DNA of 64,000 nt, taken from Candidatus Nomurabacteria bacterium. GTDB taxonomy: Bacteria > Patescibacteriota > Minisyncoccia > Phycocordibacterales > UBA9973. The translations under genes were made by a program, and so were the position numbers. A model generated the notes under the pieces. That model was not told the origin of the DNA, ran no database searches, and was given only the letters and a program-made list of their open reading frames with translations. Shown piece by piece: positions 1 to 64,000 of the stretch. Each line of letters starts with the position of its first letter. Within the stretch, counting starts at the first letter, position 1. Where the stretch lies: positions 146,400 through 210,399 of the forward strand of contig JAPLXQ010000010.1 of assembly GCA_026395995.1 (NCBI GenBank). The letters are read 5' to 3'.

Positions 1-24
1 ACTGTTGAAATAAGAGATAATAAA

Positions 25-645
25 GTGGTACGTAAATTCGCGTATTACTCTGTTGAAGAAATATTGAATGATTTGAAAAAGAAGGGACTAATCGGTATGA
101 CACCAACAGATATTCAAAAGTTTGATAGTTCTAAAACGTTTGGGAACATTACTACGTTTGCAAAACGAGGAAAGATTAAGATTGTTGATTTATGGGAACA
201 GCTTGGTATAAAGCCCATAGACAAATCTACATTAGTAAAGTCGCCTAAAATAGTTTTTAACTCAGTTGAAGAAATTAAAAAATCTTTGGAAAAGTTGAAA
301 ATGCCTGAAAAGAGTTTAAAAGCTTTCAGGGTTGCCGATAAAAAGATGTATAAGGCAATTTTAGATTATGCTAAAAAACAGAAGATGAAACGAGGAGAGA
401 TATGGAAAGAATTGGAAATGGACACATTGTTTGTAGCAAATTCGATTGAAGATATTATTGCTCTTTTAAAAGAAAACGACCTTTTAAAAGCTTCTGTCGC
501 TGAAATTCGTAAAAATGGACATGTGCATGATTCTGTATATTTATATGCCAAGAAGAATTTTTTAAAAATGAGTACTATTTGGAAAGTGCTTGGTATAAAA
601 AATGCGTTTCAATTAAAATCAGAAAAAAAGATAACTATCCTTTAA
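25..645 (+). CDS. hypothetical protein with three internal ~60-aa repeats (xSVEEI..L.K...KRG.I...L). GTG start; the frame is open back to the window start, so it may be 5'-partial
   Basis: ORF track; my reading of the repeated SVEEI/NSIEDI modules in the translation. No family recognised. Confidence 0.4.
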   Translation: MVRKFAYYSVEEILNDLKKKGLIGMTPTDIQKFDSSKTFGNITTFAKRGKIKIVDLWEQLGIKPIDKSTLVKSPKIVFNSVEEIKKSLEKLKMPEKSLKAFRVADKKMYKAILDYAKKQKMKRGEIWKELEMDTLFVANSIEDIIALLKENDLLKASVAEIRKNGHVHDSVYLYAKKNFLKMSTIWKVLGIKNAFQLKSEKKITIL

Positions 646-732
646 TTGGGTAGTTTTTTTATATTTTGTTTGACTTATAGATATTGAAAGTGTATTGTTT
701 CAGTAAATATAAACGAATCCAAATCATGGCAG

Positions 733-1269
733 TTGTCTGATGTAGGTTCATTAAAAATAAACAAAATGGGAAATCAAGTAATAGGTTTTTTAGAAGAATC
801 TACTTCTGTTTCACTAAGTGAAATTAGTAACTTTAAATTTGATGATTTCTTTAATCTTTTTCCTGCTGATAATGTGATTAAGCAGGAAAGCTTTTATAGA
901 CTTTGTGGTGATAATACTCATTCATCTGGAATAAATCTTTTTAATTATCGTTGCACTAAAGATGGTATGTCACCATATTTAGTTGGTCATGATTACAAAG
1001 AATCATATCAAAAAATTAGCTTAGCGCATGTCAGTCAGATATGTGAACTTCATTTTTCTAGCAAAAGAAATTTACTTCATGAAGGTTCTTTTATGAAAAA
1101 TATTTTTTGGTTAATAGATAGAAATGGAAAAGATTGTGTTGTTTTAGTAAATCGTATTTCGGGTTATGAAGGTTGGAAAGCAAAAATTATAGATTTTCAT
1201 CCTCATCAGGTTGTAAACAGAAACGACCAATTATTTCTAGAAGATGCATTTAAAAGGTATCGACATTAA
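733..1269 (+). CDS. hypothetical protein
   Basis: 178-aa ORF followed by a hairpin plus T-run. No recognisable motifs. Confidence 0.35.
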   Translation: MSDVGSLKINKMGNQVIGFLEESTSVSLSEISNFKFDDFFNLFPADNVIKQESFYRLCGDNTHSSGINLFNYRCTKDGMSPYLVGHDYKESYQKISLAHVSQICELHFSSKRNLLHEGSFMKNIFWLIDRNGKDCVVLVNRISGYEGWKAKIIDFHPHQVVNRNDQLFLEDAFKRYRH

Positions 1270-1287
1270 TTATTTAAAAATTCACTG

Positions 1288-1320
1288 AAAGCCTTGTAAA
1301 ATATTGCAGGGCTTTTTTTA
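1288..1320 (+). terminator. rho-independent terminator-like hairpin plus T7
   Basis: aagcc..ggctt stem followed by ttttttta directly after the ORF stop. Confidence 0.4.
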
Positions 1321-1347
1321 TTTGTCTTTTTAGCATATAGTAAAAGT

Positions 1348-2028
1348 ATGCGTTTTCATATAATTACAATTTTCCCAGAGGCGTTTGATTCTTATCTCAA
1401 AGAGTCTATTATTGGGCGGGCCCTTCGGCCTAGCTCAGGGCAAGCTAAAAGAAAAAAACCATTAATTGAGGTTTATTTCTATAATCCGCTCTCATATTGC
1501 AAACCAAAGGAAAGAGTAGACGGACGCCCATATGGTGGTGGTCCTGGAATGGTTTTAAGACCTGAGGTTTTTATTAAGTCTATTGAAAAGGCCTTGAAAG
1601 CTATTTCAAAAAATTCTAAAGCCAAAGTAAAGATTATAAATTTTTCTCCAAGTGGTAAAAAGTTTGATACAGCATACGCAAAAACTTCTGCGAAAAAATA
1701 TTCGGACATTATTTTAATTTCTGGACGATACGAAGGCATTGATGCGCGCGTGATGAAGATATTTAAAGCGGAAGATATTTCGATCGGGGATTATGTGCTC
1801 ACAGGTGGAGAATTACCAGCGATGGTATTACTTGATTCTATTTCTCGCCAAATTCCTGGCGTCCTCGGTACATATGAATCGCTCGAAGAAGAACGTGTGT
1901 CTTCAAGTGAAGTCTACACTCGGCCGGAAGTTTTGAAATACAAAAACAAGAATTATAAAGTACCAAAAGTATTGCTTTCAGGCAATCATAAACTCATTGA
2001 AGCATGGAAGAATGAAAGTAAAAAATAA
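1348..2028 (+). CDS. trmD: tRNA (guanine37-N1)-methyltransferase TrmD
   Basis: N-terminal MRFHIITIFPE, RPYGGGPGMV, GRYEGIDARV and GDYVLTGGELPAMVLLDSISR motifs typical of TrmD/SPOUT. The GRA-to-PYGGG segment is ~7 aa longer than the E. coli segment, with a GC-rich stretch at 1415-1430. Confidence 0.85.
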   Translation: MRFHIITIFPEAFDSYLKESIIGRALRPSSGQAKRKKPLIEVYFYNPLSYCKPKERVDGRPYGGGPGMVLRPEVFIKSIEKALKAISKNSKAKVKIINFSPSGKKFDTAYAKTSAKKYSDIILISGRYEGIDARVMKIFKAEDISIGDYVLTGGELPAMVLLDSISRQIPGVLGTYESLEEERVSSSEVYTRPEVLKYKNKNYKVPKVLLSGNHKLIEAWKNESKK

Positions 2029-2119
2029 AAGTGTGCAAAGTCGAACTTTGCACACTTGTTGCAAAATATATTTTTTGTGGTAATGTTTATTTAAATAAAT
2101 TTGTACTAAAAAATCATAT

Positions 2120-2530
2120 ATGAAAACAAAAGTAATTATCTACGTTTATGGAATTAAGGTTCTATATCCTAAATTTACAGATCAAATTGATTTAATTGAT
2201 AAAGAATTAAATAAGGTGTTTGGTAAAGATCATATAATAAAAATTATTGCTCTCGCATCATATATGCCTAAAGATGAATATCTTTTTCTGTCTAATGAAG
2301 ATGAAGATTTTTCTAAAAAAGAAGGTAGAAAAGAATATTTTTTAGCTAAAGAAAAAGTTAAAAAAATAATAATTGGAGCTTTTATTTTTTTAAAATTTGG
2401 AAAAATTACTTTCATTAATGGCGGAGAGTTTAAGGAAGTTTTTGAATATGAACTAATTTCTGAAAAACCAAAAGAAAAACCAAAAGAAAAAATTAAAAAA
2501 CAAAAGAAAGTAAAAGAAAAAACAGCATAA
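2120..2530 (+). CDS. hypothetical protein, lysine-rich C-terminus (KPKEKPKEK)
   Basis: ORF track only. Confidence 0.3.
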   Translation: MKTKVIIYVYGIKVLYPKFTDQIDLIDKELNKVFGKDHIIKIIALASYMPKDEYLFLSNEDEDFSKKEGRKEYFLAKEKVKKIIIGAFIFLKFGKITFINGGEFKEVFEYELISEKPKEKPKEKIKKQKKVKEKTA

Positions 2531-2531
2531 T

Positions 2532-2570
2532 ATTGCCCCCGACCATAGGTCTGGGGCAATTCTTTATTTT
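2532..2570 (+). terminator. rho-independent terminator (ATTGCCCC-N-GGGGCAAT hairpin plus T-run)
   Basis: attgcccccgaccataggtctggggcaat then tctttatttt; the same palindrome type recurs at 62889. Confidence 0.5.
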
Positions 2571-2572
2571 AG

Positions 2573-2600
2573 TTGACTTTTTGTTGTATATAAGTATACT
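2573..2600 (+). promoter_or_regulatory. sigma70-like promoter candidate upstream of rpoB (TTGACT, 16-nt spacer, TATACT)
   Basis: Hexamers read directly from the sequence. They are followed by a ~165-nt leader with a hairpin and U-tract before the rpoB ATG. Confidence 0.35.
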
Positions 2601-2768
2601 AGTAATTAGTAGATTGATCGATTGAGTTTCGGCTGAAAATCTCCATTTTTATTAATTTAAGCCTTATAAGCGTTAATTTAATTAATATCCGAAACAAATA
2701 ATAGCAAGAAATAAAAGCTTACATGGCTTTCGTTTCTCGTTTTGAGTTTTTTTTGATATTACAATAAT

Positions 2769-5700
2769 ATGCAAAAATCAGTTGCACGACCAAAGAAGTA
2801 TTTCTCAAGGTACAAGAAGCCCTTGATAGAGTTTCCAAACTTAATTGAAACTCAAGTAAAAAGTTTCAAGTGGTTAGTCGAAAATGGAATTGGAGAAGTG
2901 TTCAAAGAGTTCTCTCCGATCAATGATTACTCTGGAAAAAAATTCCAATTAGAGTTCACATCTTTTACTCTCGGTGAACCAAAGTGCGACGAATATACAG
3001 CAAAGTTAAACAAGCTCTCATATGAAGGGCTTTTAAAAGTGCGCGTAAAATTGACAAACAAAGTTCTCGGTACTATTAAAGAACAAGAAATTTTCATGTC
3101 TGAATTCCCATTGATGACTGCACATGGAAGTTTTATTATCAACGGAGTAGAACGTGTCATCGTTCCACAGCTTGCTAGAAGTTTCGGAGTTTTCTTTACT
3201 GAATCTGAAAGTAAAGGTAAGAGATTTTTTGGTGCAAAAATAATTCCAGCTCGTGGAGTTTGGATTGAGATAGAATCAGAAGCTGATGGTGCTATTTATG
3301 TACGTATCGATAAAAAGAGAAAATTCCCAGCTACAGCTCTATTACGTGTCATGGGTTATCATACAGACGAAGAAATAATAAAAGCTTTTGCTGGTAATGA
3401 AATACATGAAGCTTCTATTGTTGCCTCTTTAGCTAAAGACACTACTAAAGTATTAGGGGAAGCCTTTGTAGACATCTACAAGCGTTTACGTGATGGTGAT
3501 ATGGCGACTGCTGACAATGCGAAAGAATTTATTACTTCAATTTTTACAGCTGAGAGATATGATCTTTCTCCTGTTGGACGTTTTCGTTTCAATGATCGTT
3601 TCGGAAAAGATATGGGCGACGAAGAAATGAAAAGAAGAATAATTTCTAAAGAAGATTTAGTTGTAATATTAAAAAATATTATAGATTTAAATAATACCGC
3701 TGATGCAAAAGCTGATGATATTGACCACTTAGGTCAACGTCGTGTACGTTTCGTCGGAGAAATGCTCCAACAAAAAATCCGTACAGGTATCATGCAAATC
3801 AAGAGAAATATTCAAGATAGAATGTCTACTATTGATGTAGATATGGCTATGCCTATTCAAATCATCAATCAACGACCTCTCCAAGCTCGTATTAAAGAAT
3901 TCTTTACTACAAACCAGCTTTCACAATTCATGTCTCAAGAAAACGTCTTGGCTGAAATAGAGCACTTACGTTTGCTTTCTGCTCTTGGCCCCGGTGGTCT
4001 TACACGTGAAAGAGCAGGTCTCGAAGTTCGTGACGTGCATCCATCTCACTATGGACGTATTTGTCCTATTCATACACCTGAAGGTCCAAACATTGGATTG
4101 ATTGTTCACCTTTCAATTTATTCTAAAATAAATGATTTTGGTATTATTGAAACTCCTTACGTGAAAGTTAAAAAAGGAAAAATTACTGGTGAAATTCAAT
4201 ACTTGAATGCTTTAGAAGAAGAGAAATACAATATTGCTCACGGTGGTGTTCCTTATACTGAAGAAGGAATGATTTCAGTAGAACAAGTAGAAGCTCGTGT
4301 CAAAACTCAACCTGGTATTATTCACCGCGATGAAATTGATTTTATCGACGTGGCTACAAACCAAGGTTTTTCTATTGCGACATCTATGATTCCTTTCTTG
4401 GAACATAACGATGCGAACCGTGCACTCATGGGAAGTAATATGCAGAAGCAAGCAGTGCCTTGTGTTAATCCAGAAGTTCCATTGGTTGGAACAGGCATGG
4501 AAGAATATGCTTCTAGAGATTCAGGAAGACTTGTCATTGCTGAAAATGATGGAGTTGTAAAATATGCTGATGGTAAAAAAATAATCATTACTGAAAAAGG
4601 TGATAAAGATAAAGTTTATACTTTAGTTAATTTCTTACGTAACAACAACTTTTCTATTTTTCATCAACGTCCAAATGTAAACGTCGGAGATAAAATTAAA
4701 AAAGGCGATGTTCTTGCTGATACTACTAGTACAGTAGATGGACAAATTGCTATTGGTCAAAATATTTTAATGGCTTTCATGTCATGGAATGGACTCAACT
4801 ATGAAGATGCGATTATTATTTCTGAAAGATTGGTGAAAAATAGTGTTTTCACTTCTGTTTATTTGGAAGAATTCATCTGTACTGTTCGTGATACAAAGCT
4901 TGGTCCCGAAATCACAACTCGTGATATTCCAAACGTTGGAGAATTGAAATTGAAAGATCTTGATGAAGACGGTATTGTCCGTGTCGGAGCTGAAGTTCGT
5001 GAAAACGATATTTTGGTTGGTAAAATTACTCCAAAAGGAGAGACAGAGCTTACACCAGAAGAAAGATTACTTCGTTCTATTTTCGCTGAAAAAGCTCGTG
5101 ACGTAAAAGATACATCAATGCGTATGGAACACGGAAAGCGTGGACGTATTATCGGTGTGAAAATTTTCTCACGTGAAATGGGCCACTCATTAGAATCTGG
5201 AATCATTAAGAAAATTGTTATTGAAGTTGCTCAAATTAGAAATATTTCTGTCGGAGACAAGCTTTCAGGACGTCATGGAAACAAAGGTGTTATTTCTACT
5301 GTTCTTCCAGAAGAAGATATGCCATACATGGCAGATGGTACTCCAATCGATATTATTTTGACACCACTCGGTGTGCCTTCTCGTATGAACTTGGGACAGA
5401 TTTTGGAAATTCACCTTGGTATGGCGGCAAACACACTCGGCTATCAAGCTATTGTTCCACCATTCCTTGGTGCAAAAAATGAAGAAATCAAAGAAGAATT
5501 AGTCAAAGCTGGATTCAATGAAAATGGAAAAATGAAACTTTTCGATGGACGAACTGGAGAAGCTTTTGAACAAGATATCGCTGTCGGTTATATGTATATG
5601 TTGAAACTTCACCACATGGTAGAAGACAAGATCCATATGCGTTCAATTGGTCCCTACAGTCTCATTACACAGCAACCACTCGGAGGTAAAGCTCAAGGTG

Positions 5701-5960
5701 GAGGACAAAGATTCGGAGAAATGGAAGTGTGGGCTCTCGAAGGATACGGTGCTGCTCATGCACTACGAGAAATGCTCACTATCAAGTCTGACGATATCGT
5801 AGGACGTTCAGCTACATTCGATTCAATCATTAAAAATGAAGTAATCAAATCACCAAACTCACCAGCCTCATTTAACGTTATGTTAAATTACTTGAGAGGA
5901 CTAGCACTCAATGTGAACTTAAAAAAATGGTCGGACAAATCTGGAGAAGATAACATTTAG
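2769..5960 (+). CDS. rpoB: DNA-directed RNA polymerase subunit beta
   Basis: 1063 aa; unmistakable RpoB blocks (GPNIGLI, NMQKQAVP, GRHGNKGV, RFGEMEVWALE). Confidence 0.97.
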   Translation: MQKSVARPKKYFSRYKKPLIEFPNLIETQVKSFKWLVENGIGEVFKEFSPINDYSGKKFQLEFTSFTLGEPKCDEYTAKLNKLSYEGLLKVRVKLTNKVLGTIKEQEIFMSEFPLMTAHGSFIINGVERVIVPQLARSFGVFFTESESKGKRFFGAKIIPARGVWIEIESEADGAIYVRIDKKRKFPATALLRVMGYHTDEEIIKAFAGNEIHEASIVASLAKDTTKVLGEAFVDIYKRLRDGDMATADNAKEFITSIFTAERYDLSPVGRFRFNDRFGKDMGDEEMKRRIISKEDLVVILKNIIDLNNTADAKADDIDHLGQRRVRFVGEMLQQKIRTGIMQIKRNIQDRMSTIDVDMAMPIQIINQRPLQARIKEFFTTNQLSQFMSQENVLAEIEHLRLLSALGPGGLTRERAGLEVRDVHPSHYGRICPIHTPEGPNIGLIVHLSIYSKINDFGIIETPYVKVKKGKITGEIQYLNALEEEKYNIAHGGVPYTEEGMISVEQVEARVKTQPGIIHRDEIDFIDVATNQGFSIATSMIPFLEHNDANRALMGSNMQKQAVPCVNPEVPLVGTGMEEYASRDSGRLVIAENDGVVKYADGKKIIITEKGDKDKVYTLVNFLRNNNFSIFHQRPNVNVGDKIKKGDVLADTTSTVDGQIAIGQNILMAFMSWNGLNYEDAIIISERLVKNSVFTSVYLEEFICTVRDTKLGPEITTRDIPNVGELKLKDLDEDGIVRVGAEVRENDILVGKITPKGETELTPEERLLRSIFAEKARDVKDTSMRMEHGKRGRIIGVKIFSREMGHSLESGIIKKIVIEVAQIRNISVGDKLSGRHGNKGVISTVLPEEDMPYMADGTPIDIILTPLGVPSRMNLGQILEIHLGMAANTLGYQAIVPPFLGAKNEEIKEELVKAGFNENGKMKLFDGRTGEAFEQDIAVGYMYMLKLHHMVEDKIHMRSIGPYSLITQQPLGGKAQGGGQRFGEMEVWALEGYGAAHALREMLTIKSDDIVGRSATFDSIIKNEVIKSPNSPASFNVMLNYLRGLALNVNLKKWSDKSGEDNI

Positions 5961-5983
5961 TAATAAATTTTAAAAAATAAATT

Positions 5984-8900
5984 ATGAAAACATTAAACAC
6001 AACAGATTTCGATTACATTACATTAAGTTTAGCTTCTCCTGAACAAATCAAGGAGTGGTCATACGGAGAAGTCACAAAAGCAGAAACTATCAACTATCGT
6101 ACAGGTAGAAGTGAAAGATCTGGTCTTTTCGACGAAAGAATTTTCGGCCCAGAAAAAGATTATGAATGTTACTGTGGAAAATACAAGCGTATTCGTTATA
6201 AGGATATTATTTGTGAAAAGTGTGGAGTTGAAGTCACTCGCTCTATCGTTCGCCGTGAACGTATGGGTCATATCGAATTGGCTACACCAGTAGCACACAT
6301 TTGGTTCCTTCGTGGCGTACCATCTCGTATGAGTATTCTTTTAAACGTAACTGTCTCAGATCTTGAGAAGGTTGTTTATTTTGCTGGTTATATCGTCACA
6401 AAAGTCTACGAAGAAGAGAAAGAAAAAATTATTGAAAACTTAGACCGAGAATATAAAGCTAAAGTTAAAAATTCTGCTGATGAAGATACAAAAGAAAAAT
6501 TAAAGATTCTTCTTTCTTCTACTAAAAAAGAAATTGGTGAAATTTATGAAGGAAAGGTTTTGAATGAAATTTCTTTCCATCATTATTCTTTAAAATATGG
6601 AACATGTTTTGAAGCCAATATCGGAGCTGAAGCTATTTATTCTATTTTCAAGAATCTTGATTTAAATAAATTAAAAATTCATACAGAAAAAATAATAGAA
6701 AAGGCTAGTGTTATCGAAAAGGAGAAAATGCAAAAAAGACTTTCTCTTATTCGCGCAATGCTTTATTCAAAGATGCGTCCTGAATGGATGTTCTTATCTA
6801 TTATTCCAGTTATACCACCAGTTCTACGTCCGATGGTGGCTCTTGAAGGTGGAAGACATGCAACTTCAGACTTAAATGATTTGTATCGTCGCGTGATCAA
6901 TAGAAATAATCGTTTGAAGAAATTGAAAGAAATCAATGCTCCAGACGTCATTCTCCGAAATGAAAAAAGAATTATTCAAGAAGCAGTAGATGCTTTGATT
7001 GATAACTCTATAGCAAAACAAGGTGACTCTGCTGCGATGAGTCAATCACAAAAGAGAGCTTTGAAATCTCTTTCTGATAACTTGAAATCAAAACAAGGTC
7101 TCTTCCGTCAAAACCTTCTCGGTAAACGTGTGGACTATTCTGGACGTTCTGTTATCGTTGTCGGTCCTCAATTAAAACTCAATCAATGTGGTTTGCCAAA
7201 ACACATGGCACTTGAACTTTTCCGCCCATTCGTTATTTCAAAAATATTACAAGCAGAACTTGCTTTCAATATTCGTGGCGCTAACAAATTAATTGAAGAA
7301 GGTGTCCCAGAAGTTTGGGCAATGCTTGAAGAAGTTATTCAAGGTAAGTACGTTCTTTTAAACCGTGCTCCTACATTGCACCGTCTTGGTATTCAAGCTT
7401 TCAATCCTATTTTGATTGAAGGAAATGCTCTTCAAGTTCATCCACTTGTTTGTCAGGCTTTCAATGCTGACTTCGATGGAGACCAGATGGCTGTCTATGT
7501 TCCACTTTCTGAAGAAGCTCAATGGGAAGCAAAAGAATTGATGGCTGCTAATAAAAACTTATTAAAACCACAAAACGGAGATCCTATTGTGAACCCTCGT
7601 ATGGATATGGTTCTTGGTTCTTACTGGATGACAAAAGATGTCGATGGTGAAAAAGGTGAAGGTAAATATTTTGCTGGTCCAAATTCTGCTGTCATGGCTT
7701 ATGAACACGGAGTGCTTGCTCTTCGTGCAAAAATCAAAATCATGGGTACTGACACACAAAGATATTCAAAATTTGAAGGAAAAATATTCGAAACAACTGT
7801 CGGAAGAATACTTTTCAATAGTATTTTGCCAAGTGATTTTTCTTATTTAAACGAAGAAATGAACGTTAAAAGACTTTCATCTTTGGTTGATGAATTGATC
7901 ATGCACTATGGTATTGATGCTACTCCACCAATCTTGGATAAGATTAAAAATTTCGGTTACAAATATTCTACAATCTCTGGTACTACTTGGGGTATTGATA
8001 ACGTGAAGGTTCCAGAAGAGAAAAAAGGTATAGTAGCAGCTGGTAAAAAAGCTCAAGAAGAAGTGGTGGGTCAATGGAAAGATGGTCTTCTTTCAGAAGA
8101 TGAAAAATACCAAAAAGTTCAAGAAATCTGGACTCATGCTAAAAAAGAACTTGAAAAAGTTCTTCCTGGAACTCTAGATAAAAATGGTTCAACTTATGAC
8201 CTCTTTACTTCAGGAGCCCGCGGTACAATGACATCACTTTCACAGATGACAGGTATGAAGGGTCTTATTCAAAACAACCAAGGACGAACAATTGAATTTC
8301 CAGTCATTCCTTCTTATATTGAAGGTCTATCACCACTTGAATATTTCATTACTACTCATGGAGCTCGTAAAGGAGCCTCTGATACCGCTTTGAACACTGC
8401 TAAAGCTGGATACTTGACACGTCGTCTAGTAGATGTGTCTCAAGACGTTGTGATTACAGAAGAAGATTGTGGAACAAAAGAAGGAAAGACTGTCAGTAAA
8501 GAAAATATTTCTGGAATTGAAATTTCATTATCAAAAAATCTTCGTGGACGTGTTCTTGCTGGAGATATAAAAGATGAAGAAGGAAAAGTTCTTTATAAAA
8601 AAGGATTCTTAATTACAAAAGAAGAAGCTTTAGTGATTGAAAAAATTGGTGTCAAAGAAGCTTTTGTTCGTTCTCCACTTACTTGTAAAACAATTCATGG
8701 ATTATGTCAGCAATGTTACGGTCTCGACTTGGGTCGTAACCACTTAGTCGATCTTGGTGAAGCAGTAGGAATTATTGCTGCTCAAGCTATCGGTGAACCA
8801 GGAACACAGCTTACACTTCGTACATTCCACGCCGGAGGTGTCGCGGGTGTCGATATTACTGCTGGTCTTCCTCGTATCGAAGAAATTTTCGAAAGAAGAA

Positions 8901-9595
8901 TTCCAAAGAATGCAGCTATTGTTTCTCAGACAGATGGACAAATCATAGAAGTTAATGATAAATCTGGAAAAGATAAAACTATAAAAGTTTTGTCCGACAG
9001 TAAGGCTGATGGAAAATCAAATGAAATAGAATATGTCTTACCACCTTACCGATTACCATTAGTAAAAGTAGGTGAAAAGGTTACAAAAGGAAAAATCTTG
9101 ACTGATGGATCTGCTGATATTGCTGAAATATTCAAATATGGAAGTAAAGAACTTGCAGAAGAATATATTATTCGTGAAATTAATAAAGTTTACGAATTAC
9201 AAGGGGCTTCTATTTCACGTAAACATATTGAAATAATTATTCGTCAAATGTTCTCACGAAGAAGAATAAAAGAATCAGGTGATACAAACTTCTCTTCTGG
9301 TGATGTCGTAGAAAATACAGCTTTAATGGAAGAAAACATTCGTGTTGAAAGTACTGGTGGAACACCAGCAAAGGGTGAAATTATTGCTCTCGGTATTACT
9401 ACTGTTTCTCTTTGTACAAAGAGTTGGCTCTCAGCTGCTTCATTCCAAAACACAAACCGTGTTCTTATTGAAAATGCTATTAAGGGTGGAGTTGATTCAC
9501 TTAGAGGTCTAAAAGAAAATGTTATCATTGGTAGACTTATACCAGCTGGTACAGGTTTTCGAAAACACATTGTAAATCCTAGTACAGAAGAATAA
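5984..9595 (+). CDS. rpoC: DNA-directed RNA polymerase subunit beta'
   Basis: 1203 aa; zinc finger CYCGKYKRIRYKDIICEKCGVEV, catalytic NADFDGDQMAV, trigger-loop region. Confidence 0.97.
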   Translation: MKTLNTTDFDYITLSLASPEQIKEWSYGEVTKAETINYRTGRSERSGLFDERIFGPEKDYECYCGKYKRIRYKDIICEKCGVEVTRSIVRRERMGHIELATPVAHIWFLRGVPSRMSILLNVTVSDLEKVVYFAGYIVTKVYEEEKEKIIENLDREYKAKVKNSADEDTKEKLKILLSSTKKEIGEIYEGKVLNEISFHHYSLKYGTCFEANIGAEAIYSIFKNLDLNKLKIHTEKIIEKASVIEKEKMQKRLSLIRAMLYSKMRPEWMFLSIIPVIPPVLRPMVALEGGRHATSDLNDLYRRVINRNNRLKKLKEINAPDVILRNEKRIIQEAVDALIDNSIAKQGDSAAMSQSQKRALKSLSDNLKSKQGLFRQNLLGKRVDYSGRSVIVVGPQLKLNQCGLPKHMALELFRPFVISKILQAELAFNIRGANKLIEEGVPEVWAMLEEVIQGKYVLLNRAPTLHRLGIQAFNPILIEGNALQVHPLVCQAFNADFDGDQMAVYVPLSEEAQWEAKELMAANKNLLKPQNGDPIVNPRMDMVLGSYWMTKDVDGEKGEGKYFAGPNSAVMAYEHGVLALRAKIKIMGTDTQRYSKFEGKIFETTVGRILFNSILPSDFSYLNEEMNVKRLSSLVDELIMHYGIDATPPILDKIKNFGYKYSTISGTTWGIDNVKVPEEKKGIVAAGKKAQEEVVGQWKDGLLSEDEKYQKVQEIWTHAKKELEKVLPGTLDKNGSTYDLFTSGARGTMTSLSQMTGMKGLIQNNQGRTIEFPVIPSYIEGLSPLEYFITTHGARKGASDTALNTAKAGYLTRRLVDVSQDVVITEEDCGTKEGKTVSKENISGIEISLSKNLRGRVLAGDIKDEEGKVLYKKGFLITKEEALVIEKIGVKEAFVRSPLTCKTIHGLCQQCYGLDLGRNHLVDLGEAVGIIAAQAIGEPGTQLTLRTFHAGGVAGVDITAGLPRIEEIFERRIPKNAAIVSQTDGQIIEVNDKSGKDKTIKVLSDSKADGKSNEIEYVLPPYRLPLVKVGEKVTKGKILTDGSADIAEIFKYGSKELAEEYIIREINKVYELQGASISRKHIEIIIRQMFSRRRIKESGDTNFSSGDVVENTALMEENIRVESTGGTPAKGEIIALGITTVSLCTKSWLSAASFQNTNRVLIENAIKGGVDSLRGLKENVIIGRLIPAGTGFRKHIVNPSTEE

Positions 9596-9597
9596 AT

Positions 9598-11328
9598 ATG
9601 ATTAACTCTCCAGTACAACAAATCAAGGAGAGGCTTTCAATCGAAGACATAGTCTCTTCATATATAAAAATTGATAGAGTTGGCAATGCTTTAAAAGCAC
9701 GGTGTCCATTTCATAGTGAAAAATCTCCATCATTTTTTATTTCTCCCGAACGAGGAGGGTATTATTGTTTTGGTTGTGGTGCGAAAGGAGATATATTTAC
9801 TTTTGTTCAAGAATTTGAAGGACTTGATTTTCGTGGTGCGCTCAAGCTTTTAGCTGAGCGTGCCGGGGTCAAGCTCGGAACTTATAATCAAAAAGAAGAG
9901 AGCGAAAAAGAAAAACTCTATCGTGTAATGGATTTTGCTACACTCTTTTTTGAAAAGAATTTATTTACCAATAGAGATGCTATAGAGTATTTAAAGAATA
10001 GGGGACTTAAAGATGAAACCATAAAAGATTTTAGAATTGGTTATTCTTTGCTTGATTGGCGAACACTATATGATCATTTAAAATCTAAAAATTTCACAGA
10101 TAAAGAGATAGAACTTGCTGGTCTTGCAAAACATCCAGACGATGCCAATAAGGCTATGTATGATAGATTTCGTGGCCGGATAATGTTTCCAATTTCTGAT
10201 TCTAGTGGTAGAGTAATTGCTTTTTCAGGTAGAATTTTAGTCGATGATGGAAAATCTGCAAAATATTTAAATAGTCCTGAGACACCGATTTTCAATAAAT
10301 CCTCAGTACTTTTTGGTATCGACAAAGCTAAGGAATCAATAAGAAAAAATAATTTTTCTATTCTTGTCGAAGGGCAAATGGATTTGATTCTTTCTCATCA
10401 AGCTGGATTTAAAAATACAGTAGCTTCCTCTGGCACAGCCATGACTGACTCTGTTATTTCAAAAGAAAATATTATAAATAATTTAGGATTAATTCAAAGA
10501 TTATCAAAAAATATTGTTCTGGCTTATGATGCTGATAAAGCAGGAGTTAATGCTTCAAATCGTTTTGCAAAAATTGCTTTATCTCTCGGTATGGATGTAA
10601 AAGTAGCCCAAATGACAGAAGGAATGGATCCCGCAGATACTATATCAAAACTCGGTGTCGATGCTTGGCGTGAGGCAGTGAGAAACTCGAAACACTTTAT
10701 TGAATTTATGCTTATGCGCATCTTAAAAGATGCTGGAGGAGATAATAGAAAAGCAGGTAGAGATATAAAAGAGCGTTTACTGTCTTTTGTAAATGACCTT
10801 GATAGCTCAATAGAAAAATCTCATTTTATTACTCTCATTAGCAATAAATCAGGTATTGCTGAAAATGCTTTGCTAGAAGATTTAAAAAAAGTAGAGACTG
10901 AGTTAAAGAACGAAAAAGAAGAGACAAAAATTGCCAAAGAAAATGTCGAGAAAAAATTGAGAAAAGACCCAATAGAACGTAGGTTACTTGGTGTCGCTTT
11001 TTGGCAGGAAGGATTGGAAAAAAAGAAAATAGACCCAAATGTAATTTTTGAAAAATTAAATAAAGCTAAAGAAATTTACAAAGATATAAGAGAAGATTTA
11101 ATTTATGAAGCAGAGGAATTTTATTCAAATAATGAAGATTTAAATAAAGATGTAAATGAAATGCTGTGGGCTATAGAAGAAGAATATTTAAATGAAGAAC
11201 TTGCGAAAAATATGATTGAAATGCAAAGTTTAAAAGGAAAAGAGCAAGAAATAGAAATCTTAAAAAAGATTAATGAAATAAATAAAAGAAAAGAAGAAAT
11301 TAAAAATAAAAAAATGGTCGTTAAATAA
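9598..11328 (+). CDS. dnaG: DNA primase DnaG
   Basis: Zn-ribbon CPFHSEKSPSF...CFGCG; RNA-polymerase and TOPRIM region (EGQMDLI, AYDADKAG); coiled-coil Lys/Glu-rich C-terminus. Starts 2 bp after the rpoC stop. Confidence 0.9.
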   Translation: MINSPVQQIKERLSIEDIVSSYIKIDRVGNALKARCPFHSEKSPSFFISPERGGYYCFGCGAKGDIFTFVQEFEGLDFRGALKLLAERAGVKLGTYNQKEESEKEKLYRVMDFATLFFEKNLFTNRDAIEYLKNRGLKDETIKDFRIGYSLLDWRTLYDHLKSKNFTDKEIELAGLAKHPDDANKAMYDRFRGRIMFPISDSSGRVIAFSGRILVDDGKSAKYLNSPETPIFNKSSVLFGIDKAKESIRKNNFSILVEGQMDLILSHQAGFKNTVASSGTAMTDSVISKENIINNLGLIQRLSKNIVLAYDADKAGVNASNRFAKIALSLGMDVKVAQMTEGMDPADTISKLGVDAWREAVRNSKHFIEFMLMRILKDAGGDNRKAGRDIKERLLSFVNDLDSSIEKSHFITLISNKSGIAENALLEDLKKVETELKNEKEETKIAKENVEKKLRKDPIERRLLGVAFWQEGLEKKKIDPNVIFEKLNKAKEIYKDIREDLIYEAEEFYSNNEDLNKDVNEMLWAIEEEYLNEELAKNMIEMQSLKGKEQEIEILKKINEINKRKEEIKNKKMVVK

Positions 11329-11358
11329 TAAATTATCATTAAAGAAGTAAATAATTAT

Positions 11359-12606
11359 ATGAAAAAAACAAAAGTAAAAAAAGTAATAAAAAAACCAGCA
11401 AAAAAAGTTTCCAAACCTGTGAAAAAGGTGGTTAAAAAGGTTGCAAAAAAGATAGATAAAAAAACAAAAGTAGTTGTAAAAAAGGTTAAGAAAGAGGCTG
11501 TAAAAAAAGTTGCAGTCAAAAAATTAAATACAGGTGATAAAAAAGCTCAATTTTTAGATGCTAAAGCTACTGAGCTTATAGAAAAAGGACGCAAGCGTGG
11601 TTTTATTACTTATGATGAACTTTTGAAAACTTTTCCTGATATTGAAAATAACATTCTTTTCTTAGATGAGCTTTATGATAAATTTAATGTAGCCGGTATT
11701 GATGTTCTTGAAGGTGGAAATTTATTGGATCTTGATGCTTTAGAGAAAGATAAAGATTTGAATAAGTCTACAATGCATGATTCTATTCAAATGTATTTGA
11801 AAGAAATTGGTCAATACTCACTTATTTATGCTAGTGAAGAAAAAGATTTAGCGAAGAGAATTGAAAAGGGGGATGAAGAAGCAAAGAATTTACTGGCTCG
11901 TGCGAACCTTCGTCTTGTGGTTTCTATCGCTAAAAAATACGTAGGACGTAGTGCAGACCTTACTTTGCTTGATTTGATTCAAGAAGGAAATTTGGGTCTT
12001 TTTAAGGCTGTTGAAAAATTTGACTGGACTAAGGGTTATAAGTTTTCTACTTATGCGACTTGGTGGATTCGTCAATCTATCACTCGTGCTTTAGCTGATC
12101 AAAGTCGCACTATTCGTATTCCTGTGCACATGGTAGAAACAATTTCAAAATATAAACAAGTTCACCGTCGTCTTTCTCAAGACCTTGGACGTGAACCTCT
12201 TTCAGAAGAAATAGCTACAGAAATGGGGATTGATGTTGAAAAAGTTCATACAATTGAAAGTATTTCTCAAGAGACTATTTCCCTCGAGCAACCAGTCGGA
12301 GATGATGATGATAAATCAACACTCGAAAACTTCGTGGCTGATGATAAGATACTACGTCCTGATCAAGAATCTTCACGTCGTATCCTCGCTGATCAAATCA
12401 AAGAAGTTCTAGATGAACTTAATCCAAAGGAAAGAAAAATTCTTGAAATGCGTTATGGGCTGATGGATGGAATTCAGCATACTCTTGAGAGAGTAGGGGA
12501 AGAATTCGGTGTCACTCGTGAACGTATCCGTCAAATCGAAGCAAAAGTTCATGAAAAGCTACGACAGCATGAAAAAATCGCAAGACTTAAAAATTATTTT
12601 GATTAA
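11359..12606 (+). CDS. rpoD: RNA polymerase sigma-70 factor RpoD with a ~55-aa KK/AK/PV-rich, histone-H1-like N-terminal extension
   Basis: Regions 1.2-4 conserved ([35 protein letters not shown], region 4 [18 protein letters not shown]). Confidence 0.9.
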
Positions 12607-12612
12607 AACACA

Positions 12613-12691
12613 ACCCCTCCCGACCTCCCCTTATCAAGGGAGGAGGAAATGCTAAGCCTTTAATTCCCCCTGACAAGGGGGTTAGGGGGTT
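12613..12691. repeat. degenerate copy of the GC-rich compound palindromic element (intergenic, after rpoD)
   Basis: cccctcccgacctccccttatcaagggaggagg and ccccctgacaagggggttaggggg hairpins resemble the right arm of the uvrA/uvrB/uvrC copies. Confidence 0.5.
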
Positions 12692-12725
12692 GTATTATCC
12701 TTATTTTATAAGGGCTTTTTAGTGC

Positions 12726-12755
12726 TTGACAGAATGGTATTAAATATGCTATCAT
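12726..12755 (+). promoter_or_regulatory. sigma70-like promoter candidate (TTGACA, 18-nt spacer, TATCAT) upstream of the DGR target gene
   Basis: Hexamers read from the sequence, ~65 nt upstream of the ATG at 12820. Confidence 0.3.
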
Positions 12756-12819
12756 ATAAGTTGAAATAGTATAGTGCTATTTTATAACAGAATAATAAAC
12801 AAAAAAAAGATTACAGATC

Positions 12820-13536
12820 ATGAAAAATGAAACAAAATCTGACAGACTGAGCTTTGCACAGCTGGGTGTCCTTGCAGGAATCATTATGGAATTCCTTGCA
12901 GTAATGTTCAATGCTCCACAGCTAAAATATTGGCTTGAGCATAAAACGGAGTTAAAGAAAAGGCTTCGTGAAGTTTTTAAAATTGTAGATGAGTATGTCG
13001 ACATTCGTATAGAATGGGCTACTTTCTACAAAAAGAATTTTGACTGGGAAGTAGATTTCAGTCATGTAATAATTCCAACAATGCCGACTATTGGTAAATG
13101 GAGATTATTATTTATTCCGAAAGGAATGAGACCACAGCTTGCTTTTGAAGTTTGTACAAAGCTTTTTAAAACAAGTAAGTATTGTGATAACTTGGATGAT
13201 GCGATTGGTAAAAACATTCGTACAACAGGTGAACATTATGCTGTGTGGGTTCGTGACGAAGTTGAACCAGATTCAGAAACATTGGGCAAATCAACTCGCC
13301 AAGCGGATCCTGATATGAAAGTTGGAATCACATTGCTTGAAGGAATTATTTTTGAAATTAAGTATTTTACTGAAACCGGTAAACATCTTAATATTAAAGG
13401 AGTTACTTTTTGTAGCGGTTCTCGCATTTCTGGTGGCAATGTTCCGAGCGTGAGTTGGAGCGATGGCAAGTTCGAGGTGTACTGGAACGACTTGGACAAT
13501 TCGGTTTCGTATTATGGTATCCGTTCAGCAGTTTAA
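12820..13536 (+). CDS. DGR variable target protein (238 aa). The C-terminal ~40 aa is encoded by the VR; hydrophobic N-terminal segment; no other recognisable domain
   Basis: VR lies in-frame in the last 40 codons. C-terminus CSGSRISGGNVPSVSWSDGKFEVYWNDLDNSVSYYGIRSAV. Variable codons correspond to AAY/GAY/AAG codons in the TR. Confidence 0.8.
   Translation: MKNETKSDRLSFAQLGVLAGIIMEFLAVMFNAPQLKYWLEHKTELKKRLREVFKIVDEYVDIRIEWATFYKKNFDWEVDFSHVIIPTMPTIGKWRLLFIPKGMRPQLAFEVCTKLFKTSKYCDNLDDAIGKNIRTTGEHYAVWVRDEVEPDSETLGKSTRQADPDMKVGITLLEGIIFEIKYFTETGKHLNIKGVTFCSGSRISGGNVPSVSWSDGKFEVYWNDLDNSVSYYGIRSAV
13415..13534 (+). repeat. DGR variable repeat (VR), 120 bp
   Basis: Direct repeat of 13797-13916 with 13 mismatches, all at TR adenines. 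The 3' end (ggtatccgttcag) is conserved and may serve as the homing-initiation sequence. Confidence 0.85.
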
Positions 13537-13564
13537 TCTTTTATTTTTTTAACTTTTAACCTTA

Positions 13565-13600
13565 ATCAGTGTTTGCTATGCAAACACTGATTTTTTTATG
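13565..13600 (+). terminator. hairpin plus T7 30 nt downstream of VR (terminator and/or DGR target-recognition cruciform)
   Basis: atcagtgtttgc-tatg-caaacactgat then ttttttt. Confidence 0.5.
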
Positions 13601-13796
13601 CTAAAATATACTCGGCTGTTAAATTGATTTGGCTTCGGCTAGATAACAATTTGCCATATAAAGAAACTGCCTGCAATTAATAAAGCATAGATAATTCAGT
13701 TTTGTATTGATGCACCACATTGCTCGTTGTGAAGCGAGATAACTCAGAAAATTTGGAAACAGATTTTCGGTGAAATGGAATATTTATTGCGGTAGA

Positions 13797-13916
13797 GCGG
13801 TTCTCGCAATTCTGATGGCAATGTTCCGAACGTGAATTGGAACGATGACAAGTTCAAGGTGAACTGGAACAACTTGGACAATTCGAATTCGAATTATGGT
13901 ATCCGTTCAGAAGTTT
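13797..13916 (+). repeat. DGR template repeat (TR), 120 bp, same orientation as VR
   Basis: About 35 A residues, of which 13 differ in the VR (to G x8, T x4, C x1). In the VR reading frame the TR carries many AAC/AAT codons. Confidence 0.85.
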
Positions 13917-13917
13917 C

Positions 13918-14262
13918 TCATAACAATCCGCTCTGTTTGGGCGGATTTTGTGTTTGAGTATATTTGAGCCAGCCATTTATCATCTTTGAAATTTCTTGAA
14001 GTTTCAATTCTATTTGTAAATATATAGTTTCGGTAATTATTTTTAATTCATATTCTGTGCGGATAAGTTGTTTCAATGTTTCTGTTTGTAGCCTTGCTTG
14101 TTTAAGTAGAATAATTTTATCTACCTTTGATTCAAGTGATGCACTAATGAGCAACGAAAAACTTTTTAAAAATTCTTTTTCAATATAGTTATGTAGTCCA
14201 AGTTTGTCACGTTTCGGTAATTTATTTCCAATTAAATAAATATAAGCGTATAATTTACGCAT
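13918..14262 (-). CDS. avd: Avd-like accessory variability determinant (basic four-helix-bundle / 23S rRNA IVS protein family)
   Basis: YAYIYLIGNKLPKRDKLGLHNYIEKE fits the KFPKxxxYxL motif of this family; ~114 aa and basic. The ORF is also open back to an upstream ATG at 14322, which would overlap the RT start; the start at 14262 is preferred. Confidence 0.7.
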   Translation of the reverse strand: MRKLYAYIYLIGNKLPKRDKLGLHNYIEKEFLKSFSLLISASLESKVDKIILLKQARLQTETLKQLIRTEYELKIITETIYLQIELKLQEISKMINGWLKYTQTQNPPKQSGLL

Positions 14263-14265
14263 CTT

Positions 14266-15393
14266 ATGGACAACTGGAATATCAAAGTCGTTGGGGGGGG
14301 TGCTAATCAAAGTCTCCTTCATAATATCGTAAGTTTACCAAATTTACTGCAAGCATGGAAGGAATTTAAAAGGTGTAAAAATTCCAAAAAAGACATTGCT
14401 GAATTTGAATTTAATTTAGAAAATAATTTATTTTCCTTGTACAGTAATTTAATAAATAAAACATACATACCAGACCCATACCAAGCATTCTTTGTTTATG
14501 ATCCAAAACGACGACATATACACAAAGCTACAGTCAAAGATAGAGTTTTACATCAAGCTATTTTTAAGATTTTATATCCAATATTTGATAAGCATTTTAT
14601 TTATGATTCTTATTCATCACGCAAAGGAAAGGGAACTCATAAGGCGTCACAACAGCTTTTTATAGTATTAAGGAAAGAGAGCAAAAACTGGCGAGTGCCA
14701 GTTTTTGCTCTTAAGTGTGACATTAGAAAATTTTTTGATTCTGTAGATCACAACATTTTATTTGAGTTAATAAAAAAGAAAATAACAGATGAAGAAACTT
14801 TAACTTTAATTAAACAAATTTTAGATAGCTTTGAAGTTAAAAATAAAATGTTAACAAACTCAGCGATAGCAGAAAGTGTTAACATTTCAAGACGAGGTTT
14901 ACCTCTTGGTAATGTAACGAGCCAGCTTTTTGCAAATATCTACTTAAATGAATTAGATCAATTCGTGAAACATAACTTGAAAGTAAAAAGTTATTTTAGA
15001 TATGCAGATGATTTTGTGTTGCTTTCTAGAGATAGAAAAATTTTAGAAAACTACATATTAGAAATTCAGGATTTTTTAGATAAAAATTTAAAATTACAAT
15101 TACACCCAAATAAAATTTCAATAAGAAAAGTAACACAAGGGATTGATTTTGTGGGATATGTAATTTTACCTGATACAGTGGTATTAAGAACTAAAACAAA
15201 AAAGAGAATTTTTAAAAAGTTAAAAACTGTAAAAGACAAATTAGTTAACAAAAAATCAACTAAAGAAAACTTTAATCAAACTAAAACTTCCTATTTAGGA
15301 ATTCTTACTCATTGTAAAGATAAGGAAATTAAAAGAGGGATAAACAGAATTTTATTGCAATGCTTTATCAATTTTGCCAGTGACCATCAATAG
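14266..15393 (+). CDS. DGR reverse transcriptase
   Basis: RT motifs: PKRRHIHKATVKDRVLHQAI (1/2), ALKCDIRKFFDSVDH (3), motif 4 GLPLGNVTSQLFANIYL with the DGR-specific [ILV]GxxxSQ signature, YADDFVLL (5). The N-terminal region aligns with the Bordetella phage bRT pattern (...YDPKRR.I.KA...DRV.HQAI...IFD..FIYDSY..RKGKGTH.A). G8 homopolymer at 14293-14300. Confidence 0.9.
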   Translation: MDNWNIKVVGGGANQSLLHNIVSLPNLLQAWKEFKRCKNSKKDIAEFEFNLENNLFSLYSNLINKTYIPDPYQAFFVYDPKRRHIHKATVKDRVLHQAIFKILYPIFDKHFIYDSYSSRKGKGTHKASQQLFIVLRKESKNWRVPVFALKCDIRKFFDSVDHNILFELIKKKITDEETLTLIKQILDSFEVKNKMLTNSAIAESVNISRRGLPLGNVTSQLFANIYLNELDQFVKHNLKVKSYFRYADDFVLLSRDRKILENYILEIQDFLDKNLKLQLHPNKISIRKVTQGIDFVGYVILPDTVVLRTKTKKRIFKKLKTVKDKLVNKKSTKENFNQTKTSYLGILTHCKDKEIKRGINRILLQCFINFASDHQ

Positions 15394-16113
15394 TGGTTCA
15401 GCGCCGTCGATTGTGTCGAGGACTTTGCCGTCTTTGATGATGAACCCTTTTGGTGTGCCGTTTACTCCAGCCTTACCACCTTCTTCGGTAGAATCGACAA
15501 TGGCTTTTGAATATTTACCAGAATCTAAACATGTATTAAATATGGTTGTATCAAGACCTAAACCTTTAGCAAAAGATTTCAAGTTTTTATCTGCAAAGGC
15601 ACCTTTATTTTCACCTTGTTGATGAGTGAAGAGATAATCATGATATTCCCAGAATTTATTTTGATCACCAGCACAACGAGCTGCTTCAGCTGATTTGACT
15701 GATTCAGCTCCTAGGAAAGCAAAATCTCTTGAGATTAATGAGATTTTTCCATTCTTGATATAAGAATCATTTAAACCTTGCTCAGTCTCACTAAAGAATT
15801 TCCCACAAAATGGACACTGAAAGTCTGTGTACAAAATGACAGAAATAGGGGCATTTATGTTTCCTAGAATTCTATCAGTATTTGAGACAGGGGTGGGTGT
15901 GTCTGTCTTTTTAGCATTATTTTTTCCAGTATCTTCTACTTTAGCTACTTTGTCTGAGTTGTCACTATTACTACCACCTGTCAACCAATAAAAACCTATT
16001 AAAATAGAAGCTGAAATTAAAACTCCAGTTATGATAATAGCGACGGGTGTTGTCAATTCAAACTCTTTTTTATCACCGATTTGGACCACTTTTAAATCTT
16101 CATTATTTTCCAT
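15352..16113 (-). CDS. DsbA-family thiol:disulfide oxidoreductase, membrane-anchored
   Basis: N-terminal TM helix; thioredoxin CPFC active site (DFQCPFCGKF); DsbA-like length. The 3' end overlaps the RT 3' end by 42 bp, convergent. Confidence 0.75.
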   Translation of the reverse strand: MENNEDLKVVQIGDKKEFELTTPVAIIITGVLISASILIGFYWLTGGSNSDNSDKVAKVEDTGKNNAKKTDTPTPVSNTDRILGNINAPISVILYTDFQCPFCGKFFSETEQGLNDSYIKNGKISLISRDFAFLGAESVKSAEAARCAGDQNKFWEYHDYLFTHQQGENKGAFADKNLKSFAKGLGLDTTIFNTCLDSGKYSKAIVDSTEEGGKAGVNGTPKGFIIKDGKVLDTIDGAEPLLMVTGKIDKALQ

Positions 16114-16249
16114 AAATATTTATTTTATTACTAATATGTATGATATTGTATCATATTTTTTGCTTATGCTATAATTAAACTATTATTAATTAATTTGTAT
16201 TGCTTAAGAAAAATTAAGAAATAATTTTCTTTTGTGATTATAAAATAAA

Positions 16250-16519
16250 ATGTGTAAAGGAAAATGTGTCCCTGCAATGATTGCTAAAATATTAGTTATC
16301 GTAGGAGGTATAAACTGGGGATTAGTAGGATTAGGAATGTTTATGAGTGCAAACTGGAATCTTGTAAATATGATCTTTGGTACTATGCCAAAAATCGAAG
16401 CTGTAGTATACATATTAGTAGGTGTCTCAGCTGTTATGATGATTTTTGGTTGCAAATGTCAAAAGTGTGCTGAGGCTTGTGCTACATGTGGCACAGAAGC
16501 TAAAGCAGGAAATAACTAG
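16250..16519 (+). CDS. small membrane protein, DUF378-like (INWGLVGLG motif), with Cys-rich termini (CKGKC ... CKCQKCAEACATCG)
   Basis: The motif xGGxNWGLVG is typical of DUF378. The Cys clusters at both ends are unusual for that family. Confidence 0.5.
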   Translation: MCKGKCVPAMIAKILVIVGGINWGLVGLGMFMSANWNLVNMIFGTMPKIEAVVYILVGVSAVMMIFGCKCQKCAEACATCGTEAKAGNN

Positions 16520-16530
16520 TATAAAAATAG

Positions 16531-16580
16531 TTAAAATAGCAATTAACCCTGTCGCTCTCAAGCGACAGGATTTTGCTTTT
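16531..16580 (+). terminator. rho-independent terminator
   Basis: cctgtcgct-ctcaa-gcgacagg then attttgcttttt. Confidence 0.5.
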
Positions 16581-16591
16581 TAGGTCATAAT

Positions 16592-17893
16592 ATGTTAAAA
16601 TATAAAGGTCTTATGGCTTTATTTTTAAATATTATATTTTATATTCTAACCTTCTTGGCTATTTATGTGCAGGTCTTTTTCTTGGTAACTTTTTTTGAAA
16701 ATCGAAAAAAAATAGTAATTAGAACAAAAGATATTGAACTTGAACATTATCCATCTGTGACGATCATTGTTCCTTGTTATAATGAAGAAAATACTGTCGG
16801 TAATACTATAAATTCTCTTTCAGCCCTCAATTATCCAAAAGATAAATTAAATATTATTGTCGTCGATAATGCTTCTAAAGATGGTACTTGGGATGTTTTA
16901 CAAAATTATACAGATAATCCTCAAATTAAAATTTTTCAAGAAATAAAAGTAGGGAAGCACAATGCACTCAATAAAGGTCTTGAAAATATTACTACTGATT
17001 TTGTCGGTTGTCTTGATGCCGATTCCACTGTTCACCCAGAAGCTTTAAAAAGGATTATGACTTATTTTTCTAATCCTAAAACAATGGCTGTCGCTCCATC
17101 TATTGTGGTAAATAATCCTAAAAATCTTATTCAATATGCCCAGCGTGCTGAATATGACATGGCTCATTATAATAAAAAAATGTTAGCTTTTTTGGGTGGT
17201 ATTCATGTGACACCTGGACCTTTTTCTATTTTTCGTAAAGAAGTTTTTGAGCAAATTGGTATTTACAAAAAAGCACATCATACAGAAGATCAAGAAATTG
17301 CACTTCGTATGCAAAAAAATGGTTTACAAATAGATCATGCTCCAGATGCTTATGTCTACACCAATAGTCCTAGTAGTGTGCCAAAACTTTATCGTCAGCG
17401 TGTGCGTTGGATTTATGGTTTCATTAGAAATGCACTTGATTATCGAGAATTATTTTTTAAACCTAAATATGGGTCAATAGGAATTTTTACACTACCATCT
17501 GGTTTTATTTCTGTCATTGGAACAATATTCCTTTTACTTTTTTCTTTTGTTCAGTTGTATACCGTCATTGCTCGTAAAATTTTACAAACTCAAGCTGTCG
17601 GTTTTCATATTATAAATGGTAAAGTTTTTAGTTTTGATTTTTTTACACTAGATTCTAGGACTTTTGTTTTTGTTTCGATAATGTTGTATATTTTAGTAAT
17701 CATTGGCTTATTAAACGGCCGTAGAATGATTCATGGTAGAAAGAAATATATCTGGTGGGATATACCTGTTTTTATCATTATATACATGTTTATAGCCCCG
17801 ATATGGCTCCTCAAGGCTGTCTGGAATGCAGTGACCTCCAAAGAGGCTAGTTGGGCTAAAGAACGTGATTATTTGATTAAAAGTAATAATTAA
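16592..17893 (+). CDS. family-2 glycosyltransferase, processive (cellulose/chitin/PNAG-synthase-like), integral membrane
   Basis: VTIIVPCYNEE, DAD motif (GCLDADS), QRVRW (QxxRW) motif, flanking TM helices. Confidence 0.75.
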   Translation: MLKYKGLMALFLNIIFYILTFLAIYVQVFFLVTFFENRKKIVIRTKDIELEHYPSVTIIVPCYNEENTVGNTINSLSALNYPKDKLNIIVVDNASKDGTWDVLQNYTDNPQIKIFQEIKVGKHNALNKGLENITTDFVGCLDADSTVHPEALKRIMTYFSNPKTMAVAPSIVVNNPKNLIQYAQRAEYDMAHYNKKMLAFLGGIHVTPGPFSIFRKEVFEQIGIYKKAHHTEDQEIALRMQKNGLQIDHAPDAYVYTNSPSSVPKLYRQRVRWIYGFIRNALDYRELFFKPKYGSIGIFTLPSGFISVIGTIFLLLFSFVQLYTVIARKILQTQAVGFHIINGKVFSFDFFTLDSRTFVFVSIMLYILVIIGLLNGRRMIHGRKKYIWWDIPVFIIIYMFIAPIWLLKAVWNAVTSKEASWAKERDYLIKSNN

Positions 17894-17897
17894 AAAT

Positions 17898-18605
17898 ATG
17901 GAAATAGAAAATAATAATAAAAAAAATGATTGGATGAAATATGTCGTAGTATTAGTTATTACGCTTGGTCTTTTTGCTGTAGCTGGTGGGCTAAGTAATT
18001 TTTTTACAAATAAAAAAGTAGAGACAATGCAAGAAGTTCAAAATAAACTTGCTACTGATATTCTCTCTTCTGAGACACAATTTTCGTTACTCTCTGAGCT
18101 TTCTTGTGGGCAAGATGATGGATCTGAAAATCTTTCAGGTGAGCTTTCTGATATGGCTTCAAAGATTGATTATAGTGAAAATAATTTTAAAGATAATTCT
18201 GTGGCCACAGAATTAAAGAGATATTATACTATCCTTGAAATTAAAGATTTTATTTTAACAAAAAAGATTAATCAACGTTGTGGAAATAAGAGAGTACCAA
18301 TTTTGTATTTTTATACAACAGCCGAGAATTGTACTGAGTGTACAAAACAAGGTTTTGTACTTACAGAGCTTCGTAAAAAGTATCCTGATTTAAAGGTTTA
18401 TTCTTTTGATTATAGTACTGACGTTTCAGCTCTTACTGCACTTTTGAAAATATATAAAATAAGTGATAAAGAATTACCAGCTTTGGTGATTGATGAAAAT
18501 AAAGCTACAGGTTTCAAGAGTGTAGTAGATATAGAGAAATTATATCCGAATATTATAAAGCTTTTACCTAAAGATATGGCAAAAACAGAACCTATTAAAA
18601 AATAA
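17898..18605 (+). CDS. hypothetical membrane-anchored protein, possible thioredoxin-like CxxC (CTEC)
   Basis: N-terminal TM helix, ENCTECTKQG. Weak evidence. Confidence 0.3.
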   Translation: MEIENNNKKNDWMKYVVVLVITLGLFAVAGGLSNFFTNKKVETMQEVQNKLATDILSSETQFSLLSELSCGQDDGSENLSGELSDMASKIDYSENNFKDNSVATELKRYYTILEIKDFILTKKINQRCGNKRVPILYFYTTAENCTECTKQGFVLTELRKKYPDLKVYSFDYSTDVSALTALLKIYKISDKELPALVIDENKATGFKSVVDIEKLYPNIIKLLPKDMAKTEPIKK

Positions 18606-18629
18606 TAGCTTGTTGTACTTATATTTTAA

Positions 18630-20120
18630 TTAAATAATATTACTAATTTTTTCGTGTATTCCATCAAAAGATCCATTACTCATTACAACCACTATGTCTT
18701 TTTCTTTGATAGTTCCTTTTAATATTTTTACAGCCTCATCTGCTCCGTTTACACAAAAAGCTTGTTTTGTTTTTGAGATTTCATCAACAACCTTAGTAGT
18801 ATCCATTAGATCATCAGGTATATATCCTTCTTTATGTTTTGGTGTAGAGATTATAACAATATCAGCCGAAGAAAAGCTTTTTTTATATTCTTCTTCAAAT
18901 ATTTTTGATCGACTTGAATTTGATCTAGGTTCAAAGACTGCTATGATTCTATGACCAGAGTATTTATCTTTTATGCCATTTAATGTTTTTTCTACTGCTG
19001 TTGGATGGTGAGCAAAATCATCTATCAAAATTATGCCATTTTTATCAGCAAAAACTTCTTGTCTTCTTTTCATTCCAGAAAAAGAATAAATACCTTTTTT
19101 AATAGACTCTATTTCTAATCCGTACGTTAAAGAAGTTCCAATTACGGCTAAACAATTTAAAATATTATATTTACCAAAAAGGGGAGTTAAAAAGATACCA
19201 TAATCTTTTCCTTTAAAAAAAACCTTGAATTCTTGATAATCATCTTTGATATTTATGTCTTTAGCATAGAGATCAAAATTTTCTGAAAAACCGTATTGTA
19301 GTATTTTTTCATTATCTATATATTCTTCCTTTAAGCTATTTGCTCCAGAATCTTCACCACAAATAAATATATGTCCATCATCTGCTACTTCATCAATTAA
19401 AAATTTAAAAGCATTTCTATAGTCTTCAATATCATTGTAGATGTCTATATGGTCCAGTTCAACAGAAGTTATAATCGCAGTTTTTGGCATATAATGTAAA
19501 AATTTTGGAGACTTATCAAAGTATGAAGTGTCATATTCATCACCCTCTATTATAAAATGTTTAGATTCTTTATTGTAAAAAGCACTATCTTTAGAATCTT
19601 TTAAAACTCCACCTATGAGATAGGAGGGGTTTGTCTCACCTTCTTTGAAAACATGTACCATTATACCTGTAGTTGTCGTCTTACCATGAGTACCCGCTAT
19701 CACTATTGATTCTTTGCTATTTATAAAGAATTGTCTTATAGCTTCAGGCATTGATAACTCTGGTAAATTATTCTCTCTAGAATATTTAGCTTCTATATTA
19801 TCTGGACCAAACATATTGGCTATGATTATTAAATCTTTTTTATTAAGATTTTGCTCATTAAAATCACTAGATATATTTATACCTAGATTTGCTATTATCT
19901 GGTCCATAGGGGGGTAACATGTTTTATCTGATCCTGTAACTTCATAATTGGCATCTCTGAAAAGCTTAGCAAGTGAACCCATGGCTGTACCACATATACC
20001 GGTCAAGTGTATGTTCTTTATTTCATTTATATCTAAAATCGACTCTGTAACATTTCTTTGTTGATAGTCTGGTAGTTTCTTTTTCTTTTCTTCATAGTAT
20101 AATTTTGCCTTTTTTTGCAT
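18630..20120 (-). CDS. Mur ligase family protein (MurC / Mpl-like UDP-N-acetylmuramate-peptide ligase)
   Basis: IHLTGICGTAMGSLA N-terminal Rossmann motif, GTHGKTTTTG P-loop, Mur ligase middle and C-terminal domains. Confidence 0.7.
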   Translation of the reverse strand: MQKKAKLYYEEKKKKLPDYQQRNVTESILDINEIKNIHLTGICGTAMGSLAKLFRDANYEVTGSDKTCYPPMDQIIANLGINISSDFNEQNLNKKDLIIIANMFGPDNIEAKYSRENNLPELSMPEAIRQFFINSKESIVIAGTHGKTTTTGIMVHVFKEGETNPSYLIGGVLKDSKDSAFYNKESKHFIIEGDEYDTSYFDKSPKFLHYMPKTAIITSVELDHIDIYNDIEDYRNAFKFLIDEVADDGHIFICGEDSGANSLKEEYIDNEKILQYGFSENFDLYAKDINIKDDYQEFKVFFKGKDYGIFLTPLFGKYNILNCLAVIGTSLTYGLEIESIKKGIYSFSGMKRRQEVFADKNGIILIDDFAHHPTAVEKTLNGIKDKYSGHRIIAVFEPRSNSSRSKIFEEEYKKSFSSADIVIISTPKHKEGYIPDDLMDTTKVVDEISKTKQAFCVNGADEAVKILKGTIKEKDIVVVMSNGSFDGIHEKISNII

Positions 20121-20178
20121 GTTAGAATTCTAACATAAAAGATAAAATAAAAAAGCCGGAAAATATTCCGGCTTTAGA

Positions 20179-21249
20179 TTAATCAGCATTGAGTCCACAA
20201 TGCTTACAAACAATAATACTTTCTGCGACAGATTTACGGAAATTATACATAGACCCTGGTTTCCTGTGTGGATATACTGCATTAGACAAAATTACTATAC
20301 ATAAATTTTTCTCATAATCTAACATAATAGAACAGCCAGTAAAACCAGTTATAATTAGGGCTCTTTTTGAGAAACAGCTACAAGCACAGTAATCGAGTTT
20401 GAATTTATCCCAGCTTAATCCATAACGGTGATTTTTAATATCGTGAAGTTGATTACTAGTCATATTGTTAAATGTTTTTTCATCTAAAAATCCTTCACCT
20501 CTTTTTAAAATCATTTTTGAAAATTTCATCAAGTCTGGTAATGTTGAGAAAATTCCAGCAGAAGCAACGGTACGAGGTAAAAGCAATCTAGCTGTTTCAT
20601 CGTGCACTAAGCCTCTAAGAGGTTTTCCTGCAACTAATTCTGTCGGGACAATATTACTTTTGTCTTGTGTATCAGGATGAAAGGTTGTGTTGTTCATGTT
20701 TAACGGCAAGAAAAAATCTTTTTCAAGTATTTCCCATAAGCCAGTACCTTTTATTTTTTCAATAAAAAATCCAAGTAGTATTGATGTCGTATTACGATAA
20801 TCAAATTCAATTCCTGGTTGAACCTTTAGGCCAGAATTTAAAATTATTTTTTCAATTTCAGCAGCTTTTAATTTTTGTAAATCTTCCTCAGTGTCCAATG
20901 TTATTGTAAAAGAAAGTAAATGTTTTAATTTTAGCTCATTAACAAATCTTCCTTTAATAGGTAATACGTCTGCTATCTTTGTTTCCAAAGAAATAATGCC
21001 ATCACTTATCATAGAACAAGCATAAGTTCCTACTATTGCTTTAGTAATAGAACTTATGTCCCAAACTGAGCGATTAATATTTATTGCTGGTGAGTGTTCA
21101 TACATTTGATGGCCAAATGCCAATAAATGTTCTTCTTTTTGACTAATTATTCCTATGGTACAACCTGGAAAAATTTTGTCTTCTATGGCTTTTCTTGCCA
21201 AATCGGTTATTTTACCGATATATGCCGGTACTATAGTTTGTGTCTCCAT
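20179..21249 (-). CDS. serine hydrolase of the beta-lactamase / penicillin-binding fold
   Basis: SxxK motif (SISSITK). Cys-rich C-terminus CKHCGLNAD. Confidence 0.55.
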   Translation of the reverse strand: METQTIVPAYIGKITDLARKAIEDKIFPGCTIGIISQKEEHLLAFGHQMYEHSPAININRSVWDISSITKAIVGTYACSMISDGIISLETKIADVLPIKGRFVNELKLKHLLSFTITLDTEEDLQKLKAAEIEKIILNSGLKVQPGIEFDYRNTTSILLGFFIEKIKGTGLWEILEKDFFLPLNMNNTTFHPDTQDKSNIVPTELVAGKPLRGLVHDETARLLLPRTVASAGIFSTLPDLMKFSKMILKRGEGFLDEKTFNNMTSNQLHDIKNHRYGLSWDKFKLDYCACSCFSKRALIITGFTGCSIMLDYEKNLCIVILSNAVYPHRKPGSMYNFRKSVAESIIVCKHCGLNAD

Positions 21250-21314
21250 TTTTTTAAATTACAAGTTTGTTTAAATGTACTTTAACAGTTTTACAAAGAA
21301 AAGGGAAGTAAATA

Positions 21315-21350
21315 CAAAAAATCCCCTTGTAGGAGATTTTTTGTATTTTG
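21315..21350 (-). terminator. hairpin plus T-run downstream of the tRNA-Thr (minus strand)
   Basis: Reverse complement reads ...tcctacaaggggattttttgtattt. Confidence 0.4.
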
Positions 21351-21400
21351 GAGCCGCTTCTCAGATTTTAATTGAGAATCTTCGTTTTAGTTATGCGTTG
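21351..21400 (-). pseudogene. degenerate duplicate of the 3' ~50 nt of the adjacent tRNA-Thr (tRNA fragment, possible former integration-site repeat)
   Basis: gagccgcttctcagatt is identical to the tRNA 3' end; the following ~33 nt are ~70% identical. Confidence 0.5.
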
Positions 21401-21424
21401 AACAGAACCTATATTTTTACCTTG

Positions 21425-21497
21425 AGCCGCTTCTCAGATTCGAACTGAGGACCTTCGCTTTACAAAAGCGTTGCTCTACCAACTGAGCTAAAGCGGC
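21425..21497 (-). tRNA. tRNA-Thr (anticodon UGU)
   Basis: Cloverleaf folded manually from the reverse complement: acceptor GCCGCTT/AAGCGGC, D-arm GCTCAGTTGGTAGAGC, anticodon loop TTTGTAA, T-arm CTCAGTTCGAATCTGAG. Confidence 0.75.
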
Positions 21498-21668
21498 ACG
21501 TATGTTGTTGTTATCTACCAAAACAGCTAAAGCGTCAAATACAGTTTAATTAAAATATATATTTTAATTATCAACCAAAATCTCTCCTAATTTAGGAGAG
21601 ATGTCAGCTGTAGTCAGCTGACAGAGAGGTCTTTCAATATACTAGCAAATTTATTTAGCTTAATCAAG

Positions 21669-22073
21669 CTATGAATTAGTTTCTTCTTCGACGATTTGAT
21701 TCTTCAGTTTATTGATCTTTTTCTTGTATTCAGAGACTGTTCGCAGGAACGCTGAGACTTCTTTCTTTTCAGGAATTGCTTCAGGGTCGTGATCTTTTAC
21801 GAGTCTTCCTTTTACTTTATGATAAAGGTCCACACTTTTCTTTTTAATAACTATAGATGATCTCACATATGTTCGAAGAGTCATTTCAATTATAAAAAAC
21901 CCAAATTCTTTGGCGTGTTTTATTATTAGAATATGCACCTCTTTAGCATCAGGCAATAGAGGGGATTCATCTATTATCACCATATCATTTTCACGTATCA
22001 ACAAAACACGCTTATATAAAATAAAAATGATACTGATTAGTGAGACGAAAAATAAAATTAAAATAAAAGTCAT
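21669..22073 (-). CDS. hypothetical membrane-anchored protein
   Basis: ORF track; N-terminal TM helix. Confidence 0.3.
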   Translation of the reverse strand: MTFILILFFVSLISIIFILYKRVLLIRENDMVIIDESPLLPDAKEVHILIIKHAKEFGFFIIEMTLRTYVRSSIVIKKKSVDLYHKVKGRLVKDHDPEAIPEKKEVSAFLRTVSEYKKKINKLKNQIVEEETNS

Positions 22074-22128
22074 AGTGTAATTGTATCATATAAAAAACGA
22101 CAGAGAAATGTCGTTTTTTATATTGTTT

Positions 22129-22905
22129 TTATATTGAGTATCTTTTTACTTCTACTATTTTTGCACCGGCTTTTGAGAGTAGGGAAGCAATAGTTTCATC
22201 TGGATTTTTGATGAAGTTTTGTTCTACTAGAGTTTTTTCTTTAAAATAACCAGCTATTTTTCCTTCAAGCATTTTCTTCTTAATATCTTCTGGTTTATCA
22301 CTAGCCATGACTTCTTTTTCAAAAATTTCTGAAACAGTTTTTTTGTTTTCTTCTGAAATTTCATCTAGAGTTACATATTCTGGTTTCATAGCTGCTACGT
22401 GCATAGCGATATCTTTTGCCAATTCTGTACTTCCACCTTCAAGAGATACAATCACCGCAGATTTACCATTGTGTACATAACTTCCGATTATATTTCCTGT
22501 TACTTCTGCTGTTTCACCGAGCTGAATATTTTCACCAGTTTTTTGAATTATTTGGTCAATCATTTCTTTTGATCCAGCTTTCATTGTTTCTACACCGTCA
22601 GTTAATGCTTTGTTTGTAAGAGCAGAAAGTAAGTTTGTGAAATCTTCATTTTTAGCAACGAAATCAGTCTCACAGTTTAGTACTACAAGAACAGTCTTAT
22701 TAGAATCTGCTTTTATCATGATAGCTCCATCATTAGCTTCACGGCCAGCTTTTTTAATAGCAATATCAGAACTAGATTTTTTTAAGATAACAATAGCTTT
22801 TTCCATATCTCCACCTGCTTCTTCTAGAGCTTTTTTACATTGCATAACAGAGACACCAGTAGAGTCTCTTAATTGTTTTACTAATTCTGTAGTTATTTGT
22901 GACAT
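22129..22905 (-). CDS. tsf: elongation factor Ts
   Basis: N-terminal UBA-like LVKQLRDSTGVSVMQCKKALEEAGGDMEKAI; EF-Ts core. Confidence 0.92.
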   Translation of the reverse strand: MSQITTELVKQLRDSTGVSVMQCKKALEEAGGDMEKAIVILKKSSSDIAIKKAGREANDGAIMIKADSNKTVLVVLNCETDFVAKNEDFTNLLSALTNKALTDGVETMKAGSKEMIDQIIQKTGENIQLGETAEVTGNIIGSYVHNGKSAVIVSLEGGSTELAKDIAMHVAAMKPEYVTLDEISEENKKTVSEIFEKEVMASDKPEDIKKKMLEGKIAGYFKEKTLVEQNFIKNPDETIASLLSKAGAKIVEVKRYSI

Positions 22906-22928
22906 ATTTATTTTTTAATTAATATTAA

Positions 22929-23636
22929 TTACTTAACTTCAGGGATAGACATTTGTCCGTTTTTATAAGCAGTAGCAAAAGCTTTTGCAAATAGTGTGAT
23001 ACTTGCTCTTGAGGCATCATTGGCGATGATAGAGTAAGTTAATTCTTTTATGTTTGAGTCTGTATTTGTAAGAGCTACTACAGGTACATGAGATTTTCTA
23101 GCTTCTGTAGCTGCAATATGTTCTTTTTTAGCATCGATAATGATAAGAGCATCAGGGATTTTTTTCATTCCGATCATACCAGAGTAATATTTTGAAAGTT
23201 TCTCCATTTTCTTTGAAAGAACCAATCTTTCTTTTTTGGTATATTTATTGAGTTCACCTTTTTCACTGTCAATTTTGTAATTTTCTAATTCAGCGATTCT
23301 TTTTTTGATTTCTCCGAAATTACTGATTGATCCACCGATCCATCTTTCTATGACATATGGCATGTTTATAGATTCAGCAACAGATTTTATTGCTTCACGA
23401 GCTTCTGGCTTTGTGCCGACAAAAAGAACGACCTTATTTTTAGAACCAAGGTCTTTAATAAAATCACAAGCTTCTTTGAGCATTGTCTCTGTCTTTTCTA
23501 AGTCGATGATATCTGTCTTAGCTTTGGTCATAAAGATAGCAGAAGAAACAGAAGGGTGTCTTCGTGTCTTTGAGTATCCATAATGAGCTCCGGCCTCGAA
23601 CATTTTTTCTATTGTTACTATTTCGTTTTTTGACAT
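22929..23636 (-). CDS. rpsB: 30S ribosomal protein S2
   Basis: MFEAGAHYGYSKTRRHP..., VLFVGTK, conserved S2 blocks. rpsB-tsf operon order. Confidence 0.95.
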   Translation of the reverse strand: MSKNEIVTIEKMFEAGAHYGYSKTRRHPSVSSAIFMTKAKTDIIDLEKTETMLKEACDFIKDLGSKNKVVLFVGTKPEAREAIKSVAESINMPYVIERWIGGSISNFGEIKKRIAELENYKIDSEKGELNKYTKKERLVLSKKMEKLSKYYSGMIGMKKIPDALIIIDAKKEHIAATEARKSHVPVVALTNTDSNIKELTYSIIANDASRASITLFAKAFATAYKNGQMSIPEVK

Positions 23637-23820
23637 GTATTTATATCTGTTTAATTTATAATTAATAATTTACCTTACGACTTAAACAGGCTATTTTAAA
23701 AGCCTATTATTCATCTAGAAAAGAAAAACCCATCTCTAGACAGGTGTTTGTATATTAGCAGTAATTTTAATTTTTTGCAAATTTCCCGAGGTTTTGCAAA
23801 GCTTAAGTTTTTAGGGTAGT

Positions 23821-25080
23821 ATGAGAGATATGAGACAATCAAAACTTTTTTCAAAAACAAGAAAAGAAGCTCCAGCAGATGAGGTCGCTAAGAATGCTGA
23901 GCTCTTGATAAGAGGTGGATTTATATACAAAGAAATGGCTGGTGTTTATACATTGTTACCACTAGGCCTCCGAGTTATAAATAAAATAGAACAAATAGTC
24001 CGTGATGAAATGAATATGATTGGTGGTATGGAAATGCGTACTTCTATTATTCAAGCAAAAGAAGTTTGGGAAAAAACCAATAGATGGGATGATGAAATAG
24101 TAGATAATTGGTTTAAAACAAAATTAAAAAATGGTGGAGAAGTCGGCCTATCTTTTACAAATGAAGAAGCCCACTCAAATATTTTAAAACAATATGTAAA
24201 TTCTTATAAAGATTTACCTGTTTATGTTTATGATTTTAAAAATATTTTTAGAAATGAAACTCGCAGTAAATCAGGAATTTTACGAGGTAGAGAATTCTAT
24301 TGGAAAGCTCTATATTCTTTTTCTAAAAATGAGACAGAACACAATGAATTTTATGAAAAAGCTAAAATAGCTTATAAAAATGTTTTCCAAAAAGTTGGTA
24401 TTGGACATTTAACTTATATGACATTTGCTTCAGGTGGGACTTTTTCAAAGTTCTCTCATGAATTTCAAACTTTAACTTCTGCTGGAGAAGATACTATATA
24501 TGTAGATGAAGCAACTTCTGTAGCTGTGAACCAAGAAGTCTATACAGATGAAGTTTTAAAAGATTTAGGTTTAGAAAAAGAAAAACTAGTTGAGAGAAAA
24601 GCTATCGAAGTTGGTAATATTTTCTCATTGGGTACTAAATTCTCAACTCCTTTTGATTTAAAATTTAAAGACGAAAATAACGCAGAAAACCTTGTGGTTA
24701 TGGGTAGTTACGGTATTGGCCTTACTCGTCTTATGGGTACAGTCGTCGAAGTTTTGTCAGATGATAGAGGTATGATCTGGCCTGAAAGTATTGCTCCATT
24801 TAAAATTCAATTGCTTTCTTTGGGAGAAAGTGAGAATGTTACCAAAGAAGCTAACAAAGTCTATGATGCTTTATTAGAGGCTGGTATAGAAGTTATCTTT
24901 GATGATAGAAGTGGAATGTCTGTCGGAGAAAAATTTGCTGATTCAGATTTACTCGGTATGCCATATAGAGCAGTTGTATCAGAGAGAAGTATAAAAGAGG
25001 GTGGTATTGAATTAAAGAAAAGAACAGAAGAAAAAGGCAGTATTGTAAGTTTAGATGAATTGATAAAGACTCTTAAATAA
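23821..25080 (+). CDS. proS: prolyl-tRNA synthetase (short form without editing domain)
   Basis: N-terminus MRQSKLFSKTRKEAPADEVAKNAELLIRGGFI...GVYTLLPLGLRV matches ProRS; class II motifs; C-terminal anticodon-binding domain. Confidence 0.8.
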   Translation: MRDMRQSKLFSKTRKEAPADEVAKNAELLIRGGFIYKEMAGVYTLLPLGLRVINKIEQIVRDEMNMIGGMEMRTSIIQAKEVWEKTNRWDDEIVDNWFKTKLKNGGEVGLSFTNEEAHSNILKQYVNSYKDLPVYVYDFKNIFRNETRSKSGILRGREFYWKALYSFSKNETEHNEFYEKAKIAYKNVFQKVGIGHLTYMTFASGGTFSKFSHEFQTLTSAGEDTIYVDEATSVAVNQEVYTDEVLKDLGLEKEKLVERKAIEVGNIFSLGTKFSTPFDLKFKDENNAENLVVMGSYGIGLTRLMGTVVEVLSDDRGMIWPESIAPFKIQLLSLGESENVTKEANKVYDALLEAGIEVIFDDRSGMSVGEKFADSDLLGMPYRAVVSERSIKEGGIELKKRTEEKGSIVSLDELIKTLK

Positions 25081-25082
25081 AA

Positions 25083-26129
25083 ATGTTAAAAAAATTTTAC
25101 AAAATGTTTTCAAATGATATCGGTATCGACCTCGGCACAGCAAATACGCTCGTGTATTTAAAAGGGCAGGGTATCGTGATCAATGAACCTTCTGTCGTAG
25201 CTGTGAATGTGAAGACGAATCAAGTTCTCGCTGTCGGTGCGCAAGCAAAACAAATGCTTGGTAGAACACCAGGGCATATTCGCGCCGTGCGTCCACTCGT
25301 AGATGGAGTTATTTCTGATTTCGAAGTTACAGAAGAAATGCTTTCATATTTGATAAATAAAGCAGACAAAATGTCTAAAAAGTTTTTGCGTCCTCGTGTT
25401 GTCATCGGTGTTCCTTCTGGAACTACAAATGTCGAAACTCGTGCTGTCTATGATGCAGCGAAGTCTGCCGGAGCGAGAGAAGTATTTTTGGTAGAGGAGC
25501 CGATGGCTGCAGCTATCGGAATTCGTTTACCTATCAAGGACCCAGTAGGTTCTATGATTATCGATATCGGTGGAGGGACTACAGATGTCGCCGTTATATC
25601 GCTCGGTGGAATCGTGAAATCTAGAAATTTAAAAATCGCTGGAGATAAATTGAACAACGATATCATCTCATATATGCGTGATGAATTTAAACTTTTGATT
25701 GGTGAGAAAACAGCCGAAGGTGTCAAGATTGCTATTGCTTCTGCAATGCAAGGGGAATATATGGAAAGTTATGTTCGTGGACGAGATTTACTCACAGGGC
25801 TTCCTAGAGAAGTAGTCGTGACTGATTCAGATATTCGTGAAGCTATTGGATCTTCTGTAGCTGAGCTTGTCGATGGTGTAAAAGATATATTGGAAACTAC
25901 TCCACCAGAAATTCTTTCAGATATCATGCGTGGCGGTGTAGTGCTTTCTGGTGGTGGAGCATTACTACACGGTCTTGATAGTCTTTTGCAAAATGTTTTG
26001 AAAATACCAGTATATGTTGTCGATGATCCACTTTCAGCTGTGGCTCGTGGTACAGGAATTATTTTAGATGATATAGAAAATTATCGTGAAGTATTAATCG
26101 GCAATCAAGATGAGCTACCTCCTAGATAA
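25083..26129 (+). CDS. mreB: rod shape-determining protein MreB
   Basis: DIGIDLGTANTLVY, actin-fold motifs, GGGALL. Confidence 0.95.
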   Translation: MLKKFYKMFSNDIGIDLGTANTLVYLKGQGIVINEPSVVAVNVKTNQVLAVGAQAKQMLGRTPGHIRAVRPLVDGVISDFEVTEEMLSYLINKADKMSKKFLRPRVVIGVPSGTTNVETRAVYDAAKSAGAREVFLVEEPMAAAIGIRLPIKDPVGSMIIDIGGGTTDVAVISLGGIVKSRNLKIAGDKLNNDIISYMRDEFKLLIGEKTAEGVKIAIASAMQGEYMESYVRGRDLLTGLPREVVVTDSDIREAIGSSVAELVDGVKDILETTPPEILSDIMRGGVVLSGGGALLHGLDSLLQNVLKIPVYVVDDPLSAVARGTGIILDDIENYREVLIGNQDELPPR

Positions 26130-26901
26130 AAATAAAAAAACAAAAAAGTATAAAAAAATTGGAGCAATAGTTTTTCTAGCTATTGTTTTAGTTTATTTTC
26201 GTGCCCCAGTTTGGAAAGGTTTATCTGTCTCTACTCATACGATTTTTAAACCAGTAATAGTTTTTGGACAATTTATCGGTGGAGGCTTTTCAAATATTGG
26301 TGTAAATTTTCGTTCTAAAAAAGCTCTCGTCACAGAAAATGAAAATTTGAAAAATCAAATTACAGAAAGTGAGGCTGATAGAGCGAACTATGCATCTGTC
26401 GTCGATGAGAATAATAAAATGAAAGAAATTCTTGGTAGAAAAGCTGAAAATATGAAAGTCGTTTTGGTGGGAATTTTAGAAAAACCAAATCGTTCTTTGT
26501 ATGATACTTTAGTGATAGATGCAGGGAGTAATCAAGGAGTAAAAATCGCGGATAGAGTTTTTGCAATTGGGAATATTCCTATCGGGCGCGTGGCTGAAGT
26601 TTATTTAAATTCTTCAAACGTAATTTTATTTTCAAATCCAGAAGAAAAGACTGATGTCGTACTTTCAGGCAAAGATGGATTCTTGCAAGCTGTCGGCCGT
26701 GGGGGAGGAAATTTTGAAATAATTTTGCCTAAGGATTTAGTGATAGCTGTCGGTGCAGAAGTTGATTTACCGGGCATTACGCCTTATATATTAGGCACAG
26801 TCGCGACGCTTGTTTCCGATCCACGTGATTCTTTTCAGAAAGCGATTTTGGTGAGTCCTGTGAATATTCAGCAACTTAAATTTGTAGAAGTAGAAATTTA
26901 A
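26110..26901 (+). CDS. mreC: rod shape-determining protein MreC
   Basis: Position after mreB, N-terminal TM helix, coiled-coil, beta-rich C-terminal domain. Confidence 0.7.
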   Translation: MSYLLDKNKKTKKYKKIGAIVFLAIVLVYFRAPVWKGLSVSTHTIFKPVIVFGQFIGGGFSNIGVNFRSKKALVTENENLKNQITESEADRANYASVVDENNKMKEILGRKAENMKVVLVGILEKPNRSLYDTLVIDAGSNQGVKIADRVFAIGNIPIGRVAEVYLNSSNVILFSNPEEKTDVVLSGKDGFLQAVGRGGGNFEIILPKDLVIAVGAEVDLPGITPYILGTVATLVSDPRDSFQKAILVSPVNIQQLKFVEVEI

Positions 26902-28212
26902 ATGAATTTTAAAATAGAAAAAAAGTTAGCAAATACTTTAGGCAGAGTTGGAATTTTATCAACTCCACACGGAGATATTTTAACTCCTGCTTTTGTGACT
27001 GTCGGTACGAAGGCGACCGTGAAATCTCTCACACCAGAAGCGGTGAGTGGTGCTGGTGCGCAAGTCGTCCTCGCGAATACTTACCATTTATTTTTACAAC
27101 CAGGGGATGAGGTTGTGGCAAAAGCTGGAGGCCTAGGCAAGTTTATGAATTGGAGTGGTCCTACGATGACAGACTCAGGAGGATTCCAAGTTTTTTCTCT
27201 CGGTGCTGCGTATGGAAAAGATATTTCAAAAGTAGTAAAAATTACTGATCCGTCGCTCATGATTCCTGAGCGTTTCGATGATAGTGATGCACCGCGCCTC
27301 GCGAAGATCGGCAATGATGGAGTGTCTTTCAAGTCGCATCTCGATGGTTCGATTCATTACATCACTCCAGAGAAATCAATCCAGATTCAGCACAACCTCG
27401 GTGCGGATATTATTTTTGCATTTGATGAATGCACTTCTCCGGCAGAGGAGATCAAATACCAAGAAGAAGCTCTCTCTCGCACTCATGCTTGGGCGAAGAG
27501 GAGTTTGGAAGAGCATATAAAATTGGAAGAGGCGAAGAATTTTCTTCCTCCCCTTCGCCAAGGGGAGGACCGAGGTGGGGTGTTGAATCAGCACCCCCTC
27601 CCAACCTCCCCCTTAGCAAAGGGGGAGGAGAAATTCCCCCAAGCCCTCTTCGGCATCGTCCAAGGCGGTCGCGAAGAAGATCTAAGAAAAAAATCCGCGC
27701 AAATTATTTCTGAAATGGAAGTGGACGGCAAGAAATTCGACGGCTTCGGTATTGGGGGAAGTTTTGCAAAAGAAGATATGGCGACAGCGGTAAAATGGTG
27801 CAATGAAATTTTGCCAGAAGAAAAACCTCGCCACCTCCTCGGCATCGGCGAGCCGGAAGATTTATTTATGGGTATTGAAAATGGTGTAGATCTTTTTGAC
27901 TGTGTCATCCCGACCCGCCTCGGCAGAAACGGCACTATCTATACAAAGACAGGGAAGATAAGTATTACAAATACAAAATTCCGTGAAGACTTTACACCAA
28001 TAGAAGCCGACTGTGAATGTTATACTTGTAAAAATTATACCAAAGCCTACATCGCACACCTTTTCCATGGCAAAGAAATGCTCGCGGGTACTTTGGCTTC
28101 TACTCACAACCTCCACTTCATCGTCTCCCTTGTCGCCAACATCCGCCAAAGTATTTTAGATGATAAATTTGAAGAATTTAAGGATGAATTTTTAAATATG
28201 TATAAAGCTTAA
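26902..28212 (+). CDS. tgt: queuine tRNA-ribosyltransferase, carrying an in-frame ~32-aa insertion encoded by a palindromic element
   Basis: TPAFVTVGTKATVK, LFGIVQGG, zinc site CxCxxC...H at the C-terminus. Insert LPPLRQGEDRGGVLNQHPLPTSPLAKGEEK. Confidence 0.9.
   Translation: MNFKIEKKLANTLGRVGILSTPHGDILTPAFVTVGTKATVKSLTPEAVSGAGAQVVLANTYHLFLQPGDEVVAKAGGLGKFMNWSGPTMTDSGGFQVFSLGAAYGKDISKVVKITDPSLMIPERFDDSDAPRLAKIGNDGVSFKSHLDGSIHYITPEKSIQIQHNLGADIIFAFDECTSPAEEIKYQEEALSRTHAWAKRSLEEHIKLEEAKNFLPPLRQGEDRGGVLNQHPLPTSPLAKGEEKFPQALFGIVQGGREEDLRKKSAQIISEMEVDGKKFDGFGIGGSFAKEDMATAVKWCNEILPEEKPRHLLGIGEPEDLFMGIENGVDLFDCVIPTRLGRNGTIYTKTGKISITNTKFREDFTPIEADCECYTCKNYTKAYIAHLFHGKEMLAGTLASTHNLHFIVSLVANIRQSILDDKFEEFKDEFLNMYKA
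27546..27630. repeat. GC-rich compound palindromic element, in-frame inside tgt
   Basis: cctcccc-ttcgccaa-ggggagg / ggggtgttgaatcagcacccc / ctccccc-ttagcaaa-gggggag; same architecture as the uvr copies. Confidence 0.7.
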
Positions 28213-28224
28213 TATAATAAATAT

Positions 28225-28839
28225 ATGGAAATTTTTTTAATTAAAGGTCTAATAATTGGTTTTTCTATAGCAGCTCCTGTCGGGCCTATTGGTATTTTGT
28301 GTATTCAGAGAACCATTAATTATGGAAGAAAATCAGGATTATTCACCGGTTTTGGTGCAGCAACAGCTGACGGTCTATATGGTGCTGTGGCTGCTTTTGG
28401 TTTGACAATTATTTCAAATTTTTTAGTCGGACAACAGTTTTGGTTTAGGTTAATCGGAGGTTTATTTCTGCTTTATTTAGGTATCAGAACTTTTGTGTCT
28501 AAACCAAAAGAAAAAACAAAGAAAGATAACCATAAAAGTTTATTTTCAGATTATTTTTCTACAATTTTTCTTACACTTACAAACCCAATGACAATTTTAT
28601 CTTTTGTTGCTATTTTTGCAGGGCTAGGACTCGGTAGCATAAAAGGAGATACATCATCAGCACTTTTTATGACAATAGGAGTATTTATTGGTTCAGCTAT
28701 TTGGTGGTTAATTTTGAGTGGAGGAGTTAGTCTTTTAAAAACAAAATTTAATACTTCTTCATTAAAAATTGTAAACAAAATTTCTGGAATAATTTTAGTG
28801 ACTTTTGCAATTTTATCTTTTTTAAGTATTTTTAAATAA
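28225..28839 (+). CDS. LysE/RhtB-family amino-acid exporter
   Basis: ~200 aa, 6 TM helices, N-terminal GxxxGFxxAxPxGP motif. Confidence 0.7.
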   Translation: MEIFLIKGLIIGFSIAAPVGPIGILCIQRTINYGRKSGLFTGFGAATADGLYGAVAAFGLTIISNFLVGQQFWFRLIGGLFLLYLGIRTFVSKPKEKTKKDNHKSLFSDYFSTIFLTLTNPMTILSFVAIFAGLGLGSIKGDTSSALFMTIGVFIGSAIWWLILSGGVSLLKTKFNTSSLKIVNKISGIILVTFAILSFLSIFK

Positions 28840-28960
28840 TTTTGTTACGAAAAAATCCTCACTTAACTCTTAAAATTATAGATGAGATATTACCAATGAT
28901 ATTTGACACTAAGTTAGTCTTGTGCTAATTTAAAGATAAATTACAGTTCATCGTATTTAT

Positions 28961-29111
28961 TCCGGATTAGCTCAGCTGGTTAGAGCGCCTGACTGGATAA
29001 GTTTTGTAGATTTAGTAAGTTAGTTCGAAATAATTTATTAAACTCTTTCTTGGTTTACCAAGGCAACCTTATTTTATCAGGAGGTCATGGGTTCAAGTCC
29101 TTTATCTGGAG
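28961..29111 (+). tRNA. tRNA gene interrupted by a ~77-84-nt AT-rich insertion in the anticodon loop. D-arm, variable loop and T-arm resemble tRNA-Ile
   Basis: Acceptor TCCGGAT/ATCTGGA, D-arm GCTCAGCTGGTTAGAGC, anticodon stem CCTGA...TCAGG separated by 84 nt, variable loop AGGTC, T-loop TTCAAGT. The isotype cannot be fixed by eye. Confidence 0.5.
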
Positions 29112-29133
29112 CGGAATATCAAATTTTATTAAG

Positions 29134-29168
29134 AGCACTAAACTTTTTATGTTTAGTGCTTCTTTTTT
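29134..29168 (+). terminator. rho-independent terminator after the tRNA
   Basis: agcactaaac-ttttta-tgtttagtgct then tctttttt. Confidence 0.5.
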
Positions 29169-29200
29169 GTCTTTTTGAGTTAGGACTAATATATAAATAA

Positions 29201-29231
29201 AAAAGCGTTTCAGAAATTTCTGAAACGCTTT
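29201..29231. terminator. perfect 13-bp-stem palindrome, bidirectional terminator
   Basis: aaaagcgtttcag-aaatt-tctgaaacgctttt; it terminates the minus-strand ORF that ends at 29252. Confidence 0.5.
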
Positions 29232-29251
29232 TACAACAAAAATTTGTTGTT

Positions 29252-29551
29252 TTAATTTTGTGGCACAGGCATTGGTACTGCTGAAGTAATAAAACGGTCA
29301 CTAACTTCTCCATTTTCGTGCGCACGACCAGTTTTTGCCTCAAAAGAATCTTTTAATGCTTGACCTAATCTTTTGTACAACTCTAGCTCTGTTTCGTTGT
29401 CGTCACTAGAGATTTCAATACAGTGAACCTCACAATGATTAAGTAGGCCTTCTTGCCCATACAGATCTACTTTTTCTGTAATTGAATTTTTGTAAAAGTC
29501 ATTTAGTTTCACTGTGTAATAGCCACATACTAAAAAATAGAATTTTTTCAT
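29252..29551 (-). CDS. hypothetical protein
   Basis: ORF track only. Confidence 0.3.
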   Translation of the reverse strand: MKKFYFLVCGYYTVKLNDFYKNSITEKVDLYGQEGLLNHCEVHCIEISSDDNETELELYKRLGQALKDSFEAKTGRAHENGEVSDRFITSAVPMPVPQN

Positions 29552-29676
29552 TTTTATTATTGATTTGTGAAAGAGCCATTTCTGGATTTCCGATTAATAC
29601 TGAATTTCTGAATTAGAATTATATTATATACCTTTTATTTAACTTTGTCAATTCTAATTAATTTTGCTATAGTGTA

Positions 29677-31884
29677 TTGGTGTTTAATAATAAATTCAAA
29701 ATCAAATCAGATTTCAAACCAGCAGGCGACCAGCCGAAGGCTATAAAGGCGCTTGTGGAAGGGTTGAAGAAGGGAATGAACAAGCAGACATTGCTCGGGG
29801 TTACGGGTAGTGGCAAGACTTTTACTGTGGCGAATGTGATCCAAAGTATACAGAAGCCGACGCTCATTATTGCGCACAATAAAACCCTCGCAGCTCAGCT
29901 CGCGCAGGAGTTCAAAGAATTCTTTCCGGAAAATGCGGTGCATTATTTCGTCTCCTATTACGACTACTACCAGCCGGAAGCTTACATGCCGACGACGGAT
30001 ACCTATATCGAAAAAGACGCGCAGATCAACAAAGAGATTGATCGTCTTCGTCATGCGTCTACGCAAGCTTTGCTCACGAGAAGTGATGTGATTATCGTAG
30101 CATCGGTGTCTTGTATTTACGGTCTCGGAAGTCCTGAAGAATACAAGGAGGAAAATTTGCATTTAGATGTCGGGATGAAAATGGATAGAAAAGAACTCGT
30201 GGAGAAATTGGTGAAAGTGCATTTCGAGAGGACGAATGCGGATTTGGAGCCGGGGAATTTCCGCGCGATAGGGAACATCATCGAAGTCATGCCGATATCA
30301 GAAACTTTTGTATATCGAATTGAGATTGGAACCCCCTCTCTAAAATCTTCAAATTTTGGAGAGGGGGCGGGGGGTGAGGGGAATTGTATTTCTAGTATCA
30401 CAAAAATAGATCCAGTGTCTTCTAAAATTCTTGCCGAAGAGCAAATGATTTTTATTTTTCCAGCGAAGCATTTCATTACGACGACAAAAGGCAGAGACAG
30501 TGCAATAAAATCTATTAAAAAAGAACTCGCAGATCAGCTCAAGAAATTCGACAAAGAAGGCAAGCTCCTCGAAGCGGAAAGATTAAAGAGGCGCACGACA
30601 TATGACCTCGCGATGATTCGCGAAGTCGGGTATTGTTCTGGAATTGAAAATTATTCTCGCCATTTGTCTGGTAAGGCTGTCGGTGAAGCACCGGAAACAT
30701 TGCTTTCATATTTCCCAAAGGATGCAAAAGGTAATCCTGATTTTTTGACTATCATCGACGAATCCCATGTCTCTATTCCGCAAATCGGGGGAATGTTTGC
30801 AGGGGATCAATCTAGAAAAAATACACTTGTCGAGCACGGTTTTCGTTTACCGAGTGCAAAAGATAACAGGCCATTAAAATTTCCAGAATTTTTAGAACGC
30901 GTCGGACAAATGATTTACACTTCTGCGACCCCGGCAGATTATGAACGAAAAGAAAGTAATCAGATAGTCGAGCAGGTTATCCGTCCGACAGGTTTGCTTG
31001 ATCCTGAAGTAGAAATAAGGCCAATTTTAGCTTCGAGTTCCTTTCCCCCTTCGCTAAGGGGGAAAATGAAAGGGGGTGTTGAATCAGAGCACCCCACCCC
31101 AACCCTCCCCTTGGCGAAGGGGAGGGAGAAATCTTACCCCGGTCAAATTCAAGATTTCATTTCCGAGGCAAAAAAGGAAATCAAAAATGGTCGCCGAGCG
31201 ATTGCGACGACACTTACGAAGAAAATGGCAGAAGATTTATCTGAATATTTAAAGAAAGAGGGAATCAAGGCAGAATATTTACATAGTGATATAAAAACGA
31301 TTGAGAGAATAAAAATTCTGACAGAATTTCGTCGGGGTGCTTTTGATATTATTGTCGGGGTGAACTTACTTCGTGAAGGTTTGGATTTACCAGAAGTTGG
31401 TTTGATAGGAATACTCGATGCCGACAAAGAAGGATTTTTGCGAAGTGAGACGGCACTTATTCAAACTATTGGCCGTGCGGCGAGAAATTCTGCTGGACGA
31501 GTTATTTTATATGCGGACAATATGACAGGTTCGATGGAGCGAGCATTACGAGAGACAAATCGTCGTCGTGCATTACAAATTGCTTATAATAAAAAAAATG
31601 GCATTACTCCTAAAACTATTTTGAAAGCTATCAAAGATATCACACAGGGGATGGATACACTCCATGACAAAGCTGTGCGTTCCGAGCTCGAACTCGATAC
31701 GAAACTTTTTGCAAAGAATCCAAATAAATTAATTAAAATAAAAGAACAAGCAATGAATGAAGCAGTAAAAATGCTCGACTTTGAGACTGCAGCAATCCTT
31801 CGCGATGAGATTAAAATCTTGAAATCTCGACCAGTGCCGGTAGTAGAACCTAAAGGTATTCCTAGGGTAAAGAAGACAAAGTAG
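29677..31884 (+). CDS. uvrB: excinuclease ABC subunit B, with two in-frame palindromic-element insertions
   Basis: GVTGSGKTFT Walker A, DESHVSIPQ, helicase motifs, C-terminal UVR domain (AAILRDEIKILK). Inserts TPSLKSSNFGEGAGGEGNC and SSSFPPSLRGKMKGGVESEHPTPTLPLAKGREKSYP. Confidence 0.92.
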   Translation: MVFNNKFKIKSDFKPAGDQPKAIKALVEGLKKGMNKQTLLGVTGSGKTFTVANVIQSIQKPTLIIAHNKTLAAQLAQEFKEFFPENAVHYFVSYYDYYQPEAYMPTTDTYIEKDAQINKEIDRLRHASTQALLTRSDVIIVASVSCIYGLGSPEEYKEENLHLDVGMKMDRKELVEKLVKVHFERTNADLEPGNFRAIGNIIEVMPISETFVYRIEIGTPSLKSSNFGEGAGGEGNCISSITKIDPVSSKILAEEQMIFIFPAKHFITTTKGRDSAIKSIKKELADQLKKFDKEGKLLEAERLKRRTTYDLAMIREVGYCSGIENYSRHLSGKAVGEAPETLLSYFPKDAKGNPDFLTIIDESHVSIPQIGGMFAGDQSRKNTLVEHGFRLPSAKDNRPLKFPEFLERVGQMIYTSATPADYERKESNQIVEQVIRPTGLLDPEVEIRPILASSSFPPSLRGKMKGGVESEHPTPTLPLAKGREKSYPGQIQDFISEAKKEIKNGRRAIATTLTKKMAEDLSEYLKKEGIKAEYLHSDIKTIERIKILTEFRRGAFDIIVGVNLLREGLDLPEVGLIGILDADKEGFLRSETALIQTIGRAARNSAGRVILYADNMTGSMERALRETNRRRALQIAYNKKNGITPKTILKAIKDITQGMDTLHDKAVRSELELDTKLFAKNPNKLIKIKEQAMNEAVKMLDFETAAILRDEIKILKSRPVPVVEPKGIPRVKKTK
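30331..30381. repeat. GC-rich palindromic element (variant family) in-frame in uvrB
   Basis: ccccctctc-taaaatcttcaaattttg-gagaggggg followed by cggggggtgagggg. Confidence 0.55.
31039..31127. repeat. GC-rich compound palindromic element in-frame in uvrB
   Basis: tccccc-ttcgctaa-ggggga / gggggtgttgaatcagagcacccc / ctcccc-ttggcgaa-ggggag; near-identical to the 33506 and 37543 copies. Confidence 0.75.
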
Positions 31885-31963
31885 TTTCCTTGACTTTTTA
31901 TCTTATACATGCTATTCTTTAATTAGAAATTAATGTACAAATAAACTTAAATTAAAACAAAAT

Positions 31964-32257
31964 ATGAGTGCAGACAATAAAAGTAACATCTTGCAGACAA
32001 AATCTAAAGATGGTGGCTCTGAATTTAGAGTTGAGTGTATCCAAAATTCAGAAAGAATTACAGATAATCCGGATACCAAAGATGGTTTTAACAACGAAGC
32101 CGTTCTTAAAATTTTTGGTGAATCAAAAGTTTTCACTAAAGAATCTGACGCTTGGCGTGAAGCATTCAAAATTGAAGACGAAATGGGTGGTTCGGAGTAT
32201 GGAGCAGTGAGACTTGATTTCTCGCATCTTCCGTTTCCGGAAAAGGTTCTTGTCTAA
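31964..32257 (+). CDS. hypothetical protein
   Basis: ORF track; followed by a terminator. Confidence 0.3.
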   Translation: MSADNKSNILQTKSKDGGSEFRVECIQNSERITDNPDTKDGFNNEAVLKIFGESKVFTKESDAWREAFKIEDEMGGSEYGAVRLDFSHLPFPEKVLV

Positions 32258-32280
32258 AAGTATTGCTGTAAAAAGCAAAA

Positions 32281-32307
32281 GTCCTGTAGTAATACAGGAC
32301 TTTTTTA
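32281..32307 (+). terminator. rho-independent terminator
   Basis: gtcctgta-gtaa-tacaggac then ttttttat. Confidence 0.55.
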
Positions 32308-32390
32308 TTTACTAATATGTGCTATAGTATTCTCACAAATTAATATATAAACCCCAAGGGCAAACCAAGGGGTGTTTCGGAGTTTTGGGT

Positions 32391-32478
32391 TCCTCCTCCC
32401 ATTAGCTAAGGGGAGGAATGAGGTGGGTGTTGAATTTTGCACCCCCTCCCAACCTCCCCCTTGGCGAAGGGGGAGGAG
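32391..32478. repeat. GC-rich compound palindromic element in the uvrA 5' leader, ending 10 nt before the ATG
   Basis: tcctcctccc-attagctaa-ggggaggaa / gtgggtgttgaattttgcacccc / ctccccc-ttggcgaa-gggggag. Confidence 0.7.
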
Positions 32479-32488
32479 AATAAATACA

Positions 32489-35191
32489 ATGAAAAACAAT
32501 AAAGAAGAAAAAATAATAGTGCGTGGAGCTAGGACTCACAATTTGAAAAATATTACTGTGGAAATGCCACGTAATAAGATGATTTGTATTACCGGTATGT
32601 CTGGATCAGGAAAATCATCTCTCGCTTTTGATACTATTTTCGCCGAAGGGCAACGACGATATGTGGAATCTCTTTCTTCATATGCGCGACAATTTCTAAA
32701 ACAAATGGCAAAGCCCGATGTGGATGAAATCGAAGGTTTGAGTCCTGCTATTTCTATTGATCAAAAATCTCGCTCAAATAATCCACGTTCTACTGTCGCG
32801 ACTATTACGGAAGTGTATGATTACCTCCGTGTTTTATATTCTCGTATTGGTAAACCTCACTGTCTCGAATGTGGCACAGAAATAAAAAAACTTTCGAATG
32901 AAGAAATTATGAATTTCGTTAAAGAAAAAGCGGAAAGTTTTTTAGCAAGTGGCAAGAAAAAAGAAGTTATGGGTGTGAATTGGACAGAAGTAAATATTAA
33001 AATTTTTGCTCCTGTCGTGCGTGGAAGAAAAGGGGAATATTATCAATTACTCTATGACTTACTCGGTAAAGGTTATGCGAAAGTTCGCATTAATGGAGAA
33101 ATAAAAAATCTTCGCGATAGAATCGATCTCGCAAAAACAAAGAAGCATGACATTGATGTTTTAGTAGATGAAATAACTTTTCACAAAGTAAAAGACAAAA
33201 GTGAAGATGAAAATATGCGTTTGTTTGAAGCGGTTGAAAGAGCGTTACTTGAAAGTGATGGACTCGTAAGTATCACATACAACGATGTCGAATCAGTTTT
33301 TTATTCTGCGAAATTTTCTTGTCCAAATGATGGCTTTTCTTTCCCAGAGGTAGAACCTCGTCTTTTCTCTTGGAACAGTCCGTATGGAGCTTGTGAGACG
33401 TGTCACGGCCTCGGAACCAAGCATATGTTTGGTGATGACCCTTGTGATGCTTGTAAAGGTTTACGACTTCGCCCTGAAGCTTTACATGTTTATATTGAAG
33501 CGGATTCCTTTCCCCCTTCGCTAAGGGGGAAAATGAAAGGGGGTGTTGAATCAGAGCACCCCACCCCAACCCTCCCCTTAGCGAAGGAGAGGGGGAACTC
33601 AAAGACTTGTCGTATGAACATTATCGAAGCAATCTCACTTTCTGCCGAAGATGCTTTTGAATTTTTCGGTTCATTAAAACTTTCTAAAAAAGAAGAAGAA
33701 ATTTCTGGTGTCTTGATGAAAGAAATTTTGTCGCGTATTGAATTTTTGCTCAATGTCGGTCTCGAATATATTTCTCTCGATCGTCGTGCAAATACACTTT
33801 CAGGTGGAGAAGCACAACGCATCCGCCTCGCTTCACAGCTCGGCTCACGACTCGTGGGAACTTTGTATGTACTCGATGAGCCGACGATTGGTCTACATCA
33901 ACGCGACAATGAAAGACTTATAAAAACTCTCGAAGATTTGCGTGACCTTGGTAATACTATCATCGTTGTTGAACACGACGAAGACACTATTTATGCTTCC
34001 GATTATATTATTGACATCGGTCCAAAAGCCGGTGTGCATGGGGGCAATGTCATTGTCGCAGATGATTTAGAAAAACTTTTATCTGCACCAAAAAATACTT
34101 CAAAGTCTCGCACTCTCGGATACCTCCGTGGAGAAATAAAAATAGAAATTCCAGAGAAGAGACGAACTTCAGAAAAGGGTAGTATAAAAATAGTTGGTGG
34201 AAAAGTTTTTAATATAAAAAATTTGAATGCAGAAATTCCACTCGGCAAACTCGTATCTATCACTGGCGTTTCTGGTTCTGGTAAAAGTTCTTTTATGTAT
34301 GAAATTTTGCATAAAAATTTACAAGGCCGACTCGAGAGAAAATACCGCACGAATGAAGTCTACAACTGCGCGTCATTTTCAGGATCTGAATATATTAGTC
34401 GTGTTGTGCTAATTGACCAATCAGCTATCGGACGCACACCACGCTCGAATTTGGCGACTTATACAGGTGCTTTTACCTATATCCGAGAACTCTTTGCCGA
34501 GACCGAAGAAGCTCGTTTTCGTGGATGGAAATCAAATAGATTTTCTTTTAATGTATCTTCAAAGACTGGTGGGGGACGATGTGAAGCATGTGAAGGTAAT
34601 GGTGAAATAGCTGTTGAAATGCATTTCTTGCCGACTGTGTACGTGACTTGTGATGTGTGTATGGGCAAGCGTTTTGATAAAGAAACTCTAAAAGTAAAAT
34701 ATAAAGGAAAAAATATTTATGAAGTTTTGAAAATGACTGTCGAAGAAGCTTTTACATTTTTCGAAGATATTCCAAATGTGTTTGACCGTGTGAAAACTTT
34801 AATGGATGTCGGCCTCGGCTATGTCGAGCTCGGTCAAAGTGCGACGACGCTCTCGGGCGGAGAAGCACAGCGCGTAAAAATCTCGAGCGAACTCTTTCGT
34901 CCGTATCTAGAAAAAACAATCTACCTACTCGACGAGCCGACTGTTGGGCTTCATTATGATGATGTGCAAAATTTAATTAATGTATTAAATCGCCTCGTAG
35001 ACAAAGGCAACACCGTCGTCGTCATTGAACACAATATGGATCTTATAAAATCTGCGGATTATCTCCTCGACTTTGGTCCTGAAGGTGGTGCAAATGGGGG
35101 AACATTGATTGCAAAAGGAACTCCAGAAGAAGTTGCTAACACTCCGAAAAGTTATACTGGGAAATATCTTAAAAAAGTTTTGAGGAAATAA
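32489..35191 (+). CDS. uvrA: excinuclease ABC subunit A, with an in-frame palindromic-element insertion
   Basis: Start set at ATG 32489 (MKNNKEEKIIVRGARTHNLKN, canonical UvrA N-terminus). Two ABC modules (GMSGSGKSSL, GVSGSGKSS; LSGGEAQR x2), zinc fingers. The longer ORF from 32372 reads through the upstream repeat and is rejected. Insert FPPSLRGKMKGGVESEHPTPTLPLAKERGNS. Confidence 0.9.
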   Translation: MKNNKEEKIIVRGARTHNLKNITVEMPRNKMICITGMSGSGKSSLAFDTIFAEGQRRYVESLSSYARQFLKQMAKPDVDEIEGLSPAISIDQKSRSNNPRSTVATITEVYDYLRVLYSRIGKPHCLECGTEIKKLSNEEIMNFVKEKAESFLASGKKKEVMGVNWTEVNIKIFAPVVRGRKGEYYQLLYDLLGKGYAKVRINGEIKNLRDRIDLAKTKKHDIDVLVDEITFHKVKDKSEDENMRLFEAVERALLESDGLVSITYNDVESVFYSAKFSCPNDGFSFPEVEPRLFSWNSPYGACETCHGLGTKHMFGDDPCDACKGLRLRPEALHVYIEADSFPPSLRGKMKGGVESEHPTPTLPLAKERGNSKTCRMNIIEAISLSAEDAFEFFGSLKLSKKEEEISGVLMKEILSRIEFLLNVGLEYISLDRRANTLSGGEAQRIRLASQLGSRLVGTLYVLDEPTIGLHQRDNERLIKTLEDLRDLGNTIIVVEHDEDTIYASDYIIDIGPKAGVHGGNVIVADDLEKLLSAPKNTSKSRTLGYLRGEIKIEIPEKRRTSEKGSIKIVGGKVFNIKNLNAEIPLGKLVSITGVSGSGKSSFMYEILHKNLQGRLERKYRTNEVYNCASFSGSEYISRVVLIDQSAIGRTPRSNLATYTGAFTYIRELFAETEEARFRGWKSNRFSFNVSSKTGGGRCEACEGNGEIAVEMHFLPTVYVTCDVCMGKRFDKETLKVKYKGKNIYEVLKMTVEEAFTFFEDIPNVFDRVKTLMDVGLGYVELGQSATTLSGGEAQRVKISSELFRPYLEKTIYLLDEPTVGLHYDDVQNLINVLNRLVDKGNTVVVIEHNMDLIKSADYLLDFGPEGGANGGTLIAKGTPEEVANTPKSYTGKYLKKVLRK
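33506..33596. repeat. GC-rich compound palindromic element in-frame in uvrA
   Basis: Same three-hairpin sequence as 31039 and 37543. Confidence 0.75.
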
Positions 35192-35222
35192 AAAAGGAAA
35201 CAACATTGTTGTTTCCTTAATC
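35190..35222. terminator. bidirectional hairpin terminator between uvrA and a small minus-strand ORF
   Basis: ggaaacaacattgttgtttcc flanked by A-run and T-run. Confidence 0.45.
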
Positions 35223-35401
35223 TAAAATCTTGGTTTCCCAAATTCTTTCATTACCCAAGTAAGATGACTTGCTTCTTTATTGCACTTAATTTTACTGCCA
35301 GTAAAGACAGTTTTACCATCTGACCTTTTTACTTCGTGTTTGATAATTTTCTTACCAGAACGACTAAAAATTGGTTTTACTTCATAAGTTATATCTCCCA
35401 T
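35222..35401 (-). CDS. small basic hypothetical protein (59 aa), not in the ORF track
   Basis: My translation of the minus strand: MGDITYEVKPIFSRSGKKIIKHEVKRSDGKTVFTGSKIKCNKEASHLTWVMKEFGKPRF; sits between two terminator hairpins. Confidence 0.3.
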   Translation of the reverse strand: MGDITYEVKPIFSRSGKKIIKHEVKRSDGKTVFTGSKIKCNKEASHLTWVMKEFGKPRF

Positions 35402-35538
35402 TTTTTATTGTTATTAAATTAATACTATTATTTATTTCACTCAATATGATACTATCAAATCTATGCAAAGTCAAGAATTAAAAAAACTCAATATCCCAGA
35501 AAAGCCAGAGGTGTATTTATATAAAATAATAAGCCAGT

Positions 35539-36084
35539 TTGGTGATAGCATACATGGCTTTTGTTTGTTATAATAAAAACATGAAAAAAGAAATTAAAAA
35601 TGGAATTCGTGGCCAGATCTTTGAGCAACTTTCAAAATCACAATTTAAATATAAAGGTGTACCTGTAAATTTCTTTGGTTTACCAACTTTTTGTTCTTCA
35701 AAACCTCGCACACTTGTCTCTAATGAACTTTCAAGAATGAAAAGATTGGGTTTAATTGAGAAGAACGGGGAATTTTTACAAATTACAAATAAAGGCAAGG
35801 ATTACATAAAACGTCGCCAAGAAAGACTTTCTGTTTTTTATTTTACTTTTCAAAAATCTGCACCTAAAAATCTAATAGTCATGTTTGATATTCCAGAAGG
35901 TAAAAAAGCAGAAAGGGAATGGTTTAGATTTCATTTAAGAAGGTTTGACTATATTATGGTTCAAAGGTCGGTATGGGTCGGTCCATCACCTTTACCAAAA
36001 GATTTTCTAAAATATATAGAAGAAATTAATTTAAAGGATTGTATAAAAACTTTTAAACTAGCGAAAGGATATAAACCTCAATAG
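35539..36084 (+). CDS. PaaX-like regulator: winged-helix N-terminus plus Cas2-like (PaaX_C-like) C-terminal domain
   Basis: wHTH-like LSRMKRLGLIEKNGEFLQIT. C-terminus NLIVMFDIPEGKKAEREWFRFHLRRFDYIMVQRSVWVG has the Cas2/PaaX_C pattern. The true start may be the internal Met at 35581. Confidence 0.45.
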   Translation: MVIAYMAFVCYNKNMKKEIKNGIRGQIFEQLSKSQFKYKGVPVNFFGLPTFCSSKPRTLVSNELSRMKRLGLIEKNGEFLQITNKGKDYIKRRQERLSVFYFTFQKSAPKNLIVMFDIPEGKKAEREWFRFHLRRFDYIMVQRSVWVGPSPLPKDFLKYIEEINLKDCIKTFKLAKGYKPQ

Positions 36085-36185
36085 AAAATATACAAGCTTA
36101 CTTTGCTATCGCTATGTTAGCTTATTAGATTAAAATAGTTATTTTTCTAAAAGTTATACTAGAAAATATTTGAAAAAGGTTTTAA

Positions 36186-36216
36186 GGAAATAAAAAAAGG
36201 GAACTTGGTAGTTCCC
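36186..36216 (-). terminator. rho-independent terminator for the minus-strand ORF 36223-36633
   Basis: gggaactaccaagttccc then tttttttatttcc on the minus strand. Confidence 0.5.
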
Positions 36217-36222
36217 TTGAAT

Positions 36223-36633
36223 TTAGATTTTTGCAAAAGCTTTTTTTAGAATTTTCTTTTCATCTTCGTTTCCTTTTAAGGCAATGAATTCCTCGAGTTT
36301 TTTCATTATTTCTAATTCTCTTGTTTTGCATTGCTTGATTTTTTTTATAAAAAATCCTTTAAAACAAAAAATCAAGAAAAATAGTAAGAAAGTTCCCAAA
36401 AATATACTAAATTGTGTAAGTATATTAGGTATGCGTTGGGCGATTAAAAATGCGATTATTCCTGCCACCATAGAAGATGATAAAATACCGAACTTGCTCA
36501 TGATTTTTTCAAAGTTAATCTTTTCAGATTCTTTTATTAAATCAAAAAGTTCTGCACCAACTTTTGTTTTTTTAAGCTCTTCGAGCTCACGTTCTTTGTA
36601 GCCTTCTGCTCGGCCTGTGTCGTACTGATTCAT
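36223..36633 (-). CDS. hypothetical membrane protein
   Basis: Two TM helices in the middle. Confidence 0.3.
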   Translation of the reverse strand: MNQYDTGRAEGYKERELEELKKTKVGAELFDLIKESEKINFEKIMSKFGILSSSMVAGIIAFLIAQRIPNILTQFSIFLGTFLLFFLIFCFKGFFIKKIKQCKTRELEIMKKLEEFIALKGNEDEKKILKKAFAKI

Positions 36634-36738
36634 TTTTTTTGGTATTAAATTGTTTATGTGCAGAAGCTCTAGGACTTCTGCTTGAATTAGTGAAGCAGAC
36701 TAGATGCTTTTATTTAAAATTATGATACTATGTAGCGT

Positions 36739-38118
36739 ATGCAAAGTCAACCCCAAAAAATCGCTCTGCTCTCACGGGGCAGGGAATTAAAAAAAACTAT
36801 ATTACCAGATAAACCCGGTGTTTATTTTTTTATGCGTGGCAAGGATATTTTATATATCGGAAAGGCGACGAGTTTGAGGGATAGAACAAAGAGCTACTTC
36901 GGTAAAGATTTAATAAATACTCGCGGACCGTTGATATTGGATATGGTTTTTAAGGCGGATGGACTGAAGTGGCAGGAGACTGACACCGTTTTGGAAGCGC
37001 TTATTTTAGAAGCGAATCTGATAAAGAAACATCAGCCGTATTACAATACGAAAGAGAAGGATGACAAGAGTTTTAATTATGTTTGTATAACCCGCCCGCT
37101 AACGCCTGAGCGTAGCGATGGCGGGCGGGCTAAAGATGAACTTCCAAAAGTTTTAATTGTTCGTGGTAGAAATCTAAATATACGCCATGGCGTATATTCT
37201 AAAATTTATGGGCCTTTTCCAAATGGCGGGCAATTGAAAGAAGCTTTACGGTTGATAAGAAAAATATTTCCATTCTTGGATGAAAAATCTCGCATTCAGG
37301 GAACGTATGAATTCTATAAGCAGATCAAACTCATTCCAGAACAAAAGGAAATGCTTTTCCAAAATATAAAAAATATTAAACTTCTTTTTGAAGGTAAGAA
37401 AAAATCAATATTAAAAAATTTAGAAAAAGAAATGAAAATGTATGCGAAAGCACATTCGTTTGAAAAAGCAGGGGAAATAAAAAGACAGATTTTTGCCTTG
37501 CAACATATTCAAGATGTGTCGCTGATTAAAGAGGAATTTAATTCCTTTCCCCCTTCGCTAAGGGGGAAAATGAAAGGGGGTGTTGAATCAAAGCACCCCA
37601 CCTCAATCCTCCCCTTGGCGAAGGGGAGGAGGAACTCAAATGCATTTCGCATTGAAGCATACGACATCGCACATATGTCCGGCCAAAATATGGTGGGTGT
37701 GATGGTGGTACTCGAAGATGGTGAAATTGCGAAAAATGAATATAGAAAATTTATTATCAAAGGTTTTACTAATTCAAATGATGTGGGGGCATTGGCAGAA
37801 GTTCTTACTCGTCGATTCAAACACACTGAATGGAGGAATCCTGACTTGATAGTTGTCGACGGAAGTACAGCACAGCTAAATGTCGCAAAGAAAATTTTGA
37901 AAGAATACAAACTAGAAATTCCTATTTCTGCAGTAGTAAAAGACGATAGACATAAAGCCAAGATGATATTAATGCCAAATTCACCTCACCCCAACCCTCT
38001 CCTTGTAAAGGAGAGGGAGAAGTCTCTTAAAAAAGATATATTGCTCTCAAACAGTGAAGCACATCGATTCGCTATTACATACTATCGTCAAAAAAGTAGA
38101 AAAAATATGTTAAAATAA
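36739..38118 (+). CDS. uvrC: excinuclease ABC subunit C (short form), with in-frame palindromic-element insertions
   Basis: GIY-YIG N-terminus (KPGVYFFMRGKDILYIGKATSLRDR), UvrC homology region, RNase-H-like endonuclease domain (RIEAYDIAHMSGQNMVGVMVV). No C-terminal HhH seen. Insert FPPSLRGKMKGGVESKHPTSILPLAKGRRNS. Confidence 0.85.
   Translation: MQSQPQKIALLSRGRELKKTILPDKPGVYFFMRGKDILYIGKATSLRDRTKSYFGKDLINTRGPLILDMVFKADGLKWQETDTVLEALILEANLIKKHQPYYNTKEKDDKSFNYVCITRPLTPERSDGGRAKDELPKVLIVRGRNLNIRHGVYSKIYGPFPNGGQLKEALRLIRKIFPFLDEKSRIQGTYEFYKQIKLIPEQKEMLFQNIKNIKLLFEGKKKSILKNLEKEMKMYAKAHSFEKAGEIKRQIFALQHIQDVSLIKEEFNSFPPSLRGKMKGGVESKHPTSILPLAKGRRNSNAFRIEAYDIAHMSGQNMVGVMVVLEDGEIAKNEYRKFIIKGFTNSNDVGALAEVLTRRFKHTEWRNPDLIVVDGSTAQLNVAKKILKEYKLEIPISAVVKDDRHKAKMILMPNSPHPNPLLVKEREKSLKKDILLSNSEAHRFAITYYRQKSRKNMLK
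37091..37130. repeat. second, different GC-rich palindrome in-frame in uvrC
   Basis: cccgcccgc-taacgcctgagcgtagcgat-ggcgggcggg encodes PLTPERSDGGRAK in an otherwise AT-rich gene. Confidence 0.4.
37543..37632. repeat. GC-rich compound palindromic element in-frame in uvrC
   Basis: Near-identical to the 31039 and 33506 copies. Confidence 0.75.
37981..38020. repeat. half-copy (right arm) of the palindromic element in-frame near the uvrC C-terminus
   Basis: cacctcaccccaaccctctcc-ttgtaaa-ggagaggg resembles caccccaccccaaccctcccc-ttggcgaa-ggggaggg. Confidence 0.5.
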
Positions 38119-38122
38119 AAGT

Positions 38123-39064
38123 ATGATAAAAGTCGGCATATTGCGTGGTGGAATAGGAGAAGATTATTTTGAATCTCTAGAAAAAGGAGGAGAAATTATT
38201 TCTTATATTCAGGAAAATTTTCCTGATAAATTTCAACCTATAGATATTTTAGTAGACAGAGAAGGTGTTTGGCATTATCGTGGTCTACCTGTTTTACCAA
38301 TAGATTTAAAAAATAAAGTAGACATTGTTTGGCACACAGGATCATTTGATGGAAAAAATATTTTAGAAAATATTTCTATACCACATATTTCTGATGCTGG
38401 ATTTGGTTCTTCTGTAACAAAAGACAGATCTATTTTAGAGCGCCATATGGCAAATCTTGGAATTAAAATATCTAAGCACGTTGTTTTACCAGCTTATAAT
38501 TTTGAATTTGATGGGCCGGTAGATAAATATTTTATGAAGAAAGCAATGCAAATTTTTGAAAAATTCTCTTCACCTTGGACAGTGAAAAGTTTTACACCTG
38601 ATAGTTCGCTAGGAATACATATTGCAAAGACTTTTCCAGAACTTGTACAAGCTCTTACAGAAATTGCTCAAAGTGGAAAAAGTATTTTAGTCGAAGAATT
38701 AATAGCAGGGAAGAAGGCATCAGTACACTCACTCTCAAATTTTCGAGGAGAAAAAATCTACTCTTTTCCACCTATTGAACATCGAAATGGTGAAGTATTT
38801 GCTCCTGGTAATTTTTCTCAATCTGAAAAAGAAGAAATGCTTTCGTTGGTGAGAGATATTTTTTCACATATGAGTGCAGAGCATTATATGCAGTCAGACT
38901 TTGTGATTCAACCAAATAGAGGTATCATTCTAACCAATGTCACATTTATTCCTGATTTTAAAAGCAACTCACCTTTTTCACGGTCTACCGATGCTGTGGG
39001 TTCGACTACTGCATCTGTTTTTGAACAGATAATAAATAATACATTGAATAAAAGTTTGCAATAA
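38123..39064 (+). CDS. ddl: D-alanine--D-alanine ligase-like ATP-grasp enzyme
   Basis: N-terminus MIKVGILRGGIGEDYFESL resembles Ddl (KIGVLFGG.S.EHEVSL); ATP-grasp length. The substrate is uncertain. Confidence 0.6.
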   Translation: MIKVGILRGGIGEDYFESLEKGGEIISYIQENFPDKFQPIDILVDREGVWHYRGLPVLPIDLKNKVDIVWHTGSFDGKNILENISIPHISDAGFGSSVTKDRSILERHMANLGIKISKHVVLPAYNFEFDGPVDKYFMKKAMQIFEKFSSPWTVKSFTPDSSLGIHIAKTFPELVQALTEIAQSGKSILVEELIAGKKASVHSLSNFRGEKIYSFPPIEHRNGEVFAPGNFSQSEKEEMLSLVRDIFSHMSAEHYMQSDFVIQPNRGIILTNVTFIPDFKSNSPFSRSTDAVGSTTASVFEQIINNTLNKSLQ

Positions 39065-39099
39065 AATTTAAATGCGGTAGTATATATAAGTGTTTAGCT

Positions 39100-39176
39100 G
39101 GGCCCTTAGCTCATCTGGCTAGAGCGCCTCATTTGCAATGAGGAGGTGGCAGGTTCGAGTCCTGTAGGGTCCACCA
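39100..39176 (+). tRNA. tRNA-Ala (anticodon UGC), CCA encoded
   Basis: Manual fold: acceptor GGGCCCT/AGGGTCC with a G3:U70 identity pair, anticodon loop TTTGCAA, T-loop TTCGAGT, 3' ACCA. Confidence 0.9.
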
Positions 39177-39180
39177 CAAT

Positions 39181-39215
39181 ATAAAAACCTACCTCCTGGT
39201 AGGTTTTTATATTGT
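39181..39215 (+). terminator. rho-independent terminator
   Basis: aaaaacctacc-tcctg-gtaggttttt. Confidence 0.5.
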
Positions 39216-39306
39216 GGACCCTTTGAACTATATTTAAACAGTATACAAAAGGTTGTTTTTTCTTTAAATTCTGCTAAAATAGTCTTGTTATTGGTAATAA
39301 CCGTAT

Positions 39307-39378
39307 TCGGGAGTAGCTCAGCGGTAGAGCGGTCGCCTGTTAAGCGATTGGTCGTAGGTTCGATCCCTACCTCCCGAG
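39307..39378 (+). tRNA. tRNA-Asn (anticodon GUU)
   Basis: Manual fold: acceptor TCGGGAG/CTCCCGA, D-arm GCTCAGCGGTAGAGC, anticodon loop CTGTTAA, T-loop TTCGATC. Confidence 0.9.
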
Positions 39379-39392
39379 CCTGTTAAAATCTT

Positions 39393-39424
39393 GAGCGCCC
39401 TTCGGGGCGCTTTTGATTTTTTAT
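39393..39424 (+). terminator. rho-independent terminator
   Basis: gagcgccc-ttcg-gggcgc then ttttgatttttt. Confidence 0.6.
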
Positions 39425-39449
39425 AATATTATTGATAATATAACTTGTA

Positions 39450-40109
39450 ATGACAAATACAAACATAGATTTCTGGATGAGAATAATTGAGAACCCTTCA
39501 CCTATTTATAAAGAGCTTTTTAAGCAAGAAAAGATATATCTTACATCTAAAATTTTACCAAATGTAAATGTTTTAGATGTTGGATGTGGTGATGGAAGAA
39601 TAATAAAAATTATTACAGAAAATACAAAAAATATTGTTGGTATAGACAATGACCCCATTGCTATTAAAAATGCAAGAAATCAATTAATAGAATTTCCTTC
39701 TACTAAACTAGTAGAAGGAGATGGTCTTAATATGCCTTTTGTAAATGAATCATTTGATATTATTGTATTTATGATGACTCTTGTTAATTTTGGAAACAAT
39801 AAGATTTCTGTTTTAAAAGAAATAAATAGGGTTCTAAAAAGAGATGGAATATTATTATTAAGTGTATATTCGGAAGATGCTTATGAAACTCGGCTTAAAA
39901 TGTATACTGAGATTGGGCTACCAATTAAAAATTATGAAAATGGAAAATTTGTTTTTAATGCAATGGCAAGTGCTGAAACTTCACAACAATTTTCAATAGA
40001 AGAGTTATCTTCTTTAGTAAAAGAAGGTGGTTTTAAAATTACTGATACTTATAAAATCGATAAAATTGCTTATATATGTACTCTTCAAAAAATAAGTAAT
40101 ATGATATAA
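39450..40109 (+). CDS. class I SAM-dependent methyltransferase
   Basis: Motif I VLDVGCGDGR, motif II/III spacing. Confidence 0.7.
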   Translation: MTNTNIDFWMRIIENPSPIYKELFKQEKIYLTSKILPNVNVLDVGCGDGRIIKIITENTKNIVGIDNDPIAIKNARNQLIEFPSTKLVEGDGLNMPFVNESFDIIVFMMTLVNFGNNKISVLKEINRVLKRDGILLLSVYSEDAYETRLKMYTEIGLPIKNYENGKFVFNAMASAETSQQFSIEELSSLVKEGGFKITDTYKIDKIAYICTLQKISNMI

Positions 40110-40116
40110 TTTCGAC

Positions 40117-40647
40117 ATGATATATCTTATTGGAGGAACTCCACGAGTTGGAAAAAGCACTCTTTCTTCTCTTATTTTAGAACGAAATAATATTTCTGTA
40201 CTTTCAACTGATGTTATAAGAAATCTTATTGATTTTGCACCCACAAAAGTAGGAATTAAAGATTTACCGGTCAAAGAAAAATCTGAAGCATTTTTCCCTT
40301 ATTTTTTGCAATTGTTAAAAATACTTCAAAACAAATACACTGACTATGTTATTGAGGGGGATTTATTTACTCCAGAACAACTTTCAACCATACAAGAACA
40401 AATACAGTTTAAATGTTGTTTCCTTGGTACAAGTAACATAACTCTTGATGATCTTAAAAATGTAAAAACAGAACATGATTGGGTAAGTAAATTCCCAGAA
40501 AAAGTACAACAGAAATTACCACAACAATTTATGGAAAGAAGTGCTATCACTAAGGTTGAAGCTGAAAAATGTAATTTCCCTTATTTTGATATTTATCCTG
40601 ATAGAGACAAGTCAATTGAAGCAGCTTACGATTCGTTATTTAAATAA
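40117..40647 (+). CDS. P-loop NTPase, small-molecule/nucleotide kinase-like
   Basis: Walker A GGTPRVGKST at the N-terminus, ~175 aa. Confidence 0.5.
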   Translation: MIYLIGGTPRVGKSTLSSLILERNNISVLSTDVIRNLIDFAPTKVGIKDLPVKEKSEAFFPYFLQLLKILQNKYTDYVIEGDLFTPEQLSTIQEQIQFKCCFLGTSNITLDDLKNVKTEHDWVSKFPEKVQQKLPQQFMERSAITKVEAEKCNFPYFDIYPDRDKSIEAAYDSLFK

Positions 40648-40739
40648 TTTTTAATAGCCTTCCAAGTTTGGATTATTGACTTTTTGTTTGTATATGATAA
40701 TGTAAAGAAAAATATTCTTTAACTTTTTAATTTATAAAA

Positions 40740-41138
40740 ATGAAAATATACACAATTCTTTTAATCACTTCTGACAAGTCAGGAAGTGTAATGGCAATGT
40801 TACAATCAAGTCATTCTCCTCAAATACCAAGAATAATAATAGCTGGTGGTCCTGATGCATTAAAAGATGCTTGGAAACAGCAACAAGATGGTTTCTATTT
40901 CTATGATCGTGTTTGTACTTTTTTACCACATGACAAAGAGCTTCTTGATGCAAAAAAAATACTAGGTATTGAAGATGGTTTTTTTAGTAACAAGAAGGAA
41001 TCACCTAGAACATGTCCAAGGTGTAAGGGAAGAAAGGTTGACCCATACCATTTTCAAGATGATTGTCAGAGATGTGGTGGAATAGGAGAAGTTTGTGGCG
41101 ATGAAAGCAAATGGTCTCCGCCTCAATTTGTTGATTAA
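40740..41138 (+). CDS. hypothetical protein with a C-terminal zinc-ribbon-like Cys cluster (CPRC...CQRCGG..C)
   Basis: ORF track. Confidence 0.3.
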   Translation: MKIYTILLITSDKSGSVMAMLQSSHSPQIPRIIIAGGPDALKDAWKQQQDGFYFYDRVCTFLPHDKELLDAKKILGIEDGFFSNKKESPRTCPRCKGRKVDPYHFQDDCQRCGGIGEVCGDESKWSPPQFVD

Positions 41139-41320
41139 AAGTCATTTGTTGATTTTAATAAAGAACTCGTCAATTTTGATGGGTTCTTTTTTTTTGTTTC
41201 TCACTCAAAATTTCTACTTAAAACATTGTATACAACAAAAATACCCCACCTCGCCCCAATAGGAGAGTACAAATTGACTTTTCAAACTATATATGCTATA
41301 CTATATCTAGTATAGATTCT

Positions 41321-41692
41321 TTGAAAATACCCTTTTGTTTGTTATTGGCTTGGGTACTCTGTGCATTTTGTGCTCAGAGCACCCAAGCCAAAAGCTCAAA
41401 AACGGGGATAAAAATGAAAAATATATGTATTTTATTATTGAGTATTATCTTAGGAGTACTCACAAGTTGTGATGGTATTCCACAAAATGGTGCACAAATT
41501 ATTTCAGGTAAAGGATCTGACACTCTTAAGATCCCAACCCAGGAGGGAAGTATTATAGAAAGTATTAATAATGTAGGTAATAGTGTTTCTATTAAATACA
41601 AAAATATTACTTCAAATTCTTCCTTTACCAAGGAATATTTTAAAACTGCTTTCATGAGTAAATCAGGAGATCAGTATGTAATTAAATTTTAA
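41321..41692 (+). CDS. small secreted protein / probable lipoprotein (lipobox LTSC if started at the internal Met at 41411)
   Basis: Two in-frame hydrophobic leaders; MKNICILLLSIILGVLTSC fits a lipoprotein signal. Confidence 0.4.
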   Translation: MKIPFCLLLAWVLCAFCAQSTQAKSSKTGIKMKNICILLLSIILGVLTSCDGIPQNGAQIISGKGSDTLKIPTQEGSIIESINNVGNSVSIKYKNITSNSSFTKEYFKTAFMSKSGDQYVIKF

Positions 41693-41796
41693 ATTTAAAA
41701 TATAAAGTAAGGGATTAGAGTCTTTTAAAAAATGACTCATTAATTAACAAAAAAATAAAAAAAGGAACTTATAAAGTTCCTTTTTTTATTTTAATA

Positions 41797-42309
41797 TTGG
41801 TTTTAATTTGTAGTATAATTCATATTATGAAAAAAGTTTTAACTTTATGTATGGTTTTGAAAGACAATCAGATTCTTTTGGGTATGAAGAAGAGAGGTTT
41901 CGGTGCTGGTAGATGGAATGGTTTTGGTGGAAAATTGGAAGAGTCAGAAATAGTAGAAGATGGAGCTCTTCGCGAATTAGAAGAAGAAGTGGGAATTAAA
42001 GCTTCGGCCATGAAAAAAGTTGGTATTTTAGATTTTTCATTTGAAAATGATCCAAAAATTCTTGAAGTTCATATTTTTAAAGTTTTAGATTATACTGGAG
42101 AGCCGACAGAGAGTGAAGAGATGAGACCTCAATGGTTTTCTTTTGAAAATATTCCATTTGATCAAATGTGGTCTGATGATATATTTTGGCTGCCTTTATT
42201 ATTAAAAAATAAACTTTTTAAAGGAAATTTTTTGTTTGACAGACCTTCTGATGCTGAATATTCAGCAAAAATAATTAATCAAAATTTAGAAGAAGTGCTT
42301 AGTCTTTAA
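41797..42309 (+). CDS. NUDIX hydrolase
   Basis: Nudix box GGKLEESEIVEDGALRELEEEVGI. Confidence 0.8.
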   Translation: MVLICSIIHIMKKVLTLCMVLKDNQILLGMKKRGFGAGRWNGFGGKLEESEIVEDGALRELEEEVGIKASAMKKVGILDFSFENDPKILEVHIFKVLDYTGEPTESEEMRPQWFSFENIPFDQMWSDDIFWLPLLLKNKLFKGNFLFDRPSDAEYSAKIINQNLEEVLSL

Positions 42310-42335
42310 TTTATTTAGTATGATATACTAAATTT

Positions 42336-42923
42336 ATGAATATAAAACTAATTTTCAGTACAATTTCGATTGCTGTCGCAGCAGCTAGTTATATTCCATA
42401 TTTTAGGGATATATTTAAAAATAAAACTAAGCCACACCTATTTTCTTGGTTTATTTTCTCTATTACAACAGGTATAATCTTTGCACTTCAGATGCAGGGT
42501 GGTGCTGGTGTCGGTGGTTGGATTACACTTATTTTAGCTTTTATTTTCTTTGCGATTTTCATTTTGAGTATTAAATATGGAACAAAAGATATTAAGTTTA
42601 TTGATATTATTTTTTTGGTATTAGCATTATTGGCTATACCTATCTGGCTTATTGCAAAACAACCAATTATTTCTGTTTTGCTTTTAACTACTATTGATAT
42701 GTTAGGATTTGCACCAACCATACGTAAGTCATGGAATAATCCGTATTCTGAGACCTTATCTATGTATGCAATAACTATTGCAAGATATGTTTTAGTTTTT
42801 CCTTCACTTGAAGCTTACAATATTCTTACATTAATCTTTCCTATTGTTTGGTTTTTTGCAAATGTTTTATTAGTTATTGTGTTAGTACATAGACGTAAAA
42901 TTGTACCTCAAGTAAATATTTAA
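42336..42923 (+). CDS. hypothetical integral membrane protein (about 6 TM helices)
   Basis: Hydrophobicity pattern. Confidence 0.35.
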   Translation: MNIKLIFSTISIAVAAASYIPYFRDIFKNKTKPHLFSWFIFSITTGIIFALQMQGGAGVGGWITLILAFIFFAIFILSIKYGTKDIKFIDIIFLVLALLAIPIWLIAKQPIISVLLLTTIDMLGFAPTIRKSWNNPYSETLSMYAITIARYVLVFPSLEAYNILTLIFPIVWFFANVLLVIVLVHRRKIVPQVNI

Positions 42924-42949
42924 ATTTGAACCTGTGATATAATCATTTT

Positions 42950-43513
42950 ATGATAAATATAAATAATTTAGTACCTGATTTTGAATTAGATGCATACCAA
43001 AATAGTGAAATAAAAAAAATAAAGATTTCTGATTACAAGGGAAAGTGGGTGGTTTTAATTTTTTACCCTGCTGATTTTACATTTGTTTGTCCCACAGAGC
43101 TTGAAGATGCCCAGAAGTATTATGAAGATGTAAAAAAGCTTGGAGGAGAAATAATGAGTATTAGCACAGACACTGCTTTTGCTCATAAGGCTTGGCATGA
43201 TAGCTCACCCGCGATAAGTAAAATACAATATCCAATGTTAGCTGATCCAACTGGGAATATTGCGAGAACATTTGGAACATATATCGAAAATGAAGGACTT
43301 TCTTTACGTGGTACTTTTATTGTTGATCCAGATGGTGTGTTGAAAACAATAGAAATTCATGATAATAATATCGGCCGAAGTGCAAAAGAGATGCTACGCA
43401 AGCTTGAAGCAGCAAAATTTACAAGAGAACATAGTGGAAATGTCTGTCCTGCTAGTTGGGAGCCAGGAGAAGAGACATTAAAGCCGGGTGTAGATTTGAT
43501 TGGTAAAATCTAA
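42950..43513 (+). CDS. ahpC: 2-Cys peroxiredoxin (AhpC/Prx1 family)
   Basis: FTFVCPTEL peroxidatic Cys motif; resolving Cys in GNVCPASW. Confidence 0.9.
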   Translation: MININNLVPDFELDAYQNSEIKKIKISDYKGKWVVLIFYPADFTFVCPTELEDAQKYYEDVKKLGGEIMSISTDTAFAHKAWHDSSPAISKIQYPMLADPTGNIARTFGTYIENEGLSLRGTFIVDPDGVLKTIEIHDNNIGRSAKEMLRKLEAAKFTREHSGNVCPASWEPGEETLKPGVDLIGKI

Positions 43514-43536
43514 TATAGTTAATATGTAATACATAT

Positions 43537-43938
43537 ATGAATAATCTAATTGAACAAGTGGCAAGCCTAATACATGAAAGCTGGAGAAAGGGGAGATATA
43601 ACTCAGAAACGAATTCATATGCTCCGAGAATTAAAATAGTACAAGATCAAGAGTGGATAAATAAACATGATGGTATAAATGAATTAGATATAGCCAATTC
43701 ACCATTTTCTGAGTTACCAGCTGATTGGCAACAAGAAAATATACTTTCAGCAACAGTGGCAATTGAAAAGATAAAAGATGCATTATTTTTAATTCATGAC
43801 AATTGGCTTGATCGTAATGATACATATGCCGATCCTGATCAAAAAGTGCAATATTCTCGTTTATCAAAAGATGAAAAAAATAAAGATATAGAAGTACTCG
43901 AAGATACTCTCAAAGTGATGCGAGCAATGGAAAAATAG
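43537..43938 (+). CDS. RyR-domain-like hypothetical protein
   Basis: LIHESWRKGRY...PFSELPADWQQEN resembles the bacterial ryanodine-receptor-domain pattern (IHE.W...GW.YG....P.L.P.eLPe). Confidence 0.4.
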   Translation: MNNLIEQVASLIHESWRKGRYNSETNSYAPRIKIVQDQEWINKHDGINELDIANSPFSELPADWQQENILSATVAIEKIKDALFLIHDNWLDRNDTYADPDQKVQYSRLSKDEKNKDIEVLEDTLKVMRAMEK

Positions 43939-44011
43939 TACGGTATCATTTTTTAATTTGACAAAATATGTAATAAAAAGTAAAGTTATTAAAAATCTTT
44001 AACTTTTTAAT

Positions 44012-45007
44012 ATGAAACAAACTATTATTAACACCCTTAAGGGTGTAGCTATTGGTGATGCTTTTGGTGTTGGTCTTGAGTTTAAAAGTCGTTTTTGGAT
44101 TAAAGAAAATGTCCATTTTGATAAATTTTTAAATACATGGATTGAGTGGAATGGAAAGAAAAATAATATTATGCCAGGTGCGTATTCAGATGATACTGAA
44201 CATACTTTTGGGGTGATTGAAGCATTACTTTCTCGTGAGCTATTTTTTGAGGAATTATTATTGTCAAAATTTAAACATGAATATGAGTACGATAAAGAAA
44301 AGAAAGGATTTTCACGGGATGGTCATGGATCTATTGAAAAATGGTACAAAGGAGAACAGGCTATTGATGAAGTTCGCAAAGAACAAGCAGTGCGTGCAGA
44401 TCCCGGGAATGGTCCGATTATGAGGTGTGTACCGTTAATATTTATTCCATTAGAAAAACGTTGGGATTACTGCTATATCAATGCTCATTCGACACATCCG
44501 GGTCCTGTAGCATACAATTCAACATTACTGGCAGTAGTGACCGGTTGGCATTTCTTGCGAAATAATGGAAATGCAGATAATTTGCTTGAGTATCTAATTG
44601 GTTTTTTTAATGAATATTTTCAAATAAAAAAGCAGTTGCAAATACTCGATAAACTTCCTGCACCAGATAAATTATCTGAAAAAGATTTTTTAATTCTTCA
44701 TGGAGAACAGCCAATACCTTATATTAAATTTGATACCAATGTATATGGATGCCCTGGGACAGCAATGAAGACCGCCCTTAATGTAGTTTATATTTTAAAG
44801 CATAGTAGTAGTGCCTTTGATGCTTTGAAAAATAGTATAAATATGGGAGGCGATGTAGATTCTCTTGCAGCGGTGTCTGTAGGTATAGCGGCAGGTAAAT
44901 ATGGCCTAGATTCTCTTCCTCAGTTTTTATTGGAGCAGACAGAAGGGCTTGAAAGAATGGAAATACTGGCTGGAAAATTATATGAAAAGTTTAAAGCAGA
45001 ATATTAA
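44012..45007 (+). CDS. ADP-ribosylglycohydrolase family protein
   Basis: N-terminus LKGVAIGDAFGVGLEF matches the family (GDALG.P.EF); C-terminal GGDVDSLAAVSVGIAAG matches the metal-binding motif. Confidence 0.7.
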   Translation: MKQTIINTLKGVAIGDAFGVGLEFKSRFWIKENVHFDKFLNTWIEWNGKKNNIMPGAYSDDTEHTFGVIEALLSRELFFEELLLSKFKHEYEYDKEKKGFSRDGHGSIEKWYKGEQAIDEVRKEQAVRADPGNGPIMRCVPLIFIPLEKRWDYCYINAHSTHPGPVAYNSTLLAVVTGWHFLRNNGNADNLLEYLIGFFNEYFQIKKQLQILDKLPAPDKLSEKDFLILHGEQPIPYIKFDTNVYGCPGTAMKTALNVVYILKHSSSAFDALKNSINMGGDVDSLAAVSVGIAAGKYGLDSLPQFLLEQTEGLERMEILAGKLYEKFKAEY

Positions 45008-45068
45008 ATATTTAAAAACCTGTTATTGTGACAGGTTTTTTATTTGACAAAACACAAAATAAGAAGTA

Positions 45069-45425
45069 ATGTTAAGAAAAAAATGTATTTTAAAAATAGG
45101 TGAAGAGATGAGTAAAAAGCGGTTATTTACAACATTTAGGATTGAAAAACAATTTTTAAATTCTGAAGTTTCTGAAGAAAAATGGAACGAAATTAATAAT
45201 TATTATAAAGCAGGTATTCTGGTTGAGGGTATAGTTATTAGTAAAAAACGTAAAGGTTTTATGGTTTATGTTTGCCGAGATGTAAAAGCTTATTTACCGT
45301 TTTATTCAACCGGAAAGAAAAATTTTAAACAACATATTTCTCAAAAATTTGAGTTTAAAATTGTAAATATTTTTGAAAATAAAAACAAAGAAAAAGGTAT
45401 ACTTCTTTCTTTGAGAGATATTTAA
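45069..45425 (+). CDS. hypothetical protein
   Basis: ORF track. Confidence 0.3.
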   Translation: MLRKKCILKIGEEMSKKRLFTTFRIEKQFLNSEVSEEKWNEINNYYKAGILVEGIVISKKRKGFMVYVCRDVKAYLPFYSTGKKNFKQHISQKFEFKIVNIFENKNKEKGILLSLRDI

Positions 45426-45467
45426 TTCACAAAAACGCACCAACTAAATGGTGCGTTTTTTTTATTT

Positions 45468-46538
45468 TTAATTCCCAGTATCGTACTTTTCTAGATATGT
45501 AGTGAGTTGGCGATTTACTTTTATGAATGTTGCTCTTTTTGGAAATTCTTTTAGTTGTCTGGCACCGATATATGTAGCAGTACTACGAAGTGCACCCATA
45601 AGTTCTGAAATAAAATCATTCAAATCTCCTTTGTGTGGGATCAATGCATATCTTCCTTCACTAGCTCGATAAGTATCTTTTTTGCCGTAGAAATCCTTCA
45701 TAGCCTTGTTTGAAGATGAACCGAAATATTCTTTGAATTTTTTACCGTCTTTTTCTATGGTCTCACCACCACTTTGCTCAAATCCAGAAAATAGGGAACC
45801 ACACATATTGAAATCTGCTCCACCGCAAAATGCTTTGGCAATGTCTGAAGTATATTGTTGTCCTCCATCAGCAATAATTCTACCTACACCTTTTTCATTG
45901 GAAACTCCATGAGCAGAGTCAGCGCATTCTATGACAGCAGAGAGCTGCGGATATCCGACACCTGTCATTTTTCTAGTAGTACATGCAGCACCAGGGCCGA
46001 TACCAATTTTTACAATATCTGCACCTGCTAGGATTATCTCCTCAGTTATTTCATTGGTGACGACATTACCAGCAATGATGATGTGTTTAGGGCACATTTT
46101 GCGAACATCTTTTATTACTTCGAGAAAATTTTGTAAATATCCATTTGGAACATCGAGACAAATAAAAGAAAATTTCTCTAATAAACCTTTTTGTTTCATT
46201 GATTTCATCTGTTTAATATCTTGTTCACGAATACCAGAAGTGTAACAGATATAGTCTGGATTTTTAAAAGTTTTGAAAAAGTTTTCATAATCTTTTACAG
46301 AATAGTATTTATGAAAAGTCGTAATCATTTTATACTTTGAAAGTATTTTAGCTATTTCAAAAGTACCACAGGTGGCCATATTGGCAGTCATTATCGGTAT
46401 GCCAGTCCATTCCTTGGGTGAGTGGTAGAAAGTAAAGGTTCTTTCTAGTATAACGTCTTTTCGGGACTCAATAGTACTTCTTTTGGGTCTTAATAATACA
46501 TCCTGATAATCTAATTTTATTTCATCTAATATTCTCAT
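45468..46538 (-). CDS. guaC: GMP reductase
   Basis: N-terminus MRILDEIKLDYQDVLLRPKRST compares with E. coli GuaC [31 protein letters not shown] TIM-barrel motifs (GIGPGAACTTR, catalytic Cys). Confidence 0.85.
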   Translation of the reverse strand: MRILDEIKLDYQDVLLRPKRSTIESRKDVILERTFTFYHSPKEWTGIPIMTANMATCGTFEIAKILSKYKMITTFHKYYSVKDYENFFKTFKNPDYICYTSGIREQDIKQMKSMKQKGLLEKFSFICLDVPNGYLQNFLEVIKDVRKMCPKHIIIAGNVVTNEITEEIILAGADIVKIGIGPGAACTTRKMTGVGYPQLSAVIECADSAHGVSNEKGVGRIIADGGQQYTSDIAKAFCGGADFNMCGSLFSGFEQSGGETIEKDGKKFKEYFGSSSNKAMKDFYGKKDTYRASEGRYALIPHKGDLNDFISELMGALRSTATYIGARQLKEFPKRATFIKVNRQLTTYLEKYDTGN

Positions 46539-46611
46539 ATATTGTAAGTATACATTAATTTTTTACTTTTAAAAATAGGCTATATTTAGTATTTATTTAC
46601 TTTATTTATTT

Positions 46612-46884
46612 TTGATATATAATATAAATATGAAAAATGAAGTACCCAAAGACCCAAATCAGCTTGATGCTTTTAAAGATTTCGGCCCACAAAAAGACAA
46701 AGAAGGGCGAACCCTTGAGGATATTAAAAATGCAACTAAAAGCCTAAAACCAGAGGTTTTAAATTCTATTGTCTTTAAAGATGGTAAATATTTAATAGAA
46801 GGAATTGATGCTGACGAGTGGATTGCAACTGACCGAAGATTAAATGGTGAAGACCCATCAGCTCCTTGGTATAAAAATATATAA
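46612..46884 (+). CDS. hypothetical small protein
   Basis: ORF track. Confidence 0.3.
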   Translation: MIYNINMKNEVPKDPNQLDAFKDFGPQKDKEGRTLEDIKNATKSLKPEVLNSIVFKDGKYLIEGIDADEWIATDRRLNGEDPSAPWYKNI

Positions 46885-48408
46885 TTAAGCGAAACCAGGG
46901 AAGAAGTCTATTTTAATATTACTACTAGGTACTCCCATAGATTTGAGAGTATTTTCAAATGCATCCACCATGCTATGTGGTCCAGAAATATAATAAATTT
47001 TATTTAAATAATTTGGAATTTCTTTGGCTATTACTTGGGCATTAATAAATCCAGCTTGCATATTTTCAGTCAATATTTCACCTTTATCTGTAATGGAATA
47101 AACTGTCTTTATTCCAAGTTCTTTTTGGGCTCGATCAAAAACATCCTTATAGGCAATATCTGAAACTTTTTTATTTGAATAGAGTACTGTAATATTTCTC
47201 TTTTCTTTTTTATCTATTAAATATTGAACCATACTTCTAAATGGTGTGACGCCAATACCTCCTGCAATAAATACTAAACCAAAACCTTTTTCTTTTGGTA
47301 AAACGAAGTCACCTGATTTTTGGGCGACAATGATTTCTCCGCCGACAGGCAAGGCTAATAAATGATTTTTAAAACTACTTGGTTCTGGGTAAAATTTTAC
47401 TCCTAAATGAATATCTTGTTCGGTAGGAGAGGAAGCTAGTGTAAAATATCTTCGGTTGCCACGAGAGTCTGGATCACGATGTTTGAGAGTCCATTCCATA
47501 TATTGTCCTGGTTTAAAAGAGAAATCTTGGTCTTTGGTAAAAATAAAATCAAAAGTATCGGTGGCTACTTGGACTCGGTCTTTTAATTTTAAGAATAGTT
47601 TTTCTTTTGGACTAACCAAATAAGCAAAAATATTTCCTATCACCAATGCAAGCTCTGGAGAAGAATAAATTCCACCTATATGTAATGATGGTGTAAATAA
47701 GGCTCCGACTATTATTCCAAAAACAACACGAAGCCATCTTGTAGTAGGTGCGGTGAGTGGCTCGGTAAGCATAATAAAAGCAAAGAAAAAGAAAGCGGAA
47801 TTTGCCATTGTTTTGAATAAAGCTGTCGGAATATTTGAACCTTTTAGCACTGTCAGTATTGTTACTGTTATTAATGCTGAAACAATAAAGCTAAAAAATA
47901 AATCAGCTCGACGAATTTTTCTTATTACCAAAAATCCACCAATCAATACTATTGGTAACATTGTCGGTGTTCCTATCCACCAAGAGGCAAATTGATTGAT
48001 TGTAAAAGCTGTCAGTACGACAGCAAAAGCTGCAGGGTTAAAAAGATGTTTTCGTCCAATTGCAAATATATATTTTGAAGCCATTGCCCAGATAGATGCC
48101 CAAATAGCAAATGGTAAAAATTCTGTATATACACCTCCTTGTGCTGGTGTGATTATAAAAAATAAAATTAAGGCTGTAATGTAGACAGATTCGACATTGG
48201 TCGGTGCGTCATAAGCATAAGAAAAAACCAGATTGGATATCCATGAGATAAATAAAATGATAAGTAATGAAGAAATAAGGTCGAGTGGGGTATAAGGTAA
48301 AAATTTAAATACAGATAATAAAAGAGCAAAAATAAAAAAAGACATAAGAATATAAAGAACTATTCTGTACATTGTTATTTTATTTAAAAAGTTGTCTATG
48401 TGGTTCAT
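46885..48408 (-). CDS. membrane oxidoreductase: polytopic N-terminal domain fused to an FNR-like FAD/NAD(P)-binding module
   Basis: ~8 TM helices, then RRYFTLASSP (RxYS FAD motif) and GGIGVTPFRSM (NAD-binding). NqrF/ferric-reductase-like. Confidence 0.6.
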   Translation of the reverse strand: MNHIDNFLNKITMYRIVLYILMSFFIFALLLSVFKFLPYTPLDLISSLLIILFISWISNLVFSYAYDAPTNVESVYITALILFFIITPAQGGVYTEFLPFAIWASIWAMASKYIFAIGRKHLFNPAAFAVVLTAFTINQFASWWIGTPTMLPIVLIGGFLVIRKIRRADLFFSFIVSALITVTILTVLKGSNIPTALFKTMANSAFFFFAFIMLTEPLTAPTTRWLRVVFGIIVGALFTPSLHIGGIYSSPELALVIGNIFAYLVSPKEKLFLKLKDRVQVATDTFDFIFTKDQDFSFKPGQYMEWTLKHRDPDSRGNRRYFTLASSPTEQDIHLGVKFYPEPSSFKNHLLALPVGGEIIVAQKSGDFVLPKEKGFGLVFIAGGIGVTPFRSMVQYLIDKKEKRNITVLYSNKKVSDIAYKDVFDRAQKELGIKTVYSITDKGEILTENMQAGFINAQVIAKEIPNYLNKIYYISGPHSMVDAFENTLKSMGVPSSNIKIDFFPGFA

Positions 48409-48409
48409 A

Positions 48410-49174
48410 TTATTGTTTTGTATAATTGTTAAAATTTGTTGTCATTGTGGCTATACCATTTTTATCTATCATATATGCTTCGAAACCATTGAGTTTTTCT
48501 ATAAAATAGATCCCTTGTTTTCCCATCGCATATGCCGCTGTAGCAAATCTGTCTGCTTCAAAAATATTTGGTCCAATGACAGTGATACTCGATATATCTT
48601 CTATTGTATCATTTTTATCTTTTGGATTATAAATATGATTACCTCGAACATAGTTTCCAGAAGTCGCTATACCTTCACCACTGACATATATTTTTTTTAT
48701 AATTTCTCTTTTTTTACTGAAAGGATTTTGAATACCTATACACCACGTATCACCATTTTCATTTTTACCAGAAGTCTGAATATCACCACCTGCTTCGACT
48801 GTAAAATTTTTTACACCGTGATTTTTTAATATTTCACTAGCATTAAAAATAGACCAACCTTTTACTAGTCCAGATGGGTCATAAGTTCCATCTGGAGTCA
48901 CTATATCAAAATATCCATCTGTTAATTTCTTTGTTTCTTCTGAAAGCTCAAAAACTTTTTTCATATCTTCACTCATTCCTGCCTGCGCAGGCAGGTTAGC
49001 TTCTTTAATTTTATTATTTATTGCTGTAATTTCACTAGTGTCTTTATAAGTGCTAAATTTACTATCAACATATTTAAAGTAATCAAAAGCTTCATTAAAA
49101 AGTTCTTGCCTAGCTTCTTGATTATTAATTTCAATAATAATGGGAGTTCCCATGATAATTTGTTCCTGTTTCAT
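48410..49174 (-). CDS. apbE: FAD:protein FMN transferase (ApbE family)
   Basis: N-terminal IMGTPIII, ApbE-like length and C-terminal Mg/FAD-binding region. Confidence 0.65.
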   Translation of the reverse strand: MKQEQIIMGTPIIIEINNQEARQELFNEAFDYFKYVDSKFSTYKDTSEITAINNKIKEANLPAQAGMSEDMKKVFELSEETKKLTDGYFDIVTPDGTYDPSGLVKGWSIFNASEILKNHGVKNFTVEAGGDIQTSGKNENGDTWCIGIQNPFSKKREIIKKIYVSGEGIATSGNYVRGNHIYNPKDKNDTIEDISSITVIGPNIFEADRFATAAYAMGKQGIYFIEKLNGFEAYMIDKNGIATMTTNFNNYTKQ

Positions 49175-49181
49175 TTTATAT

Positions 49182-49718
49182 TTAAGCTTGAGCTAAAGCT
49201 GATGCTAAAGATTGACGATAGGCTTCACTAGTGTATGAGGCACCAGAAACAGTGTCGACGTTTGAGTCTTGTAAAGCAATAGCTTCACTGATTAAGTAGG
49301 GCATAGCATAGTTGTTTATTCTAGTTGAGTTTCCACCTCGTGGATGGTCTAGGAATTGAACATCAGCTATTTTGCCACCAGAAATAACAACCTTAACTTG
49401 AACATAGCCATATGATGCATCAACAGAGTCACCAGTGTAGGTGCCATTTCTGTATTTACCAGTATTTATTACTGGTGGAGGTGGAGTAGGAGTTGGTTTT
49501 GGAGTGGGTGTTGGGGTGGTTTTTACTTCAGGTTTAATAATAGCTGGAACAACTGGTTCTATTACAATTTGGTTGTATTGTGGAAGATTTAAAGCAACTG
49601 GCGGTTTGTTTGGTCTTGGTTTTAAGGCGACAGGGGCTTCAGCTCCCAAAATACGCACATGCAATATGTATGCGCCGAAGCTAAATATTAATAATGATGA
49701 TAAAATTATTTTTTTCAT
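49182..49718 (-). CDS. secreted FMN-binding-domain protein (ApbE substrate) with a Pro/Thr-rich linker
   Basis: Signal peptide/TM, PTPTPKPTPTPPPP linker, flavinylation motif DTVSGASYTS (Dxx[ST]GA[ST]). Confidence 0.65.
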   Translation of the reverse strand: MKKIILSSLLIFSFGAYILHVRILGAEAPVALKPRPNKPPVALNLPQYNQIVIEPVVPAIIKPEVKTTPTPTPKPTPTPPPPVINTGKYRNGTYTGDSVDASYGYVQVKVVISGGKIADVQFLDHPRGGNSTRINNYAMPYLISEAIALQDSNVDTVSGASYTSEAYRQSLASALAQA

Positions 49719-49770
49719 AAAACTTTTTATATTCTATAGATTGAAAATGAATTCTTCATGAAGTTGTTTT

Positions 49771-50679
49771 TTAATCATCATTTTCTGATCTATTAAAATC
49801 TTCATTTTCAATATCGTTACCATGTTTTTCAAAGTTGTTATCATCTTCAATACCACGTTTTATTGTGTTTGAAAGCATTAATAATTTTGCTGAATTCGTA
49901 GTATTTATAGATGTTTGAAATTTTTCTATAGAATTTGTGTAGTCTATGCTTGTGATTAATATTTTACCTTCTTCTATTGAAGTTTCAGCTGAAGATAATT
50001 TGCTGCTTATTTGATTTTGTATATTTGTAGATAAATTTATTTTTTCTTTTTGATAACTAAGTTTTGCAGAATTTAATAAATTTTCTGCAGCCCTTTGCTT
50101 GTCGAGCGCTAAAACAGAATTGTCTATGGTTTGTGCGGGGATAGATGTATCTAATGGTATTACTCCGACATTTGTCTCTAGGTTTTGATTATCAGTATTG
50201 ATTTTTTTAGTAGCTTCATCTATGTTTGAAATAAGTTTTTGGTTTTCTATTTTAGTATTTTCATTAAGAACTACCTCTGTCGAAAGATTCTCTAAAACAC
50301 TTTTATAAGCGTTGAGGGATGCTTGAAGTCTGATATTTAAATCAGATGAATTTACCGATTGGTTTTTTTGTAAAGAGAGTGCATTTACATTTGTATTAAA
50401 TTCTGTAATTTGACTTGATATTTGATTTTGGAGGTCTAGTCTAGTGGCCTCGTCTAGATTGTTATTGGAAATTAATTTTTGAGCTTCATCTAGTCGTCTC
50501 TCGACTATACGTTCTTGCCATTCAGTTTTTTCTTCTTTCGTAAACGCAAAAACTCCAGCGACCGGCTCATTGATATGAACTTTTACCCCATACAAAAAAT
50601 CTCCGGGAATAGACTTTTCGGCTATAGTCGCCGTACCTCCTGTGATAGCTATCACTAATGCAATAATAAATGGTATCAT
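49771..50679 (-). CDS. hypothetical membrane-anchored coiled-coil protein
   Basis: N-terminal TM helix, long Q/N/S-rich coiled coil. Confidence 0.3.
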   Translation of the reverse strand: MIPFIIALVIAITGGTATIAEKSIPGDFLYGVKVHINEPVAGVFAFTKEEKTEWQERIVERRLDEAQKLISNNNLDEATRLDLQNQISSQITEFNTNVNALSLQKNQSVNSSDLNIRLQASLNAYKSVLENLSTEVVLNENTKIENQKLISNIDEATKKINTDNQNLETNVGVIPLDTSIPAQTIDNSVLALDKQRAAENLLNSAKLSYQKEKINLSTNIQNQISSKLSSAETSIEEGKILITSIDYTNSIEKFQTSINTTNSAKLLMLSNTIKRGIEDDNNFEKHGNDIENEDFNRSENDD

Positions 50680-50719
50680 ATCTAAATTATAGCATTAAAA
50701 GCTATTTTATTACAAAATT

Positions 50720-52984
50720 ATGAATACAAAAAATTACAAAGTAAAAGGAATGCATTGTGCGAGTTGTGCCAGTATTATCGAGCGCACTATGAAAAAAATT
50801 GATGGTGTATCAGAAGTTTCCGTAAACCCCGGTACTGAGAGTGCTAAAATTTCTTATGATGAAAGTAAGACTAATCCAGAAAGTTTAAACACAAAACTCG
50901 AAATACTTGGATATTCTTTAGGTTTAGAAAAACCACTAACTAGGACTGTCCTAGTTAGTGCTAAAGATGAAAAGTTGACTGAACTTAAATCAATGAAGTT
51001 AAAAATTATTTCAGCAATTCCTCTTGCAGTGATAAGTATTTTTGTAATGGCTTGGGATATTTTAGCTCAGTTTAAAACACAGTATAGTATGCCGTTGGTT
51101 TGGTCAGAATTTTTTCATCATCTTTTGCCTTTAATGGCGACATATATGCTCTTTGTTGTAGGTAAGCCTTATCTACAAGGTTTTTATCGTTTCCTTAAAA
51201 CAGGCAAAGCAAATATGGATACATTGATCGGGCTCGGCACGAGTGTCGCTTATATTTACAGCTTCATTGTCGGAGCTTTTGAAGAAACATTACTTAAAGA
51301 TTTTCCTAATGTTGGCGTGACGTATTTTGATGTGACGATTATTGTCATCACTTTTATCGCCCTTGGAAAATATTTGGAAACTCGTTCAAAGTTAAAAACA
51401 GGTGATGCAATAGAAAAACTTTTAAACTTACAAGCAAAAACTGCGCTCGTCGTTCGTGCGGGAAAAGAAATAGAAATTTCTGTGAATGAAGTTGTTCATG
51501 GAGATATTATTATTATCAAACCGGGAGCAAAAATTCCCGTGGACGGAACCATAGTAGAAGGGAATTCTTTTGTCGATGAATCAATGGTGACAGGTGAACC
51601 AATGCCAGTGAAAAAAAATATTGGAGATGTCGTAGTCGCAGGGACGATAAATACGACAGGCACTTTTAATTTCAAAGCCACAAAAGTCGGTAATGAAACA
51701 CTTCTAGCACAAATTATAAAAATGGTTGAAGAAGCGCAGAGTAGTAAAGCACCGATTCAAGCCATCGCTGATAAAATTTCGGCAATCTTTGTACCAATTG
51801 TTTTAGTAATTGCATTTATCACGCTCGGAGCTTGGCTTTTCTTTGCTTCAGGTCCGCTTGGTTTTTCACAAGCACTTTCTTTTGGGCTTATGTCATTTGT
51901 GGGCGTGCTGGTAATTGCTTGCCCTTGCGCGCTTGGCCTCGCTACACCGACGGCGATCATCGTCGGCGTTGGTAAAGGTGCCAAAGAAGGAATTTTAATT
52001 AAAGACGCAGCGACACTCGAGAAGCTCCATAAAGTAGATACTGTTATCGTCGACAAGACAGGTACGATAACAATCGGCAAGCCAACGCTCGTTGATATAG
52101 AAATTTTGTCGGCTGTAAAAGAGCCAGAATTTATTTCAATCATTGCATCATTAGAAAAAAAGTCAGAACATCCTATTGCTCACGCAATCCTTGAATTTGT
52201 GAAGGAAGGTCCTTCACAAATTTATGAAGTTTCAAATTTTGAAAACATAGAAGGTAAGGGAATCAAAGGAACAGTAAATGGAATTGAATATTTTGTCGGT
52301 AATGTGAAAATGATAAAAGATTTAGGAATTAATTTTGATGCGACAAAAATAGAACAATATACAATGCAGGGTAAAACTCCAGTCATTCTCGCGACAAAAG
52401 ATTCAGTCATTGGTTTTTTGACTGTCGCTGATGAAGTTAAAATTGAATCAAAACAAGCCATTACAGATTTGCACAAACTCGGCATCAAAGTAATTATGCT
52501 CACCGGCGATGATGAGAAAGCTGGAAAATATATGGCGTCACTCGTCGGCATCGATGAAGTCGTGGCGCATGTGATGCCAGTGGACAAGCTCGCGAAGATA
52601 AAAGAATTGCAAAATAGCGGGCGCGTCGTCGCTATGGCCGGAGACGGCGTGAACGACGCGCCCGCCCTAGCCCAAGCCGATGTCGGCATTGCTATGGGCA
52701 CAGGCACCGATGTGGCTATCGAGTCGGCAGGAATCACACTTCTCAATGGAGATATTTCCAAGCTCGTAAAAGCGATCAAACTTTCAAAAATCACCATGCG
52801 CGGAATTAAACAAAATCTTTTCTGGGCTTTCATATATAATATAGTAGGCATCCCGCTCGCCGCCGGCCTTTTCTACCCAATCTTCGGCTGGCTCCTGAAC
52901 CCCGTCTTCGCCGGCCTCGCAATGGCATTCTCCAGCGTTTCCGTCGTGTCGAATTCACTTAGAATTAAAATTAAAAAAATATAA
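50720..52984 (+). CDS. copA: copper-translocating P1B-type ATPase
   Basis: HMA domain [15 protein letters not shown] motif ([11 protein letters not shown]), DKTGT phosphorylation site, [10 protein letters not shown]. Confidence 0.92.
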
Positions 52985-52986
52985 TT

Positions 52987-54036
52987 ATGAAAAAATACAC
53001 ATTACATGTTTCGGGGACACATTGCGCATCGTGCAAGATATTGATTGAAGATATTTTGATGGATTCGACAAGCTCACCACAAGCCGAGCAAATTTTAGTT
53101 AAAAGTGCAAAAGTAGATTTAAAAAAAGAAATAGTTGAAATTGAAACTGATAGTGAAAAACCAGTTGAGGAATTAGTAAATATTTTAAATGAAAAAGTTA
53201 AAGGGAATAAATATACTCTTTCACTAGAAGAAATCGTTAGGCAAGACCTAACGATTTCTGACGATGTGATTTGGAAAGCGATACCTATTGGTTTAGTTTT
53301 TTTAGTATTATTTTTTCTTCTACAAAAATCAGGACTGCTCAATCTCGGCATTGGTGGCAAGACGACACCGACGACGAGTTTTATTATCGGAATTATCGCT
53401 TCGCTTTCGAGCTGTCTCGCAATCGTCGGCGGGCTGGTCCTTTCTTTATCTGCCAAAGTCGCGCAGGATGACCAAGGCAATCCAAAGTCTACAAAGAAAC
53501 CTTTCATCCTTTTCCACGCAGGGCGATTGCTCGGCTTCGCGGTACTCGGCGGAGTGCTCGGCCTCGTCGGCAAAGCAATTGGAATAAATTTTATTTTCTC
53601 AGCAATTCTCGGAATTATTGCATCTGTCGTGATGATCTTGCTCGGCATAAATTTGCTCGGCATTATCAAGAAAAATAAAATTACCTTGCCAAGCGGAATT
53701 TTTTCCTTTTTTCGAAAAGCTGAACACACGACTTTAGCACCGCTTCTCATTGGTATCGGCACCTTTTTCTTGCCTTGCGGTTTCACTCAATCAATGCAAG
53801 TCTCGGCACTTTCTAGTGGATCTTTTACATCTGGATTTTTAATTATGTTAGCTTTTGCTCTCGGCACATTGCCAGTGCTCGCACTTCTTTCTTTCGGTTC
53901 TGTATCATTCGCACATTCCAAGAATGCACCACTCTTTTTTAAATCTGCGGGAGTGATAGTCCTAGGTCTCGGAATCTTCGCACTCTTGGCAGGGCTGGCA
54001 GGCCTCGGTATTATCAATCCATTATTTAATATATAA
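52987..54036 (+). CDS. heavy-metal-associated (HMA) domain fused to a CcdA/DsbD-type transmembrane domain
   Basis: GTHCASCKILIE HMA motif; 6-8 TM helices with paired Cys (SSCLA..., FLPCGFTQ). Confidence 0.65.
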   Translation: MKKYTLHVSGTHCASCKILIEDILMDSTSSPQAEQILVKSAKVDLKKEIVEIETDSEKPVEELVNILNEKVKGNKYTLSLEEIVRQDLTISDDVIWKAIPIGLVFLVLFFLLQKSGLLNLGIGGKTTPTTSFIIGIIASLSSCLAIVGGLVLSLSAKVAQDDQGNPKSTKKPFILFHAGRLLGFAVLGGVLGLVGKAIGINFIFSAILGIIASVVMILLGINLLGIIKKNKITLPSGIFSFFRKAEHTTLAPLLIGIGTFFLPCGFTQSMQVSALSSGSFTSGFLIMLAFALGTLPVLALLSFGSVSFAHSKNAPLFFKSAGVIVLGLGIFALLAGLAGLGIINPLFNI

Positions 54037-54039
54037 AAT

Positions 54040-54453
54040 ATGAATACAAATAAAATTATTTCAATAGTTGTCACAGTCGCACTCTTGGCCGGCATTATTT
54101 TTATCATTACTAAAAGTCCAAAATCTAAAAATGAAGAAGGTGGAATATATGGTCAATCAGTTGTTTCAAACGTAACAATGAAAGACGGAGTGCAATATAT
54201 AACTATTGATGCGACAAATGGTTACAATCCAAAAATTACAAATGCCAAAGCTGGTATACCAACAAAATTAATTATGAAAACCAATGGAGCTTTTAGTTGT
54301 TCTTCTGCTCTTGTAATTCATTCATTAAATTATCAAAAAATGTTGCCCCAAACAGGGGAGACAGAAATAGATATCGGCATACCAAAAGCCGGCGAGCCAT
54401 TACAAGGCATTTGCGGAATGGGAATGTATAATTTTTCTGTGAATTTTAATTAA
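54040..54453 (+). CDS. small secreted protein, possible metal-binding (Cys/His/Met-containing, cupredoxin-like?)
   Basis: Signal anchor; FSCSSALVIHS and GICGMGMY motifs. Speculative. Confidence 0.3.
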   Translation: MNTNKIISIVVTVALLAGIIFIITKSPKSKNEEGGIYGQSVVSNVTMKDGVQYITIDATNGYNPKITNAKAGIPTKLIMKTNGAFSCSSALVIHSLNYQKMLPQTGETEIDIGIPKAGEPLQGICGMGMYNFSVNFN

Positions 54454-54497
54454 TAAGCCTTCATGAAAATTTCATAAAAAGGTGGTATCATTAAAGA

Positions 54498-55169
54498 ATG
54501 AAGATTCTTTTGGTGGAAGACAATCAAAAATTGGCTGAAAATATTAAACAAGGGCTCGTGCAAGAGAGCTATTCTGTCGATATTATTGAAGATGGAGCTG
54601 TAGCGGAAAAGCGGATTTTAATGAGCGTGACTGATTATGATTTAGTTATTTTAGATCGAATGCTTCCAAATAAAGACGGCGTTTCTATTTGTAAAGAATG
54701 GCGTGAAAAGGGAATTATTATTCCTGTGATAATGCTCACAGCGCTCGATACAGTCGAAGACAAAGTCGATGGTCTCGAAGCTGGTGCAGACGATTATTTA
54801 GCCAAACCTTTCGCCTTCAAAGAATTGTTGGCTCGAATTCACGCATTGCTTCGCCGACCACAATTAATTTTTCCAGAAATGCTTACTTTTGGAAAATTGA
54901 ATTTAAATACAAAATCCAGAGTGGCATATTTCAAAGAAAAACCATTGTCGCTGACATTGAAAGAATTCATGGTCCTAGAATATTTAATGCGTAATCCAAA
55001 TAAAGTAATTACTCGAGATACATTGTATTCACATGCTTGGGATTTTGCCGATTCATCATTTAGTAATACGGTCGACGTACATATTAAAAATTTAAGAAGA
55101 AAAATTAACGACAATGGAAAAATTATCCAAACAGTTCGAGGGGTGGGTTACAAAATGGAAGACAGATAG
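54498..55169 (+). CDS. OmpR-family response regulator
   Basis: Receiver domain (D at LDRMLP), winged-helix C-terminus (RVAYFKEKPLSLTLKEF, GVGYKM). Confidence 0.9.
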   Translation: MKILLVEDNQKLAENIKQGLVQESYSVDIIEDGAVAEKRILMSVTDYDLVILDRMLPNKDGVSICKEWREKGIIIPVIMLTALDTVEDKVDGLEAGADDYLAKPFAFKELLARIHALLRRPQLIFPEMLTFGKLNLNTKSRVAYFKEKPLSLTLKEFMVLEYLMRNPNKVITRDTLYSHAWDFADSSFSNTVDVHIKNLRRKINDNGKIIQTVRGVGYKMEDR

Positions 55170-56124
55170 TTTTTTGATTGCCAGAATTAAACTAACCTTT
55201 TTTTATTTTCTGACGGCTTCTGTAATTTTAATTGTGGCTAGTTCTATTTTATATCGAACTTTTCTTTTTAATATTACTGAATCAGTTAATTTGAATGTCG
55301 ACGATGAAGATGTCGCTCAAGTTTTAGTCGATAGAACACAAGATATTTTATTGAATAAATTTATTACGACAGATAGTTCTATTTTGATTGTAATTATTGT
55401 TTGCGGATTTTTATTAACCAAGAAATCTCTAGACCCAATTCGAGAAAATATGAAAAGACAAAAGAGGTTTATTGCTGATGCTTCTCACGAATTGCGTACA
55501 CCTATTGCTATCGCCATTTCAGGGCTGGAAGTGGCTATGAGTAATAAAAATTTTAATATAGATATTGCCAAAAAAACACTTTCAAATACATTAGAAGAAA
55601 TGCAAGATCTTTCTAAGTTAACCAATAATTTACTAGATGTGACTAAATATAATGTTAGTAGTTCATCTGTGTACGAACCTTTGCAAATCAATGAAGTCAT
55701 TTCACAAGCAGTAGAAAAAATGAAAGCTTTAGCTAAAGCAAAAGAAATAGAAATAAAAAATGAAATTAAAGAACAAGTAAATGTTTTAGGAAATAAAACA
55801 GAAATTGAGCGAATTGTTTATAATATTATAAACAATTCACTCGCACATACTCCTAATGAGGGGATTGTTACTATTTCTGATTTTATCAATAAAAAAGAGT
55901 ATATTATTTCAATTACTGACAATGGTTCTGGTATTTCAAAAGAAAATTTAGATAAAATTTTCGATCCATTTTTTCAAGGCGATACATCAAGGAATAATGG
56001 TGGGGCAGGGCTCGGTTTAACTCTTGCTAAAAAAATAATTGAAAATCACAAAGGAAAAATAACCATAAAAAGTGAATTAAATAAAGGTACAAACGTAATA
56101 ATCAAACTCCCTATTTCTTCATAA
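55114..56124 (+). CDS. sensor histidine kinase
   Basis: 2 TM helices, H-box ASHELRTPIA, N/G1/G2 boxes (NNSLAHTP, DNGSGI, GGAGLGL). The annotated start overlaps the regulator by 56 bp; the true start may be downstream. Confidence 0.85.
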   Translation: MEKLSKQFEGWVTKWKTDSFLIARIKLTFFYFLTASVILIVASSILYRTFLFNITESVNLNVDDEDVAQVLVDRTQDILLNKFITTDSSILIVIIVCGFLLTKKSLDPIRENMKRQKRFIADASHELRTPIAIAISGLEVAMSNKNFNIDIAKKTLSNTLEEMQDLSKLTNNLLDVTKYNVSSSSVYEPLQINEVISQAVEKMKALAKAKEIEIKNEIKEQVNVLGNKTEIERIVYNIINNSLAHTPNEGIVTISDFINKKEYIISITDNGSGISKENLDKIFDPFFQGDTSRNNGGAGLGLTLAKKIIENHKGKITIKSELNKGTNVIIKLPISS

Positions 56125-56270
56125 AGACTTCATTTTGTGTATATATAATTTAAACATTGCTTCAATAGTCGTTTTTTAAGCAATAATAATTATTAATTTA
56201 AAAAATTTATTAAAAGTTAAAATAATTATCCGCCTACGCAAAAAAGCTATGGCGAGACAAAGAAAAATAT

Positions 56271-56726
56271 ATGAAATATAAAAAACAAATTACAACTAGT
56301 GTCCTCGCATTGTCTTTATTGATGGTCAGTTCTTCAGCTTTTGCTGCTACAAATGTAGTACCACAAGGAGCTACAGTTAATCACGTAGAAACTAAAGCAA
56401 AAGAAACAACACACGCTAAAACAAAAGTAACTGGAGTGGTTAGTGTTGTTAGTGCCGATGGTGCAAGTTTTACTGTGACTGTAAAAAATCGAAAAACAAA
56501 TACAACAACTTCATTTGACGTACAAACAACAGCAGCAACAAAATTTACTAAAGATGGTAAATTAGCCACCATGGCTGATGTCGCATTAAATACAAAAGTT
56601 ATTGTTTCTGGAAAAGTAGATTCTACTGCAAATACTATTTCTGCAAATAAGGTAAGATTGGTTACAAAGAAAGTGGCCATGAATCCTTCTAAAGAAAGCA
56701 AAATAGATAAAACAAAAACTAATTAA
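56271..56726 (+). CDS. secreted Thr/Lys-rich hypothetical protein
   Basis: Signal peptide ...SSAFAATNV; low-complexity T-rich body. Confidence 0.4.
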   Translation: MKYKKQITTSVLALSLLMVSSSAFAATNVVPQGATVNHVETKAKETTHAKTKVTGVVSVVSADGASFTVTVKNRKTNTTTSFDVQTTAATKFTKDGKLATMADVALNTKVIVSGKVDSTANTISANKVRLVTKKVAMNPSKESKIDKTKTN

Positions 56727-56740
56727 CTAAACAAATAAAA

Positions 56741-56768
56741 AAACACCTATAATTAGGTGTTTTTTTAT
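56741..56768 (+). terminator. rho-independent terminator
   Basis: aaacaccta-taat-taggtgttt then ttttatt. Confidence 0.55.
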
Positions 56769-56810
56769 TTGTTTAGTTTTTATTATGTTATAATTACTAT
56801 AAACATATAT

Positions 56811-58382
56811 ATGGAAAAACTTCCACCAAAAAAATTTAAAGCAAAAGTTGATTCTATCGAGACCATTGCAAAAGGTGTAAAAAAAATAACATTTAAAATA
56901 AATGATAATTTTAATTTTTTAGTCGGCCAATATGTTTGGGCTGAAATTCCAGAATTAAAAATCAAAGACCCAAAAGGTAATCGTCGCGCATTTTCTATTT
57001 TTAATTTACCGAATAATGATAACAAGATTTCAATTGTTGCCAGGACCAGTGAAAGTGGATATAAACAAGAATTATTTGCTTTAAATGTTGGAGATGAAAT
57101 ATATGGTCATGGACCATTTGGTAGTGCTTTTGTTGCTGATTATCATAAAGATACAAATCTTATTTTTATTGCTGGTGGTGTGGGTATTGCTCCTTTTATT
57201 CCAATAATTCAAAATATAAAATCTCAGTCTTTACCAATAAAGACTTTCTTGGTTTATTTAAATAAAGATAAAGAAAACACACCATTTGTGTCTGAATTAA
57301 AGTCTTTGAAAAATGACAATTTTAATTACGAGATTGTTTATGGTGATTTTTCTTGGGACCTTGTTAAAAATTCTTGTGTTAACTTGGGAAAGGAAATTAA
57401 ATGGTTAATTGCTGGTCCACAAGGTCTGGTGGATCAGGTCTATTTAGAATTAGAAAAGAGTGGAATTTCTAAATTAAATATGGTCTTTGAAAATTATTAC
57501 CCAACATTAAAAAATAATTTAACAAAAAAAATAATAGAAGATCAGCTTTTTGTTGAAAATGTTTTTGCTAAAGCAATTCAAAATTCTACAAACCATACTG
57601 TCATTACCGATGTTAATGGTATTGTTTTATATGCTAATAAGGCTGCTCAAGATATTACAGGCTATTCTCTTGAAGAAATTTTAGGCAATACACCACGTCT
57701 TTGGGGAGGGATGATGAGTCATGAATATTATGTTGATTTCTGGAAGAAGAAAATGTCAGGAGAACCATTTCAGGGTGAAATAATGAATCGTAGGAAGAAT
57801 GGTGAGATTTATTATACAGTAGCGCATATTGCTCCGATTTTATCATCAGACAAGACTATTATAGGATTTGTCGGTACAGAAGAAGATATTTCGATTCTTA
57901 AGAAAAAAGAACAAGAAATTATTGATAAATCAGTAGAATTGGATACATTTTTTAGTACAGCAAACGACCTCATGTGTATTGCTGGTATTGATGGATATTT
58001 TAAAAGAATTAATCCAAAATTTAAAGAAATCTTATCTTATGAAGAAAAAGATTTATTAGGATCTGTTTTTATTAGTTTTGTACACCCAGAAGATGTCGAA
58101 TATACAAATAATATTATAAAAAAATTATCACAAGGTGAAAAGATTGTTAGTTTTAAAAATAGATTTCATAAAAAAGATGGTTCATATGTCTGGCTTGAAT
58201 GGAATGCTGCACCTAACGGTGAATACTTATATGCTATTGCTCGTGATATTACAGAAGATATTAAAAATAAAGAAATTATGGAAGAAAAAAATGCTGAGCT
58301 TGAAAAAATGAATAAATTTATGATTGGAAGAGAGTTAAAAATGATAGAATTAAAAGAAGAAATTAATAAATTAAAAAATTAA
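56811..58382 (+). CDS. cytoplasmic sensor: FNR-like flavin/NAD-binding reductase domain, two PAS domains and a C-terminal coiled-coil peptide; no output domain
   Basis: RRAFSIFNLP and GGVGIAPFIPI (FNR-like); two PAS folds (ITGYSLEEILG..., ...MCIAGIDGYF...). Start moved to the Met at 56811 because 56757-56810 overlaps the upstream terminator. Confidence 0.6.
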   Translation: MEKLPPKKFKAKVDSIETIAKGVKKITFKINDNFNFLVGQYVWAEIPELKIKDPKGNRRAFSIFNLPNNDNKISIVARTSESGYKQELFALNVGDEIYGHGPFGSAFVADYHKDTNLIFIAGGVGIAPFIPIIQNIKSQSLPIKTFLVYLNKDKENTPFVSELKSLKNDNFNYEIVYGDFSWDLVKNSCVNLGKEIKWLIAGPQGLVDQVYLELEKSGISKLNMVFENYYPTLKNNLTKKIIEDQLFVENVFAKAIQNSTNHTVITDVNGIVLYANKAAQDITGYSLEEILGNTPRLWGGMMSHEYYVDFWKKKMSGEPFQGEIMNRRKNGEIYYTVAHIAPILSSDKTIIGFVGTEEDISILKKKEQEIIDKSVELDTFFSTANDLMCIAGIDGYFKRINPKFKEILSYEEKDLLGSVFISFVHPEDVEYTNNIIKKLSQGEKIVSFKNRFHKKDGSYVWLEWNAAPNGEYLYAIARDITEDIKNKEIMEEKNAELEKMNKFMIGRELKMIELKEEINKLKN

Positions 58383-58399
58383 CTAGAATAATTATTCTT

Positions 58400-60475
58400 A
58401 TGGAAGAACATAAAATAATAAATAAAAAAATACTATTTCTCAGTAAATCTAATATTTTAATATTTAGTATTATTTTGTTTAGTATTATTTGGATTTTTTT
58501 TCTAGCTCCACAAATTTTAAAAATTCCAAAAGATTTTTCTTATAAAGCTGATGTTATATCTGTCGATAATCTATATGATAAAAGTAGTAATGAATTTAGT
58601 GGGGAGAGTTACTCAAAGACCAAATTCTCATACGAAACCATTTCGAGTAGTGATAATAACTTAATGATAAAGAATAGTTTTGATGTAAAAACTATTGATG
58701 GAAAGCAAATTTTTAAAACAGATAGATTGTACGGTATCAACTCTTTGACAGGCGAACATGTAAAAGGGTTAGGGGATAAAGATAGAGAAGGTTATTTATT
58801 TGCTCCTCGTGGAATAAAAAAGGGTCAATCTTATACATATTGGCATGTTGATGTTAATACCCCAGCAACGATGAATTTTGTTGGTGAGGAGAATTTGTAT
58901 GGTTTAAATGTCTATAAATATGAGACTAATTACGGGGGAGCTATAGATCAAACTGCTAATTTTGTTTTTTTGCCGGAAGTCGGTAAGACTCTTGGTGTAA
59001 AACTTTTATCTAAAAATTATTTATGGATTGAACCAGTTTCCGGTTATCTAGTTAAACAGCAAGATATGTCTACTGATTATTATTTTTATGATCTTAAAAC
59101 TGGTGAGAAGTTGTACCCATATAATCAATTTTCAAATATTTTTTCAGAAAAAAGTACAGAAGAGCATACCTTAATTGCTAAAAAGTTAAAGACTGAGATT
59201 ATTGTTGCGAATTACCTTATCCCAATAATTTTATTTATTTTGGCTATTATAATGTTAGCATTAAAACTTAGCTATTTTGATAGAATTCTTACTTTCGTTA
59301 AGAGTAATTTTATATTAATTTTTGTTACAATTGTAATGTTTTTGGGTAGTTTCACTGGTTATTATTTTTTAGTTAATGGTTTTGATAAAGAAAAACAAGT
59401 TTCTTTAGAAACTCAATCAATAGATATAACTGAAAAAATATTAAATAAAACATCTAATTATTTACGTTTACCATTAAATGGACGCGCCTTGTTTAATGCT
59501 AGTGTAAGTGTGGAGAGAAATGAATGGTCTGCTTTTGTAAAGTCTTTAGATTTATTACAAAACTATCCAGGAGTTCAAGGTTTAGGTTTTCTAAAAATAG
59601 TGTTACCTAATGAAAAGAATCTTTTTGTTCAATCTGTAAAAAAAGAAGGTTTTTCTGATTTTAATATTATCCCAGTAGGAGATAGAAATATATACACACC
59701 TGTAATTTATTTGGAACCATGGACACCTAGAAATATCAGAGACTTAGGGTTTGATATGTTTTCAAATAAAATTACAAGAAACTCTATAATTAAAGCCAGA
59801 GATTCTGGAGAAATTTCAGTTTCTTCAAAGGTAGCGCTTCTTCAAGATAATGGAACTGGTTCACAATTTGGTTTTTTTGCTTTTTCACCAGTCTATAAAA
59901 ATAATTCCAAGGTAGGCACTGTAGAAGAAAGAAGAAAAGAAATAATTGGCTATACTTATTATTCATCTATGATAAAAGATTTTTTAACAAGTATTTTTAA
60001 TAATCAGAAATATGATTTAGATTTTAAAATTTATGATGGCCTAAAGATTAGCAATGAATCACTTATTTATGATTCTGGTAATGGATCTATTTCTAATAAT
60101 GTTTTTTTTCACAAAGTAGAAACAATCTATTTAAAAGATCATCCTTGGACGATTGAATATGTAAATTCTTCAAATTACCAAAAACCTTTAATAGATAAGG
60201 TTATTCAATATTCAGTTCTTTTTGGAAGTTTACTTGTTACTTTTTTAGTTTTTAGTTTAATTTTATCTATTTCTAAATCAAAAGAAAGTTCTGTTTTATA
60301 TGCAGCTTCTTTGACCAAAGATTTAGAAGCAAAACAGGATGAGTTAAAGAAAAATAATCAAACCTTAAAAGAAAAATTAAATGAAGTTGATAAAATGAAT
60401 AAATTGATGATAGGTAGAGAGCTCACAATGTTAGATCTTAAAAAGGAAATTGATAAATTAAAGAGAAAAATATGA
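58400..60475 (+). CDS. membrane sensor with a periplasmic domain and a CHASE-like domain, ending in the same C-terminal coiled-coil peptide; no output domain
   Basis: TM segments at ~20-40, ~265-330 and ~610-630. CHASE-like pattern (NEWSAFVKSLDLLQNYPGVQGLGFLKIV ... GFFAFSPVY). C-terminus DKMNKLMIGRELTMLDLKKEIDKLK. Confidence 0.55.
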   Translation: MEEHKIINKKILFLSKSNILIFSIILFSIIWIFFLAPQILKIPKDFSYKADVISVDNLYDKSSNEFSGESYSKTKFSYETISSSDNNLMIKNSFDVKTIDGKQIFKTDRLYGINSLTGEHVKGLGDKDREGYLFAPRGIKKGQSYTYWHVDVNTPATMNFVGEENLYGLNVYKYETNYGGAIDQTANFVFLPEVGKTLGVKLLSKNYLWIEPVSGYLVKQQDMSTDYYFYDLKTGEKLYPYNQFSNIFSEKSTEEHTLIAKKLKTEIIVANYLIPIILFILAIIMLALKLSYFDRILTFVKSNFILIFVTIVMFLGSFTGYYFLVNGFDKEKQVSLETQSIDITEKILNKTSNYLRLPLNGRALFNASVSVERNEWSAFVKSLDLLQNYPGVQGLGFLKIVLPNEKNLFVQSVKKEGFSDFNIIPVGDRNIYTPVIYLEPWTPRNIRDLGFDMFSNKITRNSIIKARDSGEISVSSKVALLQDNGTGSQFGFFAFSPVYKNNSKVGTVEERRKEIIGYTYYSSMIKDFLTSIFNNQKYDLDFKIYDGLKISNESLIYDSGNGSISNNVFFHKVETIYLKDHPWTIEYVNSSNYQKPLIDKVIQYSVLFGSLLVTFLVFSLILSISKSKESSVLYAASLTKDLEAKQDELKKNNQTLKEKLNEVDKMNKLMIGRELTMLDLKKEIDKLKRKI

Positions 60476-62274
60476 GTTTTTTAAATAAAAAAGATAATAC
60501 TTTCTTAAGTACCCCGATTACATCTATGCGATGTAGGCTTTTAAAAGTTCTTTCTTATATAGCAATCGTAGTCTTATTCGTTTTTGGTTTTTTGAATATA
60601 TTTCCACAAAATAATTTTTTTGTTGGTTTTGTACAGTTGGTTATTGGTGTATTTTTAATGTTAAATGTACTTTTTTTAAAAAAGTTTAATAATTTTAAAT
60701 TAGCCTCTTTAGTTTTTATCTTTACTTTGTTTTTTATAATGATTTTTCTATTTTGTACTGGAGGATATCAAGACACTGGTATTTATTGGTTTTGTTTATT
60801 TCCGTTAATTGTTTACTTTTTACGTGGTAGAAAATACGGTTTATATTTTAGTATACTTTTTATATTAACTATTTTGTTTATCTATATATTTAAGGGGTCA
60901 TTTGTGCCGTATAATTTTATTCAAATTAGACAGGTATTATCTAGTTTTATTACAATATCTTTGATTACACATTTTTATTTATCAATAGAAGAAAAAGACT
61001 CAGAGTCTTTAGAAGAAAACGAAAATAAATTAAAATCTATAAATCAAAAGTTGCAAGATGAAATACAGAATAGTGATTTAATTAAAAAAGAGTTATCGGA
61101 AAACATTTTAGATTCTGAAAATACCAAAAAAGCAGTTTTAAATATTCTAGAAGATGTTCAGGACGAAAAGATAAAAGTAGAGAAAATTTCTCAAAAATTA
61201 ACTTTGGCTACAAAGTCTGCAAAGATTGGTGTGTGGGAATGGGATATTGTAAAAAATAAATTAAGCTGGGACAATATAATGTGTGTTCTTTATGGTATAA
61301 AACCTGAAGATTTTAGGGGTATTTATGAGACTTGGTTAGAAAAATTACACCCAGATGATAAAAAGCATGCTAACGAAGAAATGCAAACTACTTTAAGTGG
61401 CGGTAAAGATTTTGATACAGTTTTTCGTGTTATTTGGCCAAATCAAGAAATTCATTACATTAAAGCTTATGCATCCTTAGAATCTGACATTAATGGTAAA
61501 CCAATAAAAATGGTTGGAATCAATTTTGATGTTAGTCATGATAAAGAAGTAGATATTGAAAAAACAGAATTCGTTTCTTTGGCTTCGCATCAATTAAAAA
61601 CACCGGTCGGTGCTTTAAATTGGAATTTAGAATTATTACTTGGAGGTGATTATGGAAAAATCACAGAAAAACAAAGAGAAATTATTTCTGATATGTATAA
61701 AATGAACCAAAGGATGAATGATTTAATAAATAGTCTTTTGAATGTTTCTCGTATTGATCTTGGTGTTTTTATTATTGAACCAGTGCCGACTAATTGGGTT
61801 GATATGTGCGATGAAGTTCTTGCTGAATTGGATTCTAAAATAAAAATCAAAAATCATATTATTACTAAAAAATATATTGGTGATTTGGCTACTATTCCAG
61901 CTGACCCAAAGCTCTTGAGAATAATTTTTCAAAACTATATTTCTAATGCAGTCAAATACACCCATGGTAGTGGTGTAATAAATATTATTGTTGAAAACAA
62001 AAATGATGAAGTTTTAATTAGTGTTTCCAATAATGGTGATTCTATTCCAGAAAAAGAAAAAAGTAGAATTTTCAGTAAATTATTCAGAGCTAGTAATGCT
62101 CAAGAACAAGACCCAGATGGAAATGGTCTTGGTCTTTATATTGTTAAAAAGATTGCTGAAAATGGCGGTGGTAGAGTTTGGTTTGAGTCTAGAGAGGGCA
62201 AAGATACAGTCTTTTATGCTTCTTTTCCTGTTTCTGGTATGATTAAAAGAGAGGGTGAAAAGGTATTAGTTTAG
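60472..62274 (+). CDS. sensor histidine kinase (5-6 TM N-terminal domain, PAS, HisKA, HATPase)
   Basis: PAS (IGVWEWDIVKNKLSWDN), H-box LASHQLKTPV, N/G boxes (NAVKYTHGSG, DPDGNGLGLYIVKKI). Confidence 0.85.
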   Translation: MSFLNKKDNTFLSTPITSMRCRLLKVLSYIAIVVLFVFGFLNIFPQNNFFVGFVQLVIGVFLMLNVLFLKKFNNFKLASLVFIFTLFFIMIFLFCTGGYQDTGIYWFCLFPLIVYFLRGRKYGLYFSILFILTILFIYIFKGSFVPYNFIQIRQVLSSFITISLITHFYLSIEEKDSESLEENENKLKSINQKLQDEIQNSDLIKKELSENILDSENTKKAVLNILEDVQDEKIKVEKISQKLTLATKSAKIGVWEWDIVKNKLSWDNIMCVLYGIKPEDFRGIYETWLEKLHPDDKKHANEEMQTTLSGGKDFDTVFRVIWPNQEIHYIKAYASLESDINGKPIKMVGINFDVSHDKEVDIEKTEFVSLASHQLKTPVGALNWNLELLLGGDYGKITEKQREIISDMYKMNQRMNDLINSLLNVSRIDLGVFIIEPVPTNWVDMCDEVLAELDSKIKIKNHIITKKYIGDLATIPADPKLLRIIFQNYISNAVKYTHGSGVINIIVENKNDEVLISVSNNGDSIPEKEKSRIFSKLFRASNAQEQDPDGNGLGLYIVKKIAENGGGRVWFESREGKDTVFYASFPVSGMIKREGEKVLV

Positions 62275-62293
62275 ATTATATAAAAATAATTAT

Positions 62294-62671
62294 ATGGAAG
62301 ATAAAAAAACAATCTTAATTGTAGAAGATGAAAAATCTATTAGTGGTGCTTTGAGTGATAAATTAAACAATGAAGGATATACGATCCTTCAAGCTAAAAA
62401 CGGTGAGGAGGGTCTAAAAATAGCCTTAAAGGAACATCCAGATTTGATGCTAGTTGATATTTTAATGCCTAAGATGGATGGTATTAAAATGGCGAAAGAG
62501 TTGAGAAAAGATATTTGGGGTAAGACTGCAAAGATAATTATTCTAACTAATGTTACAGATTTGAATCAAGTTCAAGAGGTTATGGATAGTGAGGTTTTTG
62601 AATATTTAACAAAGAGTAATGTCACTTTAGAATATCTTACAAATAAAGTTAAAGATTTTTTAAATAGATAA
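62294..62671 (+). CDS. single-domain response regulator (CheY-like receiver)
   Basis: ILIVEDE, phospho-acceptor D in LMLVDILMP, KIIILT..., K in YLTKS. Confidence 0.85.
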   Translation: MEDKKTILIVEDEKSISGALSDKLNNEGYTILQAKNGEEGLKIALKEHPDLMLVDILMPKMDGIKMAKELRKDIWGKTAKIIILTNVTDLNQVQEVMDSEVFEYLTKSNVTLEYLTNKVKDFLNR

Positions 62672-62748
62672 TTATTTTCAATATTGATATTATTTACTTT
62701 TTAGAGTATAATGAATCTAACTTATTAATAATCAATTAAATTTATTTT

Positions 62749-62874
62749 ATGGCAAAAAGAGGAACAACATTAAGTATACGCCCAGTATCAAGACGTTCAC
62801 ATAAGACAAAGAAGCGTGTCGCTGCAAAAAAGGTAATGCTTGCAAAAAAGGCAAGTAAAAAGAAAGCTAAATAA
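62749..62874 (+). CDS. small highly basic protein (41 aa), not in the ORF track
   Basis: My translation MAKRGTTLSIRPVSRRSHKTKKRVAAKKVMLAKKASKKKAK; followed by a strong terminator. Ribosomal-protein-like composition but no family recognised. Confidence 0.3.
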   Translation: MAKRGTTLSIRPVSRRSHKTKKRVAAKKVMLAKKASKKKAK

Positions 62875-62888
62875 ACTTAGAAAATAAA

Positions 62889-62929
62889 ATTGCCCCGTTG
62901 CTTATAGCAACGGGGCAATTGGTTTTTTT
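62889..62929 (+). terminator. rho-independent terminator (ATTGCCCC-N-GGGGCAAT type)
   Basis: attgccccgttgc-ttatag-caacggggcaat then tggttttttt. Confidence 0.55.
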
Positions 62930-62943
62930 GGAGTCGGTAAACA

Positions 62944-63927
62944 CTATTTGATTAAATGACAGGTTTTTTCCCTGATCATATTTATCATTTTTTCTGTATC
63001 CCTCTCAGCTTTTTTGGGTACTATTTTTATATAGTTCAAAGCGTATTTTCGAACTTCATTAAAAAATTCTGATTGTTCAGGATTTACCTTTTCAAATGAT
63101 GCAGCCATGGCAAAGATAATTCCGATTGGATTTAAAAAGTTATCTCCAATCATTTCACCTGTCGTCATTTTGTCTGCTGTGCCTCCGGGAAGTTCTTCAT
63201 AAATAAATTGAGAACCATCAGGATTTTCGCAGTACACTCTTGATCCCATGACACGATTACCATGTTGCCAGTCAATAATATCAGTACTTATATCACCAAC
63301 TTCATTGTCTGCAACATGTAAGAATTTTCCATTAGCAAAAGGTGTACCATCCGCTGTAACGATTGGAAGTCCAGCAAGTAATACATCACTTAATTCATGA
63401 TGAAAGTTTCCGGTCCAAATTTCTCCTTTTTTATTGTAGGCTTCACCCCTGGTTAAACCAAATTCTTCCCACACTTTTTCTATTTCTGTGCGAAATAAAC
63501 GTTGAGTCTCAGCAATAGTGCTTTTTGAAGAAAGTATGATATGTAAATTTTGACGTTTTGCTATTTCGTTTGCAAGAATTGCAAACGGGCGTAATCCATC
63601 GAGGTCCATGTGTTGAGTACTGACTGCAACTCTTCTTCCTTTAATAATTTGGATATCACAGGATTTCTCATCATAGAACCCACCATATGCGTAACGAAGC
63701 ACTCCGCAAATATCCTTATACCTTCCAGGTCCTTGCAGAATACGAAGTATTCCAAAAGCACCGACTTCAGGACGCATCAATATATTTGCACTTTTCCAAC
63801 CCAACTCTTTTATTTTTGGATGATCACTCGCAGTACTGTTTTTGAATCCAGTACCACATTTACGAAGTGCTTCTACAGCTTCTTTGATGCAGTTATCATT
63901 TGTTCTGATTCTTTCCTCTACTGTCAT
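62944..63927 (-). CDS. hypothetical protein (327 aa); may continue past the window edge
   Basis: ORF track; no family recognised by eye. Confidence 0.3.
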   Translation of the reverse strand: MTVEERIRTNDNCIKEAVEALRKCGTGFKNSTASDHPKIKELGWKSANILMRPEVGAFGILRILQGPGRYKDICGVLRYAYGGFYDEKSCDIQIIKGRRVAVSTQHMDLDGLRPFAILANEIAKRQNLHIILSSKSTIAETQRLFRTEIEKVWEEFGLTRGEAYNKKGEIWTGNFHHELSDVLLAGLPIVTADGTPFANGKFLHVADNEVGDISTDIIDWQHGNRVMGSRVYCENPDGSQFIYEELPGGTADKMTTGEMIGDNFLNPIGIIFAMAASFEKVNPEQSEFFNEVRKYALNYIKIVPKKAERDTEKMINMIREKTCHLIK

Positions 63928-64000
63928 TGGTATATCTACAGTAGGGAATTCTTCAAAAATAGTTTCTCGTACAATTTTGGCTGCACGACCAGTACCGCCA

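Follow-up and report, generated by a model that had tools for sequence, protein, structure and literature searches.

The window (the whole stretch of DNA analysed, 64,000 nucleotides from a Candidatus Nomurabacteria bacterium) carries on its minus strand three consecutive genes encoding an FMN_bind protein, an ApbE-family FAD:protein FMN transferase and a membrane protein fused to an FNR-type module. The gaps between them are just 7 nt (FMN_bind/ApbE) and 1 nt (ApbE/fusion), and the three genes therefore form one operon; scans for promoter and terminator consensus sequences returned no more sites than shuffled sequence, and the limits of the operon are set by the tight spacing. The initial annotation had placed three genes between positions 46,885 and 50,679. 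All three lie where it put them and score above the curated Pfam thresholds, but the range holds four co-oriented open reading frames, the additional one encoding a DUF5667 protein with an N-terminal transmembrane helix and a long helical region (Table 1). The DUF5667 gene lies 52 nt upstream of the FMN_bind gene with no terminator-like site between them, and is probably co-transcribed with the triad. It is found at the matching position only in the closest relative (locus L001), and does not belong to the conserved core of the system described below. Elsewhere in the window the genes are housekeeping ones, and the Pfam matches listed include no gene for Rnf, Nqr or respiration; the earlier description of the locus as a ‘minimal redox system’ is a fair one.

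Table 1. Features of the operon and of the nearby two-component genes, with positions in the window.
Feature	Position	Strand	Extent	Family or character
DUF5667 gene	49771-50679	minus	302 aa	PF18915, E=9e-11
FMN_bind protein gene	49182-49718	minus	178 aa	PF04205; NqrC/RnfG-like, with N-terminal anchor, Pro/Thr linker and C-terminal FMN-binding domain
N-terminal transmembrane anchor	49656-49712	minus	aa 3-21, after MKK	hydropathy 1.96-2.18
Flavinylation motif	49236-49256	minus	D155 to S161	D-T-V-S-G-A-S, read from the sequence
ApbE gene	48410-49174	minus	254 aa	PF02424; compact, without signal peptide or lipobox
Membrane/FNR fusion gene	46885-48408	minus	507 aa	PF03116 and PF00175
Membrane domain	47611-48408	minus	aa 1-266	RnfD/NqrB-like, 10 helices
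FNR module	46888-47599	minus	aa about 270-507	FAD/NAD(P)H type
Response regulator	54498-55169	plus		OmpR type
Histidine kinase	55114-56124	plus		short loop

Of 80 genome loci, about 57 show the genes in this order (FMN_bind, ApbE, fusion), with FMN_bind homologues at the same position; the hosts come from five phyla and belong to the Patescibacteria, Chloroflexota, Alphaproteobacteria, Spirochaetota and Actinomycetota. In about 22 of the 80 loci an OmpR-type two-component pair is found no more than 8 kb from the triad, and such a pair flanks it directly in Mesorhizobium, Spirochaetota and several Patescibacteria. This recurrent adjacency, which is the sole ground for the proposal, makes the pair at 54498-56124 a candidate regulator; its best Pfam and NCBIfam matches are to RppA/RppB and to heavy-metal response regulator and kinase subfamilies, all under the curated cut-offs. 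Other recurrent neighbours are a MacB-like ABC ATPase (25 loci), VIT1 (four) and NRAMP (three).

Features of the three proteins

The expected domains of the first two proteins are borne out by Pfam, both for FMN_bind (PF04205, E=1.1e-8, 36.1 bits against a cut-off of 22) and for ApbE (PF02424, E=6e-40). The flavinylation motif claimed for the FMN_bind protein is present as D155-T-V-S-G-A-S161, which fits the published ApbE motif D-x-x-[ST]-G-A-[ST] (PMC12052999) and is the only such motif among all open reading frames of the window. Ser161 is the predicted site of FMN attachment. Among FMN_bind homologues the variants are DxxSGAT (32), DxxSGAS (four), DxxTGAT (three) and similar others. The protein was initially credited with a signal peptide followed by a Pro/Thr linker. 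Both the hydrophobic segment and the linker TTPTPTPKPTPTPPPP are there, but the segment seems to stay in the membrane as an anchor and not to be cleaved off as a signal peptide would be, because its sequence is conserved across phyla (the pattern MKKxxLSxxVxxxFxxY is kept from Patescibacteria to Mesorhizobium) and a good signal-peptidase site is absent, the sole A-x-A being followed by Pro. The flank on the N-terminal side of the anchor is more positive than that on the C-terminal side in 47 of 51 homologues, which argues for an N-in, C-out orientation, and an extracellular location is predicted for the FMN_bind domain. Tat motifs were also sought, since by the Tat route a protein could be exported after it had folded and been flavinylated; none was found on the FMN_bind proteins, save in one ambiguous spirochaete sequence (L067).

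ApbE resembles proteins of its family with solved structures (ApbE/FmnB; E=2e-18 to 7esa). Its residues 5-92 pair with FmnB 26-110 and its residues 98-240 with FmnB 163-314, from which it follows that about 50 residues of helical insert and the entire leader are missing from the protein encoded here. Only seven residues precede the MGT core, as against 41, with a lipobox, in E. coli ApbE, and the maximum hydropathy over 17 residues is 0.76. The same holds for the family: when a signal peptide or lipobox was sought in the cognate ApbE proteins, none of 59 clusters had either.

In the fusion, the membrane part is recognized by PF03116 (NQR2_RnfD_RnfE, E=7.9e-9, 35.7 bits against a cut-off of 27.7). 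The cytoplasmic FNR-like module of the initial annotation is upheld in its NAD-binding half (NAD_binding_1, PF00175, E=1.3e-14); FAD_binding_6 was not reported by Pfam at E<0.01, and the FAD half is backed only by NCBIfam alignments and a fold match. Structural matches are to NqrF, RnfD and NqrB, with an hhalign match to RsxD, while a phmmer search of PDB sequences with the membrane domain gave a single marginal match, to RnfD (E=7e-4). Loops 4 and 6 and the C-terminal FNR module are placed in the cytoplasm by the positive-inside pattern, and a WW loop outside.

The fusion appears to lack the periplasmic loop of RnfD, some 75 residues long, that bears the covalent-FMN threonine: its residues 144-153 occupy the place of RsxD 143-226, which include T187 (SQATPLD), and no [ST][GQ]A[ST] motif occurs anywhere in the protein. 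It should be noted that the alignment of the N-terminal half with RsxD is weak (about 1.6 standard deviations above shuffled controls) and not significant alone; the deletion is proposed because this half is collinear with a strong C-terminal alignment to RsxD, and because of the difference in length. Local alignment and hhalign collinearity were used for this purpose, MAFFT L-INS-i of the membrane domains with E. coli RsxD having misregistered the N-terminal half. Ser142, in a conserved A-[ST]-W-W loop, was considered as a cryptic flavinylation site equivalent to Thr187 of RnfD and was rejected, because the loop aligns with RsxD 140-142 and 221-223 and not with SQATPLD. None of the cysteines is invariant among 23 homologues, so that no Fe-S or heme site is apparent and electron transfer through the fusion is likely to involve flavins only.

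The proposed electron path and its alternatives

An NQR/RNF-like system has been defined operationally by an N-terminal PF03116 and a C-terminal PF00175 in one protein, clustered with ApbE and FMN_bind (PMC8238504). This is the arrangement found here, the ApbE and FMN_bind genes lying directly upstream of the fusion and thus within the five genes allowed by Méheust et al. (2021). The locus also matches the two-subunit AlphaFold-multimer model of Huang et al. (2024, PMC10979944): there the covalent-FMN threonine is missing from the NqrB-like subunit, and it is likewise not conserved in the fusion. The type of cluster has already been catalogued, and the locus is an ordinary member of the family rather than a discovery. 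A literature search found no experimental or biochemical work on any member.

We infer that the products of the operon probably take electrons from NAD(P)H and deliver them, on the other side of the membrane, to a covalently attached flavin. Hydride from NAD(P)H would be passed to FAD in the cytoplasmic FNR module, C-terminal to the RnfD/NqrB-type membrane domain, and the electrons would then cross the membrane via one or more non-covalent flavins in that domain. In RNF/NQR terms this would be the RnfC-RnfD-RnfG (or riboflavin-FMN) branch operating in the outward direction, FNR standing in for RnfC. The electrons would next reach the FMN joined by a phosphoester to Ser161 of the anchored FMN_bind subunit at the outer face, for which ApbE would supply the FMN from FAD, and the outer FMN may finally reduce an extracytoplasmic acceptor, for which Fe(III), other metal ions, O2 and soluble flavins are candidates. 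We consider it likely that the locus is such a system: a two-subunit complex, encoded with its own flavin transferase, that carries electrons from NAD(P)H to an outer FMN. The initial annotation had arrived at the same idea, of cytoplasmic NAD(P)H oxidation feeding a flavinylated carrier across the membrane, which is in fact the published NQR/RNF-like model (PMC8238504, PMC10979944).

On at least one point, nevertheless, the published topology is wrong or leaves something out, because ApbE is leaderless and the domain that is its sole candidate substrate is predicted to be outside. The published model does not address this discrepancy, and a literature search found no discussion of where ApbE is located in the system. 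A dedicated transferase that is always leaderless contradicts the extracytoplasmic flavinylation that has been assumed. Export of ApbE as a product fused to FMN_bind, by frameshift or readthrough, was rejected as a route, because neither the distance between the two genes nor their relative frame is constant from locus to locus. It is conceivable, although not likely, that flavinylation occurs in the cytoplasm before the FMN_bind domain is threaded across the membrane, that the RnfD/NqrB-type domain still translocates ions, or both. In the former case, the leaderless ApbE would load FMN on to the C-terminal Ser/Thr, and neither a FAD exporter nor a secreted transferase would be necessary. In the latter, the two-subunit complex would be a Na+/H+ pump of the simplest kind, driven by NAD(P)H, and would energize the membrane in CPR bacteria, which are not known to have respiratory chains.

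A slightly less probable reading, and in our view a doubtful one, is that the whole flavin relay is cytoplasmic. The FMN_bind domain would then lie inside, be flavinylated there by the signal-less ApbE, and ferry electrons between FNR and the inward-facing side of the RnfD-like domain, which would be a quinone-site, ion-channel or anchoring module and not an outward electron conduit. The uniform lack of signal peptides in the 59 ApbE clusters is in keeping with this, as is the fact that the anchor flanks of the window's own FMN_bind protein are equal in net charge (+2 and +2). Against it stand the charge bias of the homologues noted above, the strongly basic N-terminal extensions of Chloroflexota members, and low-complexity Pro/Thr/Ser/Ala linkers of 20-170 residues, typical of extracytoplasmic tethers. 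In addition, quinone production is not known from CPR bacteria. Cytoplasmic ApbE proteins do modify cytoplasmic FMN_bind domains, for example in the fumarate reductase of Klebsiella (PMC12052999), but AlphaFold-multimer docks the FMN_bind subunit on the outer face, where the RnfD flavin loop is missing (PMC10979944).

Equally doubtful is a dedicated reductase for cupric or other metal ions working with the adjacent copper island (CopA, HMA-DsbD_2 and cupredoxin), a link to copper having been suggested in the initial annotation. The operon does diverge from the adjoining copA, with 40 nt between start codons; the closest relative has HMA-DsbD_2 and cupredoxin genes 4-6 kb away, and L029 has a true CopA upstream. 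However, a heavy-metal-type P-type ATPase is near the triad in only about three of the 80 loci (L029, L032 and L033; three more have other P-type ATPases), most clusters have no metal gene nearby, and the support for copper-linked metal reduction is correspondingly weak. Since CopA is a Cu(I) exporter and reduction of Cu(II) outside the cell would worsen toxicity, it is hard to see what such a pairing would achieve. VIT1 and NRAMP do flank some clusters, and VIT1 was noted in six by Méheust et al. (PMC8238504), but these are transporters of Fe/Mn and not of copper.

Two further readings are very improbable. That the fusion is the RnfD subunit of a canonical Rnf complex is implied by the PGAP name of this protein (P0001) and of many homologues, ‘RnfABCDGE type electron transport complex subunit D’, and by the PF03116 match, but it reaches only 25 bits with TIGR01946 (cut-off 207) and 24.9 bits with RsxD (cut-off 415), is fused to an FNR module, lacks the flavinylated loop, and belongs to a conserved cluster holding only FMN_bind and ApbE besides, RnfA, B, C and E being undetected in the operon or among the Pfam matches listed for the window. 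A NOX/ferric-reductase-type transmembrane reductase with heme b, for which a ferric reductase check had been proposed, is contradicted by the RnfD/NqrB fold, the absence of a Ferric_reduct match and the presence of just one His among the invariant residues, where a heme-binding domain of this family would have conserved bis-His pairs.

Distribution and significance

The membrane domain alone matches 756 cluster representatives (50% identity) at E<=1e-10. The family is thus much larger than the 127 clusters first reported (Méheust et al. 2021, eLife, PMC8238504), with hundreds of clusters at this identity, and is common in Patescibacteria; the earlier undercount probably arose because that screen demanded a predicted signal peptide. 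The candidate phyla radiation had already been named as a main host (PMC8238504, PMC10979944). ‘Rnf subunit D’, the name used by NCBI, misleads, and metabolic reconstructions of CPR bacteria could wrongly infer Rnf complexes from it. CPR bacteria such as Nomurabacteria are regarded as fermenters that have no electron-transport chains; a two-protein exporter of NAD(P)H electrons would help them to regenerate NAD+, acquire metals or cope with oxygen.

Comparison with known systems

Relative to the RnfC-RnfD-RnfG branch of the RNF complex (8ahx, 7zc6), the present cluster is without RnfA, B and E and without apparent Fe-S sites; RnfC is replaced by the fused FNR module, and the RnfD loop with FMN-Thr187 is missing. 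The ferredoxin branch is missing as well, so that a circular electron path is impossible. Na+-NQR (NqrB, NqrC and NqrF; 7xk3, 8a1t) differs in having the 2Fe-2S domain of NqrF, NqrA, D and E, and the covalent FMN of NqrB, and there is no evident quinone site here. The flavin-based EET system of Listeria (FmnB, PplA, Ndh2, EetAB and DmkA), to which the locus was initially likened, pairs an ApbE-family transferase with a surface FMN_bind protein carrying covalent FMN and serves to carry NADH-derived electrons out of the cell, both of which are predicted here too. The two differ in other respects: FmnB is a secreted lipoprotein, whereas ApbE has no leader here or in any of the clusters surveyed; PplA is a lipoprotein with two FMN_bind domains; and electrons cross the membrane via Ndh2 and demethylmenaquinone in Listeria, but would do so via the RnfD-FNR fusion here. 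Genes for Ndh2, EetA/EetB and demethylmenaquinone synthesis were not found among the Pfam matches for the window. The ApbE of the Klebsiella pneumoniae fumarate reductase (PMC12052999) is likewise signal-less and encoded beside its FMN_bind substrate; that substrate is a soluble cytoplasmic enzyme, whereas the one described here has an N-in, C-out anchor and is predicted to be extracytoplasmic. From the published NQR/RNF-like clusters (Méheust 2021; Huang 2024) there are no essential differences, the covalent-FMN threonine being absent from the NqrB-like part in both; the DUF5667 gene and the divergent copper operon are attachments of this locus. What goes beyond the published description is the larger size of the family, an ApbE that never has a signal peptide, and a two-component system as a frequent neighbour.

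The operon and its relatives

The gene group on the minus strand between 46885 and 50679 is real: its open reading frames are tightly spaced, each is backed by a Pfam match above the curated cut-off, and no terminator-like site lies between the four. The initial annotation described three genes here; all three are present, in the order FMN_bind, ApbE and membrane/FNR fusion (the triad), but the range holds a fourth, upstream ORF for a DUF5667 protein. The gaps from DUF5667 through FMN_bind and ApbE to the fusion are 52, 7 and 1 nt. Because DUF5667 occupies this position, among related loci, only in the closest relative, it is not considered a core component.

The operational definition of the NQR/RNF-like system is PF03116 at the N-terminal and PF00175 at the C-terminal end of one protein, clustered with flavinylation genes (Méheust et al. 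2021, PMC8238504). The domain, gene-neighbourhood and motif features of that system are found at the window locus which, judged on these features, is a further member of a type so far described by bioinformatics only; a literature search found no experimental study of any member. The general reading of the initial annotation, a flavinylated electron-transfer module, is right, yet already in print. Judged within the window, it is neither a canonical Rnf complex nor a Listeria-type EET locus.

The fusion protein is 100% identical to one from a Candidatus Nomurabacteria metagenome-assembled genome. Its relatives number thousands in the databases, and the best 120 are almost all from Patescibacteria (the candidate phyla radiation, CPR). 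Both PF00175 and PF03116 occur in 106 of these; the remaining 14 have PF00175 and no precomputed PF03116 match. A search with the membrane domain alone gives 756 cluster representatives (50% identity) at E<=1e-10, of which 372 reach E<=1e-30; the majority of matches are about 500 aa long, i.e. the fused form. A scan of one genome per species gave 80 loci, from Patescibacteria, Chloroflexota (Ktedonobacteria, Anaerolineae), Alphaproteobacteria (Mesorhizobium, Kaistia, Phyllobacterium), Spirochaetota and Microbacteriaceae. The triad has the same gene order as in the window at about 57 of the 80, the genes mostly overlapping or almost touching. The NCBI PGAP label of the fusion, also given to many homologues, is ‘RnfABCDGE type electron transport complex subunit D’, and JGI uses ‘ferredoxin-NADP reductase’ or ‘glycine betaine catabolism B’; these names are misleading, since the protein is a fused RnfD-like/FNR polypeptide with no other Rnf subunits nearby.

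A second sub-type of cluster, whose divergent ApbE is about 290 aa long and begins near FEAIGTxW, is found in Saccharibacteria, Uhrbacteria and Microbacteriaceae (loci L037, L042, L043, L045, L048, L056, L057, L060, L070, L072, L073 and L077). In the three of its FMN_bind proteins read fully (L048, L056, L057) the acceptor motif is S-G-S-S, as opposed to S-G-A-[ST]. At locus L076 no ApbE was detected, and the FMN_bind motif is G-G-S-S.

Features of the window, with coordinates on the 64,000-nt stretch
Feature	Position	Strand	Remarks
DUF5667 protein, 302 aa	50679..49771	minus	Pfam E=9e-11
FMN_bind protein, 178 aa	49718..49182	minus	Pfam E=1.1e-8
ApbE, 254 aa	49174..48410	minus	Pfam E=6e-40
Membrane/FNR fusion, 507 aa	48408..46885	minus	NAD_binding_1, Pfam E=1.3e-14
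copA (CopA P-type ATPase)	50720-52984		divergent from operon
Copper island	50720-54453		divergent from operon; CopA, HMA-DsbD_2 fusion, small cupredoxin-like protein
DUF5667/copA intergenic region	50680-50719		inverted repeat ATAGC-N7-GCTAT, candidate operator
-10/-35-like site	50715-50686		extended TG; faces minus-strand operon
Diversity-generating retroelement	12820-15393		
Retroelement target ORF	12820-13536	plus	variable repeat 13414-13534
Template repeat	13796-13916		121 nt, 89% identical to variable repeat
bAvd-like ORF match	13918-14322	minus as reported, unverified	PF22296
Reverse transcriptase	14266-15393	plus	RVT_1, E=3e-25
Signalling cluster	56757-62671		downstream of two-component system
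PorA+CHASE protein	58400-60475		signalling cluster
MASE6-PAS histidine kinase	60472-62274		signalling cluster
Stand-alone receiver	62294-62671		signalling cluster
Peroxiredoxin (AhpC/TSA)	42950-43513		
DsbA-like thioredoxin-fold protein	15352-16113		

The membrane protein and its predicted flavoprotein partner

A ferric-reductase-type membrane domain had been expected in the fusion; Pfam instead identifies NQR2_RnfD_RnfE (PF03116, E=7.9e-9, aa 146-265), and Ferric_reduct has no match in the protein; it is not a NOX-type reductase. The NCBIfam matches to RsxD (the E. coli equivalent of RnfD), RnfD and NqrB are weak; those to flavohaemoprotein, PaaE and NqrF over aa 280-503 are strong, and the solved structure nearest in sequence to the FNR module is NqrF (E=2e-15). 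Residues 98-143 of the fusion align locally with RsxD 91-142 through a common FNPA motif, after which ten residues (144-153, with the conserved loop A-S-W-W-I-G-T) stand in place of RsxD 143-226. That part of RsxD is periplasmic and bears the FMN-linked Thr187 (SQATPLD); its counterpart appears to be absent from the fusion. The N-terminal alignment is weak alone, exceeding shuffled controls by about 1.6 sd; it runs collinear with the strong C-terminal one and fits the length difference (265 aa vs 352 aa). There is no [ST][GQ]A[ST] motif anywhere in the fusion. No cysteine is invariant among 23 homologues, and thus nothing points to an Fe-S or haem site. The loop charges (GRKH, RKIRR and KEKLFLKLKDR inside; NQFASWWIGT outside) predict that both termini are inside and the FNR module cytoplasmic, the same topology as in NqrB and RnfD.

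In the FMN_bind protein, MKK leads into a hydrophobic segment (aa 3-21), after which comes the linker TTPTPTPKPTPTPPPP. Close to the C-terminus lies D155-T-V-S-G-A-S161, which does match, as had been claimed, the motif published for recognition by ApbE, D-x-x-[ST]-G-A-[ST] (PMC12052999); this is the only occurrence of the motif in all ORFs of at least 60 aa across the whole 64-kb window. Homologues share the anchor MKKxxLSxxVxxxFxxY, then a low-complexity Pro/Thr/Ser/Ala linker of highly variable length (about 4 to 170 aa), and the C-terminal domain ends in DxxSGAT (32 of 54), DxxSGAS (four), DxxTGAT (three) or a close variant. The initial annotation placed the motif behind a signal peptide and a Pro/Thr linker; the hydrophobic segment and linker are present, but the N-terminus suggests a retained helix rather than a cleaved signal peptide, given that CPR bacteria through to Mesorhizobium conserve the anchor sequence and that a good signal-peptidase site is missing from the window protein. 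NqrC and RnfG likewise have a retained helix. In 47 of 51 homologues the anchor has more positive charge on its N-terminal than on its C-terminal flank, and Chloroflexota members have additional, strongly basic N-terminal extensions; an N-in, C-out orientation is predicted from both.

A leaderless ApbE and a candidate substrate predicted to face outward

The window ApbE starts MKQEQII-MGT, seven residues ahead of the conserved core, and its maximum 17-aa hydropathy is 0.76. In E. coli ApbE, which served as a positive control, the MGT core is preceded by 41 residues that include a lipobox (FFVGC), and the hydropathy is 2.68. Alignment to Listeria FmnB (7esa), an ApbE-family transferase, begins at FmnB residue 26 and skips 110-163; the window protein is thus a compact form without a leader, in which the catalytic-region motifs ATSGNY, NHIYNP and EADRFATA are kept. 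Two sequence classes can be told apart among the 59 ApbE ORFs adjoining fusion genes, one about 247 aa long with its start near MGMP and the other about 290 aa long with its start near FEAIGTxW. In 41 of the 59 the core has no more than 12 residues ahead of it, even when the ORF is taken at its maximal length; for the remaining 18 the hydropathy of the upstream stretch, which mostly overlaps the preceding gene, never exceeds 1.48. Hence none of the 59, be they from Gram-negative, Gram-positive or CPR bacteria, has a recognisable export signal.

There is consequently an inconsistency, as far as sequence can be read, between a cognate ApbE with no export signal and a sole candidate substrate that is predicted to face outward. 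The location of ApbE in this system is not discussed by Méheust et al. or Huang et al. The former counted 127 NQR/RNF-like clusters and reported flavinylation to be under-represented in CPR (PMC8238504), probably because their screen required a predicted signal peptide.

The resolution that we prefer is that the C-terminal domain of FMN_bind may be flavinylated in the cytoplasm before its translocation. Small adducts on side chains are tolerated by the Sec channel. Peptide tags of seven residues, preferably at a protein terminus, are enough for ApbE (PMC12052999), which so needs no folded substrate. With respect to export of a folded holo-protein, no Tat motif was found on the FMN_bind proteins except in one ambiguous spirochaete sequence. 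It is possible, as our second choice, that the FMN_bind domain is actually cytoplasmic and, as our third, that ApbE is exported by a non-classical route. A translational FMN_bind-ApbE fusion is ruled out, since frame and spacing between the genes vary across loci. Flavinylation before export and a minimal redox-driven ion pump are the two parts of a more novel reading that, taken as a whole, we consider unlikely, though either part would be of real interest if true. What goes beyond a catalogue entry is that the cognate ApbE is universally leaderless, that the system is abundant in CPR and that the ‘RnfD’ annotation misleads.

Neighbouring genes and the proposed electron path

The copper island does adjoin the operon: copA is divergent, with 40 nt between its start codon and that of DUF5667. 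Downstream of copA are an HMA-DsbD_2 membrane protein, a cupredoxin-like protein, an OmpR-type response regulator and a histidine kinase. The HMA-DsbD_2 fusion joins a metal-binding domain to a thiol-reductant transporter of CcdA/DsbD type; paired with a cupredoxin, it also lies close to the cluster in the closest relative (L001, 677-2125). The copper-linked metal reduction that was suggested from this adjacency is not supported: P-type ATPases lie near six of the 80 related loci, and only three (L029, L032, L033) have the heavy-metal-type look. Possible co-regulation is a better reading of the adjacency than cupric reduction.

Other metal transporters flank the cluster in a minority of genomes, namely VIT1 at four of the 80 loci (L032, L033, L038, L047; family confirmed by Pfam on one representative, L032, E=2e-67) and NRAMP at three (L011, L048, L057; confirmed on L057, E=2e-84). 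These Fe/Mn transporters are consistent with those members acting as iron reductases; a subset of clusters may plausibly have a metal-related role, likelier with Fe/Mn than with Cu, which is not established for the window locus. MsrA/MsrB pairs occur at three of the 80 loci. A response regulator/histidine kinase pair lies within 8 kb of the triad at about 22 of the 80 and directly adjoins it in Mesorhizobium (convergent), Spirochaetota (same strand, upstream) and several Patescibacteria. No common signal can be deduced, as the kinase sensors differ (a short loop of about 45 aa in the window, a PhoQ/PmrB-like periplasmic domain in Mesorhizobium). A MacB-like ABC ATPase (25 loci) and a membrane-fusion protein (12 loci), frequent in Patescibacteria, may simply travel with the two-component system.

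The remaining window is housekeeping (rpoB/C, S2, EF-Ts, DnaG, sigma-70, Mur ligase, MreB/C, TGT, UvrABC and others) and, in agreement with the initial annotation, the displayed Pfam matches for it include no Rnf, Nqr or respiratory genes. The peroxiredoxin and DsbA-like protein give the organism some oxidative-stress and extracytoplasmic thiol-redox capacity. Separately, the signalling cluster includes a 541-aa protein of unusual architecture, in which an FNR-like FAD/NAD module at the N-terminus is fused to two PAS domains and an output domain is lacking. In the retroelement, all 13 mismatches between the repeats are template adenines that are G, T or C in the variable repeat.

Beside what is observed at the locus (domain identities, fold, operon structure, flavinylation motif and conservation of the triad across phyla), a path for electrons may be proposed. 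NAD(P)H would reduce FAD in the cytoplasmic FNR module, from which electrons would pass to one or more non-covalent flavins within the RnfD/NqrB-type domain. The Ser161-linked FMN of the anchored FMN_bind protein would occupy or visit the site vacated by the deleted RnfD loop and donate to an external acceptor. Huang et al. (2024) modelled a Ktedonobacter complex by AlphaFold-multimer, in which the NqrC-like subunit docks directly onto the NqrB-like subunit, its covalent flavin near an apparent non-covalent flavin site of the membrane subunit; the NqrB/RnfD flavinylation threonine is not conserved there (PMC10979944). In effect, the proposed route is that of the RnfC-RnfD-RnfG branch of RNF, with the FNR module of the fusion standing in for RnfC.

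Follow-up and report, generated by a model that had tools for sequence, protein, structure and literature searches.

Within the 64,000-nucleotide stretch of DNA analysed here (the window), two adjacent genes, ORF1 and ORF2, encode sensor proteins that have no output domain according to Pfam or NCBIfam and that both stop shortly past helices of the ELEKMNKFMIGRELKMIELK type. A histidine kinase (ORF3) and a receiver-only response regulator (ORF4) follow. Judged from the sequence, ORF1 to ORF4 may well constitute one operon-like unit encoding a split, multi-input two-component system. The best reading of the shared terminal helix, in which we have about even confidence, is that it joins the separate sensors to the kinase by docking. 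The boundaries of the ORFs, and the presence of two output-less sensors with a common end helix, had been reported in an earlier note made from the sequence alone and were confirmed by ORF analysis, Pfam and NCBIfam searches and alignment of the tails. The coordinates of all features are collected in Table 1; the start of ORF3 overlaps the stop of ORF2 in an ATGA.

Table 1. Features of the four-gene unit, in positions of the window
Feature	Position	Strand	Evidence
Terminator-like AT-rich hairpin, 5' of ORF1, marking the 5' limit of the unit	56728..56775	+	
ORF1, soluble kinase-less sensor: FNR-like flavin/NAD(P) module, NifL/LOV-like PAS, PAS_3, tail	56811..58382	+	Pfam, NCBIfam, AF2, Foldseek
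FNR-like domain of ORF1, aa 5-232	56823..57506	+	Pfam, NCBIfam, motifs, Foldseek
Tandem PAS domains of ORF1, aa 254-485	57570..58265	+	Pfam, Foldseek
C-terminal tail helix of ORF1, aa 481-522; 27-aa core ELEKMNKFMIGRELKMIELKEEINKLK at 58296-58376	58251..58376	+	Profile, AF2 model
ORF2, kinase-less membrane sensor: TM1, PorA/PgfA-like, TM2, TM3, CHASE, TM4, tail	58400..60475	+	Pfam, NCBIfam, topology
PorA/PgfA-like extracytoplasmic domain of ORF2, aa 27-288	58478..59263	+	Pfam, NCBIfam
CHASE domain of ORF2, aa 370-557	59507..60070	+	Pfam 2e-48
Tail core of ORF2, EVDKMNKLMIGRELTMLDLKKEIDKLK, aa 662-688, cytoplasmic, past TM4	60383..60463	+	Profile, topology
ORF3, histidine kinase: MASE6, LN helix, PAS_3, HisKA, HATPase_c	60472..62274	+	Pfam
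LN motif of ORF3, ENILDSENTKKAVLNILEDVQDEKIKVEKI, aa 210-239, proposed socket for the tails	61099..61188	+	LN profile, 40.1 bits
ORF4, receiver-only response regulator	62294..62671	+	Pfam
Terminator-like hairpin with a 15 bp stem, bidirectional, at the end of the unit	62888..62920	.	

ORF1 (523 aa counted from the ATG) is 100% identical to the database protein P0122. Its Pfam content consists of FAD_binding_6 and NAD_binding_1 together with two PAS domains, the FNR module scoring 26.9 bits with PF00970 (cut-off 21.1) and 22.0 bits with PF00175 (cut-off 22). Members of the ferredoxin-NADP reductase (FNR) superfamily are recognized by the R-x-Y/F-S motif of the FAD beta-barrel and the G-G-x-G-x-x-P motif of the NAD(P) Rossmann fold; the motifs RAFS, GPFG and AGGxGIxP show 90% conservation or more across the ORF1 family, and the module is FNR-like by both signs, with cofactor binding predicted. 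Using Foldseek, the FNR domain was matched to BenC, NqrF and flavohaemoglobin (about 1e-14) and also to the dehydrogenase domain of SpNOX, and the PAS pair to a Brucella LOV-PAS-HK, NifL and MmoS. In the AF2 model (pLDDT 90) residues 481-522 form a single long helix leaving PAS2. ORF1, a cytoplasmic protein, probably senses redox state or NAD(P)H. An FNR-like fold serving as sensor input had been considered unusual; it is not a one-off, FNR-PAS modules being frequent among bacteria of the candidate phyla radiation (CPR), in both tailed and kinase-fused forms.

ORF2 (691 aa) is identical to the database protein P0002, annotated Candidatus Nomurabacteria. Its designation as a CHASE sensor stands, the extracytoplasmic CHASE domain (PF03924, 2e-48, 165 bits against a cut-off of 25) being flanked by transmembrane (TM) segments at residues 300-323 and 606-624, and is completed by a second extracytoplasmic domain, PorA/PgfA-like, and a total of four TM segments. 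The protein is designated an envelope sensor. Known classical CHASE receptors continue from the CHASE domain into a cytoplasmic output domain such as a kinase or cyclase; only 67 cytoplasmic residues are present past TM4 of ORF2, with the tail at their end and no cytoplasmic output domain. The tail is cytoplasmic in the predicted topology, and the LN helix of ORF3, encoded 3' of the MASE6 membrane segments, is expected to be cytoplasmic as well.

The next two genes had been described as a PAS-histidine kinase and a receiver-only regulator. Pfam supports both assignments and adds a MASE6 membrane domain (60 bits) to the PAS_3, HisKA (47 bits) and HATPase_c (84 bits) domains of ORF3; ORF4 scores 83 bits with REC. 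With HisKA and its H-box, HATPase_c and REC, ORF3 and ORF4 are a two-component histidine kinase and its receiver by domain content. Between MASE6 and PAS, ORF3 displays a second conserved helix, the LN motif (LE.TKKAVLNILEDVQ.EK).

The tails of ORF1 and ORF2 are identical at 19 of 27 residues and at 64 of 81 nucleotides (79%, in line with the earlier estimate of about 75%), and the stop codon lies 1 residue past the 27-aa motif in ORF1 and 3 residues past it in ORF2. The tail profile scores 51.3 bits with ORF1 and 46.0 bits with ORF2, the next best of the 197 window ORFs reaching 1.9 bits, and a six-frame regex scan of the window retrieved these two copies only; the match is far above chance. 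The consensus E-L-E-+-h-N-+-h-M-V-[GD]-R-E-L-K-M-I-E-L-K is maintained in a conserved register. Over 123 tails, from loci with a GC content of 0.30-0.71, positions N-6, R0, E+1, M+4, L+7 and K+8 are 87-100% conserved, the a/d series reads L-10, F/M-7, M-3, R0, M+4, L+7, I+11, L+14, and heptad positions c, d and e are occupied by G (80%) or D, R (100%) and E (100%). Extra hydrophobic residues are found at b, f and g around the invariant G-R-E and could pack against further helices. The conserved register and the specificity within the window rule out a K/E-rich, low-complexity sequence. The tail is plausibly a dedicated C-terminal coupling module, folded as a dimeric coiled coil with an a/d core of L, M, M, R, M, L, I, L.

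A database search with the motif profile, as suggested in the earlier note, matched 13,728 protein clusters at E<=1e-3 and 157 at E<=1e-10, and a metagenome pattern scan gave at least 478 confirmed tails among the 600 matches listed. The distance from the end of the profile to the stop is 1-35 aa (median 10) in 123/123 complete ORFs, and the few internal copies belong to double modules of the sensor-tail-sensor-tail type. The carriers are sensors: PAS, HAMP, dCache, PocR, CHASE, REC, GAF or CBS domains are found in 87 tail proteins, and kinase or cyclase domains are represented by none of the 25 commonest families of this set. The motif closes all of approximately 30 output-less PorA-CHASE homologues and 60 FNR-PAS(-PAS) homologues (35-60% identity) and is missing from every homologue of ORF1 and ORF2 containing HisKA and HATPase. 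Among proteins P0002-P0241, 89 have the tail only, 13 the LN motif only and none both; the two motifs do occur on one chain in some proteins (L037, L048). No match to the tail peptide, the tail profile or the LN profile was found among PDB sequences, and no Pfam or NCBIfam model covers the tail in short tail proteins. Literature searches with motif strings and with the concepts of split or trans-acting sensors returned nothing relevant, at a coverage that is incomplete and leaves an earlier description possible. The tail is a widespread, register-conserved C-terminal module, apparently undescribed.

Tail genes lie directly 5' of histidine kinases, and the kinases just 3' of them usually bear the LN motif. 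When every kinase of the fetched loci is counted, the tail/LN table (27/6 vs 14/29) yields an odds ratio of 9.3 (p = 2e-5). Within the ORF1 and ORF2 families, a tail neighbour accompanies 10/11 LN kinases and 0/10 non-LN kinases (p = 3.4e-5). The association is to be read with the loci having been chosen in part for containing a tail or LN, and with kinship as a possible source of inflation. A prospective test of the tail/LN pairing came out as predicted in 3/4 cases. The arrangement of the window, with tails of 51 and 46 bits and an LN motif of 40 bits, recurs as a tail sensor 5' of an LN kinase in 37 loci. Some partner kinases are reduced to LN (one to about 10 copies), HisKA(_2) and HATPase, directly 3' of 1-5 tail genes; no simple relation between LN repeat number and tail gene number was seen in the fetched loci. 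No tail gene lies within 8 kb of one LN kinase (L100). The tail and LN were also compared as possibly homologous helices, and this was rejected, as only a weak lead-in match was obtained (probability 6%).

Fused CPR kinases of the PorA-CHASE-PAS-HisKA-HATPase and FNR-PAS-HisKA-HATPase types (P0008, P0016, P0134 and others) contain these sensor modules as well, at 40-50% identity. In P0008 and P0016 the CHASE module is followed by the LN-PAS_3-kinase cassette seen in ORF3, and fused PorA-CHASE-PAS-HK homologues continue past their last TM segment with exactly the linker of ORF3, TKKAVLNVLEDVQDEK...IGVWEWD. These kinases are single chains that never carry the tail, whereas in the window sensor and kinase are split and the tail is on the sensor.

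Among the interpretations offered by the earlier note, a docking motif serving different inputs is the one favored by this comparative evidence. It is the best-supported reading because the motif is C-terminal, confined to output-less sensors, adjacent to kinases and correlated with the kinase LN helix, and because fused and split forms exist in the same families. The complementary minimal kinases, the greater likeness of tails within a locus, the single AF2 helix and the cytoplasmic topology are also in its favor; loci lacking LN, the LN kinase L100 and the chains bearing both motifs count against it. The regularities listed are observed, whereas physical binding, its contact site, the sign of the regulation and the ligands are inferred. 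The tails of ORF1 and ORF2 would dock in trans onto the adjacent ORF3, most likely at the LN helix (KKAVLNILEDVQDEK), which is acidic and separates MASE6 from PAS. Docking would allow several sensors to modulate this one kinase, which would then phosphorylate ORF4.

Trans-acting auxiliary or 'third-component' kinase regulators are known from the MCP-CheW-CheA arrays, KinB-KapB and NtrB-PII. The window resembles this class in that a jointly encoded sensor and kinase are distinct polypeptides and a single kinase receives several inputs. It differs by a short, portable, conserved helix common to dozens of unrelated sensor architectures and by a matching conserved helix often present in the kinase, with no adaptor protein evident. 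The closest comparison for the helix itself is the S-helix, or signalling helix (Anantharaman, Balaji and Aravind 2006, PMC1592074), a parallel coiled coil of approximately 40 residues with 'ERT' at c, d and e. The tail likewise leaves a sensor domain (PAS) or a TM segment, is a coiled coil of approximately 40 residues, and conserves a polar Arg at the core 'd' position and an upstream Asn. Its signature is nevertheless G-R-E rather than E-R-T, with additional hydrophobic b/f/g positions, and while the S-helix connects sensor and output, the tail always lies at most 35 aa from the stop, and 87 carriers are devoid of output domains. The proposal that it is a segment normally preceding an output domain is not retained: the tail motif essentially never does so, and the resemblance to the S-helix is limited to heptad logic. 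Short LOV/PAS proteins with a C-terminal J-alpha coiled coil, for example those of Pseudomonas putida mentioned in PMC13322254, show a similar architecture, an output-less PAS sensor with a dimeric end helix; the tail stands apart by its specific motif and by a gene context linking it to kinases.

The tail might be an oligomerization coiled coil only, homo- or heteromeric, acting as an S-helix-like cap that dimerizes stand-alone sensors or holds ORF1 and ORF2 together. Any signal would then reach the kinase via other surfaces such as contacting PAS domains, or via a redox or diffusible intermediate, and the LN correlation would reflect shared lineage. In keeping with this, the a/d heptad is regular and, like that of the S-helix (PMC1592074), has Arg at 'd', tail genes frequently come in tandem sets of 2-5, and some loci lack LN, among them about one quarter of the kinase-bearing tail loci (L098, L046, L029, L073) and a gene pair of the cultivable carrier Aeromonas caviae (L108, 4985-7174 and 7171-11142). 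Tails of the same locus are more alike than tails of different loci (0.604 vs 0.543, exact permutation p = 0.0011), a co-variation that tail-tail pairing would explain too. However, single-tail loci are known (L018, L045, L070), partner kinases made of LN and DHp-CA only offer no PAS domain for contact, LN follows the tail neighbours within the same families, and the extra hydrophobic b/f/g faces suggest more than a two-helix coil. On balance we regard oligomerization alone as unlikely. Much less probable still is a mimic of the start of the DHp helix, in which the tail would be an H-box carrying Arg instead of His ([VI]-G-R-E-L-K vs [VI]-S-H-E-L-R) and act as a pseudo-substrate or anti-kinase at the kinase DHp/CA. 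MAFFT does set GRELK under the SHELR of the kinase-fused homologue P0134, but this alignment requires a shift of 2-3 residues that alters the heptad register, hhalign finds no match between the tail profile and the HisKA alpha1 region (probability 0.4%), and Pfam HisKA does not score on either window tail. A genuine HisKA/DHp phospho-acceptor helix was rejected as well, given the Arg in place of His and the lack of profile similarity to HisKA.

Since both ORF1 and ORF2 have kinase-fused relatives, they could also be regarded as decayed or truncated kinases, separated from their output domains by fission, frameshift or sequencing artefact, with K/E-rich low complexity accounting for the similar tails. 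This is effectively refuted by the wide conservation of stop and motif: both are kept, in register, by some 90 homologues and by over 100 unrelated sensors. In addition, ORF2 and ORF3 each begin with their own conserved membrane domains, and nothing else in the window matches above 2 bits. The same persistence of stop position and motif at 35-60% identity speaks against the earlier suggestion that the tail is a remnant of recombination between sensor modules. The codons at identical residues of the two tails are the same in 10 cases and different in 6, and there is therefore no sign of recent gene conversion.

Beyond the window, docking of tails on LN helices could be a general, portable plug-and-socket code, a possibility that we put forward tentatively and with less confidence than docking in this unit. 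Such a code would wire sensors in trans in CPR bacteria, Proteobacteria, Bacteroidota and Nitrospirota. Any sensor with the plug could be connected to a kinase with at least one socket, arrays of up to about 10 LN repeats of 21 residues would be multi-dock scaffolds, REC-tail and LN-tail proteins would be phosphorylation-gated or chaining adaptors, and kinases would be assembled combinatorially from separate genes. Thousands of proteins that carry no annotation beyond 'PAS domain S-box protein' or 'CHASE domain-containing protein' lack both an output domain and a known signalling route. If the docking reading is true, a terminal helix tied to an adjacent kinase would provide a mechanism for such output-less sensors and would explain kinases devoid of a sensor domain. 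A single kinase would integrate several inputs, here an intracellular redox signal and an envelope cue, and the tail would constitute a small natural connector for the rewiring of sensors and kinases in synthetic biology.

The four genes ORF1 to ORF4 (see table) lie between two terminator-like hairpins and are separated by 17 nt, a 4-nt overlap and 19 nt, respectively. They belong to a chromosomal stretch of a low-GC bacterium of the candidate phyla radiation (CPR), the rest of which carries rpoB, rpoC, dnaG, rpoD and uvrABC. The ORF1 and ORF2 products match, at 100% identity, database proteins annotated Candidatus Nomurabacteria. ORF1 is predicted to be soluble. Since four hydrophobic segments are predicted in ORF2, both its PorA/PgfA-like and CHASE domains are predicted to lie outside the cell and its C-terminus in the cytoplasm. 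As reported in the earlier note, these two adjacent sensors share a C-terminal tail and lack any output domain: the tails ELEKMNKFMIGRELKMIELKEEINKLK and EVDKMNKLMIGRELTMLDLKKEIDKLK are identical at 19 of 27 residues and 64 of 81 bases, and domain searches agree. Directly upstream are genes for a copper P-type ATPase and for HMA-DsbD_2 and cupredoxin-like proteins, followed by an OmpR-type two-component pair with a 56-nt overlap between its ORFs; in locus L016, too, the homologous cluster of sensors is flanked by these copper genes. A 151-aa protein, its gene lying shortly ahead of the sensor operon, gave no match in a Pfam search. The window also encodes an unusual fusion of NQR2/RnfD/RnfE-like and FNR-type domains; in L105 a similar FAD_binding_8/NAD_binding_1 protein is located beside ApbE and FMN_bind genes, adjoining a kinase.

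Coordinates of the features discussed, in the window and in the fetched comparison loci (L numbers)
Sequence	Position	Feature
Window	46885-48408 (- strand)	507-aa protein, NQR2/RnfD/RnfE-like membrane domain and FNR-type NAD_binding_1
Window	50720-56124	Copper-handling set (HMA-P-type ATPase, HMA-DsbD_2, cupredoxin-like), then OmpR-type regulator and kinase
Window	54498-55169	OmpR-type regulator
Window	55114-56124	Kinase of the OmpR-type pair
Window	56271-56726	151-aa protein, signal-peptide-like N-terminus, T/V/K-rich
Window	56728-56775	Terminator-like hairpin
Window	56811-58382	ORF1, 523 aa, FNR-like FAD/NAD module and two PAS domains
Window	58400-60475	ORF2, 691 aa, PorA/PgfA-like domain and CHASE domain (2e-48)
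Window	60472-62274	ORF3, MASE6, PAS_3, HisKA, HATPase_c
Window	62294-62671	ORF4, receiver domain alone
Window	62888-62920	Terminator-like hairpin
L038	767-1729	LN x4, then HisKA_2-HATPase
L049	6458-7237	LN x5, then HisKA
L067	845-2263	About ten 21-residue LN repeats, then HisKA-HATPase
L037	6861-8153	LN then tail in cis
L048	242-838	LN then tail in cis
L029	7011-8516	Receiver-tail protein
L046	2232-2873	Receiver-tail protein
L046	5573-7168	Receiver-tail protein
L078	2338-3435	Receiver-tail protein
L093	277-1398	Receiver-tail protein
L073	4006-6546	HK-REC-tail protein
L016	306-5794	Cluster adjoining type IV pilus block
L018	1-6890	Cluster adjoining type IV pilus block
L100	241-7903	Cluster adjoining type IV pilus block
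L102	730-6636	Cluster adjoining type IV pilus block
L104	435-7152	Cluster adjoining type IV pilus block
L106	2338-7935	Cluster adjoining type IV pilus block
L107	10858-14743	KaiC-like ATPase, MASE3-only and dCache-HAMP proteins
L108	NZ_AP026896.1 2572481-2586603	Aeromonas caviae KAM479 tail locus

The tail consensus, anchored on an invariant Arg-Glu, reads E-L-E-[KR]-[FLM]-N-[KR]-h-M-V-[GD]-R-E-L-[KR]-M-[IV]-E-L-K-x-x-I-x-x-L. Counting from this Arg (R0), N-6, R0, E+1, L+2, M+4, L+7 and K+8 are conserved at 87-100% (n=123 tails). The a/d positions of the heptad are occupied by L, F/M, M, R, M, L, I, L, which places the Arg at a 'd' position, and additional hydrophobic residues are found at g(-4), b(-2), f(+2) and b(+5). 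In the AlphaFold2 model of ORF1 (pLDDT 90) the tail forms a single long helix (aa 481-522) leaving PAS2. A generic K/E-rich composition does not account for the motif: its register is conserved, and among the window ORFs the tail profile matches ORF1 and ORF2 alone, with 51 and 46 bits, the next best scoring 1.9. The likeness to a signalling helix noted previously holds in part. The S-helix, placed between two domains, has an Arg at 'd', an upstream Asn and an E-R-T signature (PMC1592074); the tail shares this geometry but displays G-R-E instead of E-R-T and is terminal, with essentially no case of an output domain after it. A DHp stub was ruled out by hhalign.

About 30 ORF2 homologues consisting of PorA-CHASE alone (35-48% identity) end in the tail motif, whereas relatives of 1000-1200 aa continuing into PAS-HisKA-HATPase are devoid of it. 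Likewise, all kinase-less FNR-PAS(-PAS) proteins of the ORF1 family end in the tail and all kinase-fused ones lack it. Profile searches over the database homologues of both ORFs returned 89 proteins with the tail only, 13 with only the kinase-borne LN motif described below, none with both and 138 with neither. Stop positions are conserved in about 90 homologues, which effectively excludes a frameshift artefact. The 37-column tail profile, compared to 1.84 billion representatives, retrieved 13,728 clusters at E<=1e-3 and 157 at E<=1e-10, and a metagenome scan for EL[KR]M[IV]ELK gave at least 478 confirmed cases among 600 matches listed. Named carriers include CPR, Magnetococcales, Bacteroidales, Nitrospirota and Aeromonas caviae. 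In each of the 123 complete ORFs that the fetched loci contain, 1-35 residues (median 10) separate the end of the profile from the stop; in GC-rich lineages the tail bears an extension of the type ...ELCRRLGEPPRY. Internal copies are few and belong to double modules, either sensor-tail-TM-CHASE-tail or PAS-tail-CBS-tail, which resemble tandem genes that have fused.

In a set of 87 high-scoring carriers, each 150 aa or longer, the Pfam domains comprised PAS (57), HAMP (15), dCache (9), PocR (8), CHASE (5) and REC (5), in addition to GAF, CBS, MASE1/3, CHASE4, SBP and one CheR; HisKA, HATPase, GGDEF and EAL were absent from the 25 commonest families. A single tail ORF of the loci, the HK-REC-tail protein of L073, contains a kinase. 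In the receiver-tail proteins the tail is joined to a phosphorylatable domain, suggesting that phosphorylation gates its coupling to a further kinase. Other output-less modes exist, since the MASE3-only and dCache-HAMP proteins downstream of the FNR-PAS-GAF-PAS kinase of L107 have neither output domain nor tail. No Pfam or NCBIfam model covers the tail, no sequence relative was found in the PDB and text searches of the literature for the motif returned nothing; within these libraries the module appears undescribed.

Tail genes are located immediately upstream of histidine kinases, frequently as a run of 2-5 followed by the kinase and one to three receiver-only regulators. In fused PorA-CHASE-PAS-HK homologues, the linker past the last transmembrane segment reads ...LE(R/N)TKKA(V/M)LN(I/V)LEDVQ.EKDK...ATESA.IGVWEWD, and the same sequence, named the LN motif, lies between MASE6 and PAS_3 in ORF3. 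(In L002 and L003, from Candidatus Peribacteria MAGs, translation table 11 breaks such a homologue into numerous short ORFs, which could stem from pseudogenes, errors of assembly or another genetic code.) A simple LN regex matched 9 of 844 ORFs in the window and the first 19 loci, 8 of them kinases adjoining tail genes. When both motifs were searched by profile in 103 loci, sampled partly on the presence of either, a tail gene ending within 1.5 kb upstream was found for 27 kinases with LN (6 without such a neighbour) and for 14 kinases lacking LN (29 without), an odds ratio of 9.3 (p = 2e-5); a number of the seeming exceptions come down to ORF-calling artefacts or to LN-like motifs that are weak. 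In the two CPR families the correspondence is nearly one-to-one (p = 3.4e-5): ten LN kinases have a tail neighbour and one (L100) does not, while all ten kinases lacking LN are without. Four LN kinases were also chosen with their gene context unknown: three directly follow tail genes, which belong to new sensor types (PAS-PAS, PAS_3, GAF-PAS, GAF), against none of four same-family kinases lacking LN.

The arrangements of sensors, tail and LN kinase interchange between loci: FNR-PAS-PAS-tail accompanies PorA-CHASE-LN-PAS-HK in L001 and L017, PorA-CHASE-tail accompanies FNR-PAS-LN-PAS-HK in L018, and both sensors are tailed beside a separate LN kinase in the window, L005 and L016. The most telling cases for a partnership are kinases reduced to LN and a catalytic core. 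In L070, L076 and L037, LN lies at residue 17-22 and is followed by HisKA-HATPase; in L067, L038 and L049 a 21-residue repeat, RLE.TQRA[IV]LNILEDF..EK, is present in 4 to about 10 copies, and the copy number shows no simple dependence on how many tail genes are present. Each minimal kinase directly follows tail-bearing sensors (e.g. 7TM-PAS, SBP-PAS, CHASE4-PAS, flavodoxin-like), so that kinase-less sensors adjoin sensor-less kinases. LN and tail also occur in cis in L037 and L048, in a 7TM-PAS-LN-tail protein and in tandem small proteins of about 198 aa, with a few to about 35 residues between the two profile matches; such proteins may be adaptors chaining sensors together.

Among the readings of the earlier note, a docking motif is the best supported: the tail would link its sensor, in trans, to the kinase encoded next to it, through the LN helix in the case of the window. 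We give this reading an even chance, because LN is not universal (no LN-like motif in about a quarter of tail loci having a kinase), the LN kinase of L100 has no tail gene within 8 kb, cis proteins exist and the binding is one we infer. The net basic tail core (R0, K+3, K+8, K+9) and the net acidic LN core (E, D, D, E) would suit a heteromeric helix bundle. A coiled coil between sensors only, with which the heptad pattern and the runs of tail genes would also agree, is regarded as rather unlikely. Aeromonas caviae provides a cultivable carrier: in L108 a REC-HD-GYP gene precedes a 729-aa PAS x3-tail protein and an overlapping 1323-aa DUF4118-PAS x4-HK-REC-Hpt kinase, in which no LN motif was found. 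Its record is labelled a plasmid, yet spans 4.9 Mb, and is almost unannotated in PLSDB.

In eight loci holding tail proteins of both the FNR and PorA-CHASE families, tails are more alike within a locus than between loci (0.604 vs 0.543, exact permutation p = 0.0011), as exemplified by KMNK.MIGREL in both window tails and KINKIMI[DN]RE in both tails of L016. Judged from sequence, this likeness would fit tails adapted to one shared partner; it could instead stem from gene conversion or compositional drift, the codons at identical residues of the window tails (10 same, 6 different) nevertheless giving no sign of recent conversion. The suggestion that the shared tail is a remnant of recombination was rejected.

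Regarding the signals, the ORF1 motifs RAFS, GPFG and AGGxGIxP for flavin and NAD(P) are kept at >=90% in 120 homologues, and the FNR module superposes on BenC, NqrF, flavohaemoglobin and NOX dehydrogenase domains. The PAS pair is nearest to Brucella LOV-PAS-HK, NifL and MmoS, without the LOV cysteine (GNTPRLWGG). A plausible input to ORF1 is NAD(P)H or redox state. CPR bacteria also have proteins (P0081-P0102) in which ABC-type solute-binding domains (PF04392, NMT1/PF09084) are joined to the PorA/PgfA-like N-terminal domain, which suggests for the latter a general envelope anchor or ligand module, not a porin. No type IV pilus block is present near the window cluster, whose neighbours are the copper-handling genes. 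Many related CPR loci have the cluster next to type IV pilus genes (REC, MshEN/T2SSE ATPase, T2SSF, pilins) with a receiver-only regulator, which hints at control of pili by such sensor-kinase systems; ORF4 may therefore deliver the output through protein-protein control. The closest functional class is that of auxiliary sensors acting on kinases in trans, to which the tail proteins add a short portable helix, common to dozens of sensor architectures and usually accompanied by a matching helix on the kinase.
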